A DNA stretch of 64,000 nt from an uncultured Gemmatimonadales bacterium (GTDB taxonomy: Bacteria > Gemmatimonadota > Gemmatimonadetes > Longimicrobiales > RSA9). The stretch spans positions 1,216,001-1,280,000 of the forward strand of contig CAVUKA010000001.1 of assembly GCA_963741945.1 (NCBI GenBank), read 5' to 3'. The position numbers and the translations under genes are program-made. The first letter of the stretch is position 1. Every line of letters starts with the position of its first letter. This document shows, one piece after another, positions 1-64,000 of this stretch. The notes under the pieces are model-generated. The model saw only the letters and a list, made by a program, of their open reading frames with translations, did not search any database and had not been told where the DNA came from.

Positions 1-1165
1 CGCCCCGGAGTCGCCACGGCACGGCGTTCTGCACGGCCACGAGGTAGGGCGTGGAGACCAGGCCGAGGCCCACGCCGGTCACCAGCATCGCGCCCATGAG
101 CAGCCCGCGGGAAGCGCCCGGGGGGGCGAACGCGAGGATGGCCGTCCCTGCGAACGTCGCCATTGCGCCCAGCACGCCCAGCGGCCGATACCCAACGCGC
201 AGGAGCAGCCAGCCCGCGGCGGTGCTGGCGATCGGCCAGCCGATGGACATGGGGGCCAGTGTCATGCCGGCGTCCACCGCCGTCCCGCCGAGCACCCCCT
301 GGGTGAACATGGGGACGAACGCGGTGGCGCAGAACAGAACGGTCCCCAGCACCACGTTTCCGGCGCTCGACACGGAGATCACGCGGTTCCGGAACAGGTG
401 GAGTGGGAGCATCGGCTCGGCGGCGCGGCGCTCCTGGGCGAGGAAGAGGCCCGCACCGACGAGGGAGAGGCCCAGAAGGCCGAGGGTGCGCCAGTCGTTC
501 CAGCCGAACATCTCCGTCCCTTCCAGGAGCGTCAGGAGAAGCACGGCCACGGAGACGGTGAGCAGCACGGTCCCGAGGATGTCCAGCCGGTGCTCCCGCC
601 TGGCCTGCCGCTCCCGCAGGTACAGCTGGAGCAGCACCACGGACGCCACGCCGAACGGGACGTTCAGGTAGAACACCCAGCGCCAGCTGAGCAGGTCCGT
701 CACCAGCCCGCCCACGGCCGGGCCGACGAGACTGGAAACGCCCCACACGCCGGAAAACAGCCCCTGGATCTTTCCCCGCTCCTCGAGCGGGTAGATGTCG
801 CCGATGAGGGTGGTGGCCACGGGCATTACCCCGCCGGCGCCCAGGCCCTGGATGGCCCGGAACGCGATCAGCTGGTTGAAGCTGCCGGCCAGTCCCGAGA
901 GCATCGAGCCGGCCATGAACAGCAGCGCACTGAGGATGTAGACGCGCCGACGGCCGTAGAGGTCGGCCAGCTTGCTGAACAGCGGGACCACCGTGGTGGA
1001 CGTCAGGAGGTACGCCGAGAATACCCACGAATACCGTGCGACACCGCCCAGCTCGGCCACGGCCGTCGGCATGGCCGTGCCCACGGCGGTGGCTTCCAGC
1101 GCGGCCAGGAACATCCCGAGGATGAGGGCCGCCGTTACGATTCTACGGTCGCGTCCCGGTTTCAT
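1..1165 (-). CDS. MFS drug:H+ antiporter (DHA2/EmrB-QacA-like), 3' end outside window
   Basis: Not in the ORF track because it has no stop in the window. Manual translation from ATG 1165 gives MKPGRDRRIVTAALILGMFLAALEATAVGTAMPT...YSWVFSAYLL...KLADLYGRRR...FRAIQGLGAGG...WRWVFYLNVPFG, matching DHA2 motifs. Confidence 0.9.
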   Translation of the reverse strand, partial: MKPGRDRRIVTAALILGMFLAALEATAVGTAMPTAVAELGGVARYSWVFSAYLLTSTTVVPLFSKLADLYGRRRVYILSALLFMAGSMLSGLAGSFNQLIAFRAIQGLGAGGVMPVATTLIGDIYPLEERGKIQGLFSGVWGVSSLVGPAVGGLVTDLLSWRWVFYLNVPFGVASVVLLQLYLRERQARREHRLDILGTVLLTVSVAVLLLTLLEGTEMFGWNDWRTLGLLGLSLVGAGLFLAQERRAAEPMLPLHLFRNRVISVSSAGNVVLGTVLFCATAFVPMFTQGVLGGTAVDAGMTLAPMSIGWPIASTAAGWLLLRVGYRPLGVLGAMATFAGTAILAFAPPGASRGLLMGAMLVTGVGLGLVSTPYLVAVQNAVPWRLRG

Positions 1166-1273
1166 GCGGGGGGAAGGATCGCCCGTGCGGGGCGGCCGGT
1201 CAACGGGTGCCGTGACCTCCTTCGCGCCGCCAACTGGTGTCCACCGGCGCTGGCGCGCCGGCGGGCGGCGCGA

Positions 1274-2140
1274 TCAGCCTGCCGCTCGGTCCGACGGCGC
1301 TGCTGGAGGCGGTGGTGCGGCTGGCCGGGCGACCACCGATCGGACCGCGGCCGCGTGCGGACGACGATTGACTCCCGCAGGGAGCGAACGCTGGATCCAT
1401 GCCTTCTGGCGGCGCCGCATCACTTCCGCCGCCACGGCCGTCGGGGTCCCCGGGGCGATGGGGGTGTAGAGGTCCCGCCGCCGCGTGAGGTCCCGCACCA
1501 CCGCGTCCGTCAGCGATGGCCGCTCACGACCGCGCTCCGCCAGGTACGCGGCGATATCCAGCGACTCCAGCCGCAGCGACATGGGCCGGAAGAATCGGGG
1601 CCGCGACGCGCCCGGCGGGAATACGTGGTGCAGCCCGCCGCTGTACGCCAGGATCATCCGCCCCGTGCCGAGCGCCTGCAGCACCTCCACCACGCCGGGC
1701 TTCACCGTCATCGGCGCCCCCGTTTTGTCCTTCCCGTTCGGCCGCATCATTCGGCCCTCGGGAAAGATCGCCAGCATGGAATGCGGGTCGTCGATCTCAT
1801 CCAGAACCCGGGCCCAGCTCCGGTCACGGCGGCGCGTGATCGGGACCGCGTTCGGAACCAGGAGCCGGAAGATCCGACCTTCGATCGGGCGGTCCATGGT
1901 CTCCCGGGCGACGGGCAGCACCGCGTGCTTCGACATCTTCCGCAGCACGCGGTTCGGCACCACGGCCACGTAGATCCCTTCGGCCAGGCTCGTGTGGTGA
2001 AGGACGGCGATCAGGCGGATGTCGTCCCACGGGTCCGCCGGGACGTCCCCCACCCACTCGGTATGGATGCGATACAGCGCGCGGCTCGCGTGCTTGACCG
2101 CGAGCAGTGCGGCGTAGCTGAATATGGAAGCCGTGTTCAT
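1274..2140 (-). CDS. PlsC-family (lysophospholipid) acyltransferase
   Basis: Motif I HHTSLAE and motif III IFPEGR; start taken at MNTASIF (ATG 2140). Confidence 0.75.
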   Translation of the reverse strand: MNTASIFSYAALLAVKHASRALYRIHTEWVGDVPADPWDDIRLIAVLHHTSLAEGIYVAVVPNRVLRKMSKHAVLPVARETMDRPIEGRIFRLLVPNAVPITRRRDRSWARVLDEIDDPHSMLAIFPEGRMMRPNGKDKTGAPMTVKPGVVEVLQALGTGRMILAYSGGLHHVFPPGASRPRFFRPMSLRLESLDIAAYLAERGRERPSLTDAVVRDLTRRRDLYTPIAPGTPTAVAAEVMRRRQKAWIQRSLPAGVNRRPHAAAVRSVVARPAAPPPPAAPSDRAAG

Positions 2141-2336
2141 GCGCGCATGCCCCTCTTGGGATGCATCCCTTGAGAGCAGTGCAAGACCCCGGCCGCGCTC
2201 GGGACCGGAGCCCGCTGCCGCCAAACGGGCGGCGCGGAACTACATACTGTAGCGAACGGACGCCCACGCGGCCAGCGCAGCTCGCCGGCGGACGCCCGTC
2301 ACAGGGGGAGAAACCTCTCGCGCTGTCCGTCCGGCG

Positions 2337-2594
2337 CTACGCCCCGGCGACCCACTCACCCGAGTCCGAGTCGACGCCCAGGGCCAGCTCGTTGTCCCGC
2401 TGCTCCCTGCGCACACGAACGCCGTCCACCGCGTCGGCCATGGCGTTCAGAAAATGCCGGACCTCCGCCGAATGGCGACAGCAATCAGGCACGCTCCGCT
2501 CGACGCAGTCCATGCACGAGCTACGCAGCGCGCGGCTGATGTTCTGCAGCTCCTCAATGGAGAGCCGCCCCGGATCCATGTGGATCTTGATCAT
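2337..2594 (-). CDS. Small Cys-containing hypothetical protein (85 aa)
   Basis: Strong RBS GGAAGGAGG before ATG 2594; GC3-rich codons; CxxC...CC cluster; lies just downstream of citF. Confidence 0.55.
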   Translation of the reverse strand: MIKIHMDPGRLSIEELQNISRALRSSCMDCVERSVPDCCRHSAEVRHFLNAMADAVDGVRVRREQRDNELALGVDSDSGEWVAGA

Positions 2595-2650
2595 GCTTCC
2601 TCCTTCCCCCGGGCGCCCCTGGGGGTGCCGGGTGCAGGGATGGGCCGTTC

Positions 2651-4264
2651 CTACTCGCGATTCGCCACCTGGAAGACCGTGTCCAGCACGGTCCCGTCCA
2701 CCCATTTCACGATGGCTACCGGCCGGTCGGTGACCCGCGGCGGCGCCGGCGCGCCGCCAATCATCCGGTCCACCTCGGCCTTGATCTCGGGCAGCGGCCG
2801 TATGGGAAGGCCGGAGCCGGCCGTGGCCCGGATCAGGTCCTCCCGCTTCGGGTTGATGGCGATGCCACGTTCCGTCACCACGACGTCGATGAGCTCGCCC
2901 GGGCCGGTGAGCGTGGTCACCCGATCCACCAGCACCGGAATGCGATCGCGGAACGCCGGCACGGCCAGGATGGTGCACCCGCTGAACAGGCAATTCTGCC
3001 AGCCACCGATCCCGTGGAGCAGCATGCCGTCCGAGTGGGTGACCACGTTGGCGTTGAAGTCCACGTCCACTTCTGTGGCGCCCAGCACCACGGCGTCCAC
3101 CATGGAGGCGAAGTTCCCCTTCCCATGGTAGTTGTAGGAGGTGAACGGCGATGTGGCGACGTGGCGCGCATCGCTCCCGATGGACTGCACGCCCGCCAGG
3201 TCGAACGTCTGGCCGTCCAGGATGTAGTCGGTGAGCCCCTCCCGCAGCAGGTCCACCAGGTACTTCGTCGAGCCGCCCCGGACGAACCGGGCCTTCACGC
3301 CCGCCTCCTTCATCAGCTCCTTCAGATAGCCCACGAAGGCCAGGGCGATTCCGCCCGCGCCCGCCTGGAAGCTGAAGCCGTCGCGCATGATCCCGGCTTC
3401 CTTGAGGAAGCGGGCCACGTACTCGGCAATGAGCAGCCGGTCCGGGCTCTTCGTGATCTCGGTGGTGCCGGACACGATCTTCGACGGGTCGCCCACGGAG
3501 TCCACCACCACGACGTGGTCGACGTTGTTGCCCTGGATCTGCCAGGGGATGCACGGGAACGGCACGACGTTGTCCGTCACCACGATGACGTGGTCGGCGT
3601 ACATGGAGTCGGCCAGGGCGAAGCCCAGGGAGCCGCACGCGGACGGCCCGTGCGAGCCATCCGCGTTGCCGAACGGGTCCGCCGTGGGGGCGGCGATCAC
3701 CGCGATGTCCACGTGGACTTCCCCGTCCTGGATGGCCTGCCAGCGGCCGCCGTGGGAACGGAGCACGCCCAGCCCCGCCATCCGGCCGCGCGACGTGTAG
3801 TCGCCCAGCGGCCCGTTCATGCTCCCCTCGATGTGGTGCACCACGCCCCGATCCATGAGATCCACCACCGGCGCCTGCACGGGGAACGACGCGCTCGGGA
3901 ACCAGCGCAGCCCGCTGACCCCGATTTCCGCCGCGGCCTGGAGCGCCGCGACCGCCACCCGGTCACCGTTCCGGAAGTGGTGGTGCGTGGAAATCGTCAT
4001 CCCATCCCGGAGTCCGCACGCTTCCAGCGCCGCGCGCAGGCTCGGAACGCGCTTGTCCCCGTTCGCCGGATAGTCGCTGGACGAGCGGATCGGCGGCCCG
4101 GCCTTGCGCCCCTCCGGTACGCGTGCACCCACGCCCGCGTACGCCACCTGCGACTCCCCGTTCACCACCAGCGGCACCCGCCGACCGGCCGCGTTCTCCA
4201 CCAGCTCCGCCCACGCCGGGCCCTCCAGCCAGGGCGCTGCCGGTACCTTCGTGATCACACTCAC
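2651..4264 (-). CDS. citF: Citrate lyase alpha subunit / citrate CoA-transferase-like
   Basis: GLRDGMTISTHHHFRNGD, RSHGGR, ACGSLGFA, FSFQAGAGG, LGATEVDVDFNANV, IDVVVTERGIAINP; GTG start overlaps the upstream TGA (GTGA). Confidence 0.9.
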   Translation of the reverse strand: MSVITKVPAAPWLEGPAWAELVENAAGRRVPLVVNGESQVAYAGVGARVPEGRKAGPPIRSSSDYPANGDKRVPSLRAALEACGLRDGMTISTHHHFRNGDRVAVAALQAAAEIGVSGLRWFPSASFPVQAPVVDLMDRGVVHHIEGSMNGPLGDYTSRGRMAGLGVLRSHGGRWQAIQDGEVHVDIAVIAAPTADPFGNADGSHGPSACGSLGFALADSMYADHVIVVTDNVVPFPCIPWQIQGNNVDHVVVVDSVGDPSKIVSGTTEITKSPDRLLIAEYVARFLKEAGIMRDGFSFQAGAGGIALAFVGYLKELMKEAGVKARFVRGGSTKYLVDLLREGLTDYILDGQTFDLAGVQSIGSDARHVATSPFTSYNYHGKGNFASMVDAVVLGATEVDVDFNANVVTHSDGMLLHGIGGWQNCLFSGCTILAVPAFRDRIPVLVDRVTTLTGPGELIDVVVTERGIAINPKREDLIRATAGSGLPIRPLPEIKAEVDRMIGGAPAPPRVTDRPVAIVKWVDGTVLDTVFQVANRE

Positions 4265-5613
4265 GTGCCACCCCCGTCCGAGCCGGTCGAGGCTGGCGAC
4301 GCCGTGACCCCGCCCGCGTCCACACCGCTCCCGTTCACCAGTCCCATCTCCCTCGCCCGCTCCACCAGCCGCCTCGCCCGCAGCACCACCGGCGGATCGA
4401 TCATCTTGCTGCCCAGGCTCACCACACCCAGCCCGCGCGCTTCCGCTGCCTCGAACGCCGCCACGATCTTCAGCGCTCTCTCCAGTTCCGCGGCCGTCGG
4501 CGCGAAGCCCGCGTGGATCACCCGGATCTGGCGCGGATGGACGCACCCCATCCCGATGAAGCCCATGGCGTGCGACGCCCGGGCCCACTCGAGCAGCCCC
4601 TCCACGTCCGCCACATCACCGTAGACCGAGTCGATGGCCTGCACGCCGGCCGCCCGCGCCGCGTTCGCCAGCCGCTCCCGCGCCCACAGCGTCTCGGCCC
4701 CCTGCTTCGTCTTGGCCACGCCCATGTCGGCGGTGTAGTCCTCCAGCCCGATGGTCAGCGCCGCTACCATTCCGGACGCGCGCGCAATGGCGAACGCGTT
4801 CTCGATCCCGAGCGCCGACTCCAGGATCGGCATGAGCCAGACCGGCCGCTCGTCGTGCGACGGCAGCGCCGCCGACATCCGGATGGCCGCGATCCGGTCG
4901 GCGACTTCCACCACCTGCGCCGCCTCCTCCACCTTGGGGATCAGCACCAGGTTCGGGAGCTCGGGCACGATGGCATCGAGGTCCTCCAGCCCCAGCGGCA
5001 GCTGGTTGATCCGCACCATCCGCTCGGCCGGGCCGAAGTCCACGCAGCGGAGGGCGTTCCGCACCAGAAGCCTCGCCGCCGCCTTCGCGTCCCGATGGAC
5101 GGAGTCCTCGAGGTCCAGGATCACGCCATCCGGACCGTGGAGCCCCGCGTTCAGCATGAACTTGGGCTCGTTCCCCGGCAGGTAGAGACGCGACCGGCGG
5201 AGCCGGTCCTTCGCCGTGCGACTGCCACGCGTGGCCGGGGCGGCGCCGTCGGCGCACGGGATCGCCGCCGCGGCGTCGTTCGCCACCAGCCCGGCTGCGC
5301 GGGCGGCGGCCTCGACGCGGGCCGCAATGACCCACGGCACCGCACCCTTGTCGTTCACCGACACGCGGGCGGCTGCCACGCCGAGCAGCGCAAGGGTGTC
5401 GAGGACCGTGGCGCGGATGGCGTCGCCGAAAAGCGACTCCACCCTCGACGTCAGTGACAGCTCGATCCCATCACCGCCCACCTCCACCGCGACGTGCAGG
5501 TCGGAGCGGACGTCATCGCCCGCTCGACCCGCCTCACCCCGGGGCGTGGCGGCCGCGACCGCCGTTGCGCCGCCTCCCTCTCCCGATGGTGTCGCGCCCG
5601 CCTGATCGCTCAT
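4261..5613 (-). CDS. citE: Fusion of CitD-like acyl-carrier (gamma) domain and CitE-like citryl-CoA lyase (beta) domain
   Basis: N-terminal SDLHV...IELSLTSRVESLFGDAIRATV...VNDKGA...AARVEAA is CitD-like. C-terminal RRSRLYLPGN, VILDLEDSV, VRIN, LIPKVE, ILESALG, GLEDY, GCVHPRQI, KMIDPP is HpcH/CitE-like. Confidence 0.85.
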   Translation of the reverse strand: MSDQAGATPSGEGGGATAVAAATPRGEAGRAGDDVRSDLHVAVEVGGDGIELSLTSRVESLFGDAIRATVLDTLALLGVAAARVSVNDKGAVPWVIAARVEAAARAAGLVANDAAAAIPCADGAAPATRGSRTAKDRLRRSRLYLPGNEPKFMLNAGLHGPDGVILDLEDSVHRDAKAAARLLVRNALRCVDFGPAERMVRINQLPLGLEDLDAIVPELPNLVLIPKVEEAAQVVEVADRIAAIRMSAALPSHDERPVWLMPILESALGIENAFAIARASGMVAALTIGLEDYTADMGVAKTKQGAETLWARERLANAARAAGVQAIDSVYGDVADVEGLLEWARASHAMGFIGMGCVHPRQIRVIHAGFAPTAAELERALKIVAAFEAAEARGLGVVSLGSKMIDPPVVLRARRLVERAREMGLVNGSGVDAGGVTASPASTGSDGGGT

Positions 5614-6824
5614 CCCGACCGCCCGCCCGCGGCCACGGGCGAGGCCAGCGCCGCGAGGATCGCGTCCGTCACTTCCGTGGTGCTGTCCGCGCCCTGCGCG
5701 ATGGCGTCCGGTCCGCCGGAGATCCGCATCATGTCATAGCTGCGCACTTTCCCATCCTGCACCACGGCCGCCACGGCGGTGCGCACCTGCTCGGCCTTGC
5801 CGGTCTCGCCCACGTGGTCCAGGAGCATCGCCGCGCTCAGGATCATGGCGATCGGGTTCACGATGGGCGGGTCGAGGCTCTCGTATTTCGGAGCCGAGCC
5901 GTGCGTGGGCTCGAAGACCGCTACCTCGTCCCCGATGTTCCCGGAGCAGGCGAAGCCGAGACCGCCGACCAGCCCGGCGAAACCGTCGCTCACGATGTCG
6001 CCGAACATGTTCCCGGCCACGATCACCCCGTAGTCCTCGGGGTTCTTCGTCAGCCACATCATCTGGGCATCGATGTTCGTGGACCAGAGTTGGATGTCGG
6101 GGAAGTCCTCGTGCGCCTTCTTCGCTTCCTCCTCCATCATGCCGCTGGTCTCGCGCAGCACGTTCGGCTTCTCGCACACCGTCACGCTCTCGTAGCCATG
6201 CTTCAGCGCATACTCGAACGCCGCCCTCGTGATGCGGGCGCACGCGCGGCGGGTGAAGATGCGAGTCGAGATCGCCAGGTCGTGCGAGGGCGTATCGGCG
6301 AAGCGGTCGAACTTCGGGTGCGTGCCCAGCGCATCCCGCACCGCCTTCGGCGGGTTCGTCCACTCCACGCCCGCGTACAGACCTTCCGTGTTCTGCCGGA
6401 AGATCACCGCGTCCACCACCGGCTCGTCCATGCCGCCATCCATGCCCCGCCGGACGAAGTTCAGCGGGTTGCCCGGGAACGACCGGCAGGGGCGGATGCA
6501 GAGGTCGAGGTCGAAGCGCTGACGCAGCCCCACGATCGGGCTGAAGTACACGTAGCCCTGGTCCTTCAGCTCTCGCTTCAGCTCCCGCGCCGCCGCCGTC
6601 TTCGGCTTCGACGTGATGGCGCCGAACAGGCCGAGCTTGTGCTCCGCCAGCAACTCCACCGTCCGCTCCGGCAGCGCGTTCCCCTCGTTGACCCAGAACT
6701 CCCATCCGATGTCCGCTTGGATGTATTCCGCGTCGAAACCCACCGCTTCCAGAACGCGCAGCGCTTCCGGCAGGACCACTTTGCCGATGCCGTCGCCCGG
6801 CATCGTCACGACCGTGTGCTTCAT
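5610..6824 (-). CDS. Beta-decarboxylating dehydrogenase (ICDH/IPMDH family), most like homoisocitrate dehydrogenase
   Basis: PGDGIGKVV, LFGAITS, YFSPIVGLRQRFDL, FRQNTEGLY, KPNVL, NMFGDIVSD, FEPTHGSAP, NPIAMILS. Confidence 0.85.
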   Translation of the reverse strand: MKHTVVTMPGDGIGKVVLPEALRVLEAVGFDAEYIQADIGWEFWVNEGNALPERTVELLAEHKLGLFGAITSKPKTAAARELKRELKDQGYVYFSPIVGLRQRFDLDLCIRPCRSFPGNPLNFVRRGMDGGMDEPVVDAVIFRQNTEGLYAGVEWTNPPKAVRDALGTHPKFDRFADTPSHDLAISTRIFTRRACARITRAAFEYALKHGYESVTVCEKPNVLRETSGMMEEEAKKAHEDFPDIQLWSTNIDAQMMWLTKNPEDYGVIVAGNMFGDIVSDGFAGLVGGLGFACSGNIGDEVAVFEPTHGSAPKYESLDPPIVNPIAMILSAAMLLDHVGETGKAEQVRTAVAAVVQDGKVRSYDMMRISGGPDAIAQGADSTTEVTDAILAALASPVAAGGRSG

Positions 6825-6852
6825 GCTCCTCCTATCGGCTCTCGAATCCCAC

Positions 6853-8802
6853 TCAAGCGTGAACGGTTATCCCCAGCGTCGCCCGTACCTTCGCCTCCGC
6901 CCCCCCGGCCACCACCAGGCTCTGCGGCACTCGCCCGAGCGCGGGAAAGCGGTACGTCTCTTCCCGCCACTCGATGGTGCCCCGGCGGAAATTCACCATG
7001 ATCTCCTCGCCCGGGATGATCGTGGGCTCACCCGCGGCCACCTGTGCCGCGAGCGCCTTCTCCACCGCGTGCACCAGCCCCGGGCATTCGACGCAGATGA
7101 ACCCGTTGTTGAACGCGTTCCGCTGGTACGTCTGCGACAGGCTCTCGGCGATCACCAGCGCGATCCCCTTGGCCTGCAGCGCCGTGGCCGCCTGCTCCCG
7201 GCTGGAGCCCGTGCCGAAGTTGCGCGTGCCCACCAGGATGTCGCCCGCGGCCGTGCGCCCCGCGAACTCGGGGTCGTAGTTGGCCATGACCACGGCCGCC
7301 ATCTCGGACGGCGAACGGTCCCGGTACGTGTGCTCCTTGCCGTAGATGCCGTCCGTATTCAGGTTCTCCTGCGGCACGAACACGAGCCGCCCCGTGACCT
7401 GCGCGGGGAAGCCGGGGAGGATCTCGACCGAGTCGTCGGCATCATCCAGGCGATCGAGGGCGCGGAAATCGTACGGCGGAACCCCGGCCGCCACGCGCCC
7501 GTCCTTGATGCGCCCGGCCAGCGCCGAGGCCGCCACCACGGCCGGACTGGCCAGGTAGACGCGCGCATCGCGGGAGCCCATGCGCCCCTTGAAGTTGCGG
7601 TTCGTCGCCGAGATCCCGACTTCCCCGTCCTGCAGCAGCCCCTCACCCAGCCCGATGCACGGGCCGCAGCCGGGCGGCAGCACTCTGGCGCCGGCATCCA
7701 GCAGCGCTCCCCACGCACCGCTCGCCTCCGCCTTCTCCTGGATCTCCCGGCTCGCCGCAGCCACGTAGAACGACACCCGGGGCGACACACGCTGCCCCCG
7801 GACCACCTCCGCGGCCGCTTCCAGGTCCTCCAGCCTGCCGTTCACACACGACAGGAGGTAGGCCCTGTCGATCTCGATCCCCTCCCCTTCCACCTCCCCC
7901 ACCGGGCGCCCCGTCTGCACCGTGTCGGGCCCGGTCAGGAACGGGCTCACCTTCCCCACGTCCACGATGATGCGGCCCACGTAGCGCGCATCCGAATCGG
8001 GCCGCGGCGGGGCAGCGCTCCAGGCGAAGAGCTGCGCGTCCGTGATCCTGTGGTGGTCGGCGGCCTCCAGCCTCGCCTTCCGCTCCTGCAGGAACTGGAT
8101 CGTGCGCGCGTCCACGGGGAACCACCCGGCCAGCGCGCCCCACTCCGTGGTCATGTTGGCGATGGTCATGCGGGCGGCCATGTCCAGCGAGGCCACGCCC
8201 GGCCCGGCGAACTCCACCACCCGGTTCAGCACTTCGCCGCTCGAGTAGAGCGAGCAGAGCGTGAGGATCACGTCCTTCCCGCTGACCCCCGGGCGCAGCT
8301 GTCCTTCCAGCACCACCTGGACGGTTCCCGGCACCTGCCACCAGAACTCGCCCGTGGCCCAGATCACCGCCGCATCCGTCCGCACGACGGGCGTGCCCAG
8401 GGCCCCGACAGCGCCATAGGTGTTGGCGTGCGAATCGGAGGCGACCACCAGCGTGCCCGGGAGCGCATACCCGCGCTCGATGATGATCTGGTGACCGATC
8501 CCCGTCCCCGCGGGGTGGAAATCCAGCCCGTGCTCCCGCGCGAACGTCCGGATCCGGGTGTACTTCTCGAGGTTCTCGGGCGAGCGGTTCTGGATCTCGT
8601 GGTCCAGCACGATCACCGGCTGCCGCGGGTCGTGGATGCGATCCACGCCGATGGCCCTGAACTTCGACATCACCGCCGCGGTGTTGTCGTGGGTCAATAT
8701 GTGCCGCGGCCGGAGGGACACCATGTCCCCCGGCCGGAGCGGTCGATCGGGCCCATCGACCATGTGGGCCCGTGCGATCTTCTCCACCATCGTCGCGCCC
8801 AT
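6853..8802 (-). CDS. lysF: Single-chain homoaconitase-like hydratase (large and swivel domains fused)
   Basis: THDNT, LDHEIQN, GIGHQ, SDSHANTYG, TPVVRTDAA.IWATG, SCVNGR and GCGPCIG (three Fe-S Cys), SATNRNFKGRMG, NTDGIY, NFGTGSSREQA; RBS GAGGAGG before ATG 8802. Confidence 0.85.
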   Translation of the reverse strand: MGATMVEKIARAHMVDGPDRPLRPGDMVSLRPRHILTHDNTAAVMSKFRAIGVDRIHDPRQPVIVLDHEIQNRSPENLEKYTRIRTFAREHGLDFHPAGTGIGHQIIIERGYALPGTLVVASDSHANTYGAVGALGTPVVRTDAAVIWATGEFWWQVPGTVQVVLEGQLRPGVSGKDVILTLCSLYSSGEVLNRVVEFAGPGVASLDMAARMTIANMTTEWGALAGWFPVDARTIQFLQERKARLEAADHHRITDAQLFAWSAAPPRPDSDARYVGRIIVDVGKVSPFLTGPDTVQTGRPVGEVEGEGIEIDRAYLLSCVNGRLEDLEAAAEVVRGQRVSPRVSFYVAAASREIQEKAEASGAWGALLDAGARVLPPGCGPCIGLGEGLLQDGEVGISATNRNFKGRMGSRDARVYLASPAVVAASALAGRIKDGRVAAGVPPYDFRALDRLDDADDSVEILPGFPAQVTGRLVFVPQENLNTDGIYGKEHTYRDRSPSEMAAVVMANYDPEFAGRTAAGDILVGTRNFGTGSSREQAATALQAKGIALVIAESLSQTYQRNAFNNGFICVECPGLVHAVEKALAAQVAAGEPTIIPGEEIMVNFRRGTIEWREETYRFPALGRVPQSLVVAGGAEAKVRATLGITVHA

Positions 8803-8885
8803 CGATCCTCCTCGCCTCGACCCCTTCTCCGCCTGGGTCGCGGCTTGCTGGGATTGCCGAGCGGGCCCGCGCGGCCCGCCGGCGC

Positions 8886-10286
8886 CTACCGGTCCGCCCG
8901 TGTCAGCCGCATGAGCGCCGCTGCGCTCTCCTGCCGCTCCAGCGTCCACACGGCCTCTATCAGGCGGCGCTGGGCGTCCCGCGTCATCACGGGCTCCGCC
9001 AGCGCCGCGAACTTCTCCTCCACCTCACCATCCGTCAGCGGGTTCCGCGGATCGCCCTTCGGGTAGTCCAACTGCTTCGTCAGCTCGCGGCCATCCGTGG
9101 TCCGGACGGTCACATGCACCCGCTGCAGCGCCGGGAACACCGCCTCGATCTCCGCGTCCCCCACCACTTCCACCTTCTCCAGCTGCGCCCGGACCTCCGG
9201 GTCCATGATGCGCGCTTCCTCGAACTGCCGCGGCGTCACCTGCCGGTCCACGATGGCCGCCGCGATCACGTAGGGCAGGCTGTGGTCCGCCGTCTCCTTC
9301 GTGCGCGGATCGTACTTGCTCGCGTCCGCCAGGATGTCCGCCGCCCGGGCCAGTGACCGGATCCGGACCTTCTCGATCTCAGCCGGCTTCAGGTCGTGCT
9401 CGAGCACCACGTCCAGCACGGCCGAGATCGGCGCGTGCGTCAGCGCTTCCGTCGGGAACGCCTTCATCCCGCACCGCTCGATCCGCCAACTCTCGCCGAG
9501 CCCCTCCGTCAGCACCTCCAGCTTCCACTCGGGGCCCATCACGTGGACCAGCCCCTCCTTCCCTTCCACCACCCCCTCCGGACCCGTGTACCCACGCTCC
9601 GCCAGCAGCGCAGCCATCACCCCCGCCTGAGTCGCCATCGGGTCCGCCGTGTTCTTCATCATCGACAGCTTCCCCGCCACCACCCCGCCCACCGTGGCGT
9701 GGCTCGATCCGCTGATCCCGATCGCGTGCCGGATCTGCTCCGCGTCCAGCCCCGCCAGCCGCCCCGCCACGACCGGCGACACGAACGCCGTCAGCGTGGC
9801 ATGGTGCCAGCCCCGCTCCCGGATCCCCGGGAACGCCGCTTCGCAGAAGCGCATCTCCAGCTCGTGCCCCAGCACGATCCCCAGGATGACGTCCCGGCCC
9901 CCCAGCCCCTGCCGCTCCGCCATCGCCAGCGCCGCCGGGATCAGGTCCGACGGATGCGACGGGTCCTGCTGCCAGTAGATGTCGTTGTAGTCCATCACCC
10001 GGACCATCAGCGCGTTCGCCAGCGACGCCGACACCACGTCCATGCGACGCCCGCTCCCCACCACCGTGGCCGGCCCCTCCCCCGCCACTTCGTCCAGAAC
10101 CTGGAGCGCGATCTTCACGTCGTGCTGACCGTACCCGCCCAGCGCGCAGCCCAGCGAGTCCAGCAGGTAGCGCTTCGCCTCGTGAACGGCCCGCGGGCCC
10201 AGCTCGTCGAACGAGAGATCGGCTGCCCAGCGGGCGAGCTGCGCGCTCACGGTCCCGACGGGTGGGGAAGAAACGGTCGTCGCCAT
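8886..10286 (-). CDS. MmgE/PrpD-family dehydratase
   Basis: LLDSLGCALGG, RVMDYND, SHPSDLIP, RGWHH, KLSMMK, EGKEG, KAFPTE, KETADHSLPY, PKGDPRNP. Confidence 0.9.
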   Translation of the reverse strand: MATTVSSPPVGTVSAQLARWAADLSFDELGPRAVHEAKRYLLDSLGCALGGYGQHDVKIALQVLDEVAGEGPATVVGSGRRMDVVSASLANALMVRVMDYNDIYWQQDPSHPSDLIPAALAMAERQGLGGRDVILGIVLGHELEMRFCEAAFPGIRERGWHHATLTAFVSPVVAGRLAGLDAEQIRHAIGISGSSHATVGGVVAGKLSMMKNTADPMATQAGVMAALLAERGYTGPEGVVEGKEGLVHVMGPEWKLEVLTEGLGESWRIERCGMKAFPTEALTHAPISAVLDVVLEHDLKPAEIEKVRIRSLARAADILADASKYDPRTKETADHSLPYVIAAAIVDRQVTPRQFEEARIMDPEVRAQLEKVEVVGDAEIEAVFPALQRVHVTVRTTDGRELTKQLDYPKGDPRNPLTDGEVEEKFAALAEPVMTRDAQRRLIEAVWTLERQESAAALMRLTRADR

Positions 10287-10457
10287 GCGGCCTCCGGGGG
10301 GGTCAGGGTCGGTCCTCTCGCGAAGCTATGACACCGCCCCCCGCGGGGCTGTGGGGAATCCCTTGAAATCGTGGCGGGTGCGGGACGACGAAAACGCATG
10401 CAGGGAAGGAGGGATTCCCTTACAGACCGCTCCCCCGCCTCCCCCGCCCTGCCCCTC

Positions 10458-11024
10458 CTAGCGAAACGGCAGGTACGCCATGAAGTCGGCGTGGTGCACG
10501 ATGATCGCCTCGGTGCTCCGCTTGACGAGGTCGCCCTCGCCGGCGTGCGCGGCGATGATGTGGCACACGGCATCCGGCACGCCCGCCTCCAGGGCGAGGG
10601 CGACGCCGGTGAAGGGGTGGCGGAGCGCCCGGCCGCGAGCGCTCTGCCGGGTGTCGTCGCCTGCCTTCTCGTACTCCAGCAGCTTGCCGACATCGGCCAG
10701 GATCGCGCCGGCGATGACCGTGTCCCGGTCGATTTCGAGCGCGTGGCCCATGAAATCCGTCATCGCTCGCGCGCCATCGCGGGCGATGTGGACCACGCAC
10801 CGCTTGTGCTGCATGAACGTGGCGCGGCAGTCCTTTACCAGGAGGGTGAACGGGATCCGCTCCAGGTCGCCCGCCGTGAGCGGGCTCCGCTCCAGCGCCA
10901 GCTCCCACGTGCGTGCGACGCGCTCCCTCAGCTCGCGATCCTCGATCCACGCCAGCTCCGGCCACAGCCGCTCCACGTCCGACCGCAGCGCTTCGCCCGC
11001 CGATCCCGTCATCGTGTCCGTCAT
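10458..11024 (-). CDS. HD-superfamily protein with variant motif (LADVGK)
   Basis: QHKRCV...GAILADVGKLLEY...RHPFTG...HIIAAHAGEG...IIVHHADF follows the HD-domain motif layout. Confidence 0.8.
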   Translation of the reverse strand: MTDTMTGSAGEALRSDVERLWPELAWIEDRELRERVARTWELALERSPLTAGDLERIPFTLLVKDCRATFMQHKRCVVHIARDGARAMTDFMGHALEIDRDTVIAGAILADVGKLLEYEKAGDDTRQSARGRALRHPFTGVALALEAGVPDAVCHIIAAHAGEGDLVKRSTEAIIVHHADFMAYLPFR

Positions 11025-11150
11025 GATCCCGGTCTTCCTGTTCGTATCCGCCCGCTCCGGGGCGTCTCGTTGGCGGGGGCTCGCCGGCAGAAGGCATACA
11101 TCCCCGGCCGGCCCCGGGCAACTCGCGGGCGACGCCGAAGGGCCCCGGGG

Positions 11151-12068
11151 CTAGATGAAGAAGCGGTCCACGAGCATGAGGATCAGGAGGGCGGGCAGGT
11201 AGAGGATGGAGCCGAAGAAGAGGTGCCAGGCGCGCCGGTCGTCGCGTACCTGCCAGAGCCGGCCGCCGAGCACAACCATGGCGCCGCCCAGGACCAGTGC
11301 GCCGGCGCCATAGATCCAGTCGATGAGCCCGGTGCCGACCAGCACCATGCTGGAGACCAGAAGGAGCGCGGAGTAGAACGTGCTCTCGAGCCCGAGACGC
11401 CGCCCCTGCGGGTCCACCACGGTGAGCATGCGCATCCCGCCCCGTGCGTAGTCATCGCGGTAGACCCAGGCCAGGGCGTAGAAGTGCGGCATCTGCCAGA
11501 AGAAGACCACGCCCATGAGCGCCAGGGCGGCGAGGGTGATGGGGTGCCCGGCGGCCGTCCACCCCGCGAGAGTCGGGAGCGAGCCCGGCAGCGCGCCGAT
11601 CAGGGTGGCATGGTGGGTCCGTCGCTTGAGCGGCGTGTAGACCAGGATGTAGGTGATCAGGCTCGTCGCCACGAGCACGAGCGTCTCGAGGTTGACGAAC
11701 AGCCCGAGGTGCACCAGCCCGAGCACCGAAAGCAGGAGAGCCAGCGCCAGAGCCGTCCCCGGCGACACGCGGCCCGCCGGGAGCGGCCGCATGCGCGTCC
11801 GCTTCATGAACGCGTCCGTCTCCCGCTCCCACCACATGTTCAGCGCGTTCGCCCCCGCCGAGGCCAGCGCGGCGCCGAACACGGTGTTGAAGAGGCGCAG
11901 CAGCTCGAGGTCGCGCCCGGCCGCCATCAGGTATCCCGCCCCCGTGGTGAAAACGACGAGACGCGTGATCCCCGGCTTCGTCAGCTCGGCCAGGTCGCCG
12001 AACACGGTCCGGAAGCTCGTCGACCGCGTCCGCTCTCTACCCGTTGATGTCTCGGTGGTCGCAGGCAC
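11151..12068 (-). CDS. ctaB: Protoheme IX farnesyltransferase (heme o synthase)
   Basis: ELTKPGI, GANALN...ERETDAFMKRTRMRPLPAG, YTPLKRRT, GALPGSLP.L.GW, FFWQMPHF, YRDDY; start uncertain (GTG 12068). Confidence 0.92.
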   Translation of the reverse strand: MPATTETSTGRERTRSTSFRTVFGDLAELTKPGITRLVVFTTGAGYLMAAGRDLELLRLFNTVFGAALASAGANALNMWWERETDAFMKRTRMRPLPAGRVSPGTALALALLLSVLGLVHLGLFVNLETLVLVATSLITYILVYTPLKRRTHHATLIGALPGSLPTLAGWTAAGHPITLAALALMGVVFFWQMPHFYALAWVYRDDYARGGMRMLTVVDPQGRRLGLESTFYSALLLVSSMVLVGTGLIDWIYGAGALVLGGAMVVLGGRLWQVRDDRRAWHLFFGSILYLPALLILMLVDRFFI

Positions 12069-12129
12069 GCCGCAAAGTAACGGGATGCGGGTGCGGCCGG
12101 GAGGCCGCCCCCCGCCCTCCCGCCCCCCG

Positions 12130-13234
12130 GCGGACCTGGTACCAAATTCCAGATAGTCCTCATCTGCTATCCTCCTGCCCCGCCACCACCGGCACCTTGC
12201 CGCCATGCCACGCACCCCTCGCCCGTACCTGCCCGGCGCAGTCTTCCACGTCACCGCGCGCACCCAGGGCCACATGCCCTGGTTTACGCCGGATGTCCGC
12301 GGCGCCATGGTGGCTCGCCTGACCTCATCCCTCGCCTCCTCGGACGGTCGTCTGCTCGCATACGCCGTCATGCCGAACCACCTGCATCTCGTTCTGCAGC
12401 AGGGGGATTGGCCACTCGGCCGTGTGCTTCAGCCAGCCCTCCGCAAGATCGCGCTACTGGTCCAGAGCCGGCATGGCGTCGAGGGTCACGTGTTCGAGCG
12501 ACGGTTCCGCGCCTCCCCCTGCCTCGACCCCGACTATGCTCGCAATGCGATCGTGTACACCAACCTCAACCCCGTGCGAGCGGGGCTGACGCCGGACGCC
12601 GTGGAGTATCCGTGGACGTCCCACCAGCGCTACGCGGACGCTACACCGGCGAGCTCGACAGCCGTCGACTGCCTCGCCGGACTGCGCCTGTTCGCGGCGT
12701 CGATTCGCGCCGGACCGCCGGCACTGCGGCGGAGCTACCTCCGGTACGTCGCATGGCGCCTCGAGTGCGACGCCATCCGGGGTGCGACCGGAGCTTCGGA
12801 CCACCACCGGCCACTTCCGCCTCTTCCGCCCCTGGTCCACGCGGCCGGGCGCTGGTCCGAGGCCTACGCGCCCCTGTTCTGCTCGCCTGCCCCGGATCCG
12901 GTCCGGCCAGCGCCACGCCCCGACCTCCGCGACATCGCGCGCCGGGTGCTGGCCTCCGCGCCCGAAACCGTGGATCTCGCGCGAGTGCGCAGCCGCAGCA
13001 AGGCAACCAATGTGGTCCGGATCCGTCGGGCCATGATCATCCGCATGGATGCCGCAGGGCACAGCAGGGGAGCCATCGCACACTATGCGAGGGTGAGCGT
13101 GCAGTGCGTCTCACACGTGTTGGTTACGGAGAGGACGCGACGAGGGCGGGATCTTCACAAGGAGTACCCGCAAGCATGACGGAGACCAGCGCGGGAGGCC
13201 CCTTCTAAGAATTTGGATTCGGTACCAGGTCCGC
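12130..13234. mobile_element. Putative element made of a RAYT-type transposase gene between terminal inverted repeats
   Basis: GCGGACCTGGTACC at 12130-12143 and its exact reverse complement GGTACCAGGTCCGC at 13221-13234 enclose only the transposase gene; no target-site duplication seen. Confidence 0.65.
12205..13179 (+). CDS. Y1/HUH tyrosine transposase (RAYT-like) with C-terminal HTH extension
   Basis: FHVTAR, AYAVMPNHLHL (HUH), GHVFERRF, VYTNLNPVRAGL (catalytic Tyr), YPWTS; basic helical C-terminal tail. Confidence 0.88.
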   Translation: MPRTPRPYLPGAVFHVTARTQGHMPWFTPDVRGAMVARLTSSLASSDGRLLAYAVMPNHLHLVLQQGDWPLGRVLQPALRKIALLVQSRHGVEGHVFERRFRASPCLDPDYARNAIVYTNLNPVRAGLTPDAVEYPWTSHQRYADATPASSTAVDCLAGLRLFAASIRAGPPALRRSYLRYVAWRLECDAIRGATGASDHHRPLPPLPPLVHAAGRWSEAYAPLFCSPAPDPVRPAPRPDLRDIARRVLASAPETVDLARVRSRSKATNVVRIRRAMIIRMDAAGHSRGAIAHYARVSVQCVSHVLVTERTRRGRDLHKEYPQA

Positions 13235-13266
13235 AAAAAACCGGCGCCGAGCTGGCTCGGCGCCGG
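13235..13266 (-). terminator. Intrinsic terminator of the pnt operon
   Basis: Stem CCGGCGCCGAG-CTGG-CTCGGCGCCGG (13241-13266) followed on the minus strand by T6 (A6 at 13235-13240), just after the pntB stop. Confidence 0.8.
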
Positions 13267-13299
13267 GTCCCTGCCCTGCACCGGCACACCCCGCCGCGT

Positions 13300-14715
13300 C
13301 TACACCTTCTTCAGCTCGCTCACCAGCGCTGTCAGCACCTTCTTCGCGTCGCCGAACAGCATCCGGTTGTTGTCCTTGTAGAACAGCGGGTTGTCCGTCC
13401 CCGCGAACCCCGGATTCAGGCTCCGCTTGATGACGATGGTGTTCTTCGCGAAATCCGCGTTGATGATCGGCATCCCGTACAGCGGGCTGTCCTTGTTGGT
13501 CCGCGCGTCCGGGTTCACCACGTCGTTGGCGCCCACGATCAGCACCACGTCCGTGCGCTCCAGCTCGCTGTTGATGTCGTCCGCCTCGTACAGCTGGTCG
13601 TACGGCACATTGGCCTCCGCCAGCAGCACGTTCATGTGACCGGGCATGCGCCCCGCCACCGGGTGGATCGCGAACTTCACGCTCACACCCTTCTCGGCGA
13701 GCAGGTCCGACAGCTCCCTCGCCTGGTGCTGCGCCTGCGCCACGGCCAGCCCGTAGCCCGGGACGATCACCACGCTCTCCGAGTAGGACATGAGGACGGC
13801 GGTGTCCTCGGCGTTGATCTCCTTCACGATCTTGGGCCCACCCTCGCCCGCCGCCACGGCCGCCGTCTGCGAGCCGAAAGCGCTGAACAGCACGTTCGCC
13901 AGCGACCGGTTCATCGCGCGGCACATGATGGCGCTCAGGATGATCCCGGACGCACCCACCAGCGCGCCGGCGATGATCAGCACGTTGTTGTTCAGCACGA
14001 ACCCCGTGGCGGACGCCGCGAGGCCCGAATACGAGTTGAGCAGCGCCACCACGACCGGCATGTCCGCGCCCCCGATGGGCATCACGAACATGATGCCGAA
14101 GATCAGCGACAGCGCGGCCAGTGCGACGAACCACCCGGCGCCCGCGCCCGGCACCGCCGTCAGGTAGCCACCGATGCCCAGCGTGGTCAGGAACACCAGC
14201 AGGTTGACGAAATTGCCGCCCGGGTAGGTGAGCGCCTTCTCGAAGTGACCTTCGAGCTTCGCCCACGCCAGGAAGCTCCCCGACAGGGTCACGGCGCCGA
14301 TGAGCACCGAAAGCACGATGGTCAGGGCGACGGTGATCGTCGCGTCCGCCGTCGACGGCTTCAGGAACTCCACGGCCGCGACCAGCGCCGACGCGCCACC
14401 GCCGAAGCCGTTGAAGATGGCCACCATCTGCGGCATGGCCGTCATCTTGACCCATTTGGCCAGGAACCAGCCAATGCCGGAACCGACCGCGAGGCCGACC
14501 ACGATCCACAGCCAGTCCAGCCCGCCCTGCAGCACCTGTCCATCGACCATGGTGGCGACGATGGCCAGGAGCATACCCAGGGCGCCCAGCAGGTTGCCTC
14601 GCCGCGCCGTCTTCGGGGAGCTGAGCTGCTTCAGCCCCAGGATGAACAGGACTGACGCGACCAGGTACGCAATCTTGATGAAGACCGGCAGCGGTCCTCC
14701 AATTTGTGCCTCCAC
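13300..14715 (-). CDS. pntB: NAD(P) transhydrogenase subunit beta
   Basis: KMTAMPQMVA.FNGFGG, PIGGADMPVV.ALLNSYSG, AMNRS, VPGYGLAVAQAQ, AIHPVAGRMPGHMNVLLAEA, GANDVVNP. Confidence 0.97.
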   Translation of the reverse strand: MEAQIGGPLPVFIKIAYLVASVLFILGLKQLSSPKTARRGNLLGALGMLLAIVATMVDGQVLQGGLDWLWIVVGLAVGSGIGWFLAKWVKMTAMPQMVAIFNGFGGGASALVAAVEFLKPSTADATITVALTIVLSVLIGAVTLSGSFLAWAKLEGHFEKALTYPGGNFVNLLVFLTTLGIGGYLTAVPGAGAGWFVALAALSLIFGIMFVMPIGGADMPVVVALLNSYSGLAASATGFVLNNNVLIIAGALVGASGIILSAIMCRAMNRSLANVLFSAFGSQTAAVAAGEGGPKIVKEINAEDTAVLMSYSESVVIVPGYGLAVAQAQHQARELSDLLAEKGVSVKFAIHPVAGRMPGHMNVLLAEANVPYDQLYEADDINSELERTDVVLIVGANDVVNPDARTNKDSPLYGMPIINADFAKNTIVIKRSLNPGFAGTDNPLFYKDNNRMLFGDAKKVLTALVSELKKV

Positions 14716-14716
14716 G

Positions 14717-15019
14717 TCAGGCCTCCCGTTCTTCCTTCTTCTTGAACATCTGGAGCATGCGATCGGTCACCACGAAGCCGCCGACCACGTTGATCGTCGC
14801 CACGATGAGCGCGATCACGCCCAGGATCGTCGAAACCGTCCCCTCCGTGAGGGCCGAAAGCACCAGGATCGCGCCCACGATGGTGATCCCCGAGATCGCG
14901 TTGGACCCGGACATCAGCGGCGTGTGGAGGATCGTCGGCACTTTCGTGATGACCTCGAAGCCCACGAAGATCGCGAGCACGAGAATGTAGATCGAAAACA
15001 GCAGATCGTAGCCTTGCAT
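14717..15019 (-). CDS. pntA: NAD(P) transhydrogenase subunit alpha, membrane part
   Basis: KVPTILHTPLMSGSNAISG, NVVGGFVVTDRMLQMF; ATG 15019 with upstream GAGGAGGGGAAGG. Confidence 0.95.
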   Translation of the reverse strand: MQGYDLLFSIYILVLAIFVGFEVITKVPTILHTPLMSGSNAISGITIVGAILVLSALTEGTVSTILGVIALIVATINVVGGFVVTDRMLQMFKKKEEREA

Positions 15020-15032
15020 ATCCTTCCCCTCC

Positions 15033-16181
15033 TCAGGCGCCCGCGCCAATGGCGGCGCGCGTCCGTTCGTGCACGACCGACCCGTCGTGGGTGACGCACG
15101 ACTCCCGCGTGATCTCGTCCTCGAAGTCCAGCTTGAGCGCCTTCGTCTCCTCGTCGTAGAGGTGCTTCAGCAGCTCGTGGATGTTCTTCGAGTACATCTG
15201 GCTGGAGTTCTTCGGCAGCTCGCTCGCGGCGTCGATGATGCCGACCACCTTGACGCCGTTCTCCACCACCGTCTCGCCGGCCCGCGTGAGCTCGCAGTTG
15301 CCGCCCGACTCCGCGGCCAGGTCCACGATCACCGCGCCCGGACGCATCGCTTCCACCATGTCCCGCGTGATCAGCACCGGCGCCTTCCGCCCCGGCACCT
15401 GCGCCGTGGTGATCACCACGTCGCTCTCCGCGCAGATCTTGTGGAGCAGCTCGTGCTCCTTCTTCTGCTGGTCCTCCGTCACTTCCTTGGCGTAGCCGCC
15501 CTTCGTCTCCGCCTCTTCCAGCGTGATCCCCACGAACTGCGCGCCCAGGCTCTCCACCTGCTCGGCCGCGGCCGGGCGGATGTCGAAGCCCTTCACCCGC
15601 GCCCCCAGCCGCTTCGCCGTCGCGATCGCCTGGAGCCCGGCCACACCCGCGCCGATCACCAGCACCTTCGCCGGCGGGATCGTCCCCGCCGCCGTGGTCA
15701 GCATGGGGAAGAACACGTCCACGTCCAGCGCGCCGCGAAGCGCCGCGATGTAGCCCGCGGACGTCGCCTGGCTGGAGAGCGCGTCCATGCGCTGCGCCAC
15801 CGTGATCCGGGGCACCAGCTCCATGCTGAAGCTCGTCACTCTCGCCGCCGCCAGACCGTTCACCAGCTCGGGCGAGACCAGTGGCTGGAGGAAGGCGATC
15901 AGCGCGCCTCCGGCCTTGAGCTTCGCCACCTCGTCGACCGCTCCGGCTCCCACCGTCGGCGGCGCCACCTTCACCACAACGTCGGCAGCAAAAACGGCAG
16001 CGTCATCCGCCACCGTCGCGCCCGCATCGGCATATGCTGAGTCGGCAAAACCGGCCTCGGTCCCCGCCCCCTTCTCCACCACCACGTCCATCCCCGAGCC
16101 CACCAGCTTCGCCACTGTGTCCGGGACCAGGGCGACCCGACGCTCCCCCCGGGCCACCTCCCGTGGCACTCCTACCTTCAT
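15033..16181 (-). CDS. pntA: NAD(P) transhydrogenase subunit alpha, soluble domain I
   Basis: GERRVALVP, PRITVAQRMDALSSQ, FFPMLTTAAGT, GAGVAGLQAIATA, ITTAQVPG, DLAAESGGNC. Confidence 0.97.
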   Translation of the reverse strand: MKVGVPREVARGERRVALVPDTVAKLVGSGMDVVVEKGAGTEAGFADSAYADAGATVADDAAVFAADVVVKVAPPTVGAGAVDEVAKLKAGGALIAFLQPLVSPELVNGLAAARVTSFSMELVPRITVAQRMDALSSQATSAGYIAALRGALDVDVFFPMLTTAAGTIPPAKVLVIGAGVAGLQAIATAKRLGARVKGFDIRPAAAEQVESLGAQFVGITLEEAETKGGYAKEVTEDQQKKEHELLHKICAESDVVITTAQVPGRKAPVLITRDMVEAMRPGAVIVDLAAESGGNCELTRAGETVVENGVKVVGIIDAASELPKNSSQMYSKNIHELLKHLYDEETKALKLDFEDEITRESCVTHDGSVVHERTRAAIGAGA

Positions 16182-16377
16182 CGGCGTTCCTCCTTCGGCT
16201 TGGCCGTGTCCACCGCGTCTGGCGCTTCCACGCGGCCGCCCACAATCTAAGGCTCGCGACCTGCGAAGCCAGTCCGCCCGGCGTGGGGATTTCCCTTATT
16301 TTCATGTAGGAGAACGGATCGCGCCGCGACCGGCACCCCGGGACGCCCACACGGCCCGCCGGCCTGCCAATGGCGCG

Positions 16378-17892
16378 TCAGCGCCCGGCCAGGATCGTGA
16401 AGTCTCCGAGCGCGTGCACGTCGAACGCCGTTGTGTCGCCCACGATCAGGATGCTGAACCCGTTCGGATCGATGCGCTTGTGCAGGACGTCCGCGACGGC
16501 GGTGGAGTCCACGCCGCGGATCCCGTTCAGGTAGCGGGTGAGCCAGTCGGCGGGGAAGCCCTCGGCCAGGTAGGTGACCTGGCGCGCCACCACTTCGAGG
16601 GGGCTGCTGAAGCCGAACACGAAGCCGTTGATGATGGACTCGCGCGCCAGCTTGACTTCCTCGCTGTCGGGCGGGCTGGTCAGCGCCTGGTCGAGCGTGC
16701 CCACGAGCATGTGCAGGGCGTCGAGCGTGCTCTCGCTTTTCGTGTGGGTGATGGCGCCGAAGATGCGCTCGTGTTCACGCGCGGCGCCCCAGATCGAAGC
16801 GGCGCTGTAGGCCAGCCCCTCCTGCGTGCGCAACCGCGTCACGAGCCGACTGGTGAACCCGCTCCCGCCGATCACCCAGTTGGCGATACGGGACGCGAAG
16901 TACTCGGGCGACTCGCCGAGCAGCACGCCACCGGGCTGACCCACCACGATCGTGCTCTGGCTCAGCGCCTTCGGGATCACGTAGATGCCGGGCTCCTTCA
17001 GCAGCGCGGGCGGCGGCGGCGTCTGGAGCTCGCGCCCGCACGGACGCCAGCCCGCCAGCGCCTTCTCGAGCGCGGCGCGGATCTCTTCGCGGCTGACGTC
17101 CCCGGCCGCCCCGATGACGGCGCCCTCCGGGCAGACCGTTTGCCGGTGCATGTCCCGCAGGGTCGCCGGCGTCACCTTGGCCGGCGCCAGGTCCGCTTCC
17201 GTCATCATCCACCCGGTCGGGTGGACGCCGTACATGAGACGGTTGAACTCGAGCACGGCCAGCGAGCCGGGGAAATCGGCAATGCGACGCACCGACTCCA
17301 GCTCGCGGAGCCGCCACCGCTCCACGGCGGACGCATCGAAGCGGGGGTGGAGAAGGACGTCGCCCCAGAGCCCGAGCGTGAGGTCGAGCTGCCGTCGCAG
17401 CCCACTGACGCCGAACACCATCCGGGCGCCATCGGTGGACGTGTTCGTGCCCAGTGCGTTGAACTCGATGACTTCGTCCACCGAGTCCGGTGTCATGGAG
17501 CGCGTACCGCCGTTGCGCATCATCGGGAGGAGCGCGGCGGCCGCTGCGTAGTGGGCGCGGTCGAAGTAGACGTAGCCGCCCTTCAGGTCGATGAATACGT
17601 CCACCACCGGCAGCGTGTGGTCCTGCAGGAAGAAGACGGTCACGCCATTGGAAAGCTGGAACTTCACCGGCTGCGGCGCATCGAAACGCAGCCGGGGGAA
17701 CTGGAGCTTCTCCACCACTTCCAGCCCCACCGGCGGCCCCGGTCGGTTCAGCAGCGAATCTGCCTTGGCCCGCGCCAGCTGCTCGGGCGTCGGCGGTGAT
17801 GGCGGACCCACCGGCTCCGGCTTCCCGCGCAGCGCGCACCCGGACAGCGCGCCGACCAGCACCAGCGCGCCCACCTGCCACTGCGGCCTCAT
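16378..17892 (-). CDS. M16 (insulinase) family non-catalytic subunit, predicted lipoprotein
   Basis: Lipobox LSGC; LSNGVTVF, IGGSGFTSRL..RLR..EGLAYS; no HXXEH; coupled to the upstream M16 gene. Confidence 0.85.
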   Translation of the reverse strand: MRPQWQVGALVLVGALSGCALRGKPEPVGPPSPPTPEQLARAKADSLLNRPGPPVGLEVVEKLQFPRLRFDAPQPVKFQLSNGVTVFFLQDHTLPVVDVFIDLKGGYVYFDRAHYAAAAALLPMMRNGGTRSMTPDSVDEVIEFNALGTNTSTDGARMVFGVSGLRRQLDLTLGLWGDVLLHPRFDASAVERWRLRELESVRRIADFPGSLAVLEFNRLMYGVHPTGWMMTEADLAPAKVTPATLRDMHRQTVCPEGAVIGAAGDVSREEIRAALEKALAGWRPCGRELQTPPPPALLKEPGIYVIPKALSQSTIVVGQPGGVLLGESPEYFASRIANWVIGGSGFTSRLVTRLRTQEGLAYSAASIWGAAREHERIFGAITHTKSESTLDALHMLVGTLDQALTSPPDSEEVKLARESIINGFVFGFSSPLEVVARQVTYLAEGFPADWLTRYLNGIRGVDSTAVADVLHKRIDPNGFSILIVGDTTAFDVHALGDFTILAGR

Positions 17893-19538
17893 CGCTCACC
17901 TCCCTCGCCCGCGCCCAGCGGCCCGGCATCGCCGATCCGCGTGGCAGATCGCGACCCGGGCGCCGATCCCGCGGGGCGCCGCAGCATGCCCACGGTCCGG
18001 TTCTCCGGCGTGAGGTACGCCCTGGCCACGCGCTGCACGTCCGCGGCCGTGACGCCCATGAGGCGGTCCGCGGAACGGAAGGTCTCCCGCCAGTCTCCGT
18101 AGAATGCCACCGACTCGGCCAGCTGGAACGCCAGCCCGAGGTGCGACCCGAGGCGCCGCACTTCCGAAGCCTCGCTCTGGTTCCGCACCCGCTGCATCTC
18201 CTTCTCCGTGGGCGGCTCTGCCTGCAGCTTGCCGATCTCGTCGTAGATCACCGCTTCGAGCTCGGCGGTGGTGTGTCCGGTGAGCGGCTGACTGCTCAGC
18301 GTGAACATGGTCGGGTAGCGGAATCCGGGACCCGTGGAGAAGGAGATGGATGTCGCCAGGTCGCTGTCGAGTACCAGGCGATGATACAGCCGCGACGTCT
18401 TGCCCCCCGCCAGGATCCGCCCCAGCGTGTTCAGCGCCGGCATGTCCGCGCTGTAGCCATCGGGAACGTGCCAGCCCACCATGAGCTGAGGAGCGGCGTC
18501 GAACAGCACTTCCACACGGCGCTCCCCACGCTGCGGCGGCTCGTTCGCCAGCACGGGCGCCGGCACGTCGCCCGGCGGGATCGGGTCGAAGTACTTGTGC
18601 GCCCACGTCAGGACCTGCTTCGGGTCCACGTCCCCCACGATGGCGACCACGGCGTTGTTCGGGCCGTAGAAGCGATGATGGTACGCCCGCACCTGAGCCC
18701 GCGTGTAGCTCTGGATGTCGGACATGTGGCCGATGACGGGAACGCCGTACGGATGAACCCGGTACGCGGCCGCGTAGAACTCCTCCGTCACGCGCCCTTC
18801 CGGGCTCGTCTCCAGCCTCTGCCGCCGCTCCTCCGCCACCACATCGCGCTCGGCGTAGAACTCCCGGAACACCGGGTTCGCCATCCGGTCCGCCTCCATC
18901 ACGAACCAGAGCTCGGCCTTGTTCGACGGCAGGCTCACGAAGTACGTGGTCCCGTCATACGTCGTCACGGCGTTCAGGTCACGCCCGCCCTCCTCCGTGT
19001 AGAGCCGGTCGTATTCGTTCGCCACCACGAACGTCTGGGCACTGTCCTCCAGCATCTTCAGGCGACGCCGGAGACGCACTTCCGACCCTTCGTCCACCCG
19101 ACCCGCCCGCACCAGCAGCAGCGTGTCCTGGACCGAGTCCATGCGCGGGAACAGCGCGAGCTCGCCCGCCAGAGACGTCGACCCGATCGTCGTGGTCCCC
19201 TTGAACAGCAGGTGCTCCAGGAAATGGGCGATCCCCGTCTCACCCAGCACCTCGTTCACAGACCCCACGTCGTAGCGCACCACGAACGAGACCGTGGGCG
19301 CTCCCGGCTGCCGCAGCACCAGCAGACGCATTCCGTTCGCCAGCGTGTCCTCCACCACCGGCAGTCGCAGGCCGGGCGACTCCCTTTCACCCGCCCGGGC
19401 GTCCCCCGCCGCCGTGTCCGCTGTCGCCGTGTCCGCCCGCGGCTCCTGCGCCCGCGCGCTGCCGACGCCGGCCAGTATCACCGCGGCCGCCACTGCGCCC
19501 GCGTGCAGTCCGCCCCGCCATCCTCGCTCCCGCTTCAT
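17889..19538 (-). CDS. M16 zinc metallopeptidase, catalytic subunit
   Basis: Signal peptide; LANGMRL, GSVNE..GETGIAHFLEHLLFKGT (HXXEH), ERDVVAEERR, HPYGVPVIG. Confidence 0.92.
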   Translation of the reverse strand: MKRERGWRGGLHAGAVAAAVILAGVGSARAQEPRADTATADTAAGDARAGERESPGLRLPVVEDTLANGMRLLVLRQPGAPTVSFVVRYDVGSVNEVLGETGIAHFLEHLLFKGTTTIGSTSLAGELALFPRMDSVQDTLLLVRAGRVDEGSEVRLRRRLKMLEDSAQTFVVANEYDRLYTEEGGRDLNAVTTYDGTTYFVSLPSNKAELWFVMEADRMANPVFREFYAERDVVAEERRQRLETSPEGRVTEEFYAAAYRVHPYGVPVIGHMSDIQSYTRAQVRAYHHRFYGPNNAVVAIVGDVDPKQVLTWAHKYFDPIPPGDVPAPVLANEPPQRGERRVEVLFDAAPQLMVGWHVPDGYSADMPALNTLGRILAGGKTSRLYHRLVLDSDLATSISFSTGPGFRYPTMFTLSSQPLTGHTTAELEAVIYDEIGKLQAEPPTEKEMQRVRNQSEASEVRRLGSHLGLAFQLAESVAFYGDWRETFRSADRLMGVTAADVQRVARAYLTPENRTVGMLRRPAGSAPGSRSATRIGDAGPLGAGEGGER

Positions 19539-19735
19539 CCGCTCATTCCCTTCCGGCCAATGCTGCTCCACCGGCCCCGGTCCGCGCGGTGCGACCGCCG
19601 GCCGCGTCGCCCACCTAGAAACGCGCGAGCCTTCGCTGCCGTGACCCCCACCGCTGGAAATCGGAACAGGACACGCCCGATCGGGGCGCGGTCCCCGGGG
19701 AGCCCCCGGGATGTGAAGAAAAAATCACGGCGGTG

Positions 19736-20122
19736 CTAGACCACGGCGACCGCTTCGATCTCCACCAGGATCTGCGGATCGATGAAGCCGTTCACTTCCA
19801 CGAGCGTCGTGGCCGGCCTGGCGTGCCCCAGGACCTCCCCGTGCGCCCGCCCCACGGCTTCCCAGTCCGCGGCGTTGCGGACGTACAGGCGGGTGCGCAC
19901 CACGTGCTCCGGCCGGGCCCCCGCCTCGCCCAGTGCAGCCACGATGATGTCCAGGCAGCGCCTGGCCTGGGCGTAGACATCGCCCGGGAAGGCGATGCGG
20001 CCGTCCTCGTCCACGGGCGCCGTTCCCGAGATGTAGATGGTGTCACCCACCCGGATCGCCCGGGAGTAGCCGACCTTTTCCGCCCAGGGAGCCCCCGTGG
20101 GCACTCGCCGTCGCTCGGTCAT
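19736..20122 (-). CDS. RidA/YjgF family protein
   Basis: GYSRAIRVGDTIYISGT, VVRTRLYV, RPATTLVEV, LVEIEAVA; ATG 20122. Confidence 0.9.
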   Translation of the reverse strand: MTERRRVPTGAPWAEKVGYSRAIRVGDTIYISGTAPVDEDGRIAFPGDVYAQARRCLDIIVAALGEAGARPEHVVRTRLYVRNAADWEAVGRAHGEVLGHARPATTLVEVNGFIDPQILVEIEAVAVV

Positions 20123-20184
20123 GGATTCGAAGATGACGCCGCGCCGCCGGCCTGACCAGTCCGACCGATCCGCGCCGTCCCGCT

Positions 20185-20616
20185 TCAGGAGCGTCCGTTC
20201 GACGACTGCGGCTCGAGACGCCTCACCCGCCGCCGCCGGATCGTGGGGTCCAGCACCAGCCGATCCTCCGCCGCCGTCACCCCGGCCACACCCCGCGCCA
20301 GCTCCAGCACTCTCGCCCGCTCCTCGTCCGAAGCCACCGAACCCGTGATCACCACGCGCCCGTCTACCGGCTCCTCCACGTCCAGCCGACGCCGCCCCAG
20401 GATCGCGTCGTCCCAGAGCCGGTCCAGCACCCGGTCCGCCAATGGTGAGGGCCTGCGGCCGCGGAAGGTGTCGGCCACCAGACGCCGCCCGCGTCGTGAA
20501 GCCAGGAACCCGCTCACCAGCGCCCCGGCGGCCACCGCCACCCCGATCCCCACGCGGAGCCCCAGCCCCATCCCTTCGAACCCTTCCTGTTCCTCCTGCG
20601 CCCTGTTCTTGCCCAT
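20185..20616 (-). CDS. Membrane-anchored BON-domain protein
   Basis: One TM segment, then DGRVVITGSV.S..ER......ARGVAGV..AEDRL (BON pattern). Confidence 0.75.
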   Translation of the reverse strand: MGKNRAQEEQEGFEGMGLGLRVGIGVAVAAGALVSGFLASRRGRRLVADTFRGRRPSPLADRVLDRLWDDAILGRRRLDVEEPVDGRVVITGSVASDEERARVLELARGVAGVTAAEDRLVLDPTIRRRRVRRLEPQSSNGRS

Positions 20617-20769
20617 TCCGTCCTTCCCTCCGGTTCATCCCTCATCGCGGGCGTGCGTCCGGGCCCCGCGCCCCCTGAACTATCCGCTCCTGCAGGCGGC
20701 GCGCCACCCCCGGCACCCGGGTTGTAGCCAGCGCCCGCCCGCGCTATCTTCCCCCCTCGCAGGGAACAT

Positions 20770-20843
20770 CGGGCAGTGGCGCAGTCCGGTAGCGCACCTG
20801 AATGGGGTTCAGGGGGTCGCCGGTTCGAATCCGGCCTGCCCGA
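20770..20843 (+). tRNA. tRNA-Pro(GGG), CCA not encoded
   Basis: Acceptor CGGGCAG/CTGCCCG plus discriminator A, D-arm GCGC/GCGC, anticodon arm CCTGA-AT GGG GT-TCAGG, T-arm GCCGG-TTCGAAT-CCGGC. Confidence 0.96.
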
Positions 20844-20856
20844 CTCGGCTGAAGCG

Positions 20857-20889
20857 AACGTCCGCAAGACTTCCGGTCTTGCGGACGTT
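20857..20889 (+). terminator. Perfect 14-bp hairpin after tRNA-Pro (terminator or processing signal)
   Basis: AACGTCCGCAAGAC-TTCCG-GTCTTGCGGACGTT; only a weak T-rich tail. Confidence 0.65.
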
Positions 20890-21062
20890 GCTGTGTCCGC
20901 ACCCGGGGCGAGCACGCCTGGCGCGTCCCGGCCGGATCGGCGAGCGGGTCACCGGGGACATGGGCGGCACCACTGGGCCTGTGCCCGAAAATTGCAACCC
21001 CGGGAGCGCCGAACGGCGAGGCAGCGAAACCGTTGCAGGATCCACGGAGCGGAGCAGAGCAC

Positions 21063-22541
21063 ATGGAGGAGGCACCCCGGGATCGGTGTCCGATGGGCAT
21101 TTCGGGACTCGACGAAGTCCTGCATGGCGGTCTGATCCGGCAGCGCGCGTACCTCGTCCGGGGCGGTCCCGGGACGGGGAAGACCACGCTGGGGCTTCAC
21201 TTCCTCCAGACGGGGGTGGCGCAGGGAGAGACGGTCCTGCTGATCACGCTCGAGTCCTCCGAGGCGCAGCTCCACGCGGATGCGGAAGCGCAGGGGCTGG
21301 ACGTGTCGGGCATAACGTTCCTGGACCTCAGTCCCGGTCGTGAATTCTTCGCGGAGAACCAGAGCTACGACCTCTTCTCTCCGGCGGACGTGGAGCGGGA
21401 CCCGACCACGCGGCGGATCATCGAGACCATCGAGCGGGAGCGGCCGGCGCGGGTGTTCGTCGACGCCATCACGGCCATGGGCTACCTCGCCCCGGACGCG
21501 TTCCAGTTCCGCAAGCAGGTGCTTTCCTTTCTCCGCTACCTGGTGGAGCACGGGGCGACGGTCCTCATGAGCTCGGAGCCCACCGGCAGCGTCCCCGACG
21601 ACGACCTCCGGTTCATGGCCGACGGGATCATCGAGGTCGAGGTCTCGCCGGATCACGGCACCCTGCGGCGCTCGCTGGGCGTGACGAAGCTCCGGGGATC
21701 GGACTTCGCCGGCGGGCGGCATGCCTTGCGGCTGACGGATCACGGCGTCGTCGTCTTCCCGCGGCTGGTTCCGGGGCGGTACGAGCGGGCGTTCGACCCG
21801 GAGATCGTGCCATCGGGGATCGCGGAGCTGGACGCGATGATGGGCGGCGGGATCGAGCGGGGAACCATCACGATCGTGAGCGGTCCGAGCGGTGTGGGGA
21901 AGACCACGCTGGGGACGCAGTTCCTGGCCGAAGCCGCCACGCGCGGCGAGCGGTCGACGCTCTACACGTTCGAGGAGCAGGAGGAGACGCTCCTGCACCG
22001 CTGCAGCGCCATCGGGATGCCCGTGCGTGACATGGTCGACGCGGGGATGTTGTCGGTGGTGAGCGTGGAGCCGCTGCGCTTCTCTCCCGCCGAGTTCGCC
22101 CTGCTCGTCCGGGAGGAGGTCGAGGAGCGCGGCGCCAGGCTGATCATGATCGACGGGATCTCGGGTTACCGCCTCACGCTTGCCGGCGACGACCTGCTGA
22201 CCCATCTCCACGCCCTCGGCCGCTACCTGAAGAACATGGGCGCGACGGTGCTCCTCATCAACGAGGTTGAGGGGATCACGGGCGAGTTCCACGCCACCGA
22301 CATCGGGGCCAGCTATCTGAGTGACAACCTGATCTTCCTCCGCTACCTGGAGATCGAGGGTGAGCTGCGCAAGGCGATCGGGGTGCTGAAGAAACGGCTG
22401 GGTGATTTCGGCAAGACGCTGCGTGAGATGACCATCACCGATTGCGGGATCGTGGTGGGCGAGCCGCTCACCGGCCTGCGGGGAATCCTCACGGGCACGC
22501 CGGAATGGTCGCATCCCCACCGCTCACCGGGTGAGGCGTGA
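21063..22541 (+). CDS. KaiC-like double RecA-domain ATPase
   Basis: Two Walker A motifs (GGPGTGKTT, GPSGVGKTT), GISGLD/SGIAELD, TLES/TFEE, VTKLRGS/VLKKR, SYLSDNL. Confidence 0.9.
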   Translation: MEEAPRDRCPMGISGLDEVLHGGLIRQRAYLVRGGPGTGKTTLGLHFLQTGVAQGETVLLITLESSEAQLHADAEAQGLDVSGITFLDLSPGREFFAENQSYDLFSPADVERDPTTRRIIETIERERPARVFVDAITAMGYLAPDAFQFRKQVLSFLRYLVEHGATVLMSSEPTGSVPDDDLRFMADGIIEVEVSPDHGTLRRSLGVTKLRGSDFAGGRHALRLTDHGVVVFPRLVPGRYERAFDPEIVPSGIAELDAMMGGGIERGTITIVSGPSGVGKTTLGTQFLAEAATRGERSTLYTFEEQEETLLHRCSAIGMPVRDMVDAGMLSVVSVEPLRFSPAEFALLVREEVEERGARLIMIDGISGYRLTLAGDDLLTHLHALGRYLKNMGATVLLINEVEGITGEFHATDIGASYLSDNLIFLRYLEIEGELRKAIGVLKKRLGDFGKTLREMTITDCGIVVGEPLTGLRGILTGTPEWSHPHRSPGEA

Positions 22542-23617
22542 GTCGAATCCTGCTCCACATGCTCCAGAAGCGGAATCAGCGGCTGCTGGAGGAAGAGCTG
22601 GCCGGGGACCACGAGGTGGCGATCGCGGCCGGCCCGGACGACATCGAGGAGGCGTTCGACCTGCTCGTCGTGGACGGCCGCGCCCTGGACCGGTCATGGG
22701 ACCGGATCCGGGACCGCAAGGACCGCGAGCAGCCGCTGTTCCTGCCCGTGCTTCTGGTCACGTCGCGACCGGACGTGAAGATGACCACCCGCCACCTGTG
22801 GCGGAGCGTGGACGAGCTCATCCTCACCCCCATCGAGAGGCCCGAGCTGCGTGCCCGCCTCCACATCCTCCTTCGCGCCCGGAGCCTCTCGCTGAAGCTG
22901 CAGGAGCGGGCGGCCGCCGCCGAGCAGGCCGCGCGCACCCGCGACGAGGTCATGGCCATGGTCTCCCACGACCTTGGAAACCCGCTCAACCTCGTGCTGT
23001 CGAACGCTTCACTCCTCCTGGAGATCGGTCCGGACCTGGAGCCGGGCCAGCTCAAGCAGGTCGAGGGCATTCATCGGGCAGCACGGCGGATGAGCCGCCT
23101 GACACAGGACCTGCTGGACGTCTCGGGCCTCGAGTCCGGCCACCTGCAGGTCCGCCGCCGTCCGATCTCTCCCGTGACGCTGATCCGGAACGCGCAGGCG
23201 CAGCACGAGCAGGCTGCCGAGGCGCAGTCCATCGCCCTGCTGTGCGAGGCCCCGGACGGGCTGCCCGACGTGAACGCGGATCCGGACCGGATGGACCAGC
23301 TGTTCGGCAACCTGATCGGCAACGCCCTGAAGTTCTCGCCCGCTCACACCGAGATCGCCATCGCGGCGGCCGCGGCCGGCCACCGCATCAGATTCTCCGT
23401 CACCGACACCGGACCCGGGATCGCCGCTTCGGACCGGCCCCACGTTTTCGATCGGTTCTGGCGCGCCGACGGCTCGGATCGAGCCGGGGCAGGACTCGGG
23501 CTGGCCATCGCGAAAGGGATCGTCGACGCCCACGGCGGCGACATCGGGGTGGAGAGCGCTCCGGGCGGGGGCGCCTGCTTCTGGTTCGAGCTCCCGATCG
23601 AGCCGATGAACGGGTGA
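22538..23617 (+). CDS. Histidine kinase with an atypical N-terminal receiver-like domain
   Basis: H-box VSHDLGNPL, N-box NLIGNALKF, DTGPGI, FDRF, GAGLGLAI; N-terminal LLVVD...LLVTS...VDELILTP; GTGA overlap with the KaiC-like gene. Confidence 0.9.
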   Translation: MSRILLHMLQKRNQRLLEEELAGDHEVAIAAGPDDIEEAFDLLVVDGRALDRSWDRIRDRKDREQPLFLPVLLVTSRPDVKMTTRHLWRSVDELILTPIERPELRARLHILLRARSLSLKLQERAAAAEQAARTRDEVMAMVSHDLGNPLNLVLSNASLLLEIGPDLEPGQLKQVEGIHRAARRMSRLTQDLLDVSGLESGHLQVRRRPISPVTLIRNAQAQHEQAAEAQSIALLCEAPDGLPDVNADPDRMDQLFGNLIGNALKFSPAHTEIAIAAAAAGHRIRFSVTDTGPGIAASDRPHVFDRFWRADGSDRAGAGLGLAIAKGIVDAHGGDIGVESAPGGGACFWFELPIEPMNG

Positions 23618-23659
23618 CGGAGCTTCCGCACACCTTCCCGCGCCCCGGGCGCCGCCGCC

Positions 23660-24250
23660 TCATCCGCCGCTGAGTGCGTCCCGGAGCAGGCGCTCCAGAC
23701 GACCCGTGCTCCGACACCGCCCCCGGCTCCCCGTCGCGGTGACGGCGTTCGCCTCCACCTGCATCCGCACTTCCGTGCCACCGTCCGCCGCGATCAGCTC
23801 CGTCCGCACCAGTGGATAGACATCGCCGCTCGTGGCCGTGTTCCCGTACGCGGTCCCTGGACATGTGAAGAAGCGCGCCACAGGATCGCCGGCGATCCGC
23901 CGCACCCGGCCCCCGCTGCTCACCAGGAGGTGACGGTCGCTGTCCGCGCCGGTCACGGCCAGCCCGGCGTCGCCGTACACCCTCACCAGCACGGGCCAGA
24001 GCTCGGTCGGCGGGGCGGGCAGCGTGAGGGTGGAGATGTTGGCCTCGTGGGTCAGCGTCATGCCTTCCGAGCGGCCGTCCGTCTGCACGGTCACCCCGGT
24101 GCGCGACGTCGGGGCGGAGCCGTCCGGCGCGGTGGCGCAGGCCCCGAGCGCCAGTATGGAGGCGAGGATCCCGACCGGGCGAAGATGCAGGACCCGGCGA
24201 AGCCGCGTGGCGGCGCCAGGCCCACCCGGCTGGCGTGTGGACGTGTGCAT
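23660..24250 (-). CDS. Hypothetical lipoprotein
   Basis: Lipobox LGAC after a hydrophobic stretch; two further Cys (FTCPG, RCRSTG); RBS AGGGGAG. Confidence 0.65.
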   Translation of the reverse strand: MHTSTRQPGGPGAATRLRRVLHLRPVGILASILALGACATAPDGSAPTSRTGVTVQTDGRSEGMTLTHEANISTLTLPAPPTELWPVLVRVYGDAGLAVTGADSDRHLLVSSGGRVRRIAGDPVARFFTCPGTAYGNTATSGDVYPLVRTELIAADGGTEVRMQVEANAVTATGSRGRCRSTGRLERLLRDALSGG

Positions 24251-24303
24251 CGGCTCACTCCCCCTGAGGCAGGCGACGACGACCGCCGTCGCTCAAGCCT
24301 AGC

Positions 24304-24459
24304 CTACCCGCCCGCCGTCCGCGTCGTCAACCAGAAGTCTCCGGATCCGCTCCTGCCGAAGAACCCGAACACCTCGTGCAGCGGCAGGGGGAGCATCATC
24401 CGGGCACGGAACACGCGCTCCGGATTTCGCGGGACCCGGCCCCGGACCCCGCCCCTCAC
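24304..24459 (-). pseudogene. Truncated SRPBCC-family N-terminal remnant
   Basis: ERVFRARMMLPLPLHEVFGFFG resembles the start of SRPBCC proteins, after which similarity ends; GTGA overlap with the DUF1722 gene. Confidence 0.45.
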
Positions 24460-24932
24460 ACGCCCGCTTCCGGCGCCGGGGCCAGAAACGTCTGCTCCGC
24501 CAGCCACGGGGTCCCCCATGCCGCCGCCCAGCCCCGCAGCAGCCCCAGCGGCTCCTCCAGAGGAGCCGCCCCCAGGCGGTACTCCTCCACGGCATGCACG
24601 AACCGCCCCCGCTCCTCTGCGGCGAGCCGGTCCGAAACGTGGCCGAAGCCGTGCAGCAGCGCATCCACCGTCCCTCCCACGGTGCGCGCCACGGCCACTG
24701 CCCGCGTGAAGCCGGCTTCGTACTGCGCCACGACCCGCTCCACCGGAAGCCCCTCCTCATTCGCCACCACCCGCCCCAGGACCCGCATCCAGCGCTCGGA
24801 ATGCGCAAGCAGGAGCAGCTTGTTCGCCGCATGGAAACGCACCAGCCCCGCCATGGTGCCGGGGAGCGCCCCGGCCGCCGCCTGCCCGGCCGCCGCCGCT
24901 CCCGGCCCCCGCACGGCGTCGCCCACGCTCAT
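24456..24932 (-). CDS. DUF1722 (YbgA C-terminal) domain protein
   Basis: LVRFHAANKLLLLAHS, LGRVVA, DALLHGFGH, YRLG..PL..PL.LL, WLAEQTFL. Confidence 0.8.
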   Translation of the reverse strand: MSVGDAVRGPGAAAAGQAAAGALPGTMAGLVRFHAANKLLLLAHSERWMRVLGRVVANEEGLPVERVVAQYEAGFTRAVAVARTVGGTVDALLHGFGHVSDRLAAEERGRFVHAVEEYRLGAAPLEEPLGLLRGWAAAWGTPWLAEQTFLAPAPEAGV

Positions 24933-25696
24933 CGCCCCACGCCCATGAGCCCCAGGACTTCGCTCCGCAGCCCGCGGTCATGCTCCAGTGCGCCGCGGAA
25001 CGCCGTGGTCACCATCCTCGCCTCCTCCTTCCGCGCACCCCGCAGCCGCAGACACGAATGCTCCGCCTCGACCACCACCGCCACGCCGCGCGGGTCCAGG
25101 TGCTCCACCAGCGCGTCCGCCACCTGCGATGTCAGACGCTCCTGCATCTGCAGCCGACGGGCGAACACGTCCACCGTCCGCGCCAGCTTGCTCAACCCCG
25201 TGACCCGGCCGTGCGCCGGCAGGTACGCCACGTGCGCCACCCCCGTGAACGGCAGCATGTGATGCTCGCACACACTCGTGAACCGGATCCCGCGCAGCAT
25301 CACCACGTCGTCCCCCGCGTGCTCCTGCGCGAACACCCGCTCCAGGTGCTCCCCCGCCTCCTCCCGTGTCCCCGCCAGCAGCTCCTCGTACGCACGCGCT
25401 ACCCGCGCCGGCGTCTCCAGAAGCCCTTCCCGGTCCGGGTCCTCGCCCAGCCCCAGCAGCAGCTCCCGCACCGCCGCCTCCATCCGCGCGCGGTCCACCC
25501 CCCCCGACCCCCGCCCGCCGACCGGGGACCCCGCCTCCCCGGCACTCTCCCCCGCACCCCGCCGGCTCCGCCCCTGCTCCGTCGTGCCGTTTCGCCCGCG
25601 CTCCACCCCCCCGTTCCGGCCGGGCTCCATGGTGCCGTTCCTTCCGTGCTCCGCCAGGGGCACCGGTGACAGCAGCCGCCTTGCCATCTCACTCAT
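24929..25696 (-). CDS. folE: GTP cyclohydrolase I with low-complexity N-terminal extension
   Basis: GEDPDREGLLETPARVA, SVCEHHMLPF.G.AHVAY, GLSKLAR, RRLQMQERLT, AEHSCL.LRG; start uncertain. Confidence 0.92.
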   Translation of the reverse strand: MSEMARRLLSPVPLAEHGRNGTMEPGRNGGVERGRNGTTEQGRSRRGAGESAGEAGSPVGGRGSGGVDRARMEAAVRELLLGLGEDPDREGLLETPARVARAYEELLAGTREEAGEHLERVFAQEHAGDDVVMLRGIRFTSVCEHHMLPFTGVAHVAYLPAHGRVTGLSKLARTVDVFARRLQMQERLTSQVADALVEHLDPRGVAVVVEAEHSCLRLRGARKEEARMVTTAFRGALEHDRGLRSEVLGLMGVGR

Positions 25697-25859
25697 GTCG
25701 CCCGCCTCTCTTGAATCGTTCAAAACGTTCACGGCAGAAACGTATACCGCCCGCACGGGTCCGTCAATGGTCTTCCATGCGACACCATCATCTGGGGCGA
25801 CACGATGAGCTGATAGGGCCATCGTTGACGGATGGCGTCCGGCGCGCGAGATTGGGGTC

Positions 25860-26783
25860 ATGGCACTGAGCAATCGACCGAATCGTTCAGAACAGCCGGT
25901 CTACCTCTCGCCCCGCGCGCTGGCGGAAGCGATCGGGGTGAGCGAGTCGTCGTTGAAGCGCTGGGCGGACGAGGGGCGGCTGTCGGTGGAGCGGACGGCG
26001 GGGGGGCATCGTCGCATCCCGCTCGGCTCCGCGGTCCGCTTCATCCGGCAGGCGGGTCTCAGGCCGGTGCGTCCGGACGTATTGGGGCTGGCGGAGCTGG
26101 AAGGGGAGGCGGGGGCCGCGTCGCCTTCCCGGGAGGAAGGCGCGGAGCGTCTGTTCACGCTGCTGTCGGCGGACCGGGGGCGGGAAGCGCGGAGCCTGCT
26201 GCTGGCGCTCTACGTCGACGGCGCCTCGCTGGCCTGGCTGCTCGACGGGGTCATCCGGGGGGCGCTGGCTCGGACGGGGGAGCTGTGGCTGGACGGGCCG
26301 GGCGGGATCTTCGTGGAGCATCGCGCGGTGCAGACGTGCCTGGAAGCGCTGGACGGGATCCGTCGCCTGCTCCCTCCTCCGAAACCGGACGCGCCGGTGG
26401 CGCTCGGCGGTGCCGTGTCCGGTGATGTGTACCAGCTGCCGAGCGCCATGGCCGCGCTGGTGGTGGCGGAAGCCGGGTTCCGGGCCCGGAACCTGGGCGC
26501 GGACACGCCGGTGGAGGCCACGCTGGAAGCGGTGCGACACTACAGGCCGCGGCTGGTCTGGCAGTCGTTCAGCGTGACGCCGGCGGATCCGCGGGGCGCG
26601 CTCGCGGGGCAGGAGCGTCTGGCGGGCGCCCTGGCGAGGATGGCGCCGGCGGCGCTGGTGCTGGGGGGCCGCGCGAAGGACGGAATTCCGGTCCCCGCCC
26701 GCCCGAACGTCCACCGGCTGGACACCATGGCGGAGCTGGCCGCGTTCGCGATGGGCGTGGCGGTGCCGTCGCCGGCGGATTGA
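25860..26783 (+). CDS. MerR-type HTH regulator with B12-binding-like domains (CarH/LitR-like)
   Basis: [22 protein letters not shown]...RTAGGHRR; W-x9-EH ([12 protein letters not shown]); GDVYQLP...NLGADTP...LVWQS...LGGR Rossmann-type B12 domain. Confidence 0.8.
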
Positions 26784-26808
26784 AGCCGTCCGGGTGAAGG
26801 CTGGCGTC

Positions 26809-26949
26809 AGTGGTGGACTTTCCTGCGCCGTTCAGGCCCAGGAAGCCGTAGATCTCGCCGGGGCGCACCCTGAGTCCCAGCCGATCCACGGCCTGCACAT
26901 CGCCGAAGCGCTTGCCCAGCCCGCGGGTCTCGATGGCGAGCTCGCTCAT
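26809..26949 (-). pseudogene. ABC transporter ATP-binding protein, 5' fragment
   Basis: [47 protein letters not shown]; similarity ends directly after Walker A and the frame runs antisense into the regulator gene. Confidence 0.8.
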
Positions 26950-26988
26950 GCCGCCGGCGTCACGGGCATGGTCGCGGCGGGGTGGCGG

Positions 26989-27312
26989 TCAGTACGCCGA
27001 GTGCTTGAGGATGGCGACACCACGCTCCCAGTCGATGGAGAAGTCGTCGTATCCCACGGCAATGTACCGACGGCGCAATTCGGGGAGGACACCGCCCTCG
27101 TCCAGGAGCCGTTTCAGCATTTCGGGCGGGCGATTCAGGTTGACGATGGACAGCCGCTTCCGGTTGTCCGCCTCCCGGCGCTCGAACGCGCCCGACTCGA
27201 TGGCCTCGTCGATCTGGCGCTCGAGTCCCTCCACCAGGTCACGACGGGGCGTGATCACGTCCTTGGCGTCCTCGTCGAACCACCGGTTTGCCTTCAACGG
27301 TCGAACTGCCAT
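26989..27312 (-). CDS. Hypothetical protein (107 aa)
   Basis: RBS GAGGGGAGG before ATG 27312; GC3-rich codons; protein-like composition (MAVRPLKANRWFDED...). Confidence 0.6.
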   Translation of the reverse strand: MAVRPLKANRWFDEDAKDVITPRRDLVEGLERQIDEAIESGAFERREADNRKRLSIVNLNRPPEMLKRLLDEGGVLPELRRRYIAVGYDDFSIDWERGVAILKHSAY

Positions 27313-27490
27313 TCCGTCCTCCCCTCTTCTCCACCGCCCGGCTCCCGGGCGTCCGGCCCTGCAGGCCGCGCGCCGCGGCGCGCCTGCGTGGCGACGCCCC
27401 GGCTTGGATGATGCGCATGATGATATCATCGGCGGCCACTGTCACGCGGTTTCGGGGCCGCCCCACGCGAATACCATCAGGAGCCATACC

Positions 27491-28411
<921 letters not shown>

Positions 28412-28433
28412 CAGCCGGCGGGCCCCGGGGCCG

Positions 28434-28893
28434 CTACTGCTCTTCCAGCACCACCCGCATCGTCACCGCGTCCGGGCGGCCGTTCCCGTCCACGTCGAAC
28501 ACGCCGTCGACGCCGTCGAAAATCACGCGATCTCCTGCTTCCAGGTAGGGGAACGAGCGCGCGAGCTCGAAGGGGTGGTCCGAGAACGGGTCGTCGCTGA
28601 AGGAGATGCGACCCGGGACCGATCTGGTAGCGACCGGAATTCGCGACGTGGAGGTCGTTGAAGTCCAGCGTGGACTCGAACGTCGAGTCCGCCCTGTCCA
28701 GGCTCAGCTCGAACTCCGCCCCCTGCACCACGAGGTCCAGCGTATCCGCGGCCGGTCCCTGCTGGACTTCCATCGAGACCGCGCGAAGCGTGAGCGGCTG
28801 CTGGACGGCGATGACCCGCGTCGGACCGTTCTCTCCGCACGCGGACAGCGCCACGGTCACCGCGACCGCCAGAATCGGTGTCGACTTCCTCAT
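28434..28893 (-). pseudogene. Hypothetical lipoprotein interrupted by a frameshift near 28612
   Basis: MRKSTPILAVAVTVALSAC...GRYQIGP; GC3-rich coding continues in another frame as GRISFSDDPF...DVDGNGRPDAVTMRVVLEEQ to TAG 28434. Confidence 0.6.
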
Positions 28894-29002
28894 TCCTGCC
28901 TCCTGGGTGCCTTGCGCACCTTTCGGGGAAGGCATGCTTCGTGCCGACGGCCCGATTTTGGGGCCCCTTGAGTCCGCGGCGTTCCCGCGACATCGTGGAC
29001 CC

Positions 29003-29377
29003 ATGAGCGCGCCACCACCATCCCCGCGAATCGCTGCCGACGGCTGGGGCCGCCTCGAGCTGGAGGACGGCCGCACGTTCAAGGACGCCAAGCTGTGGCC
29101 GGGCGGCGCGCGCGCATGGGACTGGAGGGAGTCGGGGACGGGTCACCGGGAGGGAATCCTGCCCGCGGACGTGGAGGAGATCCTGGAGCACGGGGCCGAC
29201 GTGGTGGTCCTGTCGAGGGGGCGTCTGCGGGCGCTGTCGGTGGCGGAGGGGACGCTGGCGCTGCTCGAGGCCCGGGGCGTCGAGGCCGTGGTGCTCCCGA
29301 CGGCCGCCGCCATCGAGCGCTACAACGAGCTGCGAAAGCACCGCCCCGTGGGGGCGCTCATCCATTCCACCTGCTGA
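29003..29377 (+). CDS. Mth938-like (DUF498/AAMDC-type) protein
   Basis: GWG.LE, FKDAKLWPGGARAWDW, VVLSRG, T.AAIERYNEL, C-terminal GALIHSTC. Confidence 0.88.
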   Translation: MSAPPPSPRIAADGWGRLELEDGRTFKDAKLWPGGARAWDWRESGTGHREGILPADVEEILEHGADVVVLSRGRLRALSVAEGTLALLEARGVEAVVLPTAAAIERYNELRKHRPVGALIHSTC

Positions 29378-30317
29378 GCCGCGGCAGCACCACCGCCGGG
29401 CCGCGCGGCTCGAACCGCAGTCGCACGGGAGGCGCCATGGAGCGCGGCTCCCCGTCCAGCGTGAGCGGGAGCGGATCCGCGGAGTCCAGCTCCACCCACG
29501 GCGTGTTCCACGACTCCGTCCCCATCGCCCCCGCCAGCGGATCACGGCCGCGACGATGACGCAGCAGCGACCGGATGAGCATCAACGCACCGCGCCTGGC
29601 GCCGCGCAGCACCACCACGTGCAGCGAGTCGTCGGAGCGGGCCGGTCCTCCATCATGCGGCGCCGGGAACGAGTCGCGCCCCACGCCGACCCACACCAGG
29701 CCACTCCCGATCTCCATCTCCCGCCCGGGTGTCCGCACCGTGAGCGGGACGCGCGGCGGCCGGGGAAAGAGGAGGCCGAGGGCCAGCGCAGCGGCGGGCC
29801 ACGTGGTGAGGAACGGCCGCATCCGCTCCCGGATCCGCACCACGCGGGCATACGGCCCCGCGATGGCCGTATTCAGGAACACGTCCCCGGCCGCGAGGCC
29901 CACCGGCATCCCGGTCACCCGCCCCTCGCGGAGCGCCCTCACCACCTCGAGCGGCGTGGCCATCCCGAGTCTCGCCGCGAAGTGGTTGAGACGGCCGGTC
30001 GGGAGCGGGAGCAGGGCCGAGCCCGTACCCAGAAGCGCCGCAGCGGCCGCGCGCTGCGTGCCGTCGCCGCCCGCCACCCCCACGATCGCCACCCCACGCA
30101 GCCGCAACGCGCTCGCCAGTCGCCCCGCTTCCGCCAGCCGCGCCACCCGCGCCACCCGCTCCGCCACACCGGTGGGAGGCACCGGCTCCACGATCGACCG
30201 CTGCCCCAGCGCCGCCAGGATTCGTCCAAGCTCGGCCGGATCCCGGATTCCGCCGGCGCGCGGGTTCATCACCACCCGCACCGCCCGCCCGGCCACGGCA
30301 CCGTCCGCGGCCATCAC
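29358..30317 (-). CDS. Diacylglycerol/lipid kinase family protein
   Basis: VVMNPRAG, AGGDGT, LPTGRLNHFA, FLN, LDGE. Confidence 0.85.
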   Translation of the reverse strand: MMAADGAVAGRAVRVVMNPRAGGIRDPAELGRILAALGQRSIVEPVPPTGVAERVARVARLAEAGRLASALRLRGVAIVGVAGGDGTQRAAAAALLGTGSALLPLPTGRLNHFAARLGMATPLEVVRALREGRVTGMPVGLAAGDVFLNTAIAGPYARVVRIRERMRPFLTTWPAAALALGLLFPRPPRVPLTVRTPGREMEIGSGLVWVGVGRDSFPAPHDGGPARSDDSLHVVVLRGARRGALMLIRSLLRHRRGRDPLAGAMGTESWNTPWVELDSADPLPLTLDGEPRSMAPPVRLRFEPRGPAVVLPRLSRWNG

Positions 30318-30988
30318 CGCCCTGCGTCGATCTTCTCGTACAACGCGTTCACGCTCACCCGGCGACCCTCGTCCAGCTGCACACGCACGGTCTCGCTCGG
30401 CGTCAGCGGCAGCAGACCCCTCGCCGCCATCGCGCGGTCCAGCTCGGCCGCCGACAGCAGCACGCCCCGCCCGCCCGGCATCCCCTCGTACACGCCCGGC
30501 TGGCCTTCCACCGGCCGCACGCCCCGCCCGGTCAGGTCCACTTCGGGGGTGAACTGGTTGAACAGCACCAGCCCGCCAGGGGCCACGACCCGCCCCAGCT
30601 CATCCACCGCCCGCTCCCACTCCTCCCGCGTGGTGGCGCTGTGGTGCACGCCCAGCGCCACCACCAGGTCGAAGCTCCCATCCGCATACGCGGACAGCTC
30701 GTCCATGCGACCCCGGCGCACCCGGCGCTCGACTTCCTCCTTCCCCATGATCTCCGCCAGACGGCTCCGCGTCCGCTCGACCATCGCCCGCGACGCGTCC
30801 AGGGCCTGCACCCGGAACCCGCGGCGGGCCAGCAACTCCGTGTTCCGCCCGCCCGCGCACCCCAGGTCCAGCACCCGCGTACTCGCGGGATCCGGGTACT
30901 CCGCCACCAGCGCCAGCAGGCGGTGGTCCGGGTCCCGCTCCGCGAAACGCTCTACCCGCTCCGGATCTTCCCAGAAATCGTCGTTCAT
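30314..30988 (-). CDS. Class I SAM-dependent methyltransferase
   Basis: VLDLGCAGGRN, ALDAS, SFDLVV, RVVAPGG; ATG 30988. Confidence 0.88.
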   Translation of the reverse strand: MNDDFWEDPERVERFAERDPDHRLLALVAEYPDPASTRVLDLGCAGGRNTELLARRGFRVQALDASRAMVERTRSRLAEIMGKEEVERRVRRGRMDELSAYADGSFDLVVALGVHHSATTREEWERAVDELGRVVAPGGLVLFNQFTPEVDLTGRGVRPVEGQPGVYEGMPGGRGVLLSAAELDRAMAARGLLPLTPSETVRVQLDEGRRVSVNALYEKIDAGR

Positions 30989-31038
30989 ACCGGCAACAAT
31001 GCAAATGGCGCTCACCCTCGCCAGTGCGCCCGCCAGAG

Positions 31039-31083
31039 TGGTGCCAGCGCTTCCGCTCACATGGTGCCAGCGCTTCCGCCCAC
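31039..31083. repeat. 22-bp direct repeat, two copies (period 23)
   Basis: TGGTGCCAGCGCTTCCGCTCAC (31039-31060) and TGGTGCCAGCGCTTCCGCCCAC (31062-31083). Confidence 0.85.
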
Positions 31084-31146
31084 GGGCACCGGGGCGCACC
31101 GGCCGCCCCGTACAGTTCATGGGGGTTGTCCCGTGCGGGCGTCCGG

Positions 31147-31168
31147 TTTATCTTTGTTTCGAGATAAA
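31147..31168. promoter_or_regulatory. Palindromic MarR (MhqR-like) operator, copy 1
   Basis: TTTATCT-TTGTTTCG-AGATAAA just upstream of the MarR gene RBS. Confidence 0.7.
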
Positions 31169-31185
31169 TGCGGAAAGGAGTGTCC

Positions 31186-31704
31186 ATGGACGATCGTGAG
31201 GCCGCACTCCGGCTCTGGATCATCCTGAGCCGGGCCCAGGCCAGCGTGGCCGCGCATGCGGAAGCGGACGTGGCGCGTCATGGTCTCTCCCTGGCGGATT
31301 TCGCGGCGCTGGAAGCGCTGTACCACAAGGGGCCGCTCCTGGTGGGCGAGCTCCAGCGCGCGGTTCTGAAGTCGAGCGGGGGGATGACGTACGTTCTGGA
31401 TCGCCTGGAGCGGAAGGGGCTGGTGCGGAGACGGCCGTGCCCCGACGATCGGCGTGCCGTGTACGCGGAGCTCTCCGCCGACGGAGAGGCGCTTCTGGAT
31501 CGCATCTTCCCGGAGCACGCCGGAGCGCTCACCGCCGCCCAGGAGGCGCTCAGCGCCGCCGAGAAGGAGAGAGCGGCCGAGCTGCTGAAGCGCCTCGGGC
31601 TCGGCGCGGCCCGACAGCGTCTCCCGGGCCGCGAGGGCACGGCTGCGGAAGGGGCCGCGGGGGAGCGAGCGGACGCCGCCGTCGCCCGCTCCTCGCCGTT
31701 GTAG
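31186..31704 (+). CDS. MarR-family transcriptional regulator (MhqR-like)
   Basis: LWIILSRA, GLSLADFAALEALYHKGPL, KSSGGMTYVLDRLERKGLV, DRR; RBS AAGGAG. Confidence 0.92.
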   Translation: MDDREAALRLWIILSRAQASVAAHAEADVARHGLSLADFAALEALYHKGPLLVGELQRAVLKSSGGMTYVLDRLERKGLVRRRPCPDDRRAVYAELSADGEALLDRIFPEHAGALTAAQEALSAAEKERAAELLKRLGLGAARQRLPGREGTAAEGAAGERADAAVARSSPL

Positions 31705-31726
31705 CGCGGCATTTTTCGTGCATGTG

Positions 31727-31744
31727 TATCTTTGAACAGAGATT
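31727..31744. promoter_or_regulatory. Palindromic MarR operator, copy 2
   Basis: TATCT-TTGAACAG-AGATT upstream of the YceI gene, with the same TATCT-N8-AGAT geometry as copy 1. Confidence 0.65.
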
Positions 31745-31771
31745 CTTTGACCAATGACAAGAGAGGACGCC

Positions 31772-32332
31772 ATGCAGGACTCACAGACGACGACTGGAAC
31801 CAGCACCTGGGCCATCGATCCCGCACACTCGCAGGTCGAGTTCACGGTGAAGCACATGATGATCACGAAGGTCCGGGGCCGCTTCGCGGGAGTGAAGGGT
31901 GAAGTGCACCTGGACGAGGACGATCCGTCGAACAGCCGCGTGGACGTGGAGATCGACGCAGCCAGCGTCGACACGCGGGCGGAGGACCGCGACACGCACC
32001 TGCGATCCGAGGACTTCCTGGACGTGGAGGAGTACCCGAAGCTGCGCTTCGTGAGCAAGCGTGTAGACGGGGCGGCGCTGGAGCCGGGGACGGAGTTCGA
32101 GATTGTGGGCGACCTGACGATCCGTGGTGTGACGCGTGAAGTGACGCTGGATGCGGTATTCGGCGGCACGAACATGGATCCCTGGGGCGGTGAGCGGGCG
32201 GCGTTCAGTGCGGAGACCACCATCGACCGACGTGATTTCGGGCTGCAGTGGAACCAGGCGCTGGAGACGGGGGGCGTTCTGGTGGGCAACCGGGTGAAGA
32301 TCGATATCGAGGCGCAGACGGTGAAGCAGTAG
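31772..32332 (+). CDS. YceI-family polyisoprenoid-binding protein
   Basis: WAIDPAHSQVEF.VKHMM, RDTHLRS.DF, GDLTIRGVT, DPWG, IDRRDFG; RBS GAGG before ATG 31772. Confidence 0.95.
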   Translation: MQDSQTTTGTSTWAIDPAHSQVEFTVKHMMITKVRGRFAGVKGEVHLDEDDPSNSRVDVEIDAASVDTRAEDRDTHLRSEDFLDVEEYPKLRFVSKRVDGAALEPGTEFEIVGDLTIRGVTREVTLDAVFGGTNMDPWGGERAAFSAETTIDRRDFGLQWNQALETGGVLVGNRVKIDIEAQTVKQ

Positions 32333-32368
32333 GCGTGCGGGCGGCGATCCCGAACGCCGGTCGGAGGC

Positions 32369-32404
32369 CGCGATGGCGCTCGGGGTCCGAGCGCCATCGC
32401 GTTT
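32369..32404. terminator. Hairpin between the convergent YceI and DUF1906 genes
   Basis: CGCGATGGCGCTCGG-GGT-CCGAGCGCCATCGCG followed by TTT. Confidence 0.7.
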
Positions 32405-33216
32405 CAGCCGCCTGCCGCGGATGGAGTGCTCGACGTCGCAACGTTGACGTCGATGGGAAGTTCGACTCCGCCCCAGGACTCCCGGACGTCGAGCTGGCCC
32501 TGCCAGACGCGCGCATCCGGGAACCCCGATTCGGCGGGCCCGCGTCGGAGGTGGAAGCCATTCGTGGCCACCACCCAGAGGCTCGGCTCACCAGGCCGCC
32601 CCGCTTCGCCGAATGCGCCCTCCACGGCGTCGAGGAGTCTCGGGGCGTTGCCCGCGTGGGCGTACAGGCCGGGAACGTATCGGCCACCCTGCAGGAGAGC
32701 CTCTGACCAGGCCCGCACGTACGCCGTGAGCGGAGCCGCCACACTGTCCACGCGCTCCACATCGAGGTAGATGATGGTGCCTTCGGGGAAGCCTTCGGCC
32801 TGCGCCGCGCGCGTTGCTGCCACGGCGTCGACACGTCCTTTCTCCGGCGTGAGGTTGCCGCGCGTGCACGCGGGGGCCGCCGCTTCGCTGTCGGGTGCCG
32901 GGCCGACGTGCTCGGGCCAGTCCTGCTCCCCAACGAAGATCACGGCGATGCCCCACCGCATGGCTTCCAGGGCGGGGCGCTTCCCCTGCCAGGTCGTGCC
33001 CGTGTAGCACGGCGCGGGGAGGTAGAATCCGACCCACCTGTACGGGGATTGGTCGCGCCAGCGCGCGAGGGCGGCGTCGCCGGGATACACGCGGGTATCG
33101 AAGCCCGGGACGCCGCTGGCGGGCCGGGGCATGGGTCCGGCCCGCGGCGGCGTGGTACCACCGGCGCAGGCGGAAGTGGCCAGGAGGAGCGCGGCCGCGG
33201 ACGCGGATCGGATCAT
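32404..33216 (-). CDS. DUF1906 (Rv2525c-like glycoside hydrolase fold) lipoprotein
   Basis: Lipobox-like TSAC; GFDT..YP, VGFYL, IFVGEQ, IIYLDVE, PGLY, LWV, VWQG, IDVN. Confidence 0.75.
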   Translation of the reverse strand: MIRSASAAALLLATSACAGGTTPPRAGPMPRPASGVPGFDTRVYPGDAALARWRDQSPYRWVGFYLPAPCYTGTTWQGKRPALEAMRWGIAVIFVGEQDWPEHVGPAPDSEAAAPACTRGNLTPEKGRVDAVAATRAAQAEGFPEGTIIYLDVERVDSVAAPLTAYVRAWSEALLQGGRYVPGLYAHAGNAPRLLDAVEGAFGEAGRPGEPSLWVVATNGFHLRRGPAESGFPDARVWQGQLDVRESWGGVELPIDVNVATSSTPSAAGG

Positions 33217-33466
33217 GTTGGCGGAATCGGTTCGAGTTCGGAGCATTGGCAATGCGGGGCGCGCGGGTTCTGCCTGCGGGCCGCGCCCGCGCGGCTTCGG
33301 CAGGGCGGCGATGCAGGAACGGCGCCGGCGGGAAGGCCAGGATCGCGGAGGCCTAGCCCCGTCCCCCGTGAAGGCGGTCCCCACCGCCTTTCCGGTCATG
33401 CGTTCGCCTCTCGCGGAACCGCCGCCGGGGTGCCACGTTACCTCCGTGCCGGCGCGCGACCCCGTT

Positions 33467-34176
33467 GTGACCGTCTTCTTCTACTCGGCCGTGGCATCGC
33501 TCACGGCCATGGTGGGCGTACTGCCACAGCTCGTGGGGGGCCGTCCCCGTGAAGCCATCATCGGCTGGGCCAACGCCGTGGCCGCCGGTCTCATGTTCGG
33601 CGTCGCCTACATGCTCCTGACCGCCGGACTGAAAACGGATCTGGCCCCCGGCGCGCTGGGGGCGCTGGTGGGCATCGGGTTCGTGCGGGTGACGCACGCC
33701 CTGACGGGCACGGCCGAGCTCGACCGCGTGCAGGAAGACAGCGTCGAGCACGGCTACAAGGTCATTCTTGCCGACACGCTCCACGCGGCGCACGAGGGGA
33801 TCGCCATCGGTGTGGCGATGCTGGTCTCCATTCCCCTCGGGATCTCGATGGCGCTGGCGCTGGCCGTGCACAACATTCCGGAAGCGATGGTGCTGAACTC
33901 GGTTCTCACGCGGCAGCGCCTCTCGGCGGGCCAGTCCCTGGGGCTCGCCCTGGCGACGAACGGGAACCAGGTGCTGATGGCGGTGGTCACCTTCTCCATG
34001 ATCTCGGCCATCCCGGCTCTCCTTCCCCTGGCGACGGGGTTTGCCGTCGGCGCCCTCTTCCAGCTGGTGCTCGTCGAGCTCCTGCCGGAGTCGTATCGGC
34101 AGGCGGGAAGCACCAGCATCGCACTGGTGGCCATGGTCGCCCTCGGACTCGTGGTCCTGCTCGGCGGGCGGACCCC

Positions 34177-34180
<4 letters not shown>
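33467..34180 (+). CDS. ZIP-family metal transporter (variant TM4)
   Basis: AVAAGLM, TLHAAHEGIAIG, AVHNIPEA, GFAVGAL, VELLPE; start uncertain (GTG 33467). Confidence 0.8.
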
Positions 34181-36103
<1,923 letters not shown>

Positions 36104-36136
36104 GCCGTCTGCGGGGCGGCACCGCCGGCTCCGGCC

Positions 36137-37198
36137 TCAGCCTTTGACGCCGCCCATGACCGGGAGAACCGCGCCGGTGATGTAGCCGGCGGTGATGGGC
36201 GAAGCGAGGAAGACGTAGGCGGGCGCGAGCTCCTCCGGCTGCGCCGGCCGGTTCATGGCTGTGCTCGTGCCGAACTCCGGAACGGCCTCCGCCGACCGGT
36301 CGGCCGGGTTCAAGGGAGTCCAGACGGGGCCCGGGGCGATGGCGTTCACCCGGATGCCGCGGTCGGCCACGTTCTGCGCCAGGGCGCGGGTGAAGGCATG
36401 GATCGCCCCCTTGGTGGCGGAGTAGTCGAGCAGCATCGGCTGGCCGAAGAGCCCGGTCTCGGACCCCGTGTTCACGATCGCACTTCCTTCCCCGAGGTGC
36501 GGAAGCGCGGCACGGGCCATCGCCATGTAGCCCAGGATGTTGGTCTCCAGCGTCATCCGGATGTGATCGTCCGTGAGGTCCTCCAGCGATTTCGCGTGCT
36601 CCTGGAACGCGGCGTTGTTCACCAGCACGTCCAGCTGTCCAAGCTCCGCCACCGTCCGTTCCACGGCGAACGCGCAGAACTCCGAGTCGCGCACGTCGCC
36701 GGAAAGCGTGATGCAGCGACTTCCTTCCGCCTCCACCGCGGCGCGCGTGGTTTCCGCGTCCTGGTGCTCGCTCAGGTACACCACGGCGACGTCCGCGCCT
36801 TCGCGGGCGAACAGCACGGCCACCGAGCGGCCGATCCCGCTGTCGGCGCCCGTGATCAGCGCCACGCGCCCTTCCAGCTTTCCGGATCCCCGGTACTCCG
36901 GCGACGCGAACCGCGGCGCGGGATCGAGGGGCGCTTCCCGCCCGGGTTTCGCCTGGTGCTGCTCGGGCAGCGGTGATTCCGGCTGCCGTCGCGCGCTCGC
37001 CTGGACGGCCTCGGAGCCCTCCCCACCCGCGCCCTCGTCCTCACCAATGTCGCGGGCGGCCTCCCGCCGCTCCACCTCGGACTGGATCCCCCGCTGCGCT
37101 TCCGCCGTCCGCTCCGCGGCCTCGCGGAAGCGATCCTTCCGGCCGCCCCACTTCCTCCGCTCCGTACCCGCGCTCTCACTCCTGCGATCGCTCGGCAT
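36137..37198 (-). CDS. SDR oxidoreductase (YdaD/YghA general-stress type)
   Basis: QAKPG.E, YRGSGKLEG, ITGADSGIG, VNNAAFQ, DYSATKGA, NAIAPGPVWTP, RPAQPEE; RBS GGAGG before ATG 37198. Confidence 0.93.
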   Translation of the reverse strand: MPSDRRSESAGTERRKWGGRKDRFREAAERTAEAQRGIQSEVERREAARDIGEDEGAGGEGSEAVQASARRQPESPLPEQHQAKPGREAPLDPAPRFASPEYRGSGKLEGRVALITGADSGIGRSVAVLFAREGADVAVVYLSEHQDAETTRAAVEAEGSRCITLSGDVRDSEFCAFAVERTVAELGQLDVLVNNAAFQEHAKSLEDLTDDHIRMTLETNILGYMAMARAALPHLGEGSAIVNTGSETGLFGQPMLLDYSATKGAIHAFTRALAQNVADRGIRVNAIAPGPVWTPLNPADRSAEAVPEFGTSTAMNRPAQPEELAPAYVFLASPITAGYITGAVLPVMGGVKG

Positions 37199-37400
37199 CG
37201 CCCCCTCCTGTTCGATGGATCCTCCCACCCATCCCAACGCAACAGGCGAGCCGGACCGGCGAGCGCGCGACCGGCCGGAAGGTGGGGCATCGGCGTCCGA
37301 TTTGCATGTCCTGGGGGAAGGCCGCCGCGTGCGGGCGCGCGTGGTTGGCGCACCGGACCCTGCGAGGACCGGACCCTTCGAACGCAGCGCGGGAGGAGCC

Positions 37401-38084
37401 ATGGCACGGTTGGACCACGAACCGGAAGACACGGGCGGGATCGGGATCGGCTGGATCTGGGGCGTGGTGGCCACGATCGCGGTGGTGCTGGTGGTCTGGT
37501 GGGCATGGCCGGGGATGCCGCCGAACCACGAGGTCGCGCGCGTGTCCGACATCCAGCCGGTGGAGCCTGCCGCCACGCAGGCGCCGGGGCCCGCGGCAGC
37601 GGGCAGGGGCGCCCCGTCGTCCGACACCGCTCCGGCCCCGGGCGCAGCGGCGGCCGACGGCCAGGAGGGGCGTGGGTCCGGCACCGCCGATGCGGCGGGC
37701 CCGACGGTCTCGTCGCCGGACCTCGCAGCGATCGTGGACAACCCGGACCAGTACGTCGGCCAGACATTCCAGGGGGACCGGATCCGGGTCTCGCAGGTCC
37801 CCGGCAGCCGCAGCTTCTGGATCGCGGCTCCCGGCGGACGGAACCTGTTCGCCGTGATTGAGGAGCGGACCGCGGAAGAGCTGCCACGGATCGCTCCGGG
37901 CGCCATCATCGGGATCCGGCGCGCGACGCTGCGGCACGCCGATTACCTGTCGCAGATGCCGCCGGGCTCCCTGGACGACGCCACCCGCTACATCGCGGAG
38001 CACCGGGACGTCTTCCTGGTGGTGGATGCCGGCGCCATCACCGTGGAGCAGCCGGGGACCCCGTCGCCCGCGACGGGCGGCTGA
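37401..38084 (+). CDS. Hypothetical single-TM protein with low-complexity linker and C-terminal globular domain
   Basis: RBS GGAGGAG; TM WIWGVVATIAVVLVVWWAW; C-terminal NPDQYVGQ...VPGSRSFWI. Confidence 0.65.
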   Translation: MARLDHEPEDTGGIGIGWIWGVVATIAVVLVVWWAWPGMPPNHEVARVSDIQPVEPAATQAPGPAAAGRGAPSSDTAPAPGAAAADGQEGRGSGTADAAGPTVSSPDLAAIVDNPDQYVGQTFQGDRIRVSQVPGSRSFWIAAPGGRNLFAVIEERTAEELPRIAPGAIIGIRRATLRHADYLSQMPPGSLDDATRYIAEHRDVFLVVDAGAITVEQPGTPSPATGG

Positions 38085-38134
38085 CGCGAGTCCCGGCGCG
38101 CGGCCTTCCAGCGCGCGCGCGGCGCAGGCAGCGG

Positions 38135-38190
38135 GTCCTCGTCAGGGCCCGCCGCGTCCTCGCCAGGGCGCAGGGCGTCCTCGTCAGCGC
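38135..38190. repeat. Three 14-bp repeats at 21-bp period
   Basis: GTCCTCGTCAGGGC (38135), GTCCTCGCCAGGGC (38156), GTCCTCGTCAGCGC (38177). Confidence 0.75.
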
Positions 38191-38202
38191 GTCCTGGTCC
38201 GG

Positions 38203-38427
38203 CTAGGTCGTGCCTCCGGCGGGGGCCTGGCCGCGCAGCACCTGCCGGCACTCGTTCTCTTCCCGCTCGAGCTCCTCGAGCAGGCAGTTGACCGTGTGCG
38301 TGACCAGCTCCTCCACCGGGACGCCCCGGCGCTGCGCCTCCGCCTGGTAGGCGCGGTAGTGCTCGCTGGTGACCCGGGCCACCACGGGGACTTCCACCGT
38401 GTCGCTCACGTCCACAATGTTGCTCAC
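38203..38427 (-). CDS. Small hypothetical protein, possible ribbon-helix-helix fold
   Basis: GTGA-coupled to the DUF35 gene with upstream GGAGG; VPVVARVT (strand), EHYRAYQAEAQRRG (helix), VEELVTHTVNCLL (helix). Confidence 0.6.
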   Translation of the reverse strand: MSNIVDVSDTVEVPVVARVTSEHYRAYQAEAQRRGVPVEELVTHTVNCLLEELEREENECRQVLRGQAPAGGTT

Positions 38428-38825
38428 GCTTCACCTCCAGCTGGCACGGCCTTGTGGCCGTAACACAGGATACCGCCGCGCCCTTCGGCCCTGACCCGGC
38501 GGAACTCCAGCGTGGTCTCCATTCCTGGGAGGACCTCTTCCGGCACGCAGTCCACCACCTGCGCCATCAGGCGAGCGCCTTCGGGCGTCTCGATGATGGC
38601 CATGGCGTACGGCGCTTCGGGAGTCAGCTCGTCGGGCGCCACGTGGATGACGGTGGACGTGACCACGCGCCCGCGCGGTGACAGCCGCACATCCTCGAGC
38701 GCGCTGGCCCTGCACGCCGGGCAGACCCGCCGCTTCGGGTAGATCACCTTCCCGCACTCCGTGCAGCGGCTCCCCTCGAGCCGGTAGCGGGCCGGGATCT
38801 CTCGCCAGTATCTGGGACTCGGCAT
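38424..38825 (-). CDS. DUF35 Zn-ribbon/OB-fold protein
   Basis: RYWRE...YRLEGSRCTECG..IYP.R.VCPAC, then OB fold (PYAMAII, YGHK). Confidence 0.92.
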   Translation of the reverse strand: MPSPRYWREIPARYRLEGSRCTECGKVIYPKRRVCPACRASALEDVRLSPRGRVVTSTVIHVAPDELTPEAPYAMAIIETPEGARLMAQVVDCVPEEVLPGMETTLEFRRVRAEGRGGILCYGHKAVPAGGEA

Positions 38826-38828
38826 GGG

Positions 38829-39977
38829 TCACACCCTCTCGAAGACGTGGACAACGGAGCTGCCGCCGGAGCCGCCCATATTCTGTGCGACGCCGATGTG
38901 GGCGCCCTCCACCTGGCGGTCCCCCGCCTCGCCCCTGAGCTGCTCGAAGATCTCGATGGCCTGGGCCACCCCCGTGGCGCCCACCGGGTGACCCTTGGCT
39001 TTCAGCCCGCCGCTCGTGTTCACCGGTCGCCGGCCGCCCAGCGCCGTGAATCCGCTCTTCGCCGCCTCCGAGGGGTTGCACCCGTCCGTCAGCCCCATGG
39101 CTTCGACGCAGCAGATCTCCGCGATGGAGAAGCAGTCGTGGACCTCCGCCACGTCCACGTCCGACGGCTGGATCCCGGCCATCCCGTACGCCCGCTCCGC
39201 CGACAGCCGAACGGCCGTGAGCACGGACGGGTCCTCCCGGTCGGCCAGCGCAGGAGGCGCTGTGGCGGCGCCGCTGCCGCGGATCCGAACGGGCCGATCG
39301 GTGAACTCGTGCGCGCGCTCGAGCGGGACGAGGAGCACGGCGGCGGCGCCGTCGCTCACGGGCGAGCAGTTCAGCAGGCGCAGCGGCTCCGCCACCAGCG
39401 AAGACCCGAGGACGTCCTCCACGGTGATCTCCCGCCGGTACTGGGCCCGCGGGTTCAGGGCGCCGTGCCGGTGGTTCTTCACGGCCACCCACGCCATGTC
39501 CTCCAGCGTGGTCCCGCGAGAGGCCATGTGGGCACGGGCGATCATGGCATAGAGGCCGGGAAACGTTATTCCGTGATAGGCTTCCAGCTCCTGGTCCGCG
39601 GCCGTCGCCAGCACGTTCGTGGCATCAGCGCCATCGGTCATCTTCTCCACGCCCGCGGCCAGTACGAAGTCGCTGAGCCCCGACGCCACTTCGATCCACG
39701 CCGCCCGCAGCGCCATCCCGCCGGAGGCGCACGCCGACTCGACGCGGGTCACGGGCACGCCCGCCATGCCGAGCTGGTCCGCGGCAATGGGGCCGAGGTG
39801 CTCCTGCCCCACGAACTGGCCGGCGGCCATGTTGCCCACGTAGATGGCGTCCAGGTGGTCCACCCCGGCACCGTGCAGCGCTTCCAGCGCGGCATCGGCG
39901 AACATGGTGCGCAAGCTCGAATCCCAGAGCTCGCCGAAGCTGGTCATCCCCGCACTCACTATGGCGACGTCGCGCAT
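38829..39977 (-). CDS. Thiolase (archaeal acetoacetyl-CoA thiolase / SCP-x-like)
   Basis: RVESACASG, GVEKMTD, VAVKNH, CSPVSDGAAA, AEVHDCF, NTSGGLKAKGHPVGATG, NMGG. Confidence 0.92.
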   Translation of the reverse strand: MRDVAIVSAGMTSFGELWDSSLRTMFADAALEALHGAGVDHLDAIYVGNMAAGQFVGQEHLGPIAADQLGMAGVPVTRVESACASGGMALRAAWIEVASGLSDFVLAAGVEKMTDGADATNVLATAADQELEAYHGITFPGLYAMIARAHMASRGTTLEDMAWVAVKNHRHGALNPRAQYRREITVEDVLGSSLVAEPLRLLNCSPVSDGAAAVLLVPLERAHEFTDRPVRIRGSGAATAPPALADREDPSVLTAVRLSAERAYGMAGIQPSDVDVAEVHDCFSIAEICCVEAMGLTDGCNPSEAAKSGFTALGGRRPVNTSGGLKAKGHPVGATGVAQAIEIFEQLRGEAGDRQVEGAHIGVAQNMGGSGGSSVVHVFERV

Positions 39978-40043
39978 GCAGCCTCCTCGGTTTTCCGCCC
40001 GCCGGCCCCGCCGGCTCCTGGTCCACCCCGCGCCCGTGCGAGG

Positions 40044-41090
40044 TCAGTCGTTCATCCGGATCTTCTCGCGCAGCTTGACATACTCGCCATAGGTGAGATA
40101 GCGACGCGGCCCGTCCAGCATGCTCCGCACAGTGGGCGCCCGGTCGCGTCGCTCCACGAGGGCGTCCGTAGTGCGCAGCACGAACGAGTCGCTGCCGGCG
40201 CCGGAGCCGAACGACGTGATCAGCACCAGCCGGTCCGCCTCGACGATGTCCAGCGCGGCTGCGAGCCCGGTGGGCGAGCTGCCGGAGTACGTGTTCCCCA
40301 TGGTCGGCACGATCCACCCGGGCTCCAGCTGCTCCCGCGTGAAGCCGAGCTGCTTTCCCGCGCTGAGCGGGAACTTCCCGTTCGGCATGTGGAAGACCGC
40401 GTAGCGGAAGTCGGACGGCTTCAGTCCCGTCCGCTCCAGGATGAGCCGCGTGGCGCTCAGCACGTGCTTGAAGTACGCCGGCTCGCCGGTGAAGCGGCCG
40501 CCGTGCCGGGGATAGAACTCCCCTTCCCTGCGCCAGAAGTCCGGCGTGTCCGTGGTGAAGCTGACCGCGTCCACCACGTCCGCCATGACGTCGTCCCTGC
40601 CGAAGATGTAGGCGCTGCCGCCGGCGGAGGCGGAGTATTCGAGCGCATCGCTCGGCGCGCCCTGCGACGTGTCCGCCCCGATCCCCATCGCGTACTCCAT
40701 CCGCCCGGACTCCACCAGTCCGAGGGCCACGAACATCGCTTCCGTACCCGCCTTGCACGCGAACTCGAAGTCCGCCACGTGCACTTCCGGGCCGATCCCC
40801 AGCGCCTCGATCACCGCCGTGCCGCTGGGCTTCACCGCGTACGGGTGGCTCTCGGAGCCGATGTAGAGCGCGCCCACCTTCTGCGGATCGATGCCCGCGC
40901 GGGCCAGCGCCGCCCGCCCCGCCGCGACCGAAATGGTGATGGTGTCCTCGTCCAGGCCGGGCACCGACTTCTCCTGGAGCAGCAGACCGCTGCGGATCGT
41001 CTCCGCGTCCTTCCCCCACTGGTGTGCGATCTCCTCCGCCCGGATCCGGTTGCGGGGGATGTAGGCGCCGTAGCCGACTATGCCTGCCAT
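40044..41090 (-). CDS. Hydroxymethylglutaryl-CoA synthase, archaeal type
   Basis: GIVGYGAYIP, EKSVP..DEDT, GSESHPYAVKP, EFACKAGT, DTPDFWRR, RFTGEPAYF, FHMPNGKFP, GNTYSGS, SFGSGAGSD. Confidence 0.92.
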   Translation of the reverse strand: MAGIVGYGAYIPRNRIRAEEIAHQWGKDAETIRSGLLLQEKSVPGLDEDTITISVAAGRAALARAGIDPQKVGALYIGSESHPYAVKPSGTAVIEALGIGPEVHVADFEFACKAGTEAMFVALGLVESGRMEYAMGIGADTSQGAPSDALEYSASAGGSAYIFGRDDVMADVVDAVSFTTDTPDFWRREGEFYPRHGGRFTGEPAYFKHVLSATRLILERTGLKPSDFRYAVFHMPNGKFPLSAGKQLGFTREQLEPGWIVPTMGNTYSGSSPTGLAAALDIVEADRLVLITSFGSGAGSDSFVLRTTDALVERRDRAPTVRSMLDGPRRYLTYGEYVKLREKIRMND

Positions 41091-41497
41091 GGGACCTCCA
41101 GCCGTGGGACGCGCGCGCGCACCGGGCGGCGAGCGTCAGGGGATGCGTGGGATGCCGGGGACGCACGGGTCCTCCGGCGTCCTCGGAAAGCACGGGCGCC
41201 GCGACCGCACGATGGTCGCGGATGTGCCAGCAAGCGCATTGGGGTAGCCTCCCGGGGAAGCCGTGCTGCCTGCCGGGGCCGTGGGTAGGGGGGACGGCCC
41301 GACTCCGGTCAAAGTCGGACAGCCGGCGGAGCGCGTCAAGGGAGGCCGGCCTCTGCGGCCGGGCGGGCGTTCCACGACCGGCCGTGAAGAGAATCCTTTT
41401 GCCCGGCCCCGCGCCGCCGCTACCTTGAAGCGGCCGGAACCCCGGCCCACGGGCGCTGGCGCCCGGTCTCCGATCCCAACCCAGTGAGGAACCACCC

Positions 41498-41911
41498 ATG
41501 TCGCGTCGGACCTCTCCCCGTACCCGCATCGCCGCCGTGCTTTCCTCGGCCGCTCTCCTGGCCCTTGTCGCGGCTGCGCCGGCACACCGACCCCAGCGGC
41601 AGGTCGTGCGGATCACGATCTCCATGGACAGTACCGGAGCGGTGGTGGTGGATCCCGAGCAGGCCCACGTCAACCCCGGCACCCGCATCGAGTGGACGAG
41701 CGATCTCCCGTTCGGGCTGGCCGTGCAGCGCGAGGCGGACCTCTTCGGGAATACGCTCCCGCCGCAGGCGCTGCAGGGGCAGAAGAACCGGCCGGTCGGC
41801 GTGGGCATCGGCGCGAACGCGCCCGAGGGGAGCTACAAGTACGCGGTCGGCGTCTGGGACGGAACGAGCGTCTCGGTGAGGGACCCGGAGATCATCGTCG
41901 GGGGCCACTAG
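41498..41911 (+). CDS. Secreted small beta-sandwich (cupredoxin-like) hypothetical protein
   Basis: RBS GAGGA; signal peptide; VVDP..AHV.PG..IEW, GSYKYAV, DPEIIV. Confidence 0.65.
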   Translation: MSRRTSPRTRIAAVLSSAALLALVAAAPAHRPQRQVVRITISMDSTGAVVVDPEQAHVNPGTRIEWTSDLPFGLAVQREADLFGNTLPPQALQGQKNRPVGVGIGANAPEGSYKYAVGVWDGTSVSVRDPEIIVGGH

Positions 41912-41962
41912 CAGTTGCGGAGGACGCCCGCCCGGTCCCGCGCCGCGAGCGGGCGAGGCGCG

Positions 41963-43840
41963 CTACCGGACGGAGTCGGCCACGAGCGCCTGGAAGCGCG
42001 TCGAGTCCGCCAGCGGGCGCCACCACCAGTCCTGGGCGATGTAGGACCGGCGCTGCGGCTGCTGCTCCAGGAAGCGGGTCAGCAGGGCCAGCGCGCGCGT
42101 GGGATCCCCGAGCTGTAGCCAGACGTTCGCTTCATAGTAGTCGAGCCACGGGCTCGGCTCCTCGTCGGCGCGAACCGCCGCGATCAGCGCGCGGGCGCTG
42201 TCCGGCTGTCCGGCGCGGGCCAGGACGGCGGCCACCTGCAGGTGACCGTGTGCCCAGACGCTGAAGCCGTAGCCCTGCTCTACCGCGTGCACCAGCGCCC
42301 ACGCCGAGTCCACGGCCAGCGGCGGACCCGCCCAGCCGGCGGACACCACGAGCAGCTCGGCCGCGAACAGCGGCTCGGCGGGGTAGCGGTGCCGCCCCTC
42401 CGCCGCGAACTCCGCCGCGCGGTCGAAACGCTCCAGCTCCAGCCACACGTGGGAGAGCGTGAACAGGATGTCGCTCTCGGCATGGATCAGGAACGGGTCC
42501 GCCGCGAGCGCCCGGTCCGCAGCCAGCGCCGCTTCCCCGAACTCGCCCCGCGACCGGAGCACTTCCGCCAACCCCACCCACGCTTCCGCGTTGCCGGAGT
42601 CCGCCGCCACCGCGCGCCGGTAGTCCGACTCCGCCTGGTCCACCAGCGCCTCGGCCGAGTCGCCCCCCACCCAGCTCAGCCGGTATTCGAGCCGCCCGCG
42701 CCACGCAAGCGCTTCCGAGTTCCGGGGCGACATCTGGAGCGCCTGCTCGACCAGCGACAGCCCCCGGCGCAGCGGCTCGGCCGCGCTGTCCGACAGCTGC
42801 GCGCGCACCTGCCCCGTCCGGATCACGGTCCCCCCCAGCCGCACGGCTGCACGGCCCAGCAGCGGCTCGATCCAGCGCGGGTCCAGGCGCATGGCCACGG
42901 CGAACAGCGAGTCCGCCTCATCGAGACGTTCCAGCGCACCGGGCTTGTCGCCGAGCGCCCACGCCAGCGTGTCCGACTGCTCCACCAGCCCGTGGGCCCG
43001 TTGCACCGCCGCCCACGCACGGCCACTGCGCGTGCCGTGGCGCGCATCGACCACCTCCAGCTCACGCCCCAGCCGCTGACCCAGCTTCCTCGCCGCTTCC
43101 GCCACGATCTCGTCCCGCAGCTCCAGCACGTCCTCCCCGCTCCGCTCCAGCCGCAGGCTCAGCGTATGGGCCCCCGTCCGCGCGTCGATCATCTGCACCG
43201 TCGCCCGCAGCTGGTCCCCGTCCGATTCCACGCTCCCCTCCACGATCGTCCCCGCGCTCAGCGCCCTCGCCACGCTGTCCAGCGGAACCGAGGCGTTGCG
43301 GAACTGCTTCACCCCGTTGCGGGACACCACCTCCAGCCGCCCGATCTGCGCCAGCTCGTGGATCAGCGCTTCCGTCAGCCCGTCCGCCACGTACCCGAGC
43401 TGGTGACCCTCCGAGAAGTCGTCGAAGTAGAGGACCGCGACACGCGCCGGATTCAGCGACGCGGCCGTCAGGCTCCCGGGGTGAAGCCACATCCCTCGCG
43501 CTCCCCAACCCACCAGCACGGTCGTGAGCAGCGTCACCGCCGCCAGCCCCATCCGCACCTCCGAGCGCACCGCCCGATCCGGCTCCCCCTCCGCGCGACG
43601 CACACCCGCCGGTGTGATGTCGAACGCCCAGGAGAGCACCAGCACCAGCGGCAGCCCCAGGATCGCGAGGATCACCACCGCACGCGGCGCCCAGTCCGGA
43701 AGGAAGAGCAGCGGGAAGACCGTCGACGTCACTTCGATCGCCGCCCACGACGCCACCAGGTAGATGCCCGCAGTCCGGAATACCCGCCGCCGGCTCAGCT
43801 CCTTCGTCAGTCCGGTCAGGCGCTCCAGGAAATCAGACAC
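41963..43840 (-). CDS. Membrane protein with TolB-N-like domain and TPR repeats
   Basis: ELSRRRVFR.A.IY...W, three TMs, WAFDITP.G; VAVLYF.D.S, ADGLTEALI..LA, VSRN, VEGSV; TPR-like helices; GTG 43840. Confidence 0.8.
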   Translation of the reverse strand: MSDFLERLTGLTKELSRRRVFRTAGIYLVASWAAIEVTSTVFPLLFLPDWAPRAVVILAILGLPLVLVLSWAFDITPAGVRRAEGEPDRAVRSEVRMGLAAVTLLTTVLVGWGARGMWLHPGSLTAASLNPARVAVLYFDDFSEGHQLGYVADGLTEALIHELAQIGRLEVVSRNGVKQFRNASVPLDSVARALSAGTIVEGSVESDGDQLRATVQMIDARTGAHTLSLRLERSGEDVLELRDEIVAEAARKLGQRLGRELEVVDARHGTRSGRAWAAVQRAHGLVEQSDTLAWALGDKPGALERLDEADSLFAVAMRLDPRWIEPLLGRAAVRLGGTVIRTGQVRAQLSDSAAEPLRRGLSLVEQALQMSPRNSEALAWRGRLEYRLSWVGGDSAEALVDQAESDYRRAVAADSGNAEAWVGLAEVLRSRGEFGEAALAADRALAADPFLIHAESDILFTLSHVWLELERFDRAAEFAAEGRHRYPAEPLFAAELLVVSAGWAGPPLAVDSAWALVHAVEQGYGFSVWAHGHLQVAAVLARAGQPDSARALIAAVRADEEPSPWLDYYEANVWLQLGDPTRALALLTRFLEQQPQRRSYIAQDWWWRPLADSTRFQALVADSVR

Positions 43841-44130
43841 GGGCCCCGGCCCTCTCTCGCCGGCCGTCCGGCCGAGGGTGGGTGCCGCGCGAGCGCGTGG
43901 GGAGAGCGTCCATGGATTCCCGGGCAGCGGGTGGGAAGGCGAACCTGTAAGATGTGGGGCGGGGGGTCCGGAGATCAAGAATCATGATCGACTACCGCGC
44001 CCCCGAGCGGCCCCACCGGCTGCTCGCGGGCCCCTGCCGTTGTCCGCGCGTGCCTGAACGCCGTATCTTCATCCTCCCACCGGCTGACGCCGGTGGCTTC
44101 CCACACCTGCAACCCGACCCGGAGAGATCC

Positions 44131-47100
44131 ATGCGGCGCTTCCCGCGCGGCCGGTGCCTGCCATCGCTGCCGTCCGTCCTCCTCCTCGCCCTCCTCGGAC
44201 CCGTGGCCGTCGCGGCCCAGCAGCAGGCGGGCGCTGCCGTGGCGGAGCGGCACGACGCGGCGATCGCGCCTCCGCAGCCTGCGGCGTTCGCGGGGCTGGA
44301 GTACCGGCTGGTGGGTCCGTTCGCGGGCGGGCGGCTGACGCGCGTGGCGGGGATCGCCGGGGATCCGCTCACGTACTACATCGCGGCCGCGTCGGGGGGC
44401 GTGTGGAAGAGCGTGGACGGCGGGCACGCGTGGAAGCCGATCTTCGACGACCAGCCCACGTCGTCCATCGGCGCCATCGCGGTGGCGCCGTCGGACCCGA
44501 ACGTGGTGTACGTGGGTGCGGGCGAGGCGAACGTGCGGGGGAACACGGCGGCGGGCGACGGGATCTACCGTTCTCTCGACGCGGGGAAGACGTGGGAGCA
44601 CGTCTGGAGGCAGGAGGGGCAGATCGGGGAGATCGCGGTGGATCGCCGGAACGCCGATGTCGCGTATGCGGCCGTGCTGGGCCACGCGTTCGGTCCGAAT
44701 CCGGAGCGCGGCGTCTACCGCACCGTGGATGGCGGGAAGACCTGGGTCCAGGTGTTGAAGAAGGACGAAGACACGGGCGCGTCGGCGGTGGCGCTCGACC
44801 CGTCGAACCCGAACATCGTCTTCGCCGGCTTCTGGCAGATGCGGCGCACGCCCTGGTCCATGACCAGCGGCGGACCGGGCAGCGGGCTCTACGTCTCCCG
44901 GGATGGCGGCGACAGCTGGAAGCAGCTAACCGGCCGCGGCCTCCCGGAAGGCATCTGGGGCAAGGTGGGGGTGGCGGTGGCACCCTCGGACGGGGACCGC
45001 GTCTACGCCATCATCGAAGCCGATGAAGGTGGCCTCTTCCGCTCCGACGACGGGGGCGACAGCTGGGACCGGGTGAACGACTCGCGCATGCTCACGCAGC
45101 GCGCCTGGTATTACGCCACCCTCACCATCGACCCCACGAACCCGGACCGCGTGTGGTTCCCCAACGTCCCGCTGGTGCGCACCATCGACGGCGGGAAGAC
45201 CGTGGAGATCGTGGAGGCTCCTCACGGCGACCACCACGACGTCTGGATCGACCCGCGGAACCCGGATCGCATGATCGACGGCCACGATGGCGGGGTGGCC
45301 ATCTCCACGGACGGCGGCGAGACGTGGCTGAGCCCCCCGCTGGCGCTGGGACAGTTCTACCACATCGCCACGGACAGCCGGAATCCGTACCGGGTCCAGG
45401 GCGCCATGCAGGACCTGGGCACGGCGCAGGCGCCGAACAACAGTCTTCGCGTGGGCGGGATCACGGACGCGGACTGGCGGGATGTGGGCGGCGGCGAGGC
45501 CGGCTTCGTTGTGTCGGACCCGGAGGACCCCGACGTCGTCTACGCGGGCGAGTACCTGGGGATCATTACGCGCCACGACGATCGCACGGGCGAGTCGCGG
45601 AACGTGAGCGCGTACCCGGAGAACCCGAGCGGCCACGGCGACATCGACGCGGAGTACCGCTTCCAGTGGACCGCCCCCATCGCCGCCAGCCCCAACGAGC
45701 CCGGCGTGATCTACCATGGCGCGCAGGTGCTTTTCCGGAGCGCGGACGGCGGGCAGACCTGGACGAAGATCAGCCCGGACCTGACGCGCAACGACACCAC
45801 GAAGCAGCGCTGGACGGGCGGCCCCATCACCGGCGACAACACGGGCGTGGAGTACTACGCCACGATTTTCGCAGTGGCGGAGTCGCCGCTGGAGAAGGGG
45901 CTGATCTGGGTGGGGAGCGACGATGGCCTGGTGCACGTCACGCGCGACGGCGGCCAGCACTGGACGGACGTGACGAAGGGGATGAAGGGCGCGCCCGAGT
46001 GGGGGACCATCGACATGGTCGAGCCCTCCCCCTTCGACGCCGCCACGGCGTACGTGGTGGTGGACGCGCACCGGCTCGACGACATGACGCCGTACCTCTA
46101 CCGCACCACCGACTACGGGAAGTCGTGGCAGCGGATCGACGGCGGTCTCCCGCGCCACACGTACCTGCACGCGGTGCGCGCGGACCCGGAGAAGCGGGGG
46201 CTGCTGTACGCGGGGACGGAGCACGGGGTCGTGATGTCGCCGGACGAGGGGAAGACGTGGCTCGGGCTGGACCTCAATCTGCCCACCGTGGCCGTGCACG
46301 ACCTGGTGGTGAAGGACAACGACCTGGTCCTCGGCACGCACGGCCGCGGCGTCTGGATCCTGGACGACCTCACCCCGATCCGGGAGTGGGGCGACGCCGT
46401 CGCCAGCCGCGACCTGGCCCTCTTCCCGCCCGTCACCACCACGGCCTGGCGCTACCGCTACACGTGGGCGGACGGCCCCGCGGGCGAGAACCCGCCCCGC
46501 GGCGCCATCGTCAACTACTGGCTCGGGGGGAAGCCGACCGGCGAGCTGAAGCTGGAAGTGCTCGACGCCACGGGCGCGGTGGTCCGCACGCTGAGCAGCG
46601 TGGCGAAGCCGATGGACCACTACTCCGAGTACGAGGAGCAGCCGGAGCCGGAGCTGACCACCGACTCCGCCCGGATCCAGCGCGCGATATGGGACCTCCG
46701 CCTCGAAGGAGCCAGGCGGATCCCTGGCGCCATGATCGACACCGGCGACCCGGCCGACGCGCCCTCCGCGCCTCCCGGCCGCTACACCCTCCGCCTGTCC
46801 GCCGACGGCGACACGGTCAGCTCCACGTTCATGGTAGTGCCGGATCCGCGCGTGCGCTTGACGGACGAAGACCGCGCCGCGCAGCTGGCGTTCGCCCGGG
46901 AGCTCCGGAGCGCGCTGGACCGGCTGGCGGATGGCGTCGCCCGGCTCAGGAGCGTGCGCGAGCAGCTGGTGGCCCGCACCGCCCGGCTGGCAGATCGGCC
47001 GGACGCGGCGGAGCTGCTGTCGAAGTCTGAAGCGCTGGTGGCGAAGCTGGACGCGCTCGAGCAGCGCATGTACTCCCCGGACGCGGACGTCACGTACGAT

Positions 47101-47343
47101 ATCCTGGCGAAGGGGAGCCGCTTCTACTCGCGGCTCACGCCACTGTACATGTGGGCCCTGGAGGGGGATGGCGCGCCCACGCAGGGGATGCGCGAGGTCT
47201 GGGCGGCGCAGCAGACGGAGCTGGAGGGATACCTGAGCGAGCTGGACACGCTGTTCGCGACGGACCTCCGGGAGATCAACTCCATGGCGGAGCGGCTGGG
47301 AATCCCCTATGTCGTGGAGAACGGGGAGACCCCGCAGGGGTGA
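44131..47343 (+). CDS. Secreted BNR/Asp-box beta-propeller protein (VPS10/sortilin-like, putative glycosyl hydrolase)
   Basis: Signal peptide; many SxDGGxTW repeats; GP..GGR, GDHH.VWIDP, RFQWTAPI, GTHGRG.W; helical C-terminus. Confidence 0.9.
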   Translation: MRRFPRGRCLPSLPSVLLLALLGPVAVAAQQQAGAAVAERHDAAIAPPQPAAFAGLEYRLVGPFAGGRLTRVAGIAGDPLTYYIAAASGGVWKSVDGGHAWKPIFDDQPTSSIGAIAVAPSDPNVVYVGAGEANVRGNTAAGDGIYRSLDAGKTWEHVWRQEGQIGEIAVDRRNADVAYAAVLGHAFGPNPERGVYRTVDGGKTWVQVLKKDEDTGASAVALDPSNPNIVFAGFWQMRRTPWSMTSGGPGSGLYVSRDGGDSWKQLTGRGLPEGIWGKVGVAVAPSDGDRVYAIIEADEGGLFRSDDGGDSWDRVNDSRMLTQRAWYYATLTIDPTNPDRVWFPNVPLVRTIDGGKTVEIVEAPHGDHHDVWIDPRNPDRMIDGHDGGVAISTDGGETWLSPPLALGQFYHIATDSRNPYRVQGAMQDLGTAQAPNNSLRVGGITDADWRDVGGGEAGFVVSDPEDPDVVYAGEYLGIITRHDDRTGESRNVSAYPENPSGHGDIDAEYRFQWTAPIAASPNEPGVIYHGAQVLFRSADGGQTWTKISPDLTRNDTTKQRWTGGPITGDNTGVEYYATIFAVAESPLEKGLIWVGSDDGLVHVTRDGGQHWTDVTKGMKGAPEWGTIDMVEPSPFDAATAYVVVDAHRLDDMTPYLYRTTDYGKSWQRIDGGLPRHTYLHAVRADPEKRGLLYAGTEHGVVMSPDEGKTWLGLDLNLPTVAVHDLVVKDNDLVLGTHGRGVWILDDLTPIREWGDAVASRDLALFPPVTTTAWRYRYTWADGPAGENPPRGAIVNYWLGGKPTGELKLEVLDATGAVVRTLSSVAKPMDHYSEYEEQPEPELTTDSARIQRAIWDLRLEGARRIPGAMIDTGDPADAPSAPPGRYTLRLSADGDTVSSTFMVVPDPRVRLTDEDRAAQLAFARELRSALDRLADGVARLRSVREQLVARTARLADRPDAAELLSKSEALVAKLDALEQRMYSPDADVTYDILAKGSRFYSRLTPLYMWALEGDGAPTQGMREVWAAQQTELEGYLSELDTLFATDLREINSMAERLGIPYVVENGETPQG

Positions 47344-47383
47344 CGGCCGGCGCTTCAGGCGCGGCCCCCAAACGGAGCCGGGG

Positions 47384-48994
47384 ATGGTGGAACGTGTGAT
47401 GATACGGCGGAAGGGCGGCGCGATCGTGGGTGGCGTCCTTCTGCTCTTCGGTCTCTACATCACGAGCCGGTACAGCTACCTGCTCTTCCACACGCTCATC
47501 GAGATGTTCACGGTGGTGGTGACCAGCGGCGTGTTCGTCATCGCGTGGAACGCCCGGGCCAGCCTTCACAACAACTATCTCCTGCTGGTGGGCGTGGCGT
47601 CCATTTTCGTGGCGCTGGTGGACCTGTTGCACGCCATCGCCTATGAGGGAATGGGCGTGTTCCCCCGGTTCGGGTCGGACCTGCCCACGCAGCTCTGGCT
47701 GGCCGGCCGCTGGATCCAGGCGCTCGCCCTCTTCGCCGCTCCGTTCTTCCTCGGGCGGCGGCTGCGCGTGTCCACCGTAGCCACGGCGTTCGGGCTGCTC
47801 ACGGCCGTTTTCCTCGTCGCAATCTTCCAAGGGCGCGTATTCCCCACCGCTTTCGCTGATGGCGTGGGGCTCACGTCATTCAAGAAGGTCAGCGAATACG
47901 CCATCTCCCTTGTCCTGCTCGCCGCCACGGCCCTGCTCTGGCGGAAGCGCGAGGCATTCGACCCGTGGGTGTGGCGCCTTCTCACTGCGTCCCTCGTCCT
48001 CACCATCGCGTCGGAGCTCACCTTCACCTTCTACCTGACCGTTTACGGTGAGACCAACCTGGTCGGGCACTTCCTGCGCCTGCTGGCGTTCTACGCGCTC
48101 TACAAGGCCGTCATCGAGACGGGACTCGTGCGGCCCCAGGCCATCCTGCTGCGCGACCTCCGGCACTCGCAGGAGCAGTTGCGCGCCCACGCGGACACCC
48201 TGGAGCGGCGCAACGATGAGCTCCGCCGGTCCGAGCGGCAGCTGCGCGATCAGGCGTTCACGCTGACGCAGCGAAACCAGGAGCTGGACGCGTTCGCCCA
48301 CACGGTGGCCCACGACCTCAAGAACCCGCTCGCGGTGATCGTCACCAACACGGAAATGGTCATCGAGTCGGACACCCTCGCGGCGGAGCGGAAGAGGACG
48401 CTGCTGCACCGGATCCGCTCGACGGCGGACAAGATGAACCGGATCATCAATGCGCTGCTCCTCCTCTCGAAGGTGCGCAGGATCGAAGCGCCGCGGGAGC
48501 TGGTGCACATGGACCGCATCGTCGACAGGGTCCGTGACGGGCTCAGCGAGATGATCGCGTCCGCCGACGCCCGGCTCACCTTACCGGACCACTGGCCGGC
48601 GGCGCAGGGGTTCGCGCCGTGGATCGAGGAGATCTGGGCCAACTACCTGAGCAACGCGCTGCGCTACGGCCGGAGCGCGCCGGGGCATCCCCCGGAGATC
48701 GAGCTGGGCGCCGATCCGCAGCAGGATGGCACCGTCCGGTTCTGGGTCCGTGACCACGGCCCTGGCGTGCCCCCCGAGGCACGCTCCGATCTGTTCGCCC
48801 CGTTCACCCAGCTCGGGAAGGTATCCGGCCCCCGTACCGGTCACGGCCTGGGCCTCTCCATCGTGGTCCAGCTCGTCGAGAAGCTGGGCGGCAGCGCGGG
48901 GATGGAGGACGCCCCCGGCGGTGGCAGCCTGTTCTACTTCACGCTCCCGGCCGCGTCGTCACCGGAGGCCGCGCCCACCCACGCGGGCCGTTAG
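47384..48994 (+). CDS. Membrane sensor histidine kinase (MASE3-like N-terminus)
   Basis: YLLFHTLIEMF, DLLHAIAYEGM, TQLWLAGR; H-box AHDLKNPL, NYLSNALRY, DHGPG, GLGLSIV. Confidence 0.9.
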   Translation: MVERVMIRRKGGAIVGGVLLLFGLYITSRYSYLLFHTLIEMFTVVVTSGVFVIAWNARASLHNNYLLLVGVASIFVALVDLLHAIAYEGMGVFPRFGSDLPTQLWLAGRWIQALALFAAPFFLGRRLRVSTVATAFGLLTAVFLVAIFQGRVFPTAFADGVGLTSFKKVSEYAISLVLLAATALLWRKREAFDPWVWRLLTASLVLTIASELTFTFYLTVYGETNLVGHFLRLLAFYALYKAVIETGLVRPQAILLRDLRHSQEQLRAHADTLERRNDELRRSERQLRDQAFTLTQRNQELDAFAHTVAHDLKNPLAVIVTNTEMVIESDTLAAERKRTLLHRIRSTADKMNRIINALLLLSKVRRIEAPRELVHMDRIVDRVRDGLSEMIASADARLTLPDHWPAAQGFAPWIEEIWANYLSNALRYGRSAPGHPPEIELGADPQQDGTVRFWVRDHGPGVPPEARSDLFAPFTQLGKVSGPRTGHGLGLSIVVQLVEKLGGSAGMEDAPGGGSLFYFTLPAASSPEAAPTHAGR

Positions 48995-49053
48995 CTGCTC
49001 CCCCGAGGGGCGCTCGGGTTGCCGAGCGCTCCGCCGCTCGTCATCATGCCACC

Positions 49054-49557
49054 ATGAGCGATTCCAAACGATCCTTCTTCGAGCGCCGCATGCACGTCCC
49101 TCCCCGGGCCAATGGGGGCGACGAACCGGCGGCGAAGGAGCACGGCCGCCATGCGGCACCGGACGCCGAGCGGCAGCGACTCCACGTGGCCGCCTGCGCG
49201 CTCCTCCTGGAGCTCGCCCACGCCGACGACGAGTTCAGCGAAACGGAGCGGCTGCACATCGAGGCCGTACTCCGGCGCCACTTCGATCTCGATGAGGAAA
49301 CGGCGGAAGAGCTGATGCGGCTGGCGGAGGAGGAGCGGGAGTCCGCCATCGATCTCTTCCAGTTCACCAGCCTGATCCGCTCCAGCTACGATCTCGGCCA
49401 GAAGACGCTCCTGGCCGAGATCATGTGGGGGCTGGTGCTGGCGGACGGCGAGATCGCCCGGCACGAGGCATACATGCTCCGCAAGATCGCCAACCTGCTG
49501 GACCTCGAGCCCGGCTACCTGTCCGCGGCCCGGAAGCGAGCGGCGGAGGGAGACTAA
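49054..49557 (+). CDS. TerB-family (tellurite resistance-like) protein
   Basis: ALLLELAHADDEFSETE, DLFQFT, MWGLVLADGEI..HE...RKIANLL. Confidence 0.88.
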   Translation: MSDSKRSFFERRMHVPPRANGGDEPAAKEHGRHAAPDAERQRLHVAACALLLELAHADDEFSETERLHIEAVLRRHFDLDEETAEELMRLAEEERESAIDLFQFTSLIRSSYDLGQKTLLAEIMWGLVLADGEIARHEAYMLRKIANLLDLEPGYLSAARKRAAEGD

Positions 49558-51395
49558 GGTCTCTCCCGCACCCGGACATCCCCGCTTCCGCCCGAGGCCG
49601 ACGGCGCAGCGGCGCGCCGTACCTGCAGCGTCTTCAGGACCTGGTCGCCCGGGTCCAGCGTGACTGCGGCCGGGGGGGCGGGGACGCGCACCCGCAGCGT
49701 CTCCGCCCGGGCGCTCAGCACCACGTCGCGGCTCACCTTCCGCCCGTCCGTCAGCGTCACCAACAGCGTGGTGGGGATGCGGAAGGTGGGCCAGGACGGG
49801 TCCTGCGTCTGGCGCACCACGGCCGCGACGGTCCCGGCCACCCCCGCTCCGGCACCGCTTCCACCGCCGCCGCCCTTCCCGTCGGCGCTCTCCCCGGACC
49901 ACGTCACGTCGAGCCGCGGGTACCCGGGCTCGTAGAGCCACTGCCGGAAGAACCACCCGAGATCTTCCCCGGCTTCGGTCTCCATCGCCGCCCGGAAGTC
50001 ACCGGTCATCGCCGTGCCGTGGGCGTGCTCCGCGTGGTAGCGGCGCACGCCCCGGAAGAAGGCGCTGTCGCCCACCACGCCGCGCAGCATGTGGAGCACC
50101 CACGCGCCCTTCTGGTAGTTGTTGGCGTTCAGCAGCCAGTACAGGTCCGTCGTGTCGTGGACCACGGGGTAGCCCACCACGTCCGACGTGATGTACTGCT
50201 GGCGCGCCCGCTCCATACGTGCCCGGAACGCGGCGTCCCCGTCGCGGGATCGGTAATAGAGCGGGTCGAAGTAGCTGGCGAATCCCTCGCTCAGCCATAG
50301 GTCGCTCCAGCGCGCTTCGGTCACGTCGTCGCCGAACCACTGGTGGACGGTCTCGTGCGCAATCACGCTCTCCCCCATCCGCTCCCGCTCCCACGGCAAC
50401 CGCGGGTAGAAGATCGCGCTCGCGTTCTCCATCCCGCCGAAGCGGGTGGCCGATTCCACGTGGGCCAGCTTCGCATACGGAAAGGGGCCGATGGCGCCGG
50501 TGAGGAAGTCCACGATGTCCGGCGCCCTCGCGAACCGCTGCACGCCGAACGCGCTGTCGCCCGCCAGCGGCCAGACCGAGACCGTCGCGCACCGTCCGGG
50601 CGACGCGGGCGCCCGCCCGCACGCAGCCTCACCCAGAACTGCGCGGCCGAAGTCCGCCACACCGATCACCATGGTGTAGGTGGGGATCGGCACCGCGTTC
50701 GACCAGTGCCACACCGTGCCACCCGCGCGCTCCGGGTCGGGCCCCGTCGACTCGAGCCGCCCGTTCGCCACCACTTCGAGCCCCGCGGGCACCCGCACCA
50801 GGAAGTCCACGGTAGCCTTGTCGGACGGGTGGTCGTTGGACGGGAACCACCACCGGGCCCGGTTCGGCCAGTTGTCCGCGAACGCGGTGGCCCCGCCCCG
50901 CGCGTCCGTCTCGAACGACAGGCCCTCCTTTGGACGACCGCCGTAAGCGACCGCCACCGTGACGGTGTCTCCCGCGGCGATCGGCGAACCCGGATGCAGA
51001 TCCAGCACGACGTCATCGTAGGAGAACGGCACCGGCTCACCGTCCAGTGCCACTCCCCGGACCGTCAATCCCACCAGGTCGAGCGGGAGTGCGCGCAGTG
51101 TCTGCGTGGCATGGACACGGAGCTCGGCCGTGGCCGAGAACGCGCTGTCGGCCAGCCCGCCCAGGTCCAGCGAGAGCCTGTAGCTCACCACGTCGATGCC
51201 GGCCCGGCTCGCAAGCCGTCGCGAGGCGACACCGGGCTCCGGCAGCGGCCGCGGCTCCACCGGCTCCCGCCCCGCCGTTGTCTCCGGCCCCTCCGGCATC
51301 CCCGGCCCACTCGCCGCCGGCGTGTCGGGATGGGGCGCGCACGCCGCCAGCGCGGCCACCGCACCCAGCACCAGCTGCTTCATCTTGTTCGGCAT
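49554..51395 (-). CDS. M1-family aminopeptidase, lipoprotein
   Basis: Lipobox LAAC; ARWWFP..DHPSDKA, GGMEN, HETVHQWFG-x-WLSEGFA, YQKGAWVLHMLR. Confidence 0.93.
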   Translation of the reverse strand: MPNKMKQLVLGAVAALAACAPHPDTPAASGPGMPEGPETTAGREPVEPRPLPEPGVASRRLASRAGIDVVSYRLSLDLGGLADSAFSATAELRVHATQTLRALPLDLVGLTVRGVALDGEPVPFSYDDVVLDLHPGSPIAAGDTVTVAVAYGGRPKEGLSFETDARGGATAFADNWPNRARWWFPSNDHPSDKATVDFLVRVPAGLEVVANGRLESTGPDPERAGGTVWHWSNAVPIPTYTMVIGVADFGRAVLGEAACGRAPASPGRCATVSVWPLAGDSAFGVQRFARAPDIVDFLTGAIGPFPYAKLAHVESATRFGGMENASAIFYPRLPWERERMGESVIAHETVHQWFGDDVTEARWSDLWLSEGFASYFDPLYYRSRDGDAAFRARMERARQQYITSDVVGYPVVHDTTDLYWLLNANNYQKGAWVLHMLRGVVGDSAFFRGVRRYHAEHAHGTAMTGDFRAAMETEAGEDLGWFFRQWLYEPGYPRLDVTWSGESADGKGGGGGSGAGAGVAGTVAAVVRQTQDPSWPTFRIPTTLLVTLTDGRKVSRDVVLSARAETLRVRVPAPPAAVTLDPGDQVLKTLQVRRAAAPSASGGSGDVRVRERP

Positions 51396-51430
51396 GCCAT
51401 TCCCCGGGGCTCGCGCCCCTCCACTCCTGC

Positions 51431-52420
51431 TCAGCGGTGCACCGTCCGCATGCTGGCCTCGGGGTAGCGCGCCCCGGCCGCCGCGCCCGGCGGGATCACC
51501 TCGTCGAGCCGGGCAAGGTCGTGATCCGTCAGCTCCACGTCCAGCGCGCCCACGTTCTGCTCCAGGTACTCCCGGTGCTTCGTTCCCGGGATCGGCACGA
51601 TGTCCTCACCCCGCGCCAGCACCCACGCGATCGCCAGCTGCGCCGGTGTGCATCCCTTCGCATCGGCCATTTCCTCCACGCGCTCCACCAGGTGCAGGTT
51701 CTTCTGGAAGTTCTCGCCCTGGAAGCGCGGGCTGCGCGACCGATAGTCGCCCTCCGGGAAGTCGTCCGGTGTCTTGAACCGGCCCGTGAGGAAGCCGCGC
51801 CCCAGCGGCGAGTAGGCCACGAACCCGATCCCGAGCTCACGGGCCGTGTCCAGCACACCGTTCTCCTCCGGGTCCCGGGACCAGAGAGAGTACTCCGTCT
51901 GGAGCGCGGTGATCGGGTGCGTGGCATGCGCCCGCCGAACCGTTTCCGGCGCCGCTTCGGACAGCCCGAGAAACCGCACCTTCCCCGACTCCACCAGCCC
52001 CGCCATCGCACCCACCGTTTCCTCGATCGGCACGTCCGGGTCCACCCGGTGCTGATAGTACAGGTCGATGTGGTCCACCCCCAACCGCTCCAGCGACGCG
52101 TCGCACGCCTGCCGCACGTATTCCGGTCGTCCGTTCACGCCCAGAAAACTGCCGTCTTCGCCCCGCACGTTGCCGAACTTCGTCGCCAGTGTCACCTCCT
52201 CGCGCCGGCCCCGGATCGCCCGCCCCACCAGCCGCTCGTTCTCGAACGGGCCATACATGTCCGCCGTATCCAGCAGGGTGACGCCGGCATCCAGCGCCGC
52301 GTGGATCGTCGCCACGCTCTCGGCCTCCTCGCCTTCCCCATAGAACTCGCTCATTCCCATGCAGCCCAGCCCCAGCGCCGACACCGCCAGCCCTCCGCTC
52401 CCCAGCTCCCGTTGCTCCAT
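51431..52420 (-). CDS. Aldo/keto reductase (AKR13/YakC-like)
   Basis: [56 protein letters not shown]. Confidence 0.95.
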
Positions 52421-52548
52421 CGTGTACTCCCGTTCAGGTCCTCGTCACACCTCGGGCGTTCCGGCGGTCTGCGTCAACAAGGTCCGTTCCACGAGCCAGC
52501 TTACGGACACCGGCCCGCAGCCCACGGGCCCGGTTTGCCAGGGGCGCC

Positions 52549-52590
52549 AAAGCAGGACCCCCGCCCCGGAAGCAGCCGGGGCGGGGGTCC
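52549..52590 (-). terminator. Intrinsic terminator downstream of the DUF4440 gene
   Basis: Perfect 15-bp stem GGACCCCCGCCCCGG-AAGCAG-CCGGGGCGGGGGTCC (52555-52590), followed on the minus strand by TGCTTT. Confidence 0.7.
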
Positions 52591-52632
52591 AGGACCAGGC
52601 GACGCATGCGGCCGGTCCCTGCCTGCCGTCGC

Positions 52633-53163
52633 CTAGCTGGCTGGCGGGGGCTCGGAGGCCGGCTGCTCCGGCGCCGGTGACATCATGTCCCGGTACCACT
52701 GCCACTGCCCGTCCGACCCTCGCTTCCAGATCACCGTGTAGCGCCCGTGCGCCGGCCCTTCGTTCGTGGTGTAGTCGGCCGTGCCGATCTCCCACCCCGT
52801 ATCGCCGTTCACCCCCGCCTCCTCCGTCGTGAGCGTCACGTCGCCGACGCCGGCCTGATCGTGGCCACCCTGCCAGTACTGCATGATCGCATCACGACCT
52901 TCCACTGCCGGCGCACCCGGCGGGTACAGCGTCGCGTCGGGGGCGTACACCTGCGCGAAGCCGGCTATGTCACCCTCGTTGAAGCTCCCGACGTATTGCG
53001 CGTTCACACGCTCCACCTCCTGGCGGAACGCCACGGCATCCATTGTCCCGGAAGTGCTCGGCTCCGCCGCTGCCGCGGTCTCTGAACTCTCCTGCGGCGC
53101 CGTTCCACAGGCCAGGACACCTGCAGTCGACAACATGACAAACAGAGCGGATGCAATACGCAT
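52633..53163 (-). CDS. DUF4440/YybH (NTF2-like) lipoprotein
   Basis: Lipobox VLAC; FNEGD, YAPDA...PPG...VEGRDAI, GRYTVIWKR..DG.W..RDM. Confidence 0.85.
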   Translation of the reverse strand: MRIASALFVMLSTAGVLACGTAPQESSETAAAAEPSTSGTMDAVAFRQEVERVNAQYVGSFNEGDIAGFAQVYAPDATLYPPGAPAVEGRDAIMQYWQGGHDQAGVGDVTLTTEEAGVNGDTGWEIGTADYTTNEGPAHGRYTVIWKRGSDGQWQWYRDMMSPAPEQPASEPPPAS

Positions 53164-53343
53164 AGGGGATCCTCCGCGAATCTGGGAAAAAGGATGCGTG
53201 AGTCGCAAATGTCAGCGCCCACCTCCGCGCGCGCAACTGTGCTCGGATCACTTCGCTGGCGACCTGGTGAAGACGTCACAGCAGAGCAGCGGCCGATGTC
53301 GCGATCCTGCGAAACGGAATGCCGCCGGGCGACGGGGAGGCGC

Positions 53344-53556
53344 CACCCCCGACGCATGGGAGAGGCGCGGACGGCACCCCGCACGCATGGGTGAGGCGCG
53401 GACGGCACCGGCGGAGGCACTGCTGACAGCGGCGGAGGCACTGTTGACACCGGCGGGGGCGCTGAAGGCACCGGCGGAGGCGCGCTGAAGGTAGGGGCGG
53501 AGGCGCGCTGAAGGTACCGGCGGAGGAACTGCTGACACCGGCGGAGGCACTGAAGG
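53344..53556. repeat. Composite non-coding tandem array (2 x 31 bp plus 7 x 21-23 bp)
   Basis: 31-bp units at 53344 and 53375; units at 53406, 53427, 53448, 53469, 53492, 53515 and 53536 with consensus CACCGGCGGAGGC...CTGA. Confidence 0.85.
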
Positions 53557-53834
53557 CGCCCCGAAGGTGGCAGCCTCTCCGACCGCGGGGCAGTATTCAG
53601 CTTTATTCGCAGGGGAACACCCACGTGTGAGGGCCGTCGCCACGCGCCGGTCGAAATCCGGGCATACGCGGGTCAATGCCCCACGCGCGTGAGCCTCCCT
53701 CCACGCGCGGGTGCTTTCCAGTACCCCGCCGCCGAACCGTTCCAGCGCGCGGCCGCCCTGACGCGATCCGTCCCATTCCGCTATCGCGATCCACACCCCC
53801 CCGGCCCCATGATCCGGAAATGACTTGACGGAGG

Positions 53835-54029
53835 ATGATTTTGTTCGCACGGATTTTCATGATGATATGGATGGCCGCCGTCGTGCTCGCCAGCGTGATA
53901 AGGTGGCGGCGGGAACAGAAGCAGTGGCTGCAGCTCGGGCAGCTCGTCGAAGCGGTGGGTGAGGCGCTGGCGCGGCCGGGGGAGCCAGCGGGACCGGCGC
54001 CGGGCGGCGGGCGTCGTCGCACCGCATAG
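53835..54029 (+). CDS. Small single-TM hypothetical protein
   Basis: IFMMIWMAAVVLASVIRW hydrophobic segment followed by RREQK; GGAGG at 53830 fits a TTG start at 53841. Confidence 0.4.
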   Translation: MILFARIFMMIWMAAVVLASVIRWRREQKQWLQLGQLVEAVGEALARPGEPAGPAPGGGRRRTA

Positions 54030-54200
54030 TCGAGGGGTCGGGGGTGGGCGTCGCGCTGGCGAGGGAGCTGCTCGAGGAAGTCGACCTGCTCCTGGAGCCG
54101 CTGATCGTGGCCTTCGAGCGTTTGCATCCGCTCGGCCAGGCTCGACGAAGCCGCAGTGGAGGGACAACGCCCCGGTGGGAGAATGTGGCGTCTGCCGAAT

Positions 54201-54351
54201 GGCGGGAATGGCGGGAGCGGCGGGAGCGGCGGGAGCGGCGGGAGCGGCGGGAGCGGCGGGAGCGGCGGGAGCGGCGGGAGCGGCGGGAGCGGCGGGAGCG
54301 GCGGGAGCGGCGGGGGCGGCCGGTTGGCGGAGCGGCGGGAGCGGCGGGGGC
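54201..54351. repeat. 9-bp VNTR (GGCGGGAGC)n
   Basis: 11 perfect copies at 54210-54308, variants at 54201 and 54309, and two further units at 54334-54351. Confidence 0.95.
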
Positions 54352-54384
54352 GCGCGGCCAGGGGGCCAGCGCGCGGGTGCGCGA

Positions 54385-55284
54385 TCAGGGCGCCGGGTCG
54401 ATCCGGACCGTCATTCCGAGCCGCTTCTCGGCGAGGCTCCAGAAGGCTGCGGCCTGTTCCGGATCGCGGGCATCGGGGCTGGGTTCCCGGGGGGTCCGGC
54501 GGTCGAAGTAGCGGCCGCCGGGCTCGTCGCCGGGCCGGAGGGCTCGGTCGGCCACGGTGCGCGCGGCTTCCCGGACCGAGGTCGCGAACGGCATCCAGCG
54601 GAGCACGTAGCGGATGAGGAGGCGCTGCTTCCCGCGGGTATGGGGCGCGACGGTCGCGGGGACGAACCCGGGGGAGACGGCATCCGCGTGGATTCCCTGA
54701 ATGCCGTGACGTCGCTCCCATTCCCGGGTGAGCCAGATCTGGGCGAGCTTGGCGTTCTTGTAGGCGCGCTCCGGGCTGTACCCGCGCCCGAGGTCCGGGG
54801 CGTGGAAATCGAAGCGAACTTCGTCGCCGTGGGACCCGGGCGCGTGCAGGCTGGAGGTGACGAATACGAACCGGGCCGGGCGCCGCAAACGGGGCGCGAG
54901 CATTGTGGTCAGCAGCAGGGGCCCAAGCGCGTGCACCTGGAGCGTTTCCTCGGCACCGTCCGGGCTCAACCGCCGGCTGGCCGGCGGCACGAGTGCGCCC
55001 GCGTTGTGCACGAGCACGTCAAGCGGGTTCCCGTCCGCCAGCGCGGCAGCGCAGCGTCGAATGGAAGCGAAGGAGGCCAGGTCGAGCGGGACGGCTTGCA
55101 GCCGCGCCTCGCCGTGCTCGCGCCTGAGCCGGTCCGCGGCCGCACCGCCCCCGGCGGGATCGCGGAACGTGAAGGTGACGCTGTGGCCGCGCCGGAGCAG
55201 CTCGGCGGCCGTGGCGAAGCCGATCCCGCGGTTCCCGCCCGTTACCAGGACGTGCCGGCGCGCGCTGCTTGTCGGGTCGGTCAT
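54385..55284 (-). CDS. SDR oxidoreductase (retinol-dehydrogenase/WWOX-like)
   Basis: VTGGNRGIG, LDLASFASI, VHNAG, VTSSLH, AYKNAK, VSPGFV, GRYF. Confidence 0.9.
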   Translation of the reverse strand: MTDPTSSARRHVLVTGGNRGIGFATAAELLRRGHSVTFTFRDPAGGGAAADRLRREHGEARLQAVPLDLASFASIRRCAAALADGNPLDVLVHNAGALVPPASRRLSPDGAEETLQVHALGPLLLTTMLAPRLRRPARFVFVTSSLHAPGSHGDEVRFDFHAPDLGRGYSPERAYKNAKLAQIWLTREWERRHGIQGIHADAVSPGFVPATVAPHTRGKQRLLIRYVLRWMPFATSVREAARTVADRALRPGDEPGGRYFDRRTPREPSPDARDPEQAAAFWSLAEKRLGMTVRIDPAP

Positions 55285-55314
55285 CCCGGACTCCGTTGGT
55301 TCAGTGCGCTGCCT

Positions 55315-55719
55315 TCACCCCAGCTCCTCCGCGTGGGCCCGGATGCGGCGCACCATCTCGGCCAGGCCATTGGCCCGGGCGGGGGAGAGGTGAGTCCGCA
55401 GCCCTGTATGATCGAGGAAGCCCAGGTCGGCGTCCCGGATCTCGGCGGGCGTCCGGTCGTCGAGAACGCGCAGGAGCAGGGCGATGATCCCGCGCGTGAT
55501 CATGGCCTCCGCATCTGCCGCGAGCCGCAGGCGGCCGTCGCTCATCTCGGCGCGGATCCACACGCGGGACTCGCAGCCGGGCACCGCGAACTCCTGCGCC
55601 CGGATGGACGGCTCGGGGACTTTCATCTCCCTGCCCCGCCGGACCAGGTATTCGTAGCGGGCCAGCGGGTCCTCCAGTCCTTCCATCTCGGCGACGATTT
55701 CGGCCTCCACTGTCGCCAT
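55315..55719 (-). CDS. sufE: SufE-family sulfur acceptor protein
   Basis: RYEYL, VPGCESRVW, ADAEA.I.RG, GL..HLSP.RANGL; ATG 55719. Confidence 0.9.
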   Translation of the reverse strand: MATVEAEIVAEMEGLEDPLARYEYLVRRGREMKVPEPSIRAQEFAVPGCESRVWIRAEMSDGRLRLAADAEAMITRGIIALLLRVLDDRTPAEIRDADLGFLDHTGLRTHLSPARANGLAEMVRRIRAHAEELG

Positions 55720-55748
55720 GGTCCGCCGCCCCTTCGCCCCGGCCGCCC

Positions 55749-57059
55749 TCACGCCGCGCGCTCCCCGGGGTCTCCGGTCTCGATGGGGTTGTCGGGGTCG
55801 CTGCTCCACTCGAACCAGCCGCCATCGTAGACGGACACGCGGGGCCAGGCCAGCAGCCACGCGTTGAAGAACGCCTCGCTCCCGCGCCACCCGGTTCCGC
55901 AATAGAAGGCGTTGTGCCGCTCCGGCGTGATGCCGGCCTTCCGCCATTCGGCCACGACCTCGCCGTACTCACGGCTGGTGTGGTCCAGGTTGCGGTAGTT
56001 CTCCATGTGGTAGGCGTCGCTCCCGCAGCTGCCGAACACCGAGCCCGGGATCCGCCCCTTGCGCTCGATGTAGTTGTACCCGCTCACCTCGCCGACATAC
56101 TCCGCCCAGCTCCGCACGCTCACCAGGTTGGCCTCGGGCGACGCGAGGATCTCCTTCGCGTCCGGGAGGTCCACCGCGAGCTCCGGGTGCCCGGGGATCC
56201 GGCTGCCGAAATCCGTCGCCGGCTCCGGATCCACCGGCGCCGTGCTCGTGTCGAAGCCCGCATCGAGCCATGACTGGAGACCGCCATTGAGCACGCGGAC
56301 GTCCTTCACGCCCGCCCACAGCATGATGAACGCGCACCGGAACGCGGCCAGCTGACCTGCGCTGCTCCCGGGGAACGGATCGGCGTTGTCGGGGAAGGAG
56401 AAGCGCCCGTACAGGCACACGGTGGTGTCCGCCGTGATGCCGAGCGCGAGCAGCGCGTCCCTCACCTCATCCGGCGAGCGGCGGTTCCACGTTTCGGAGG
56501 ACTCGAGCGTGTTGGTGTCCAGGCTCAGGGCCCCGGGGATGTGACCTGCCTCGTAGTCGCCGTGGTTCCGGTAATGGGCATGGCAGAGGACGAGCGGGCC
56601 ACGGTCGTACTCGGGCGCGTTCCCTTCCGTCAGCACCTGGCGCAGCCAGACTGCGGGTACCAGGTGGCGATAGCGTGGCAGGTGCTCCAGCGGCAGCGAC
56701 GGGTCGGCAGCCCATTCGTCGCTGAAGCGGTGGTAGAGATGGACCTCTCCGAACCCGGCGCGCCGGAACAGGTCGGCCACTTCCTCCGTCCCGGCGGCGT
56801 CCTGGCCGTAGACCACCAGTGGCCGATCCGGATCGAGTCCCTTCGAACGGACGATCTCGATCCAGTCCACGTAGCGGCTCCATTTGTGGGGCAGCGTCCG
56901 GGCCCCGGGGATGTGGCCTCCCCTGGGCTCTCCCTCCATGCGCCAGCCGTTGTAGGCGTCAATGGGGCGGACATCCACGAGTTGATTTCTCGGATCCTCC
57001 AGCCGCTGCCGAAGGTCCGCGGTTCCAATCTCGTCCAGGCCATGGTTCACGTGAGGCAT
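55749..57059 (-). CDS. Three-domain rhodanese/sulfurtransferase (YnjE-like)
   Basis: LVDVR...GHIPGA, YEAGHIPGA, VLNGG, GRIPG, active-site loop FYCGTGWRGS, VYDGGWFEWS. Confidence 0.9.
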   Translation of the reverse strand: MPHVNHGLDEIGTADLRQRLEDPRNQLVDVRPIDAYNGWRMEGEPRGGHIPGARTLPHKWSRYVDWIEIVRSKGLDPDRPLVVYGQDAAGTEEVADLFRRAGFGEVHLYHRFSDEWAADPSLPLEHLPRYRHLVPAVWLRQVLTEGNAPEYDRGPLVLCHAHYRNHGDYEAGHIPGALSLDTNTLESSETWNRRSPDEVRDALLALGITADTTVCLYGRFSFPDNADPFPGSSAGQLAAFRCAFIMLWAGVKDVRVLNGGLQSWLDAGFDTSTAPVDPEPATDFGSRIPGHPELAVDLPDAKEILASPEANLVSVRSWAEYVGEVSGYNYIERKGRIPGSVFGSCGSDAYHMENYRNLDHTSREYGEVVAEWRKAGITPERHNAFYCGTGWRGSEAFFNAWLLAWPRVSVYDGGWFEWSSDPDNPIETGDPGERAA

Positions 57060-57364
57060 CCTCGGGGGTTGGCGGTGAATACCTGGGCGTCGTCCGGACG
57101 CCGCCCGCAACGTACGCGGCGCCGCTGCGACTCGCATCCGCCGGGACTGCTCCCGGTCCACCGGGACACGAGTGGGTGCGGGAGCCGACGGCGCGCGAGC
57201 GAACCGCCCGGCGGCTGTCGGCGACGATCCGCCCCCGCCGCGCGCACACTCCGGGCCACGGTGGCGAGGGAACGATCCATTGCCGGGCCGCCATCGCCGC
57301 CGGGCGCGCCGGACCGATAGTTGCACCATCCCCGCGACGGAGCAAACATACCCGGGGCAACCAC

Positions 57365-57917
57365 TTGAGCGATCAGCAGGACAGTACGGACGAACGGCAG
57401 CCGCCTCGCTTCGTCGACGCCAGATGGGCCATCGTGGGGGGTGTCTTCGCAGCCCTGTTCGCCGGAGGCATCATGGCCCTCGTGGGCCGCATTGGAAATT
57501 ACGAGGCCCGCCGCCTCCTCGAAGCCACCATCCCCTCCCTCCGCTTCCTCTCCTCCTCCGTCCTCACCGCCGCCGCCACAATCCTCGCGCTCATGCTCAC
57601 CCTCCTCGGCATGAGCAACCAGACCGATGCCCGCCTGAAGCCACGGCACTATCGACGCGTGCAGCAGGCATTCTGTCATGGCGGTGGTGGCCCTCATCAC
57701 CTCCGTGGCCGTGCTCATGATCCTGACGTTCCCACTCGAGCAATCGCAGCAGCTGAACGGCTTCTACAACGTGGTCTATTACGCCCTCGTCGCCTGCTCT
57801 GCCATCCTGGGCGGGATGATGGTCACCGTGGTCCTCATGCTGCTCAACGCCATCCGCGAGCTCGTGGGCGTGTTCCGGCCCAGTGGCAACAGTCGCCTCC
57901 TCGCTGACGACCGCTGA
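57365..57917 (+). pseudogene. Four-TM membrane protein interrupted by a frameshift near 57670
   Basis: TTG 57365 frame gives two TMs up to HYRRVQQA; the next two TMs (MAVVALITS...NAIRELV) are in the +1 frame ending at TGA 57917. Confidence 0.6.
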
Positions 57918-57946
57918 ACGACCCGGGCGGCATGCCGAGGCGGATG

Positions 57947-57981
57947 CAGAACGGCCCCGGCAGTCCGCCGGGGCCGTTCTG
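57947..57981. terminator. Probable bidirectional terminator
   Basis: Perfect 15-bp stem CAGAACGGCCCCGGC-AGTCC-GCCGGGGCCGTTCTG between convergent genes. Confidence 0.75.
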
Positions 57982-58007
57982 TTCTCAAGTGCGTTGCTGC
58001 GCGGTCA

Positions 58008-59222
58008 CTACTTGAGGTTGGGATTCGACATCTGTTCGTTGAGGCTGATCGGGATACAGGTGTCCCGACCATTGAGGAAATCGTTGTGCGACGCGTCCGT
58101 GGCCGCGTACCACCGGCGCAGGTCGCCGAGGCGGCGCGCCTCGAGCCAGAGCACGGCACCGCGCTCCTTCTCGAGTATGGTCCAGGCTTCGGCCGCAGTT
58201 GCGGCCGTAACGGGATCGAGGTCGTAGGCAGCCCGCTCCTGGTTCATCAGAGCGACGGAGCCGTCCACGTCGCCCTGGCGCAGCGCGGCCTCGGCGCGGA
58301 TGAGCAGCATTTCGGTTCCCTTGGCCAGCGGGATGTTGGCGTCGAGGGTCGGGTACTTCATCTGGCGGAAATAGACGGTGTGCCCGTCCTGTCCCACCTG
58401 CAGTTTCCCGCTCGACGTCTTGACCGTGTCCCACGGCACGCGAGGGTCGTTGCGCGGGTTGGTCGCCCACTGAGTGCCCCAGACGCTGAATTCGCGACGC
58501 GTCTGCGTCTCATAGGCGAGATCGTTGTTCTCGCGGCTGGTGTTCAGCGACATGATGGCGTCGTACCGGAGGCTGACGGGTACCTGCTCGGCATCGGCCA
58601 CGGCACCCACCCAATCGCCCAGGTCCGCGCGCACGGACGCCCGGCCGGCGAGCGCGACGCTGGCGAGGTCGGCGTGACCCTGGCGGTTCGCAAAAGCGAG
58701 CGCCTGCGTGAACGCCGAATCCGCGCGCTGGAAATGAACCGTGTAGGGCTGACTGGGCCCGCCATCGATCACGGCATGGCAGACGTTCTCGCCCAGCAGT
58801 CGGTTGGCGAAGCCCATGTAGAGGTAGGCTCGCACGGCGAGGATGCTCGAGTCGAAGCTGGAGCCCAGTACGTCGCGCAGCCGCTCGATCCCCACCTCGG
58901 CCACCCAGCGTGCACCATGCATATCCGCCCACTCGCCCACGACGGCGTCGGACGGGATCTCACCGGCGGCGTAGAAATTCTCGTCCGAGTAGTTGCCCGA
59001 GTGCGTCATCTCGTCACCCATGACGGAGACGGACATGGACAGGTTGCTGATGGCCTGGGAGAGGTCCGCGGACATACCCGTGACCAGCCCGGGCATCGCG
59101 GCGGGCGTGTTCAACGCGTCGTCGGGAAGCGGTCCGGGGTTCGTGACACTCAGGTCGCACGCCGCCAGCAGGAGGGCGGTCGCGACGAACAGGGCTCCGC
59201 TGAGCCGAATGTGATTCGTCAT
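58008..59222 (-). CDS. SusD/RagB-family lipoprotein
   Basis: Lipobox LAAC followed by DL.V.NP; EMLLIRAEA, ER...LWLE.RR.GDLRR, C.PI...E...N; directly downstream of the SusC gene; RBS GGAGGAG. Confidence 0.88.
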   Translation of the reverse strand: MTNHIRLSGALFVATALLLAACDLSVTNPGPLPDDALNTPAAMPGLVTGMSADLSQAISNLSMSVSVMGDEMTHSGNYSDENFYAAGEIPSDAVVGEWADMHGARWVAEVGIERLRDVLGSSFDSSILAVRAYLYMGFANRLLGENVCHAVIDGGPSQPYTVHFQRADSAFTQALAFANRQGHADLASVALAGRASVRADLGDWVGAVADAEQVPVSLRYDAIMSLNTSRENNDLAYETQTRREFSVWGTQWATNPRNDPRVPWDTVKTSSGKLQVGQDGHTVYFRQMKYPTLDANIPLAKGTEMLLIRAEAALRQGDVDGSVALMNQERAAYDLDPVTAATAAEAWTILEKERGAVLWLEARRLGDLRRWYAATDASHNDFLNGRDTCIPISLNEQMSNPNLK

Positions 59223-59235
59223 GTTTGCTCCTCCG

Positions 59236-62193
59236 TCAGAAGTCGACGCGCAGAGTGGCCAGGAACGTCCGCGCCGGCGGCAGGACGTAGTAGTCGCGCC
59301 TCGAGAAGCTGCCGTCGCGCTGATCGGCCACCTCGGGGTCTGCACCGCTGAAGTCGGACCACTTGAACAGGTTCCGCCCTGCCACCGTGAGGCTGGTGTT
59401 GTGGCCCCCGGGGATGAACCGGTCCGGGATGGCGTAGGTCAGCGAGATGCTGCGCAGCTTGAAGAAGTCCGTCGACTCCACCCACAGGGCGTAGTCACGG
59501 ATGCTGCTGGTGAGGGTGCAGCGCGCGCGTTCCAGCGCGGTCACGTCGTCCAGAGCGTGTTCGTCGCCGCCCGCGGCGGCCTTGAGCTTGGCCTGGACCC
59601 CGTAGCAGGGCTGCCACGTCTGCTTGTAGGCGTTCTGATAGCCCGTGGCGTTCAGCAGGTGCCCACCGAGCTGCCACTCGCCCAGCGCCTGGAACGTCAG
59701 GCGCTTCATCAGCGTGAGGTCCATCGATGGCGAGATGATCTTCGTCGGGTACGCCGATCCGAGGTACGTGCTGGCCACGCTGCCGGTGGCGTCGGTCACG
59801 AACACCGGATCCTCGTACGCATCGGGGTTTGCCACCTTCTTGCCGAAGTACGACGGTACGGGGTAGCCGTCCTCCACGTAGGTGCGCGAAAGGTCATTGA
59901 TGATGAGCCTCTCGCCACCGACGTCGCCCGCCTCGCTGTGGACGGTCGAGAAGTTCAGGTGCGCATTCAACTCCACCTCATCGGCGCGCACCAGGCCGAG
60001 GTCCAGACGGGTCTCGAACCCGCTGTTGTAGATCTCGCCCACGTTCTCGAGCTGCGTGGCACTGAACCCCTCGGACGGCGGAAAGACCATCGGGATGAGC
60101 GCATCGAACGTGTGCTGATTGTAGTACGTGACCTCCAGGCCGATACGCCCTCTGAGCGCGCTGGCGTCGAAGCCGACCTCCGTCTCGCGCGTGCGCTCCG
60201 GGCCCAGATCCGGGTTGCCGATCTGCGCCGGTGTGAACCCCGGCTGGCCGTTGTCGCCGGCGATCGGCTGCCAGGTGCGCACCGCGTCGAACGCGCCCGG
60301 GGCCTTGCCCGATTCACCAATGGCGCCGCGCAGCTTGAACGTCTCGATGGCGCGCGGCCAGAAGGCGTAATCGGACAGGACGTAGGAGGCGCTCAGCTTC
60401 GGATAGGGCTGGAGCCCGAAGCTCTCGCCGAACGAGCTGTTCCCATCCACGCGCAGCCCCGCAGTGAGGAAGAGCCGGTCCTGGAAGGCCACCTGCTCCT
60501 GCAGGAAGAAACCGGCGTTGATCTCCCGCAGATAGCTCGAGTTGGTGACGTCGCGCTGCGCCGCCGAGGTCAGCGTCGGCTCGCCGGGGCCCGAGAAATC
60601 GGCGGCGTCCACGCTCGTGCGGGTGGATCGGCTGTCGAAGAGCTGAGCGCCCCAGGACGACGTGGTGGCCAGGCCGAACAGCTTCATGTTGTAGGAGCCC
60701 GCGTAATCGGCGGACAGAAGCACACGCTTCCAGCCATCCCACCACAGCTCGCCGAGCGGGACGCGCGGGAAGCCGAACGGGTCCAGCGTGTTGTTGTCCA
60801 GGTTGTTGTAGTCGTACCCCAGGCTGAACCGGTTCGTGAGCGCGTCCGAGGGGTTGTAGTTGAGCGATATCCCGCTGATGTAGTGATCCGACTTCGTGGT
60901 GTTGTCCGTGGTGAAGATCGCGCCGTTGTCGAGGCACACCACACCAGGATCGCTGCAGTCGGTCCCCTTGAAGTTGTTGAACGGGCCGCGGGACAGGTTC
61001 AGCAGGACCCCATTGGCATTGTTGCCATCCGGGATCCACTGGGTATTACGGCGCGTGTAGGAAGAGCTGACCGCCACCTTGAGCTTGGGCGAAGGCAGGA
61101 AGGAGAAGTTCGCGCGGAACCCGCCGTCGGCGGTGCCGCCGTCGCCGAGCACGCCGCGTTCGTCCTTGTAGTTACCGGCCAGGTAGTAGGTCATGTCGCC
61201 CGCGCCGCCGCGGACCGAGAGGCCGTATCGCTGGATCGCGCCCCGCTTGAGCCAGCTGCCGCTGGCCGGGCAGCTGGGATCCTCGAAGCGCGTCCCATCG
61301 CCGACCACCATGTTCGGGCCACTACACTCGTTCAGGAACATCCCGGTCGGGTCGCTCGAAGCACCCACGTGCCCCATGCTGTTGAAGCCCGCGCCGACTT
61401 CGGCGTTCCACTGCGGCGTCCCGGTCACGCCACCCTTGGTGAAGATCTGGATCACGCCGCCCGACGCTTCCGTGCCGTAGAGCGTCGTGGCCGCCGGGCC
61501 CTTGATCACCTCGATCCGCTCGATGTCAGCGGGCGAGATGTCGTTCAGCGGCATCGCGGCCTGCCGCGACGCGATGCTCGTGGGCGCGGAACCGTTGTAG
61601 ATCCGGATCCCGTCCAGGTAGATGATCGGGCTGTTCCCCTGGCTCACGCTGTTGTTGCCGCGGAGCCGGATGTTGCCGCCCGCGCCCGGCTGACCCGAGT
61701 TCTGGAGCACGCTCACGCCCGGCGAGCTCGCGGCCAGGATATCCTGGGGATTCGCCACCGCCGTCGCCGCAAACTCTCCGGGGTTGATGGTCGAGACGCT
61801 GTTGCCGATCTGCCGCTTGCGTTCCTGGCCCGTGGCCGTCACCACCAGCTCGTCCAGCGCGACCGCTGTCTGGGAGATCTCGAAATCCAGCGTCACCGGC
61901 CCGTTCGCGACCACCACTTCCTTCGACACCGGGCCGTAGCCAATGATCGTGACGCGCACCTGCGCGCGGCCGGCCTTGACGCCGTTGATCAGATACTGGC
62001 CCGCCGTGTTCGAAAGGGCGCCCAGGCCCGTGCCGTTCACCGACACCTGGGCCCCGGCAATGGGTTCGCCGGTACCCGCGTCCGTCACTCTGCCCTGAAT
62101 GGTGCCGCCCGCCTGCTGTGCCGCCAGCGCCGTGCCCGACATCAGGCCCAGGGCGAGCGCTATCGCCAGCCAAGGAATTTTGCCGCCTGCCAT
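59236..62193 (-). CDS. SusC/RagA-family TonB-dependent receptor
   Basis: Carboxypeptidase-regulatory-like N-domain, LDELVVTATG, IRLRG, PIIYLDGI, DIERIEVIKGPAA.TLYG..A.GGVIQI.TK, NPDL.PE, C-terminal Phe. Confidence 0.95.
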   Translation of the reverse strand: MAGGKIPWLAIALALGLMSGTALAAQQAGGTIQGRVTDAGTGEPIAGAQVSVNGTGLGALSNTAGQYLINGVKAGRAQVRVTIIGYGPVSKEVVVANGPVTLDFEISQTAVALDELVVTATGQERKRQIGNSVSTINPGEFAATAVANPQDILAASSPGVSVLQNSGQPGAGGNIRLRGNNSVSQGNSPIIYLDGIRIYNGSAPTSIASRQAAMPLNDISPADIERIEVIKGPAATTLYGTEASGGVIQIFTKGGVTGTPQWNAEVGAGFNSMGHVGASSDPTGMFLNECSGPNMVVGDGTRFEDPSCPASGSWLKRGAIQRYGLSVRGGAGDMTYYLAGNYKDERGVLGDGGTADGGFRANFSFLPSPKLKVAVSSSYTRRNTQWIPDGNNANGVLLNLSRGPFNNFKGTDCSDPGVVCLDNGAIFTTDNTTKSDHYISGISLNYNPSDALTNRFSLGYDYNNLDNNTLDPFGFPRVPLGELWWDGWKRVLLSADYAGSYNMKLFGLATTSSWGAQLFDSRSTRTSVDAADFSGPGEPTLTSAAQRDVTNSSYLREINAGFFLQEQVAFQDRLFLTAGLRVDGNSSFGESFGLQPYPKLSASYVLSDYAFWPRAIETFKLRGAIGESGKAPGAFDAVRTWQPIAGDNGQPGFTPAQIGNPDLGPERTRETEVGFDASALRGRIGLEVTYYNQHTFDALIPMVFPPSEGFSATQLENVGEIYNSGFETRLDLGLVRADEVELNAHLNFSTVHSEAGDVGGERLIINDLSRTYVEDGYPVPSYFGKKVANPDAYEDPVFVTDATGSVASTYLGSAYPTKIISPSMDLTLMKRLTFQALGEWQLGGHLLNATGYQNAYKQTWQPCYGVQAKLKAAAGGDEHALDDVTALERARCTLTSSIRDYALWVESTDFFKLRSISLTYAIPDRFIPGGHNTSLTVAGRNLFKWSDFSGADPEVADQRDGSFSRRDYYVLPPARTFLATLRVDF

Positions 62194-62515
62194 TGCAGCC
62201 TCCAGATCTCAGATTTCGGAGGTGAGTTGATGATTGCTGCGGGTTCAGCGCCCCACTGGGCGCCCACCGGGTCCGCTCCCGGTCAGGTGCACGCCGGAAT
62301 CAGGGCCGAAGCATGGCCGCGGAATATGCGGCTGCCGTGTCCGTGTCCGGCACAGGACAACCCGGTCTGTGGAGGAGAGTGAGCGTATGAAGCTGGCAGT
62401 ATACAACGGGCCGGGCCCTCTGGCACCATCCGCGGGCCCCCGCCCCGGGAACGTGGCGCGGGTCCGCGGTTCCCGGCCGCGAGCGATCGATGTGGGCGCC
62501 GGACGCGCTCGCGGG

Positions 62516-64000
62516 TCAGTAGCCGCGCGGCTCGCCATCGTGGCGAGGGTCGGACACGGCGATCCAGCCATCGGGGCCGCGGACGATGACGTAGAGGCGC
62601 GCGTACTCCGGGCTGGGGGGCACGACTTCGTAGCCCTGCTCGCGGACCGCATGCAGGAGCGCGGGTGGGAAGCCGTGCTCGAGCTGCACCTGACGGCTGG
62701 AGCGCGAGGGGAAGATGCGGGGCATGAGGACGGCGTCGAGCGGATCGAGACCGTAATCGAGAATGTAGACCATGACCTGGACGATCTCGGTGGGGATGCG
62801 CCCGCCGCCGGGAGCGCCGATGACCATGCGGACGCTGTCGGCGTCCAGGACCAGTGTGGGCGCGATGGTGCTGATACGGGTGCGCCAGGGGCTGAGGTGC
62901 GGCATCGCGAGAATGCGGTCCGTGAACCTGAATCCGGAATCATTGAGGAAGAAGCCGTCGACCCAGGCACCGGAGCCGAAGACGCTGCTGTTGGTCTGCG
63001 TGAGCGCCACCGCGTTGCCTTCCGCGTCGATCACGGACATGTGGGTGGTTTCGCCACCCTGGTTGCCGCCGTCGACTGCCGGGCTGTTCGTGGGGGCGGC
63101 GACGACGGGGTGGGCAGCGCCATACGGCTGGAACGCACGGCAGCTCGGGGCAGCAGGGAGCGTGTCGAAGGCGGTCGGATCACCAGGCCGGATCGAGTCG
63201 GTCGGGTGTCCGGTGCCGACCAGGGACTCGCGAGCGACGGCGTAGGCGCTGGAGACCACGCCGGCGGCCGGCACCGGAGCCCAGTCCGGATCGTCGTTTA
63301 CGCGAGCGTCCGCCATGCCGACGCGGAGTGCCGAGGCAAGGACATCGAACGCCTCGGCGGAGCGAGTCGGGAGCCCGAGGGCGCGGAGGTCGAACGGCTC
63401 GAGCAACTCGAGGGTGTGAAGCACCTGAAGGCCCGTCTGGGGCGGCGCCGCCGAGAGGAGGACGTGCCCGCGGTAGTCCGCGCACAGCGGCCGCAGCCAG
63501 CGGGTGCGGAAGCGGGCGAGGTCGGCGGCACGAGCGGGATGGCCGCCGGCGTTCAGCGTGGCGACCAGGTCCTCGGCGATGCGGCCGGCGTAAAACGCGT
63601 CGCGGCCGCCCGCGGCGACGGCGCGCAGCGAGGCGGCAAGGTCGGGATTGCGCATCCAGGCCCCGGCGGGCAGGGGTCGCCCATCGGGCCAGAAGCGGGC
63701 CCAGGCTTCGGGTGAGCGACGCAGCTTGGTCGAGTCGGCGGCGATCATGCGCGCCAGGATCTGACCGATCGGGAACCCGTTCTCGGCCAGCCGGATCGCC
63801 GGAGCCATCACGCGCTCCCTCGACAGCCGGCCGAAACGCTGCTGGAGCTCGAGCAGCCCGGCAACGTCGCCGGGAAGTCCGACCACGCGAAGATCGGGCG
63901 AGCCCGGGACGTCCGTGTTCCCCTCGAATTCGGGAGCGTACTGCGCGGCGTAGAAGTCGAGATCGTACGCCTTCCGCTCGTTCGCCATCCAGACCACCGC
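62516..64000 (-). CDS. Gamma-glutamyltransferase family protein, 5' end outside window
   Basis: LDF, GLPG.VAGL, PAIRLAENGF, NPDLA.SL, FY.G.IA, ETTHMSVID (Thr nucleophile), GF.LND, GAPGGGRI, SDPR. Confidence 0.9.
   Translation of the reverse strand, partial: AVVWMANERKAYDLDFYAAQYAPEFEGNTDVPGSPDLRVVGLPGDVAGLLELQQRFGRLSRERVMAPAIRLAENGFPIGQILARMIAADSTKLRRSPEAWARFWPDGRPLPAGAWMRNPDLAASLRAVAAGGRDAFYAGRIAEDLVATLNAGGHPARAADLARFRTRWLRPLCADYRGHVLLSAAPPQTGLQVLHTLELLEPFDLRALGLPTRSAEAFDVLASALRVGMADARVNDDPDWAPVPAAGVVSSAYAVARESLVGTGHPTDSIRPGDPTAFDTLPAAPSCRAFQPYGAAHPVVAAPTNSPAVDGGNQGGETTHMSVIDAEGNAVALTQTNSSVFGSGAWVDGFFLNDSGFRFTDRILAMPHLSPWRTRISTIAPTLVLDADSVRMVIGAPGGGRIPTEIVQVMVYILDYGLDPLDAVLMPRIFPSRSSRQVQLEHGFPPALLHAVREQGYEVVPPSPEYARLYVIVRGPDGWIAVSDPRHDGEPRGY

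Follow-up and report, generated by a model that had tools for sequence, protein, structure and literature searches.

The closest described systems to the locus analysed here are the upper alpha-aminoadipate pathway, citrate lyase, the methylcitrate cycle and the reductive citric acid cycle. In fungi and Thermus, the half-reaction from homocitrate to cis-homoaconitate needs a separate enzyme. In the methylcitrate cycle PrpD dehydrates and aconitase rehydrates, and the reductive citric acid cycle of Hydrogenobacter employs citryl-CoA synthetase together with citryl-CoA lyase. We analysed a block of six genes in a 64,000-nucleotide stretch (the window) from an uncultured Gemmatimonadales bacterium, which tentatively reads as a homocitrate-level module. 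An earlier description made from the letters of the DNA (the sequence-only reading) had suggested that the pathway is possibly undescribed, and indeed no account of a six-gene pathway of this kind was found in the literature.

Results

Gene order and conservation

The six genes (Table 1) lie at 2651-11024 of the window, all on the minus strand. The coordinates and families given in the sequence-only reading were verified, as were the 4-bp overlaps between the last three genes: the dehydrogenase stop and the CitD-CitE start share ATGA (5613-5610), and the CitD-CitE stop and the GTG start of CitF share GTGA (4264-4261). The other intergenic gaps measure 171, 83 and 28 nt. As also claimed before, the window contains no citC, citG, citX or homocitrate synthase gene. 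Tight packing, the two overlaps and the kept order are best read as indicating one operon.

Table 1. Genes of the six-gene block, in the order of the predicted operon
Product	Length (aa)	Position	Strand	Family models
HD-fold protein, first operon gene	188	10458..11024	-	TIGR00277 HDIG
MmgE/PrpD-family enzyme	466	8886..10286	-	Pfam PF03972 + PF19305
Fused large+small aconitase-family hydro-lyase, Lys4-type homoaconitase	649	6853..8802	-	Aconitase, Aconitase_C, TIGR00139
Beta-decarboxylating dehydrogenase, IDH/IPMDH/HICDH family	404	5610..6824	-	PF00180 (Iso_dh)
CitD-like carrier domain fused to CitE-like lyase	450	4261..5613	-	PF06857 + PF03328
CitF-like acyl transferase	537	2651..4264	-	PF04223

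Joint conservation of the six genes had been chosen beforehand as the test of the proposed pathway, and it came out strongly in its favour: all six were found in the same order in 55 of the 62 loci with enough flanking DNA, spread over at least five phyla, and in six of the eight loci of relatives. Since the order recurs in so many of these loci, the arrangement is far beyond chance. The carriers belong to the Gemmatimonadota, Acidobacteriota, Rhodothermales, Verrucomicrobiia and Krumholzibacteriia, with one MAG labelled Clostridia, and the HD marker gene was present in at least 536 species genomes. Across phyla the proteins of the block are 55-82% identical, CitF being the second most conserved (74-82%), and in 55 of the 62 loci the reading frames are uninterrupted. 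Of five genomes whose locus lacks the lyase genes, four encode a CitF of 63-77% identity elsewhere. In the flanks of 87 loci no family recurs more than 15 times, and no transporter or regulator accompanies the block. The carriers of the block are soil and sediment bacteria and number in the hundreds.

The encoded proteins

The HD-fold protein exceeded the cut-off of TIGR00277 (30.2 versus 27.6 bits) and had no match in Pfam. Its predicted structure (pLDDT 82) is closest to the HD domain of YhaM (Z 13.2; Foldseek E 1.6e-4). In the window's protein Ala stands in place of the HD dyad's His (ADVGK), whereas divergent relatives read HDVGK; the 120 homologues listed show 75-100% identity. This protein is best described as a constant companion of the homoaconitase gene.

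The PrpD-family enzyme matched MmgE_PrpD_N (243 bits) and MmgE_PrpD_C (158 bits) and stayed far below the cut-offs of the PrpD equivalog models (101 versus 950, 86 versus 575 and 67 versus 458 bits). It is the proposed homocitrate/cis-homoaconitate hydro-lyase. Its nearest solved relatives are IDS epimerase (3e-40) and IRG1/CAD (1e-30), ahead of PrpD itself (1e-16). Two Longimicrobiales (G039 and G049) lack a PrpD-family gene both in the cluster and in the whole genome.

The hydratase carries an Aconitase domain (353 bits) plus Aconitase_C and clearly passed the homoaconitase model TIGR00139 (664 bits versus a cut-off of 530); its ATG start at 8802 agrees with the starts of orthologues, 12 of which leave Cys319, Cys379 and Cys382 unchanged. 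In the specificity loop of the small domain, an Arg aligns with that of the 'LRT' motif of the methanogen homoaconitase 2pkp, a position occupied by V/Y in isopropylmalate isomerase.

The dehydrogenase (Iso_dh, 251 bits) has AksF2 as its top NCBIfam match (264 bits versus a cut-off of 540) and Thermus HICDH (3asj, 6e-56) as its closest solved relative. Its catalytic residues are kept and it contains two inserts specific to its family. The equivalent of Asn115, which contacts the gamma-carboxylate of isocitrate, is Ile, as it is in Thermus HICDH; the IDH Ser113 equivalent is retained, and the position of Thermus HICDH Arg85 is taken by Val. The enzyme has an NADP-type motif (GSAPKY), against GSAPDI in the NAD-type paralogues of the same genome. 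Taken together, the details of hydratase and dehydrogenase point to homocitrate-level tricarboxylates and to an NADP-type enzyme.

The CitD-CitE fusion matched the carrier (PF06857, 68 bits) and HpcH_HpaI (166 bits) families, reached the CitD model TIGR01608 by a small margin (63.9 versus 63.5 bits) and missed TIGR01588 (258.8 versus 443.4). Its CitE part is 37% identical to E. coli CitE and has the citramalyl-CoA lyase CLYBL (5vxc) as closest solved relative. In the alignment to the E. coli carrier an Arg occupies the Ser14 column and a conserved Ser37 stands at +1, present in 117 of the 120 homologues listed and in all 62 loci. CitF (PF04223, 422 bits) matches its E. coli counterpart at 38% identity across 478 aa and fell short of TIGR01584 (468 versus 501 bits). 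Thus, all equivalog models were missed except TIGR00139 and, marginally, CitD.

Genome context

The sequence-only reading had proposed searching the whole genome, and in the 96.7%-complete assembly CitC, CitG, CitX and LysW were not found; without the first three, the canonical prosthetic group could be neither made nor acetylated. DapA (292 bits), LysA (484 bits) and, outside the operon, AcnA and NADP-IDH are encoded. The only LeuA/HCS/CimA-family gene (C5:127394-128716; 186, 178 and 177 bits) scored far below all cut-offs. Among relatives, LysA occurs in 40 of 41 genomes, including all nine operon carriers, BioB in two of 41 and in no carrier, and LysW in none of the 24 genomes of the family. 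Saccharopine-dehydrogenase-like genes, two in this genome, occur in 41 of 41 relatives, operon carriers or not. Judged by gene content, the diaminopimelate route is the predicted lysine source of the organism, with no lower aminoadipate pathway seen, and a role of the block in lysine or biotin supply within this lineage is unlikely. The same holds for the earlier suggestion that the lyase substitutes for homocitrate synthase in aminoadipate lysine synthesis, given DapA, LysA and the absence of LysW from the family.

Variants in Verrucomicrobiota

In Verrucomicrobiota a second aconitase-type pair takes the place of PrpD and an ATP-citrate-lyase-like trio that of the lyase, the HD gene still adjoining the homoaconitase gene. 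At two loci (L155 and L157) the CitDEF slot is filled by SucC-like, SucD-like and citryl-CoA-lyase-like genes (ATP-grasp_2; CoA_binding/Ligase_CoA; citrate-synthase C-terminal domain) directly before the HD gene. The neighbours of these clusters are housekeeping genes, a setting that looks more like biosynthesis. Among 151 genomes, LysA exceeded the cut-off in six of 43 HD-positive and in 61 of 108 HD-negative ones, a contrast uncorrected for kinship, and 47 of the 108 HD-negatives likewise have no LysA hit at that level; DapA exceeded the cut-off in none of five genomes with the ACL-type cluster. The LysA contrast gives a hint of a lysine-making role there. LysW was absent from the same five genomes, and no Lys2-type reductase exceeded the cut-off in any of the 151.

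Discussion

We tentatively propose that the six genes form a self-contained homocitrate-level tricarboxylate module, here running from 2-oxoadipate to 2-oxoglutarate and acetate. CitF and CitD-CitE would act as a citrate-lyase-type enzyme interconverting homocitrate, or a compound very similar to it, with 2-oxoglutarate and acetate. The PrpD-family enzyme would perform one half and the Fe-S homoaconitase the other half of the isomerisation between homocitrate, cis-homoaconitate and homoisocitrate, and the NADP-type dehydrogenase would interconvert homoisocitrate with 2-oxoadipate and CO2. Net flux would lead from 2-oxoadipate, CO2 and NADPH via homoisocitrate, cis-homoaconitate and homocitrate to 2-oxoglutarate and acetate. 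The substrates, the order of the steps, the direction and the charging of the carrier domain are what we infer. If true, this would be an undescribed route joining 2-oxoadipate and 2-oxoglutarate through homocitrate-like intermediates.

The linear chain of a lyase, two hydro-lyases and a dehydrogenase in the sequence-only reading fits the families and the Verrucomicrobiota module swaps; calling the PrpD-family member a dehydratase is an assumption, since IDS epimerase and cis-aconitate decarboxylase are both closer to it than PrpD is. A two-enzyme isomerisation is probably the best reading, considering the swap of PrpD for an aconitase-type pair and the two Longimicrobiales without PrpD. Of the two levels that had been left open, homocitrate is favoured and citrate disfavoured because the hydratase passes TIGR00139 and has the Arg of the methanogen loop, the dehydrogenase is nearest to Thermus HICDH with Ile at the Asn115 equivalent, and AcnA and NADP-IDH are already present elsewhere.

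Chain shortening is the most likely direction in this organism, because it appears to make lysine via diaminopimelate and no lower aminoadipate pathway was seen. Two unrelated citrate-cleavage systems in the same slot (CitDEF and the trio at two loci) also speak for cleavage, and the GSAPKY motif, DapA and LysA, the lack of LysW in the family and of BioB in carriers are consistent with it. Several observations stand against the proposed module: Val at the Arg85 position, scores of the dehydrogenase, CitE and CitF below equivalog cut-offs, the affinities of the PrpD-family member, the lack of a transporter or regulator, the housekeeping surroundings and LysA contrast in Verrucomicrobiota, the missing CitC/CitG/CitX, and saccharopine-dehydrogenase-like genes that are independent of the operon. 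A further point against it is that the glutaryl-CoA route gives a higher energy yield than chain shortening does.

A doubtful alternative is the opposite direction with the same enzymes and intermediates, in which the lyase joins an acetyl unit and 2-oxoglutarate into homocitrate and oxidative decarboxylation pulls the flux to 2-oxoadipate; this would feed lysine synthesis through a lower aminoadipate route not recognised so far, or some other compound derived from aminoadipate. The anabolic role of Lys4-type homoaconitase in fungi would suit it, as would the lack of transporter and regulator, the single LeuA/HCS-family gene, the housekeeping flanks and LysA contrast of the Verrucomicrobiota, and the lack of DapA above the cut-off in their five ACL-type genomes. 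Against it argue the complete diaminopimelate route in the window's lineage, the absence of LysW (from family and ACL-type genomes alike) and of Lys2-type reductases, the NADP motif, whereas known HICDHs use NAD, and the weak thermodynamics of condensing free acetate with a 2-oxoacid by a citrate-lyase-type enzyme, the equilibrium of which lies near 1 M; moreover, the LysA contrast is uncorrected for kinship, and many HD-negatives have no LysA above the cut-off either.

It is unlikely that the same reaction logic operates at another substrate level, with the PrpD-family protein perhaps an isomerase or decarboxylase. The options are a private reductive branch to oxaloacetate and acetate (citrate/isocitrate/2-oxoglutarate), the citramalate/methylmalate/2-oxobutyrate series, and alkylcitrates that are longer or carry substituents. 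CitD, CitE and CitF are indeed closest to citrate-lyase subunits, CLYBL is the top solved relative of the CitE domain, the dehydrogenase combines the IDH Ser113 equivalent with the loss of HICDH Arg85, IDS epimerase and cis-aconitate decarboxylase are nearest to the PrpD-family member, and most equivalog models were missed. At the citrate level, however, a two-enzyme isomerisation would be needless, since ordinary aconitase performs both halves, AcnA and NADP-IDH are already encoded, and Ile at the Asn115 equivalent speaks against it; short or hydrophobic substrates (citraconate, isopropylmaleate) are argued against by the Arg in the specificity loop. That a citrate lyase remnant merely adjoins unrelated amino-acid biosynthesis genes is very improbable and near refutation already, for although the absence of CitC, CitG and CitX could indicate a decaying lyase, gene order and protein identity are kept across phyla, translation is coupled, reading frames are intact, CitF is among the best conserved proteins, and split operons still keep a lyase elsewhere.

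Comparison with known systems

With the upper alpha-aminoadipate pathway known from fungi and Thermus, which consists of homocitrate synthase, aconitase together with a Lys4/LysTU homoaconitase, and Lys12/HICDH, the proposed homocitrate module shares a Lys4-type fused homoaconitase and a dehydrogenase nearest to Thermus HICDH, but it has a citrate-lyase-type module instead of homocitrate synthase, a PrpD-family protein instead of an aconitase for the first half, and an added HD-fold protein, with no LysW or Lys2 lower pathway found; its dehydrogenase differs from Thermus HICDH in the NADP-type motif, the Val at Arg85 and the two inserts. Like citrate lyase CitDEF (EC 4.1.3.6; citCDEFXG in E. 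coli) and ACP-dependent citramalate lyase it has translationally coupled carrier, lyase and transferase. Unlike in E. coli, carrier and lyase form a single fusion protein, Arg stands in the Ser14 column, CitE and CitF score under the equivalog cut-offs and CitC, CitG and CitX are lacking from the genome, and the lyase is set among hydro-lyases and a dehydrogenase rather than next to a citrate transporter. As in the methylcitrate cycle, a PrpD-family enzyme stands next to one of the aconitase family, which suggests that the two divide the isomerisation of a citrate analogue between them, but the partner of the PrpD-family enzyme is of the homoaconitase type, not AcnB/AcnA, and the PrpD equivalogs are widely missed. 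Finally, the Verrucomicrobiota trio, which lies outside the window, parallels citryl-CoA synthetase plus citryl-CoA lyase, or ATP-citrate lyase, in that it would cleave a citrate-type acid after reductive carboxylation, and differs from the reductive citric acid cycle in that its partners are homoaconitase-like and HICDH-like instead of the housekeeping aconitase and IDH.

The six-gene operon and its conservation

The six head-to-tail genes form one unit. Gene calls bore out the arrangement described in the sequence-only reading, a six-gene cluster with overlapping last genes: the stop codon of the dehydrogenase gene overlaps the start of the CitD-CitE gene (ATGA) and the stop codon of the latter overlaps the start of the CitF gene (GTGA), and the remaining intergenic gaps are 171, 83 and 28 nt. 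Scans for sigma-70 promoters and intrinsic terminators gave no hits (0 and 0). The host genome (G000; 4.09 Mb, 96.7% complete) belongs to the Gemmatimonadota, order Longimicrobiales, and the G+C content is ~70% across the window.

Features of the operon, its surroundings and other loci (window coordinates unless a contig or locus is named)
Feature	Coordinates	Strand	Size or remark
Six-gene operon	2651-11024	-	
HD-fold protein (operon gene 1)			188 aa
MmgE/PrpD-family protein (operon gene 2)			466 aa
Fused aconitase-family protein (operon gene 3)			649 aa; passes Lys4 homoaconitase model TIGR00139
Iso_dh-family dehydrogenase (operon gene 4)			404 aa
CitD-CitE fusion (operon gene 5)			450 aa
CitF (operon gene 6)			537 aa
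ctaB (heme o synthase)	11151-12371	-	126 nt upstream of HD gene
REP-associated tyrosine transposase-like gene	12205-13179	+	between pntB and ctaB
pntAA, pntAB, pntB	13300-16181	-	upstream of operon
KaiC-family ATPase gene, histidine kinase gene	21033-23617	+	4-bp overlap
Hyb-type [NiFe] hydrogenase 2 set and aceK, with a saccharopine-dehydrogenase-like pair beside them (L122)	G000:C3:93560-106444		outside the window
Acyl-CoA dehydrogenase gene (L177, L026)	G000:C5:115321-117574		directly after NAD-type IDH/HICDH-like paralogue
nSTAND1 NTPase gene	L157:11741-13447		between homoaconitase large- and small-subunit genes

With the fusion as query, the fused form of CitD-CitE (63-100% identical) was found in 9 of 41 related genomes, including G000, and a CitE-like gene only (36-42% identical) in 5 further ones. 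Eight loci were fetched from relatives, six of which contain all six genes in the same order; in one (genome G039) the PrpD gene alone is missing, and the eighth is a contig fragment of 4.3 kb. When 14 HD proteins were used for a pattern search on the contigs of one genome per species, at least 536 stretches encoding a relative were returned. The best 80 of these came from Gemmatimonadota, Acidobacteriota (mostly Terriglobales), Rhodothermales, Polyangia, Krumholzibacteriia and Verrucomicrobiota (Verrucomicrobiia, Akkermansiaceae), and from one MAG labelled Clostridia. The joint conservation on which the sequence-only reading depended was confirmed by this gene-neighbourhood check: among the 62 of the best 80 loci with at least 8.2 kb past the HD gene (the other 18 were too short to judge) all six genes were found in order in 55, with protein identities of 55-82%. 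In the seven incomplete loci no replacement genes were evident past the cluster; a whole-genome search for five of them located CitF elsewhere in four (63-77% identical) and only a 35% match in the fifth. The operon is real, widespread and uncharacterised.

Within the Gemmatimonadota the distribution is patchy, as the HD marker was present in 20 of the 301 sampled genomes. In a quick tree CitF grouped largely by phylum with short branches. The CitF of one Verrucomicrobiia MAG (L074) fell inside the Acidobacteriota clade (SH-aLRT 97), reflecting recent transfer or else a mis-binned contig.

No flanking family was found in more than 15 of 87 loci, and the recurrent ones (an Aas-like acyltransferase, phosphofructokinase, a short-chain dehydrogenase and GalT) suggest no operon-linked transporter or regulator. 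In the window itself, the operon is preceded on the same strand by the pntAA, pntAB and pntB genes (encoding a proton-translocating, NADPH-making NAD(P) transhydrogenase), which ctaB and the transposase-like gene separate from it. The latter scored below the cut-off of NF047646 (51.9 bits, cut-off 80), and the open frame of ctaB extends ~120 residues further at the N-terminus than the family profile. Among the loci, ctaB precedes the operon only in G000, the same-genus genome G001 and locus L033. A KaiC-family ATPase gene and a histidine kinase gene lie together elsewhere in the window.

The constituent enzymes

The third gene product combines the Aconitase and Aconitase_C domains on a single chain (fused large and small subunits) and passed the homoaconitase model (664.4 bits, cut-off 529.9). 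Cys319, Cys379 and Cys382, the presumed Fe-S cluster ligands, do not vary among 12 orthologues. An Arg in the small-subunit-like domain lines up with that of the 'LRT' loop in the small subunit of a methanogen homoaconitase (2pkp), at a position where an isopropylmalate/citramalate isomerase (3vba) has V/Y; this loop, with its basic residue, presumably governs substrate choice.

The dehydrogenase remained below the HICDH equivalog models (AksF2, 264.4 vs 540 bits; AksF, 255.5 vs 500 bits), and its best solved relatives were the Thermus HICDH entries 3asj and 1x0l (6e-56). It retains R119, R129, R153, Y160, K230, D283, D307 and D311 (E. coli IDH numbering), catalytic residues that are invariant across E. 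coli IDH, the G000 paralogues and five operon orthologues, as well as the equivalent of Ser113. At the position of Asn115 it has Ile, like Thermus HICDH, and a Val aligns with Arg85 of the Thermus enzyme, which we take to be a specificity residue. Two inserts occur only in the operon orthologues. The cofactor motif is NADP-type and not NAD-type: the loop reads GSAPKY, as in E. coli IDH and the NADP-IDH of G000, whereas the NAD-type paralogues of G000 have GSAPDI. Taken together, the assignment of the operon to the homocitrate level is moderately supported.

The second gene product passed the Pfam domains of the MmgE/PrpD family and stayed far below the PrpD equivalogs (NF042438, 101 vs 950 bits; NF006943, 86 vs 575 bits; TIGR02330, 67 vs 458 bits). 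It was closest to IDS epimerase (3e-40) and IRG1/cis-aconitate decarboxylase (1e-30) and only then to PrpD (1e-16), so that its role as a dehydratase is putative. Domain and family annotation identified no PrpB or PrpC within the cluster.

Of the citrate-lyase parts, CitF clearly passed the Pfam CitF model (422 bits) and fell below the equivalog TIGR01584 (468.0 bits, cut-off 501.45), with 38% identity to E. coli CitF, and the CitE domain (37% identity to E. coli CitE) fell below TIGR01588 (258.8 bits, cut-off 443.4). The CitD domain passed PF06857 (67.7 bits, cut-off 25.1) and, marginally, TIGR01608 (63.9 bits, cut-off 63.5). In a MAFFT alignment with E. coli CitD, Arg36 lies under Ser14, presumably the carrier of the 2'-(5''-phosphoribosyl)-3'-dephospho-CoA group, and an invariant Ser37 follows one column later. 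Ser37 is present in 117 of the 120 CitD-CitE homologues listed (the other three being one with Gly and two without the N-terminus) and in all 62 loci whose match extends to the N-terminus; the Protein Data Bank holds no CitD structure. The offset could equally well come from a loop shifted by one residue as from loss of the carrier serine. The lack of citC, citG and citX noted from the sequence of the window extended to the 96.7%-complete genome, where a search with PF08218, PF01874 and PF03802 gave 0 matches and control genomes were matched. With these families unmatched, neither the prosthetic group of classical citrate lyase nor the ligase that acetylates it can be made.

Of the six proteins the HD protein shows the highest conservation, with identities of 75-100% among the 120 homologues listed, and a profile search collected 243 cluster representatives (E up to 1e-30). 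The predicted model (pLDDT 82) has an HD fold and best matches the HD domain of YhaM (9h3f; Foldseek E 1.6e-4; VIA-align Z 13.2, rmsd 3.2, 152 residues aligned). In 14 of 14 close homologues Ala takes the place of the dyad His (Ala110-Asp111, 'ADVGK'), and the canonical HDVGK is kept in divergent relatives beside Verrucomicrobiota clusters with an ATP-citrate-lyase-like trio (ACL-type). Fold and language-model neighbours pointed to generic HD hydrolases only, with the Ddi2 cyanamide hydratase as a weak fold neighbour (E 0.04, Z 6.8). Of the 9 longer matches scanned among the best 150 relatives, P0352 is a GNAT-HD fusion; several longer relatives (P0250, P0276, P0319 and P0370) have an extra N-terminal part of ~200 residues, which in P0276 looks like a second HD domain. 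A complex prediction for the HD protein and the homoaconitase, run without controls, scored 0.00 and is no evidence either way.

Variants of the operon

In two Longimicrobiales genomes the homoaconitase gene directly follows the HD gene, and no orthologue of the PrpD-family protein was found genome-wide (E up to 1e-20). These genomes parallel the fungi and Thermus, in which the housekeeping aconitase performs the first half of the reaction, from homocitrate to cis-homoaconitate.

Further variation was observed in the Verrucomicrobiota, where 43 of 151 sampled genomes contain an HD homologue. Around divergent homologues (36-64% identity) 18 loci were fetched; 11 of these have an aconitase-family gene next to the HD gene, and in 2 more a HICDH-like gene directly adjoins it. 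In the loci L155 and L157, genes encoding ATP-grasp_2, CoA_binding/Ligase_CoA and citrate-synthase C-terminal-domain proteins stand before the HD gene; together they make up a split set resembling ATP-citrate lyase. In L157 the homoaconitase subunits come next, along with an Iso_dh gene and a further pair of aconitase-family genes; PrpD and CitDEF are both missing from this locus. An nSTAND1 NTPase gene is inserted between its homoaconitase genes. By this gene content, the module for C-C cleavage or formation and the first hydro-lyase have each been swapped for an analogue around a constant core of homoaconitase, dehydrogenase and HD protein.

Genomic context and direction of the proposed pathway

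We favour chain shortening as the net direction in G000, in which 2-oxoadipate, CO2 and NADPH would be converted via homoisocitrate, cis-homoaconitate and homocitrate to 2-oxoglutarate and acetate. This direction is favoured because two unrelated citrate-cleavage systems fill the lyase slot, the cofactor motif of the dehydrogenase is NADP-type, and G000 has a complete diaminopimelate route and no 2-oxoadipate sink that could be found. The genes of the diaminopimelate pathway and the canonical acn and icd, which the sequence-only reading had proposed to look for, were found genome-wide: DapA (292 bits, cut-off 206), LysA (484 bits, cut-off 298), AcnA (1425 bits) and NADP-IDH (668 bits). LysA exceeded the cut-off in 40 of the 41 relatives, including all 9 operon carriers. 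G000 contains eight acyl-CoA dehydrogenase genes; seven were scanned with a view to glutaryl-CoA dehydrogenase, and none exceeded the cut-off of any named model. HglS, an alternative sink, was found in 0 of the 41 relatives, a count that is uninformative for anticorrelation. The profile of the saccharopine-dehydrogenase family was likewise uninformative, with matches in 41 of 41. The counts for LysA, BioB and saccharopine dehydrogenase (n=41) include the unpublished genomes G016, G017, G020 and G026, all without the operon.

Two saccharopine-dehydrogenase-like genes without an NCBIfam name lie adjacent to each other in locus L122 of G000, together with a set for a Hyb-type [NiFe] hydrogenase 2 (small and large subunits, a HybA-like protein and a cytochrome b) and with aceK, encoding isocitrate dehydrogenase kinase/phosphatase, beside them. 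One acyl-CoA dehydrogenase gene follows an NAD-type IDH/HICDH-like paralogue, and the only LeuA/HCS-family gene of the genome lies ~10 kb away.

The rival direction is biosynthetic, with homocitrate made from an acetyl unit and 2-oxoglutarate and passed onward to 2-oxoadipate. Against chain shortening, the operon contains no transporter or regulator, and the route is energetically poorer than that via glutaryl-CoA. Moreover, the Verrucomicrobiota clusters are situated amid housekeeping genes (e.g. ileS, lgt, lspA, tsaD, miaB and guaA), and LysA exceeded the cut-off in only 6 of the 43 HD-positive Verrucomicrobiota compared to 61 of the 108 HD-negative ones (Fisher 1.4e-6, kinship ignored; two of the 61, G073 and G098, are unpublished genomes). 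Nevertheless, neither LysW nor DapA over the cut-off was found in the five genomes with an ACL-type cluster, and a Lys2-type reductase over the cut-off in none of the 151 Verrucomicrobiota, so that lysine synthesis by this route there would call for an undescribed lower pathway.

For G000, lysine synthesis by the LysW-type aminoadipate route was rejected, since LysW had 0 matches in the genome and was found in 0 of 24 genomes of the family; among the relatives only G027 matched, with G039 sub-threshold. The sole HMGL-like gene of G000 is a LeuA/HCS/CimA-family member of unassigned specificity, below the cut-off of every model. With no match to LysW and no assigned homocitrate synthase, G000 is unlikely to have the whole alpha-aminoadipate lysine pathway. 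A supply of biotin or pimelate by repeated 2-oxoacid elongation was rejected for the lineage, as BioB occurs in only 2 of the 41 relatives (G017 and G023), neither of which is among the 9 operon carriers. Finally, the presence of AcnA and NADP-IDH means that the cluster is no substitute for the housekeeping aconitase and IDH of the citric acid cycle; a LeuB-like gene, an NAD-type IDH-like gene and a LeuCD-like gene are present as well.

We propose tentatively, as a reading that is somewhat unlikely to hold in full, a reversible 'homocitrate shunt' of soil and sediment bacteria that would connect 2-oxoadipate with 2-oxoglutarate and dispense with homocitrate synthase. For carriers like G000 this would mean a new way of completing lysine/aminoadipate breakdown, fed from a presumed supply of 2-oxoadipate. 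One CO2 would be fixed by NADPH-dependent reductive carboxylation, and homocitrate would then be split by a citrate-lyase-type enzyme working without the classical CitC/CitG/CitX machinery. In the PVC group the ATP-citrate-lyase-like module may instead start an as yet undescribed LysW-free, Lys2-free aminoadipate lysine route, and the HD-fold protein would be a newly recognised helper that Lys4-type homoaconitases cannot do without.

If this is true, an operon that is common but unstudied in Acidobacteriota, Gemmatimonadota and phyla near them would encode a route missing from textbooks: the front half of the aminoadipate pathway with a lyase in place of the synthase, possibly running backwards with uptake of CO2. 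The PrpD-family enzyme would be the 'homocitrate dehydratase' that has long been missing beside Lys4-type homoaconitases, a citrate-lyase-type complex would function without CitC, CitG and CitX, a very highly conserved HD-fold protein would gain a function, and the metabolic models of abundant soil bacteria would be altered.

Comparison with known systems

Within the full texts covered by a literature search we found no description of the operon and no match for 'homocitrate lyase'. In the same texts PrpD, homoaconitase and citrate lyase never occurred together, nor did homocitrate, citrate lyase and 2-oxoadipate; the matches to 'homocitrate dehydratase' concerned yeasts, and those to PrpD with homocitrate were unrelated. 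Among known systems, those that come closest are the upper aminoadipate pathway, the citrate lyase CitDEF with CitCGX, from which the operon differs in that the carrier CitD is fused to CitE, and the PrpD-plus-aconitase logic of the methylcitrate cycle; for the ACL-type variant of the Verrucomicrobiota it is citryl-CoA synthetase/lyase. By the tests made, the operon belongs to none of these and is best regarded as enzymes of known kinds in a new combination.

Follow-up and report, generated by a model that had tools for sequence, protein, structure and literature searches.

A CitD-CitE fusion with arginine at the position of the cofactor-carrying serine points to a citrate-lyase-type enzyme likely to use free coenzyme A

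Introduction

The textbook citrate lyase relies on a covalent CoA-like arm and on three helper proteins. In the ATP-independent, (pro-3S) enzyme CitDEF (EC 4.1.3.6), known from E. coli (citCDEFXG), Klebsiella and Enterococcus, the arm, 2'-(5''-phosphoribosyl)-3'-dephospho-CoA, is carried by Ser14 of CitD, which we take to be the cofactor attachment site; it is installed by CitG/CitX and acetylated by CitC. Canonical CitE and CitF also use acetyl-CoA and citryl-CoA in vitro.

Several described systems share parts with the locus reported here. Malonate decarboxylase, MdcACDE (PDB 5VIT), contains a subunit with the same carrier fold, but it performs different chemistry, keeps the serine and needs MdcB/MdcG; the sections of PMC5534430 that bear on this subunit, MdcC, describe Ser25 as its attachment residue, its binding to the transferase MdcA via two helices, its bridging of the subunits, and the turnover of free malonyl-CoA by MdcDE in vitro. 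Stand-alone CitE-like lyases (malyl-CoA lyase, CLYBL, Rv2498c and RipC) have the same barrel, at 29-36% identity, and work on free CoA esters (PMC3832036), but they have neither the CitD domain nor the CitF partner that accompany the fusion. The same two-gene architecture occurs in Ignavibacterium album, where a 2012 report, in the part of PMC3362086 that treats these genes, interpreted a CitD-CitE fusion (IALB_1147) and a CitF (IALB_1146) as an ATP-independent citrate lyase; that part mentions neither the serine nor an absence of helper genes and describes no assay. The fusion is thus already in print; in our literature search no paper on the lost serine was found. Finally, in the upper alpha-aminoadipate pathway (homocitrate synthase, aconitase plus the Lys4 homoaconitase, homoisocitrate dehydrogenase) and in the 2-methylcitrate cycle (PrpD plus aconitase) the isomerisation is shared by two enzymes, as appears to be the case here; homoaconitase is described in PMC3556520, as far as its relevant passages go, as performing only the homoaconitate-homoisocitrate half.

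Results and Discussion

The locus and its fusion gene

The window (the whole stretch of 64,000 nucleotides analysed) contains the following genes and domains.

10458..11024, minus strand: HD-fold protein with Ala-Asp replacing His-Asp, first gene of a conserved operon (profiles)
8886..10286, minus strand: MmgE/PrpD-family dehydratase (PF03972, PF19305; under the PrpD equivalog cut-offs)
6853..8949, minus strand: fused aconitase-family hydratase with a fungal-type homoaconitase score, likely start near 8802 (TIGR00139)
5610..6824, minus strand: beta-decarboxylating dehydrogenase, closest solved relatives homoisocitrate dehydrogenases (profiles, structure matches)
4261..5613, minus strand: CitD-CitE fusion gene (450-aa ORF, family profiles, AlphaFold2 model with a mean pLDDT of 85.9)
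5290..5541, minus strand: CitD/MdcC-fold carrier-like domain, aa 25-108, four strands and two helices (PF06857; models, pLDDT 96.3)
4342..5205, minus strand: CitE-type acyl-CoA C-C lyase TIM barrel, aa 137-424 (family profiles, Foldseek)
2651..4264, minus strand: citF, CoA/ACP transferase alpha subunit (PF04223, TIGR01584; PDB matches 2hj0 and 1xr4)

Homologues of CitD, CitE and CitF follow one another in the same order as in CitDEF. The locus differs from that system in that CitD is fused to CitE, the attachment serine is replaced by arginine, citC/G/X are absent, and the loop after the conserved AG is three residues longer; its CitE and CitF belong to a separate clade with altered site residues and lie in a different operon.

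The reading frame of the fusion is intact, with no internal stop in its 450 codons. Pfam places a CitD/MdcC carrier domain (PF06857) at aa 35-106, with a score of 67.7 bits against a cut-off of 25.1, and a CitE domain (PF03328) at aa 140-360; for the carrier domain the family profile and the fold both fit, and the CitD core residues are retained. Among the NCBIfam models, the fusion passed that of citD (TIGR01608, 63.9 bits; cut-off 63.5) and remained under the equivalog cut-off of citE (TIGR01588, 258.8 versus 443.4), as did CitF under its own (TIGR01584, 468.9 versus 501.45). In Foldseek searches the top match of the carrier domain was 5vit_C, from a malonate decarboxylase structure (E 9.7e-4, TM 0.62), and those of the barrel were malyl-CoA lyases and CLYBL; a PDB sequence search for a CitD structure returned chance matches only. 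A search for stand-alone short relatives gave 11 matches, mostly cut-off fusions.

The two-gene arrangement occurs in Gemmatimonadota, Acidobacteriota and Bacteroidota, and also in other little-cultured phyla. The 80 closest loci, which come from several phyla, share 58-69% identity in the fusion and 73-85% in CitF, and citF follows the fusion in all 80. Stop and start codons overlap along the operon, coupling its genes: the dehydrogenase stop overlaps the fusion start (ATGA), and citF begins with GTG either at 4264, overlapping the stop of the fusion, or at 4258.

Arginine in place of the cofactor serine

The first-pass annotation had read the motif of the carrier domain as AGRAGDDV-R-S-D and proposed that the prosthetic-group serine is missing. 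The ORF translation bears out this reading and its codons (5500-5511): the motif runs A28-G-R-A-G-D-D-V35-R36-S37-D38, with V35 at 5509-5511, R36 at 5506-5508, S37 at 5503-5505 and D38 at 5500-5502. Two features follow from its alignment.

5506..5508, minus strand: Arg36 (CGC), aligned with the cofactor-carrying serine (E. coli CitD Ser14, MdcC Ser25) (alignments)
5500..5505, minus strand: Ser37-Asp38, aligned with the usual [S/G]-D of CitD, with Ser37 predicted to contact CitF (alignments and model)

E. coli CitD (NC_000913.3) reads S14-G15-D16, and in the MdcC of locus L096 Ser25 precedes G-D. With the invariant Asp as anchor, R36 aligned with S14 and S37 with the S/G position in all five alignments made, namely a pairwise MAFFT alignment, three MAFFT modes run on eight canonical CitD plus an MdcC, and a profile-profile alignment with a probability of 99.55 and no gaps across the motif. 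An alignment artefact was ruled out, as the five alignments were concordant and the region after the motif was ungapped.

The substitution is lineage-wide. Arg was found at position 36 in 120 of the 120 closest homologues (query counted), and a sequencing or assembly error, or a private mutation, is therefore rejected. The 80 closest genome loci read RSD in 76 cases and RGD, KSD, KAD and RAD in one each; in a Bacteroidota sample, 30 of whose 33 matches were read, all 30 fusions were of the Arg/Lys type (RSD 27, KSD 2, RAD 1). Among the best 150 of 1205 representatives, the 140 that cover the site had R in 131, K in 5, Q in 2, P in 2 and S in none. The position is basic in 122 of 122 genome-locus reads (one genome counted twice) and in 136 of the 140 representatives.

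Absence of the cofactor-loading genes

The genome (96.7% complete) lacks the machinery for loading a covalent arm. HMM and tblastn searches over the whole genome found no citC, citG, citX or mdcG, so that the absence of citC/G/X noted in the first-pass annotation holds genome-wide and not just in the window, and helper genes elsewhere in the genome are rejected. Neither PF01874 nor PF10620 was found in the genome, which leaves the needs of an Mdc system (MdcC with Ser25, MdcB and MdcG) unsupplied. The fusion is the sole PF06857 match in the genome; a serine-type carrier acting in trans was rejected on this ground.

The same pattern was seen across fusion carriers. Of 93 examined for CitG, one had a match (1/61 relatives and 0/32 genomes of the Bacteroidota sample); CitX was found in 0 of 61 and CitC, above cut-off, in 0 of 62, these two counts covering the set of relatives, in which completeness was established for 12 of 62 genomes. 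The 11 weak TIGR00124 matches in the relatives reached no more than 26.8 bits (cut-off 262). The lone CitG match (genome G210) was rejected as a lyase helper, since the mdc operon around it also encodes an S-G-D MdcC. As a control, CitG was present in 10 of 10 genomes with a serine-type CitD or MdcC; at least one of citC/X/G lay close to 18 of 26 long serine-type loci, versus none of 80 fusion loci. The two sequence-based checks suggested with the earlier reading came out in its favour: R/K-x-D fusions go with loss of citC/G/X, and citG accompanies the serine-type carriers. A midpoint-rooted CitE tree (27 Arg-type, 26 Ser-type sequences) unites the Arg type in a single clade (support 0.999), and the co-occurrence with missing helpers therefore counts as one evolutionary event, not as 94 independent ones.

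Predicted docking of the carrier-like domain on CitF

The proposal that the CitD domain is kept as a scaffold was supported by modelling. With ESMFold2 the carrier-like domain and CitF scored 0.68, against 0.00 for the best of three controls; the runs shared 100% of their contacts, and the partner pLDDT was 91. Of 157 solved pairs 116 passed the mark used, as did 2 of 215 mismatched pairs. The predicted contact joins the C-terminal domain of CitF to the two helices of the carrier and the Arg36-Ser37 loop, and includes the following residue.

2945-2947, minus strand: CitF Asp439, predicted to touch the carrier loop (model; numbering from the codon at 4261)

The predicted docking thus lends supporting evidence to a scaffold role. 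It would resemble the two-helix contact between MdcC and MdcA, and the pass may stem from resemblance to the solved MdcA-MdcC complex. In the Asp439 column all 74 Arg-type sequences have D/E, and all 53 Ser-type sequences have G/S/A. The fusion residues Tyr144 and Lys151 align with the Tyr and Lys of CLYBL, a pair which presumably binds the CoA phosphate, and are found in 117 of 117 sequences versus 0 of 63 Ser-type CitE; other free-CoA lyases have no such Lys. As many columns differ between the clades, all three residues possibly reflect mere shared descent.

A probable lyase working on free coenzyme A

The substitution, its conservation, the absence of the loading genes and the intactness of the catalytic partners are established. 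Since arginine occupies the cofactor serine position and the loading genes are absent, use of free coenzyme A is likely, and we consider it probable that the Arg-bearing fusion, without citC, citG and citX, pairs with CitF and that free acyl-CoA passes between the two active sites. A free-CoA lyase is the best reading of the locus, with turnover on free CoA likely by analogy with the related systems. The carrier-like domain, if it docks on CitF as the model predicts, would act as a tether keeping CitE beside CitF. From known chemistry, CitF would transfer CoA from acetyl-CoA (or another acyl-CoA) onto a tricarboxylate, and CitE would split the resulting (3S)-acyl-CoA into a 2-oxoacid and acetyl-CoA. 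With acetyl-CoA available from the cellular pool, CitC would not be needed for priming. If the CoA is indeed free, the route might also export acetyl-CoA, an option closed to the textbook enzyme.

A two-gene version without arm or helpers would, if true, provide a natural test of the purpose of the arm and an example of a carrier turned scaffold. Annotation routinely labels such genes citrate lyase, and they have been taken for a possible reverse-TCA step; chemistry on free CoA, possibly with another substrate, would alter those metabolic reconstructions.

The operon and its substrate

The conserved six-gene operon, which had escaped the first-pass annotation, points to a substrate other than citrate. 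All six genes are present in 58 of the 65 long loci. The hydratase scored 664.4 bits against TIGR00139, above the cut-off of 529.9 that defines a homoaconitase. The top matches of the dehydrogenase were homoisocitrate dehydrogenases (HICDH), all below cut-off, and in 76 of 76 matched loci it has Val at the position of Arg85 of the Thermus enzyme, which we assume to govern isocitrate use. Citrate synthases, AcnA and NADP-IDH are encoded separately in the genome, which makes a housekeeping TCA role of the operon unlikely. For the HD-fold protein no informative solved relative was found, and the Atlas gave unnamed HD clusters only.

We lean towards homocitrate as the operon's substrate, which would be converted by the PrpD-type dehydratase, the homoaconitase and the dehydrogenase to 2-oxoadipate. 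Where the alpha-aminoadipate pathway has homocitrate synthase, the operon contains a CitEF-type lyase and a PrpD-type dehydratase. No homocitrate synthase above cut-off was found in the genome (best TIGR02146 score 178.7 bits versus 413.55), and lysA, for lysine synthesis, is present. A catabolic direction of flux is somewhat more likely.

The substrate part of this reading has one rival: ordinary citrate cleavage, in citrate fermentation or the reverse TCA cycle, merely on free CoA and with neighbours that do not define the substrate. CitE and CitF are clear citrate-lyase homologues, the I. album fusion was proposed for just these two roles in the pertinent part of PMC3362086, and 28 of the 30 Bacteroidota-sample loci showed no dehydrogenase inside a 1.5-kb range. 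We regard this rival as unlikely in view of the homoaconitase score, the dehydrogenase with its homoisocitrate dehydrogenase relatives and Val, the separate citrate enzymes, and the G-W-Q-N of CitF in place of the canonical G-H-x-D.

Joining mechanism and substrate, we tentatively put forward a second widespread citrate-lyase-type class, in which the arm may have given way to free or electrostatically held CoA and the carrier to a clamp on CitF (Arg36 beside Asp439), the complex possibly serving as an (S)-homocitrate lyase in an as yet undescribed route that links 2-oxoadipate with 2-oxoglutarate plus acetate/acetyl-CoA.

Could the domain still be a carrier?

Evidence against a free-CoA lyase includes the presence of serines: with Ser37 highly conserved (118 of 121 loci) and Ser56 invariant (121 of 121), a hydroxyl is available to an unrelated loading enzyme. 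One of the two could bear a CoA-derived arm loaded by an enzyme other than CitG/CitX, either a phosphopantetheinyl transferase or the HD-fold protein, the gene of which travels with the operon in those 58 long loci. The presence of the HD-fold protein was also weighed against the free-CoA reading. In the models Ser37 shares a loop with the canonical site, and the first-pass annotation had itself allowed that the adjacent serine might be used. This caveat has lost ground. Position 37 is Gly or Ala in 3 of the 120 closest homologues and in otherwise intact operons (loci L021, L074 and L094), and the representatives show RAD twice, RGD twice and PQD once. Canonical CitD likewise has S or G at this position, where Ser37 is thus unlikely to be a substitute, and the invariance of Ser56 extends to canonical CitD; moreover, Ser37 lies inside the predicted CitF contact. 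As to the loading enzyme, phosphopantetheinyl transferases load carriers of a four-helix fold, not the MdcC fold found here, and the known HD-fold proteins act as hydrolases or oxygenases rather than as ligases. A retained carrier function is, on this evidence, improbable.

It is more improbable still that Arg/Lys itself bears a novel covalent cofactor (e.g. an N-linked ribosyl or phosphoramidate arm). The consistently basic residue does sit at the attachment tip of the family, but CitG, the maker of the ribosyl-CoA precursor, is absent, and the interchange of Arg, Lys, Gln and Pro at position 36 is easier to reconcile with an electrostatic or structural role than with a site of modification.

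As the loss of the essential serine and of every helper gene would inactivate a textbook enzyme, one might take the carrier domain, or even the entire lyase, for a functionless relic in decay. This is hardly credible, since the frames are intact, both proteins are conserved over the 80 closest loci, the genes are coupled through their stop and start codons, and the new motif is itself near-invariant.

Loss of the cofactor serine from the carrier domain

The CitD-CitE fusion is encoded by an open reading frame at 4261-5613 (-), 450 aa long and free of internal stops, whose closest named homologues (among the best 120 of 674 fused homologues) belong to Gemmatimonadota. The relevant features are:

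aa 35-106 of the fusion (-), CitD/MdcC carrier domain (PF06857)
aa 140-360 of the fusion (-), CitE domain (PF03328)
5509-5511 (-), V35, motif codon
5506-5508 (-), R36, motif codon, on the canonical first Ser
5503-5505 (-), S37, motif codon, on the canonical S/G position
5500-5502 (-), D38, motif codon

The R-S-D motif and its coordinates, as read in the first-pass annotation, match our own translation of the frame. S-[S/G]-D was present in 8/8 canonical CitD sequences (one from the cit operon of E. coli, the others from 7 plasmid-collection matches among 40 listed); the E. coli motif is S14-G15-D16, in which we take Ser14 to be the cofactor site of CitD itself. L143, one of the canonical CitD loci compared, is decayed. 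R36 was aligned with the first Ser, and S37 with the S/G position, by pairwise MAFFT, three MAFFT modes and hhalign (probability 99.55), all of which bear out the earlier reading of Arg in place of the cofactor Ser. In an MdcC (malonate decarboxylase carrier) of genome G210, residue 25 is a Ser and G-D comes next; the accessible part of PMC5534430 describes the cofactor as attached to MdcC Ser25, which lies at a loop tip between antiparallel strands. In AlphaFold2 models, R36-S37 sit in the loop joining strands one and two, and the top Foldseek match of the carrier domain was chain C of malonate decarboxylase 5VIT (E 9.7e-4, TM 0.62). The substitution is real and does not arise from chance.

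Conservation of the site

Among the best 120 of 674 fused homologues, R36 and D38 were each found in 120/120, and S37 in 117/120, with Gly in the other 3. The 80 closest genome loci read RSD in 76 cases and RGD, KSD, KAD and RAD in one case each. Within the phylum the carrier domain occurred in 12/201 genomes, all 12 as RSD fusions; among 401 genomes around one Bacteroidota MAG it occurred in 33, always in a frame of about 400 aa, and the 30 that were read comprised RSD 27, KSD 2 and RAD 1. A profile search of 50% representatives yielded 1205 matches, of which the best 150 included 10 without the site and 140 with R (131), K (5), Q (2), P (2) or S (0); this is no census, as the profile was built from Arg-type sequences and many matches are fragmentary. 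P0252, a protein of 94 aa, is apparently a stand-alone CitD whose site reads K-T-D, which suggests that serine loss is not bound to fusion.

A CitD-CitE fusion with CitF was called an ATP-independent citrate lyase, possibly serving the reverse TCA cycle, in Ignavibacterium album (PMC3362086), where the accessible text does not mention the serine. The accessible portions of PMC3534657, PMC9560492, PMC2996986, PMC6689899 and bioRxiv 10.1101/322404 hold nothing on a lost CitD serine, and the listings from a search of mainly open literature included no paper on a serine-less CitD, on such an operon or on a homocitrate lyase.

Absence of the loading enzymes

The absence of citC, citG and citX noted earlier holds genome-wide: in an assembly of 8 contigs and 96.73% completeness, there was no HMM match to CitG, CitX, CitC or MdcG and no tblastn match to the E. 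coli helper proteins. This genome has a single carrier-family gene. Co-occurrence of Arg-type fusions with loss of citCGX, proposed earlier as a check, was likewise observed. In 61 fusion carriers (the genomes behind 50 of the 80 loci, plus 11 own-phylum matches; completeness, displayed for the 12 own-phylum genomes alone, was 93-98%) CitX was found in none and CitG in one, its match lying within a malonate decarboxylase (mdc) operon; CitC above cut-off was found in 0/62, our genome counted. In the Bacteroidota sample, where CitG alone of the three was searched, it was found in 0/32, versus 10/10 genomes with serine-type CitD or MdcC among the 11 bearing the domain in a control sample of 401 genomes around one Actinomycetota-labelled MAG. 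At the locus level, citC, citX or citG lay nearby in 18/26 serine-type loci of at least 11 kb versus 0/80 fusion loci; the serine-type metagenome loci were chosen by that pattern, 79/80 being SSD by construction. Arg-type and Ser-type CitE (27 and 26, subsampled from 117 and 63) formed two separate clades in a midpoint-rooted tree built with no outgroup, and the correlation therefore counts as one event.

L096 (G210:C236:18160-21942) is an mdc operon with a serine-type MdcC and MdcB, in a genome that also has an Arg-type fusion. In metagenome loci L163-L242, serine-type CitE mostly has Gly at the Glu291 position (54/63 of the set), unlike E. coli CitE; these are perhaps a distinct lyase subfamily, at a guess citramalate lyase.

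A probable free-CoA mechanism

In the textbook cycle, CitF exchanges the carrier acetyl for citryl and CitE cleaves the citryl-carrier (PMC10798043, accessible part). Given neither an attachment site nor loading enzymes, the simplest working version would be the same two steps, CitF exchange and CitE cleavage, both on free CoA esters. As precedents, CitE-like stand-alone lyases work on free CoA esters (PMC3832036) and MdcDE decarboxylates free malonyl-CoA (PMC5534430). The CitE part of the fusion has the same barrel as malyl-CoA lyases and CLYBL. Canonical CitE and CitF reportedly accept acetyl-CoA and citryl-CoA in vitro. It is quite likely, as the first-pass annotation proposed, that the fusion and CitF operate on free CoA. 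By the carrier-serine and helper-gene criteria the fusion lies outside canonical citrate lyase, and it probably works like that enzyme but with free CoA.

An alternative scenario is that the cofactor arm is attached at S37 or at S56, the other invariant hydroxyl of the fusion. This is conceivable, but neither residue shows the pattern of a site gained in exchange for the lost Ser: L021, L074 and L094, with intact CitE motifs and an intact citF frame, carry Gly or Ala at position 37, and the canonical equivalent of this position is also S or G, while S56 is invariant in canonical CitD too.

Predicted docking on CitF

ESMFold2 docked the carrier domain on CitF with a score of 0.68 (best of 3 controls, 0.00), 100% of contacts shared between runs and a partner pLDDT of 91; in calibration the docking mark was attained by 116/157 solved versus 2/215 mismatched pairs, counts that are only rough with the alignments used here. 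In the predicted interface, CitF residues 410-411, 439-441 and 500-509 face both helices of the domain together with its residues 36-37, an arrangement much like that of MdcC on its transferase MdcA (PMC5534430, accessible part) and in line with the scaffold role suggested in the first-pass annotation. As that complex is already solved, the pass may stem from this likeness. CitF Asp439 is D/E in 74/74 Arg-type versus G/S/A in 53/53 Ser-type sequences, a count without Bacteroidota, none of whose CitF was complete enough; many further columns also differ between the clades. An Arg36-Asp439 pair could occupy the space of the phosphoribosyl link.

CitF residues 421-423 (about 2993-3001, -) read W-Q-N in 74/74 Arg-type sequences, and serine-type CitF has H-x-D there (H and D in 53/53), a difference that may mark a reshaped substrate pocket.

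Operon and substrate

The fusion is the fifth gene in the order HD-fold, PrpD-family, aconitase-family, dehydrogenase, citDE, citF, coupled by overlapping stop/start codons. All six were present in 58/65 loci whose upstream flank measured at least 7 kb; citF was present in 80/80. The operon hydratase exceeds the homoaconitase cut-off (664 vs 530), and the nearest relatives of the dehydrogenase are homoisocitrate dehydrogenases. The latter has Val, in 76/76 matched loci, at the position of Arg85 of the Thermus homoisocitrate dehydrogenase, a residue presumably involved in isocitrate use. A CitE-type lyase would act on an (S) acid, and a PrpD-type enzyme would suit dehydration on the acyl-CoA-derived arm of that acid, so that the genes together would fit (S)-homocitrate. 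According to the accessible part of PMC3556520, PrpD dehydrates (2S,3S)-methylcitrate, where aconitase cannot, and fungal homoaconitase performs the homoaconitate-homoisocitrate half only. Separate genes for citrate synthases, AcnA and NADP-IDH are present elsewhere in the genome, as are lysA and a saccharopine dehydrogenase-family gene, and no homocitrate synthase scored above cut-off; we therefore lean towards a catabolic link from 2-oxoadipate. From this gene content, homocitrate is somewhat favoured as the substrate of the fusion and CitF here. The Bacteroidota-sample fusions (L107-L136) lie directly after prpD in 22/30 cases and have an adjacent dehydrogenase in 2/30 (1.5 kb flanks), a layout that counts against a single substrate; these possibly represent another operon layout or substrate.

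In the HD-fold protein leading the operon (10458-11024, -), Ala (once Ile, once Cys) replaces the motif His before Asp; several other His are invariant, at 68-75% identity across 15 aligned relatives.

Other genes

Directly after citF, ORF 2337-2594 (-) encodes 85 aa with no Pfam or NCBIfam match; it has a counterpart in only 2/91 other loci (L016, L041) and is thus placed outside the core operon. A further aconitase-family gene (G000:C4:172410-174326; L147:3192-5597), its small domain ahead of the large one, falls below all NCBIfam cut-offs. ORF 12205-13179 (+), 324 aa, has no Pfam match at E 0.001 and by eye presumably resembles REP-associated tyrosine transposases. NAD(P) transhydrogenase genes (13300-16181, -) share the strand of the operon and lie about 2 kb upstream of it, and 20853-23614 (+) encodes a KaiC-family double ATPase and, after it, a histidine kinase.
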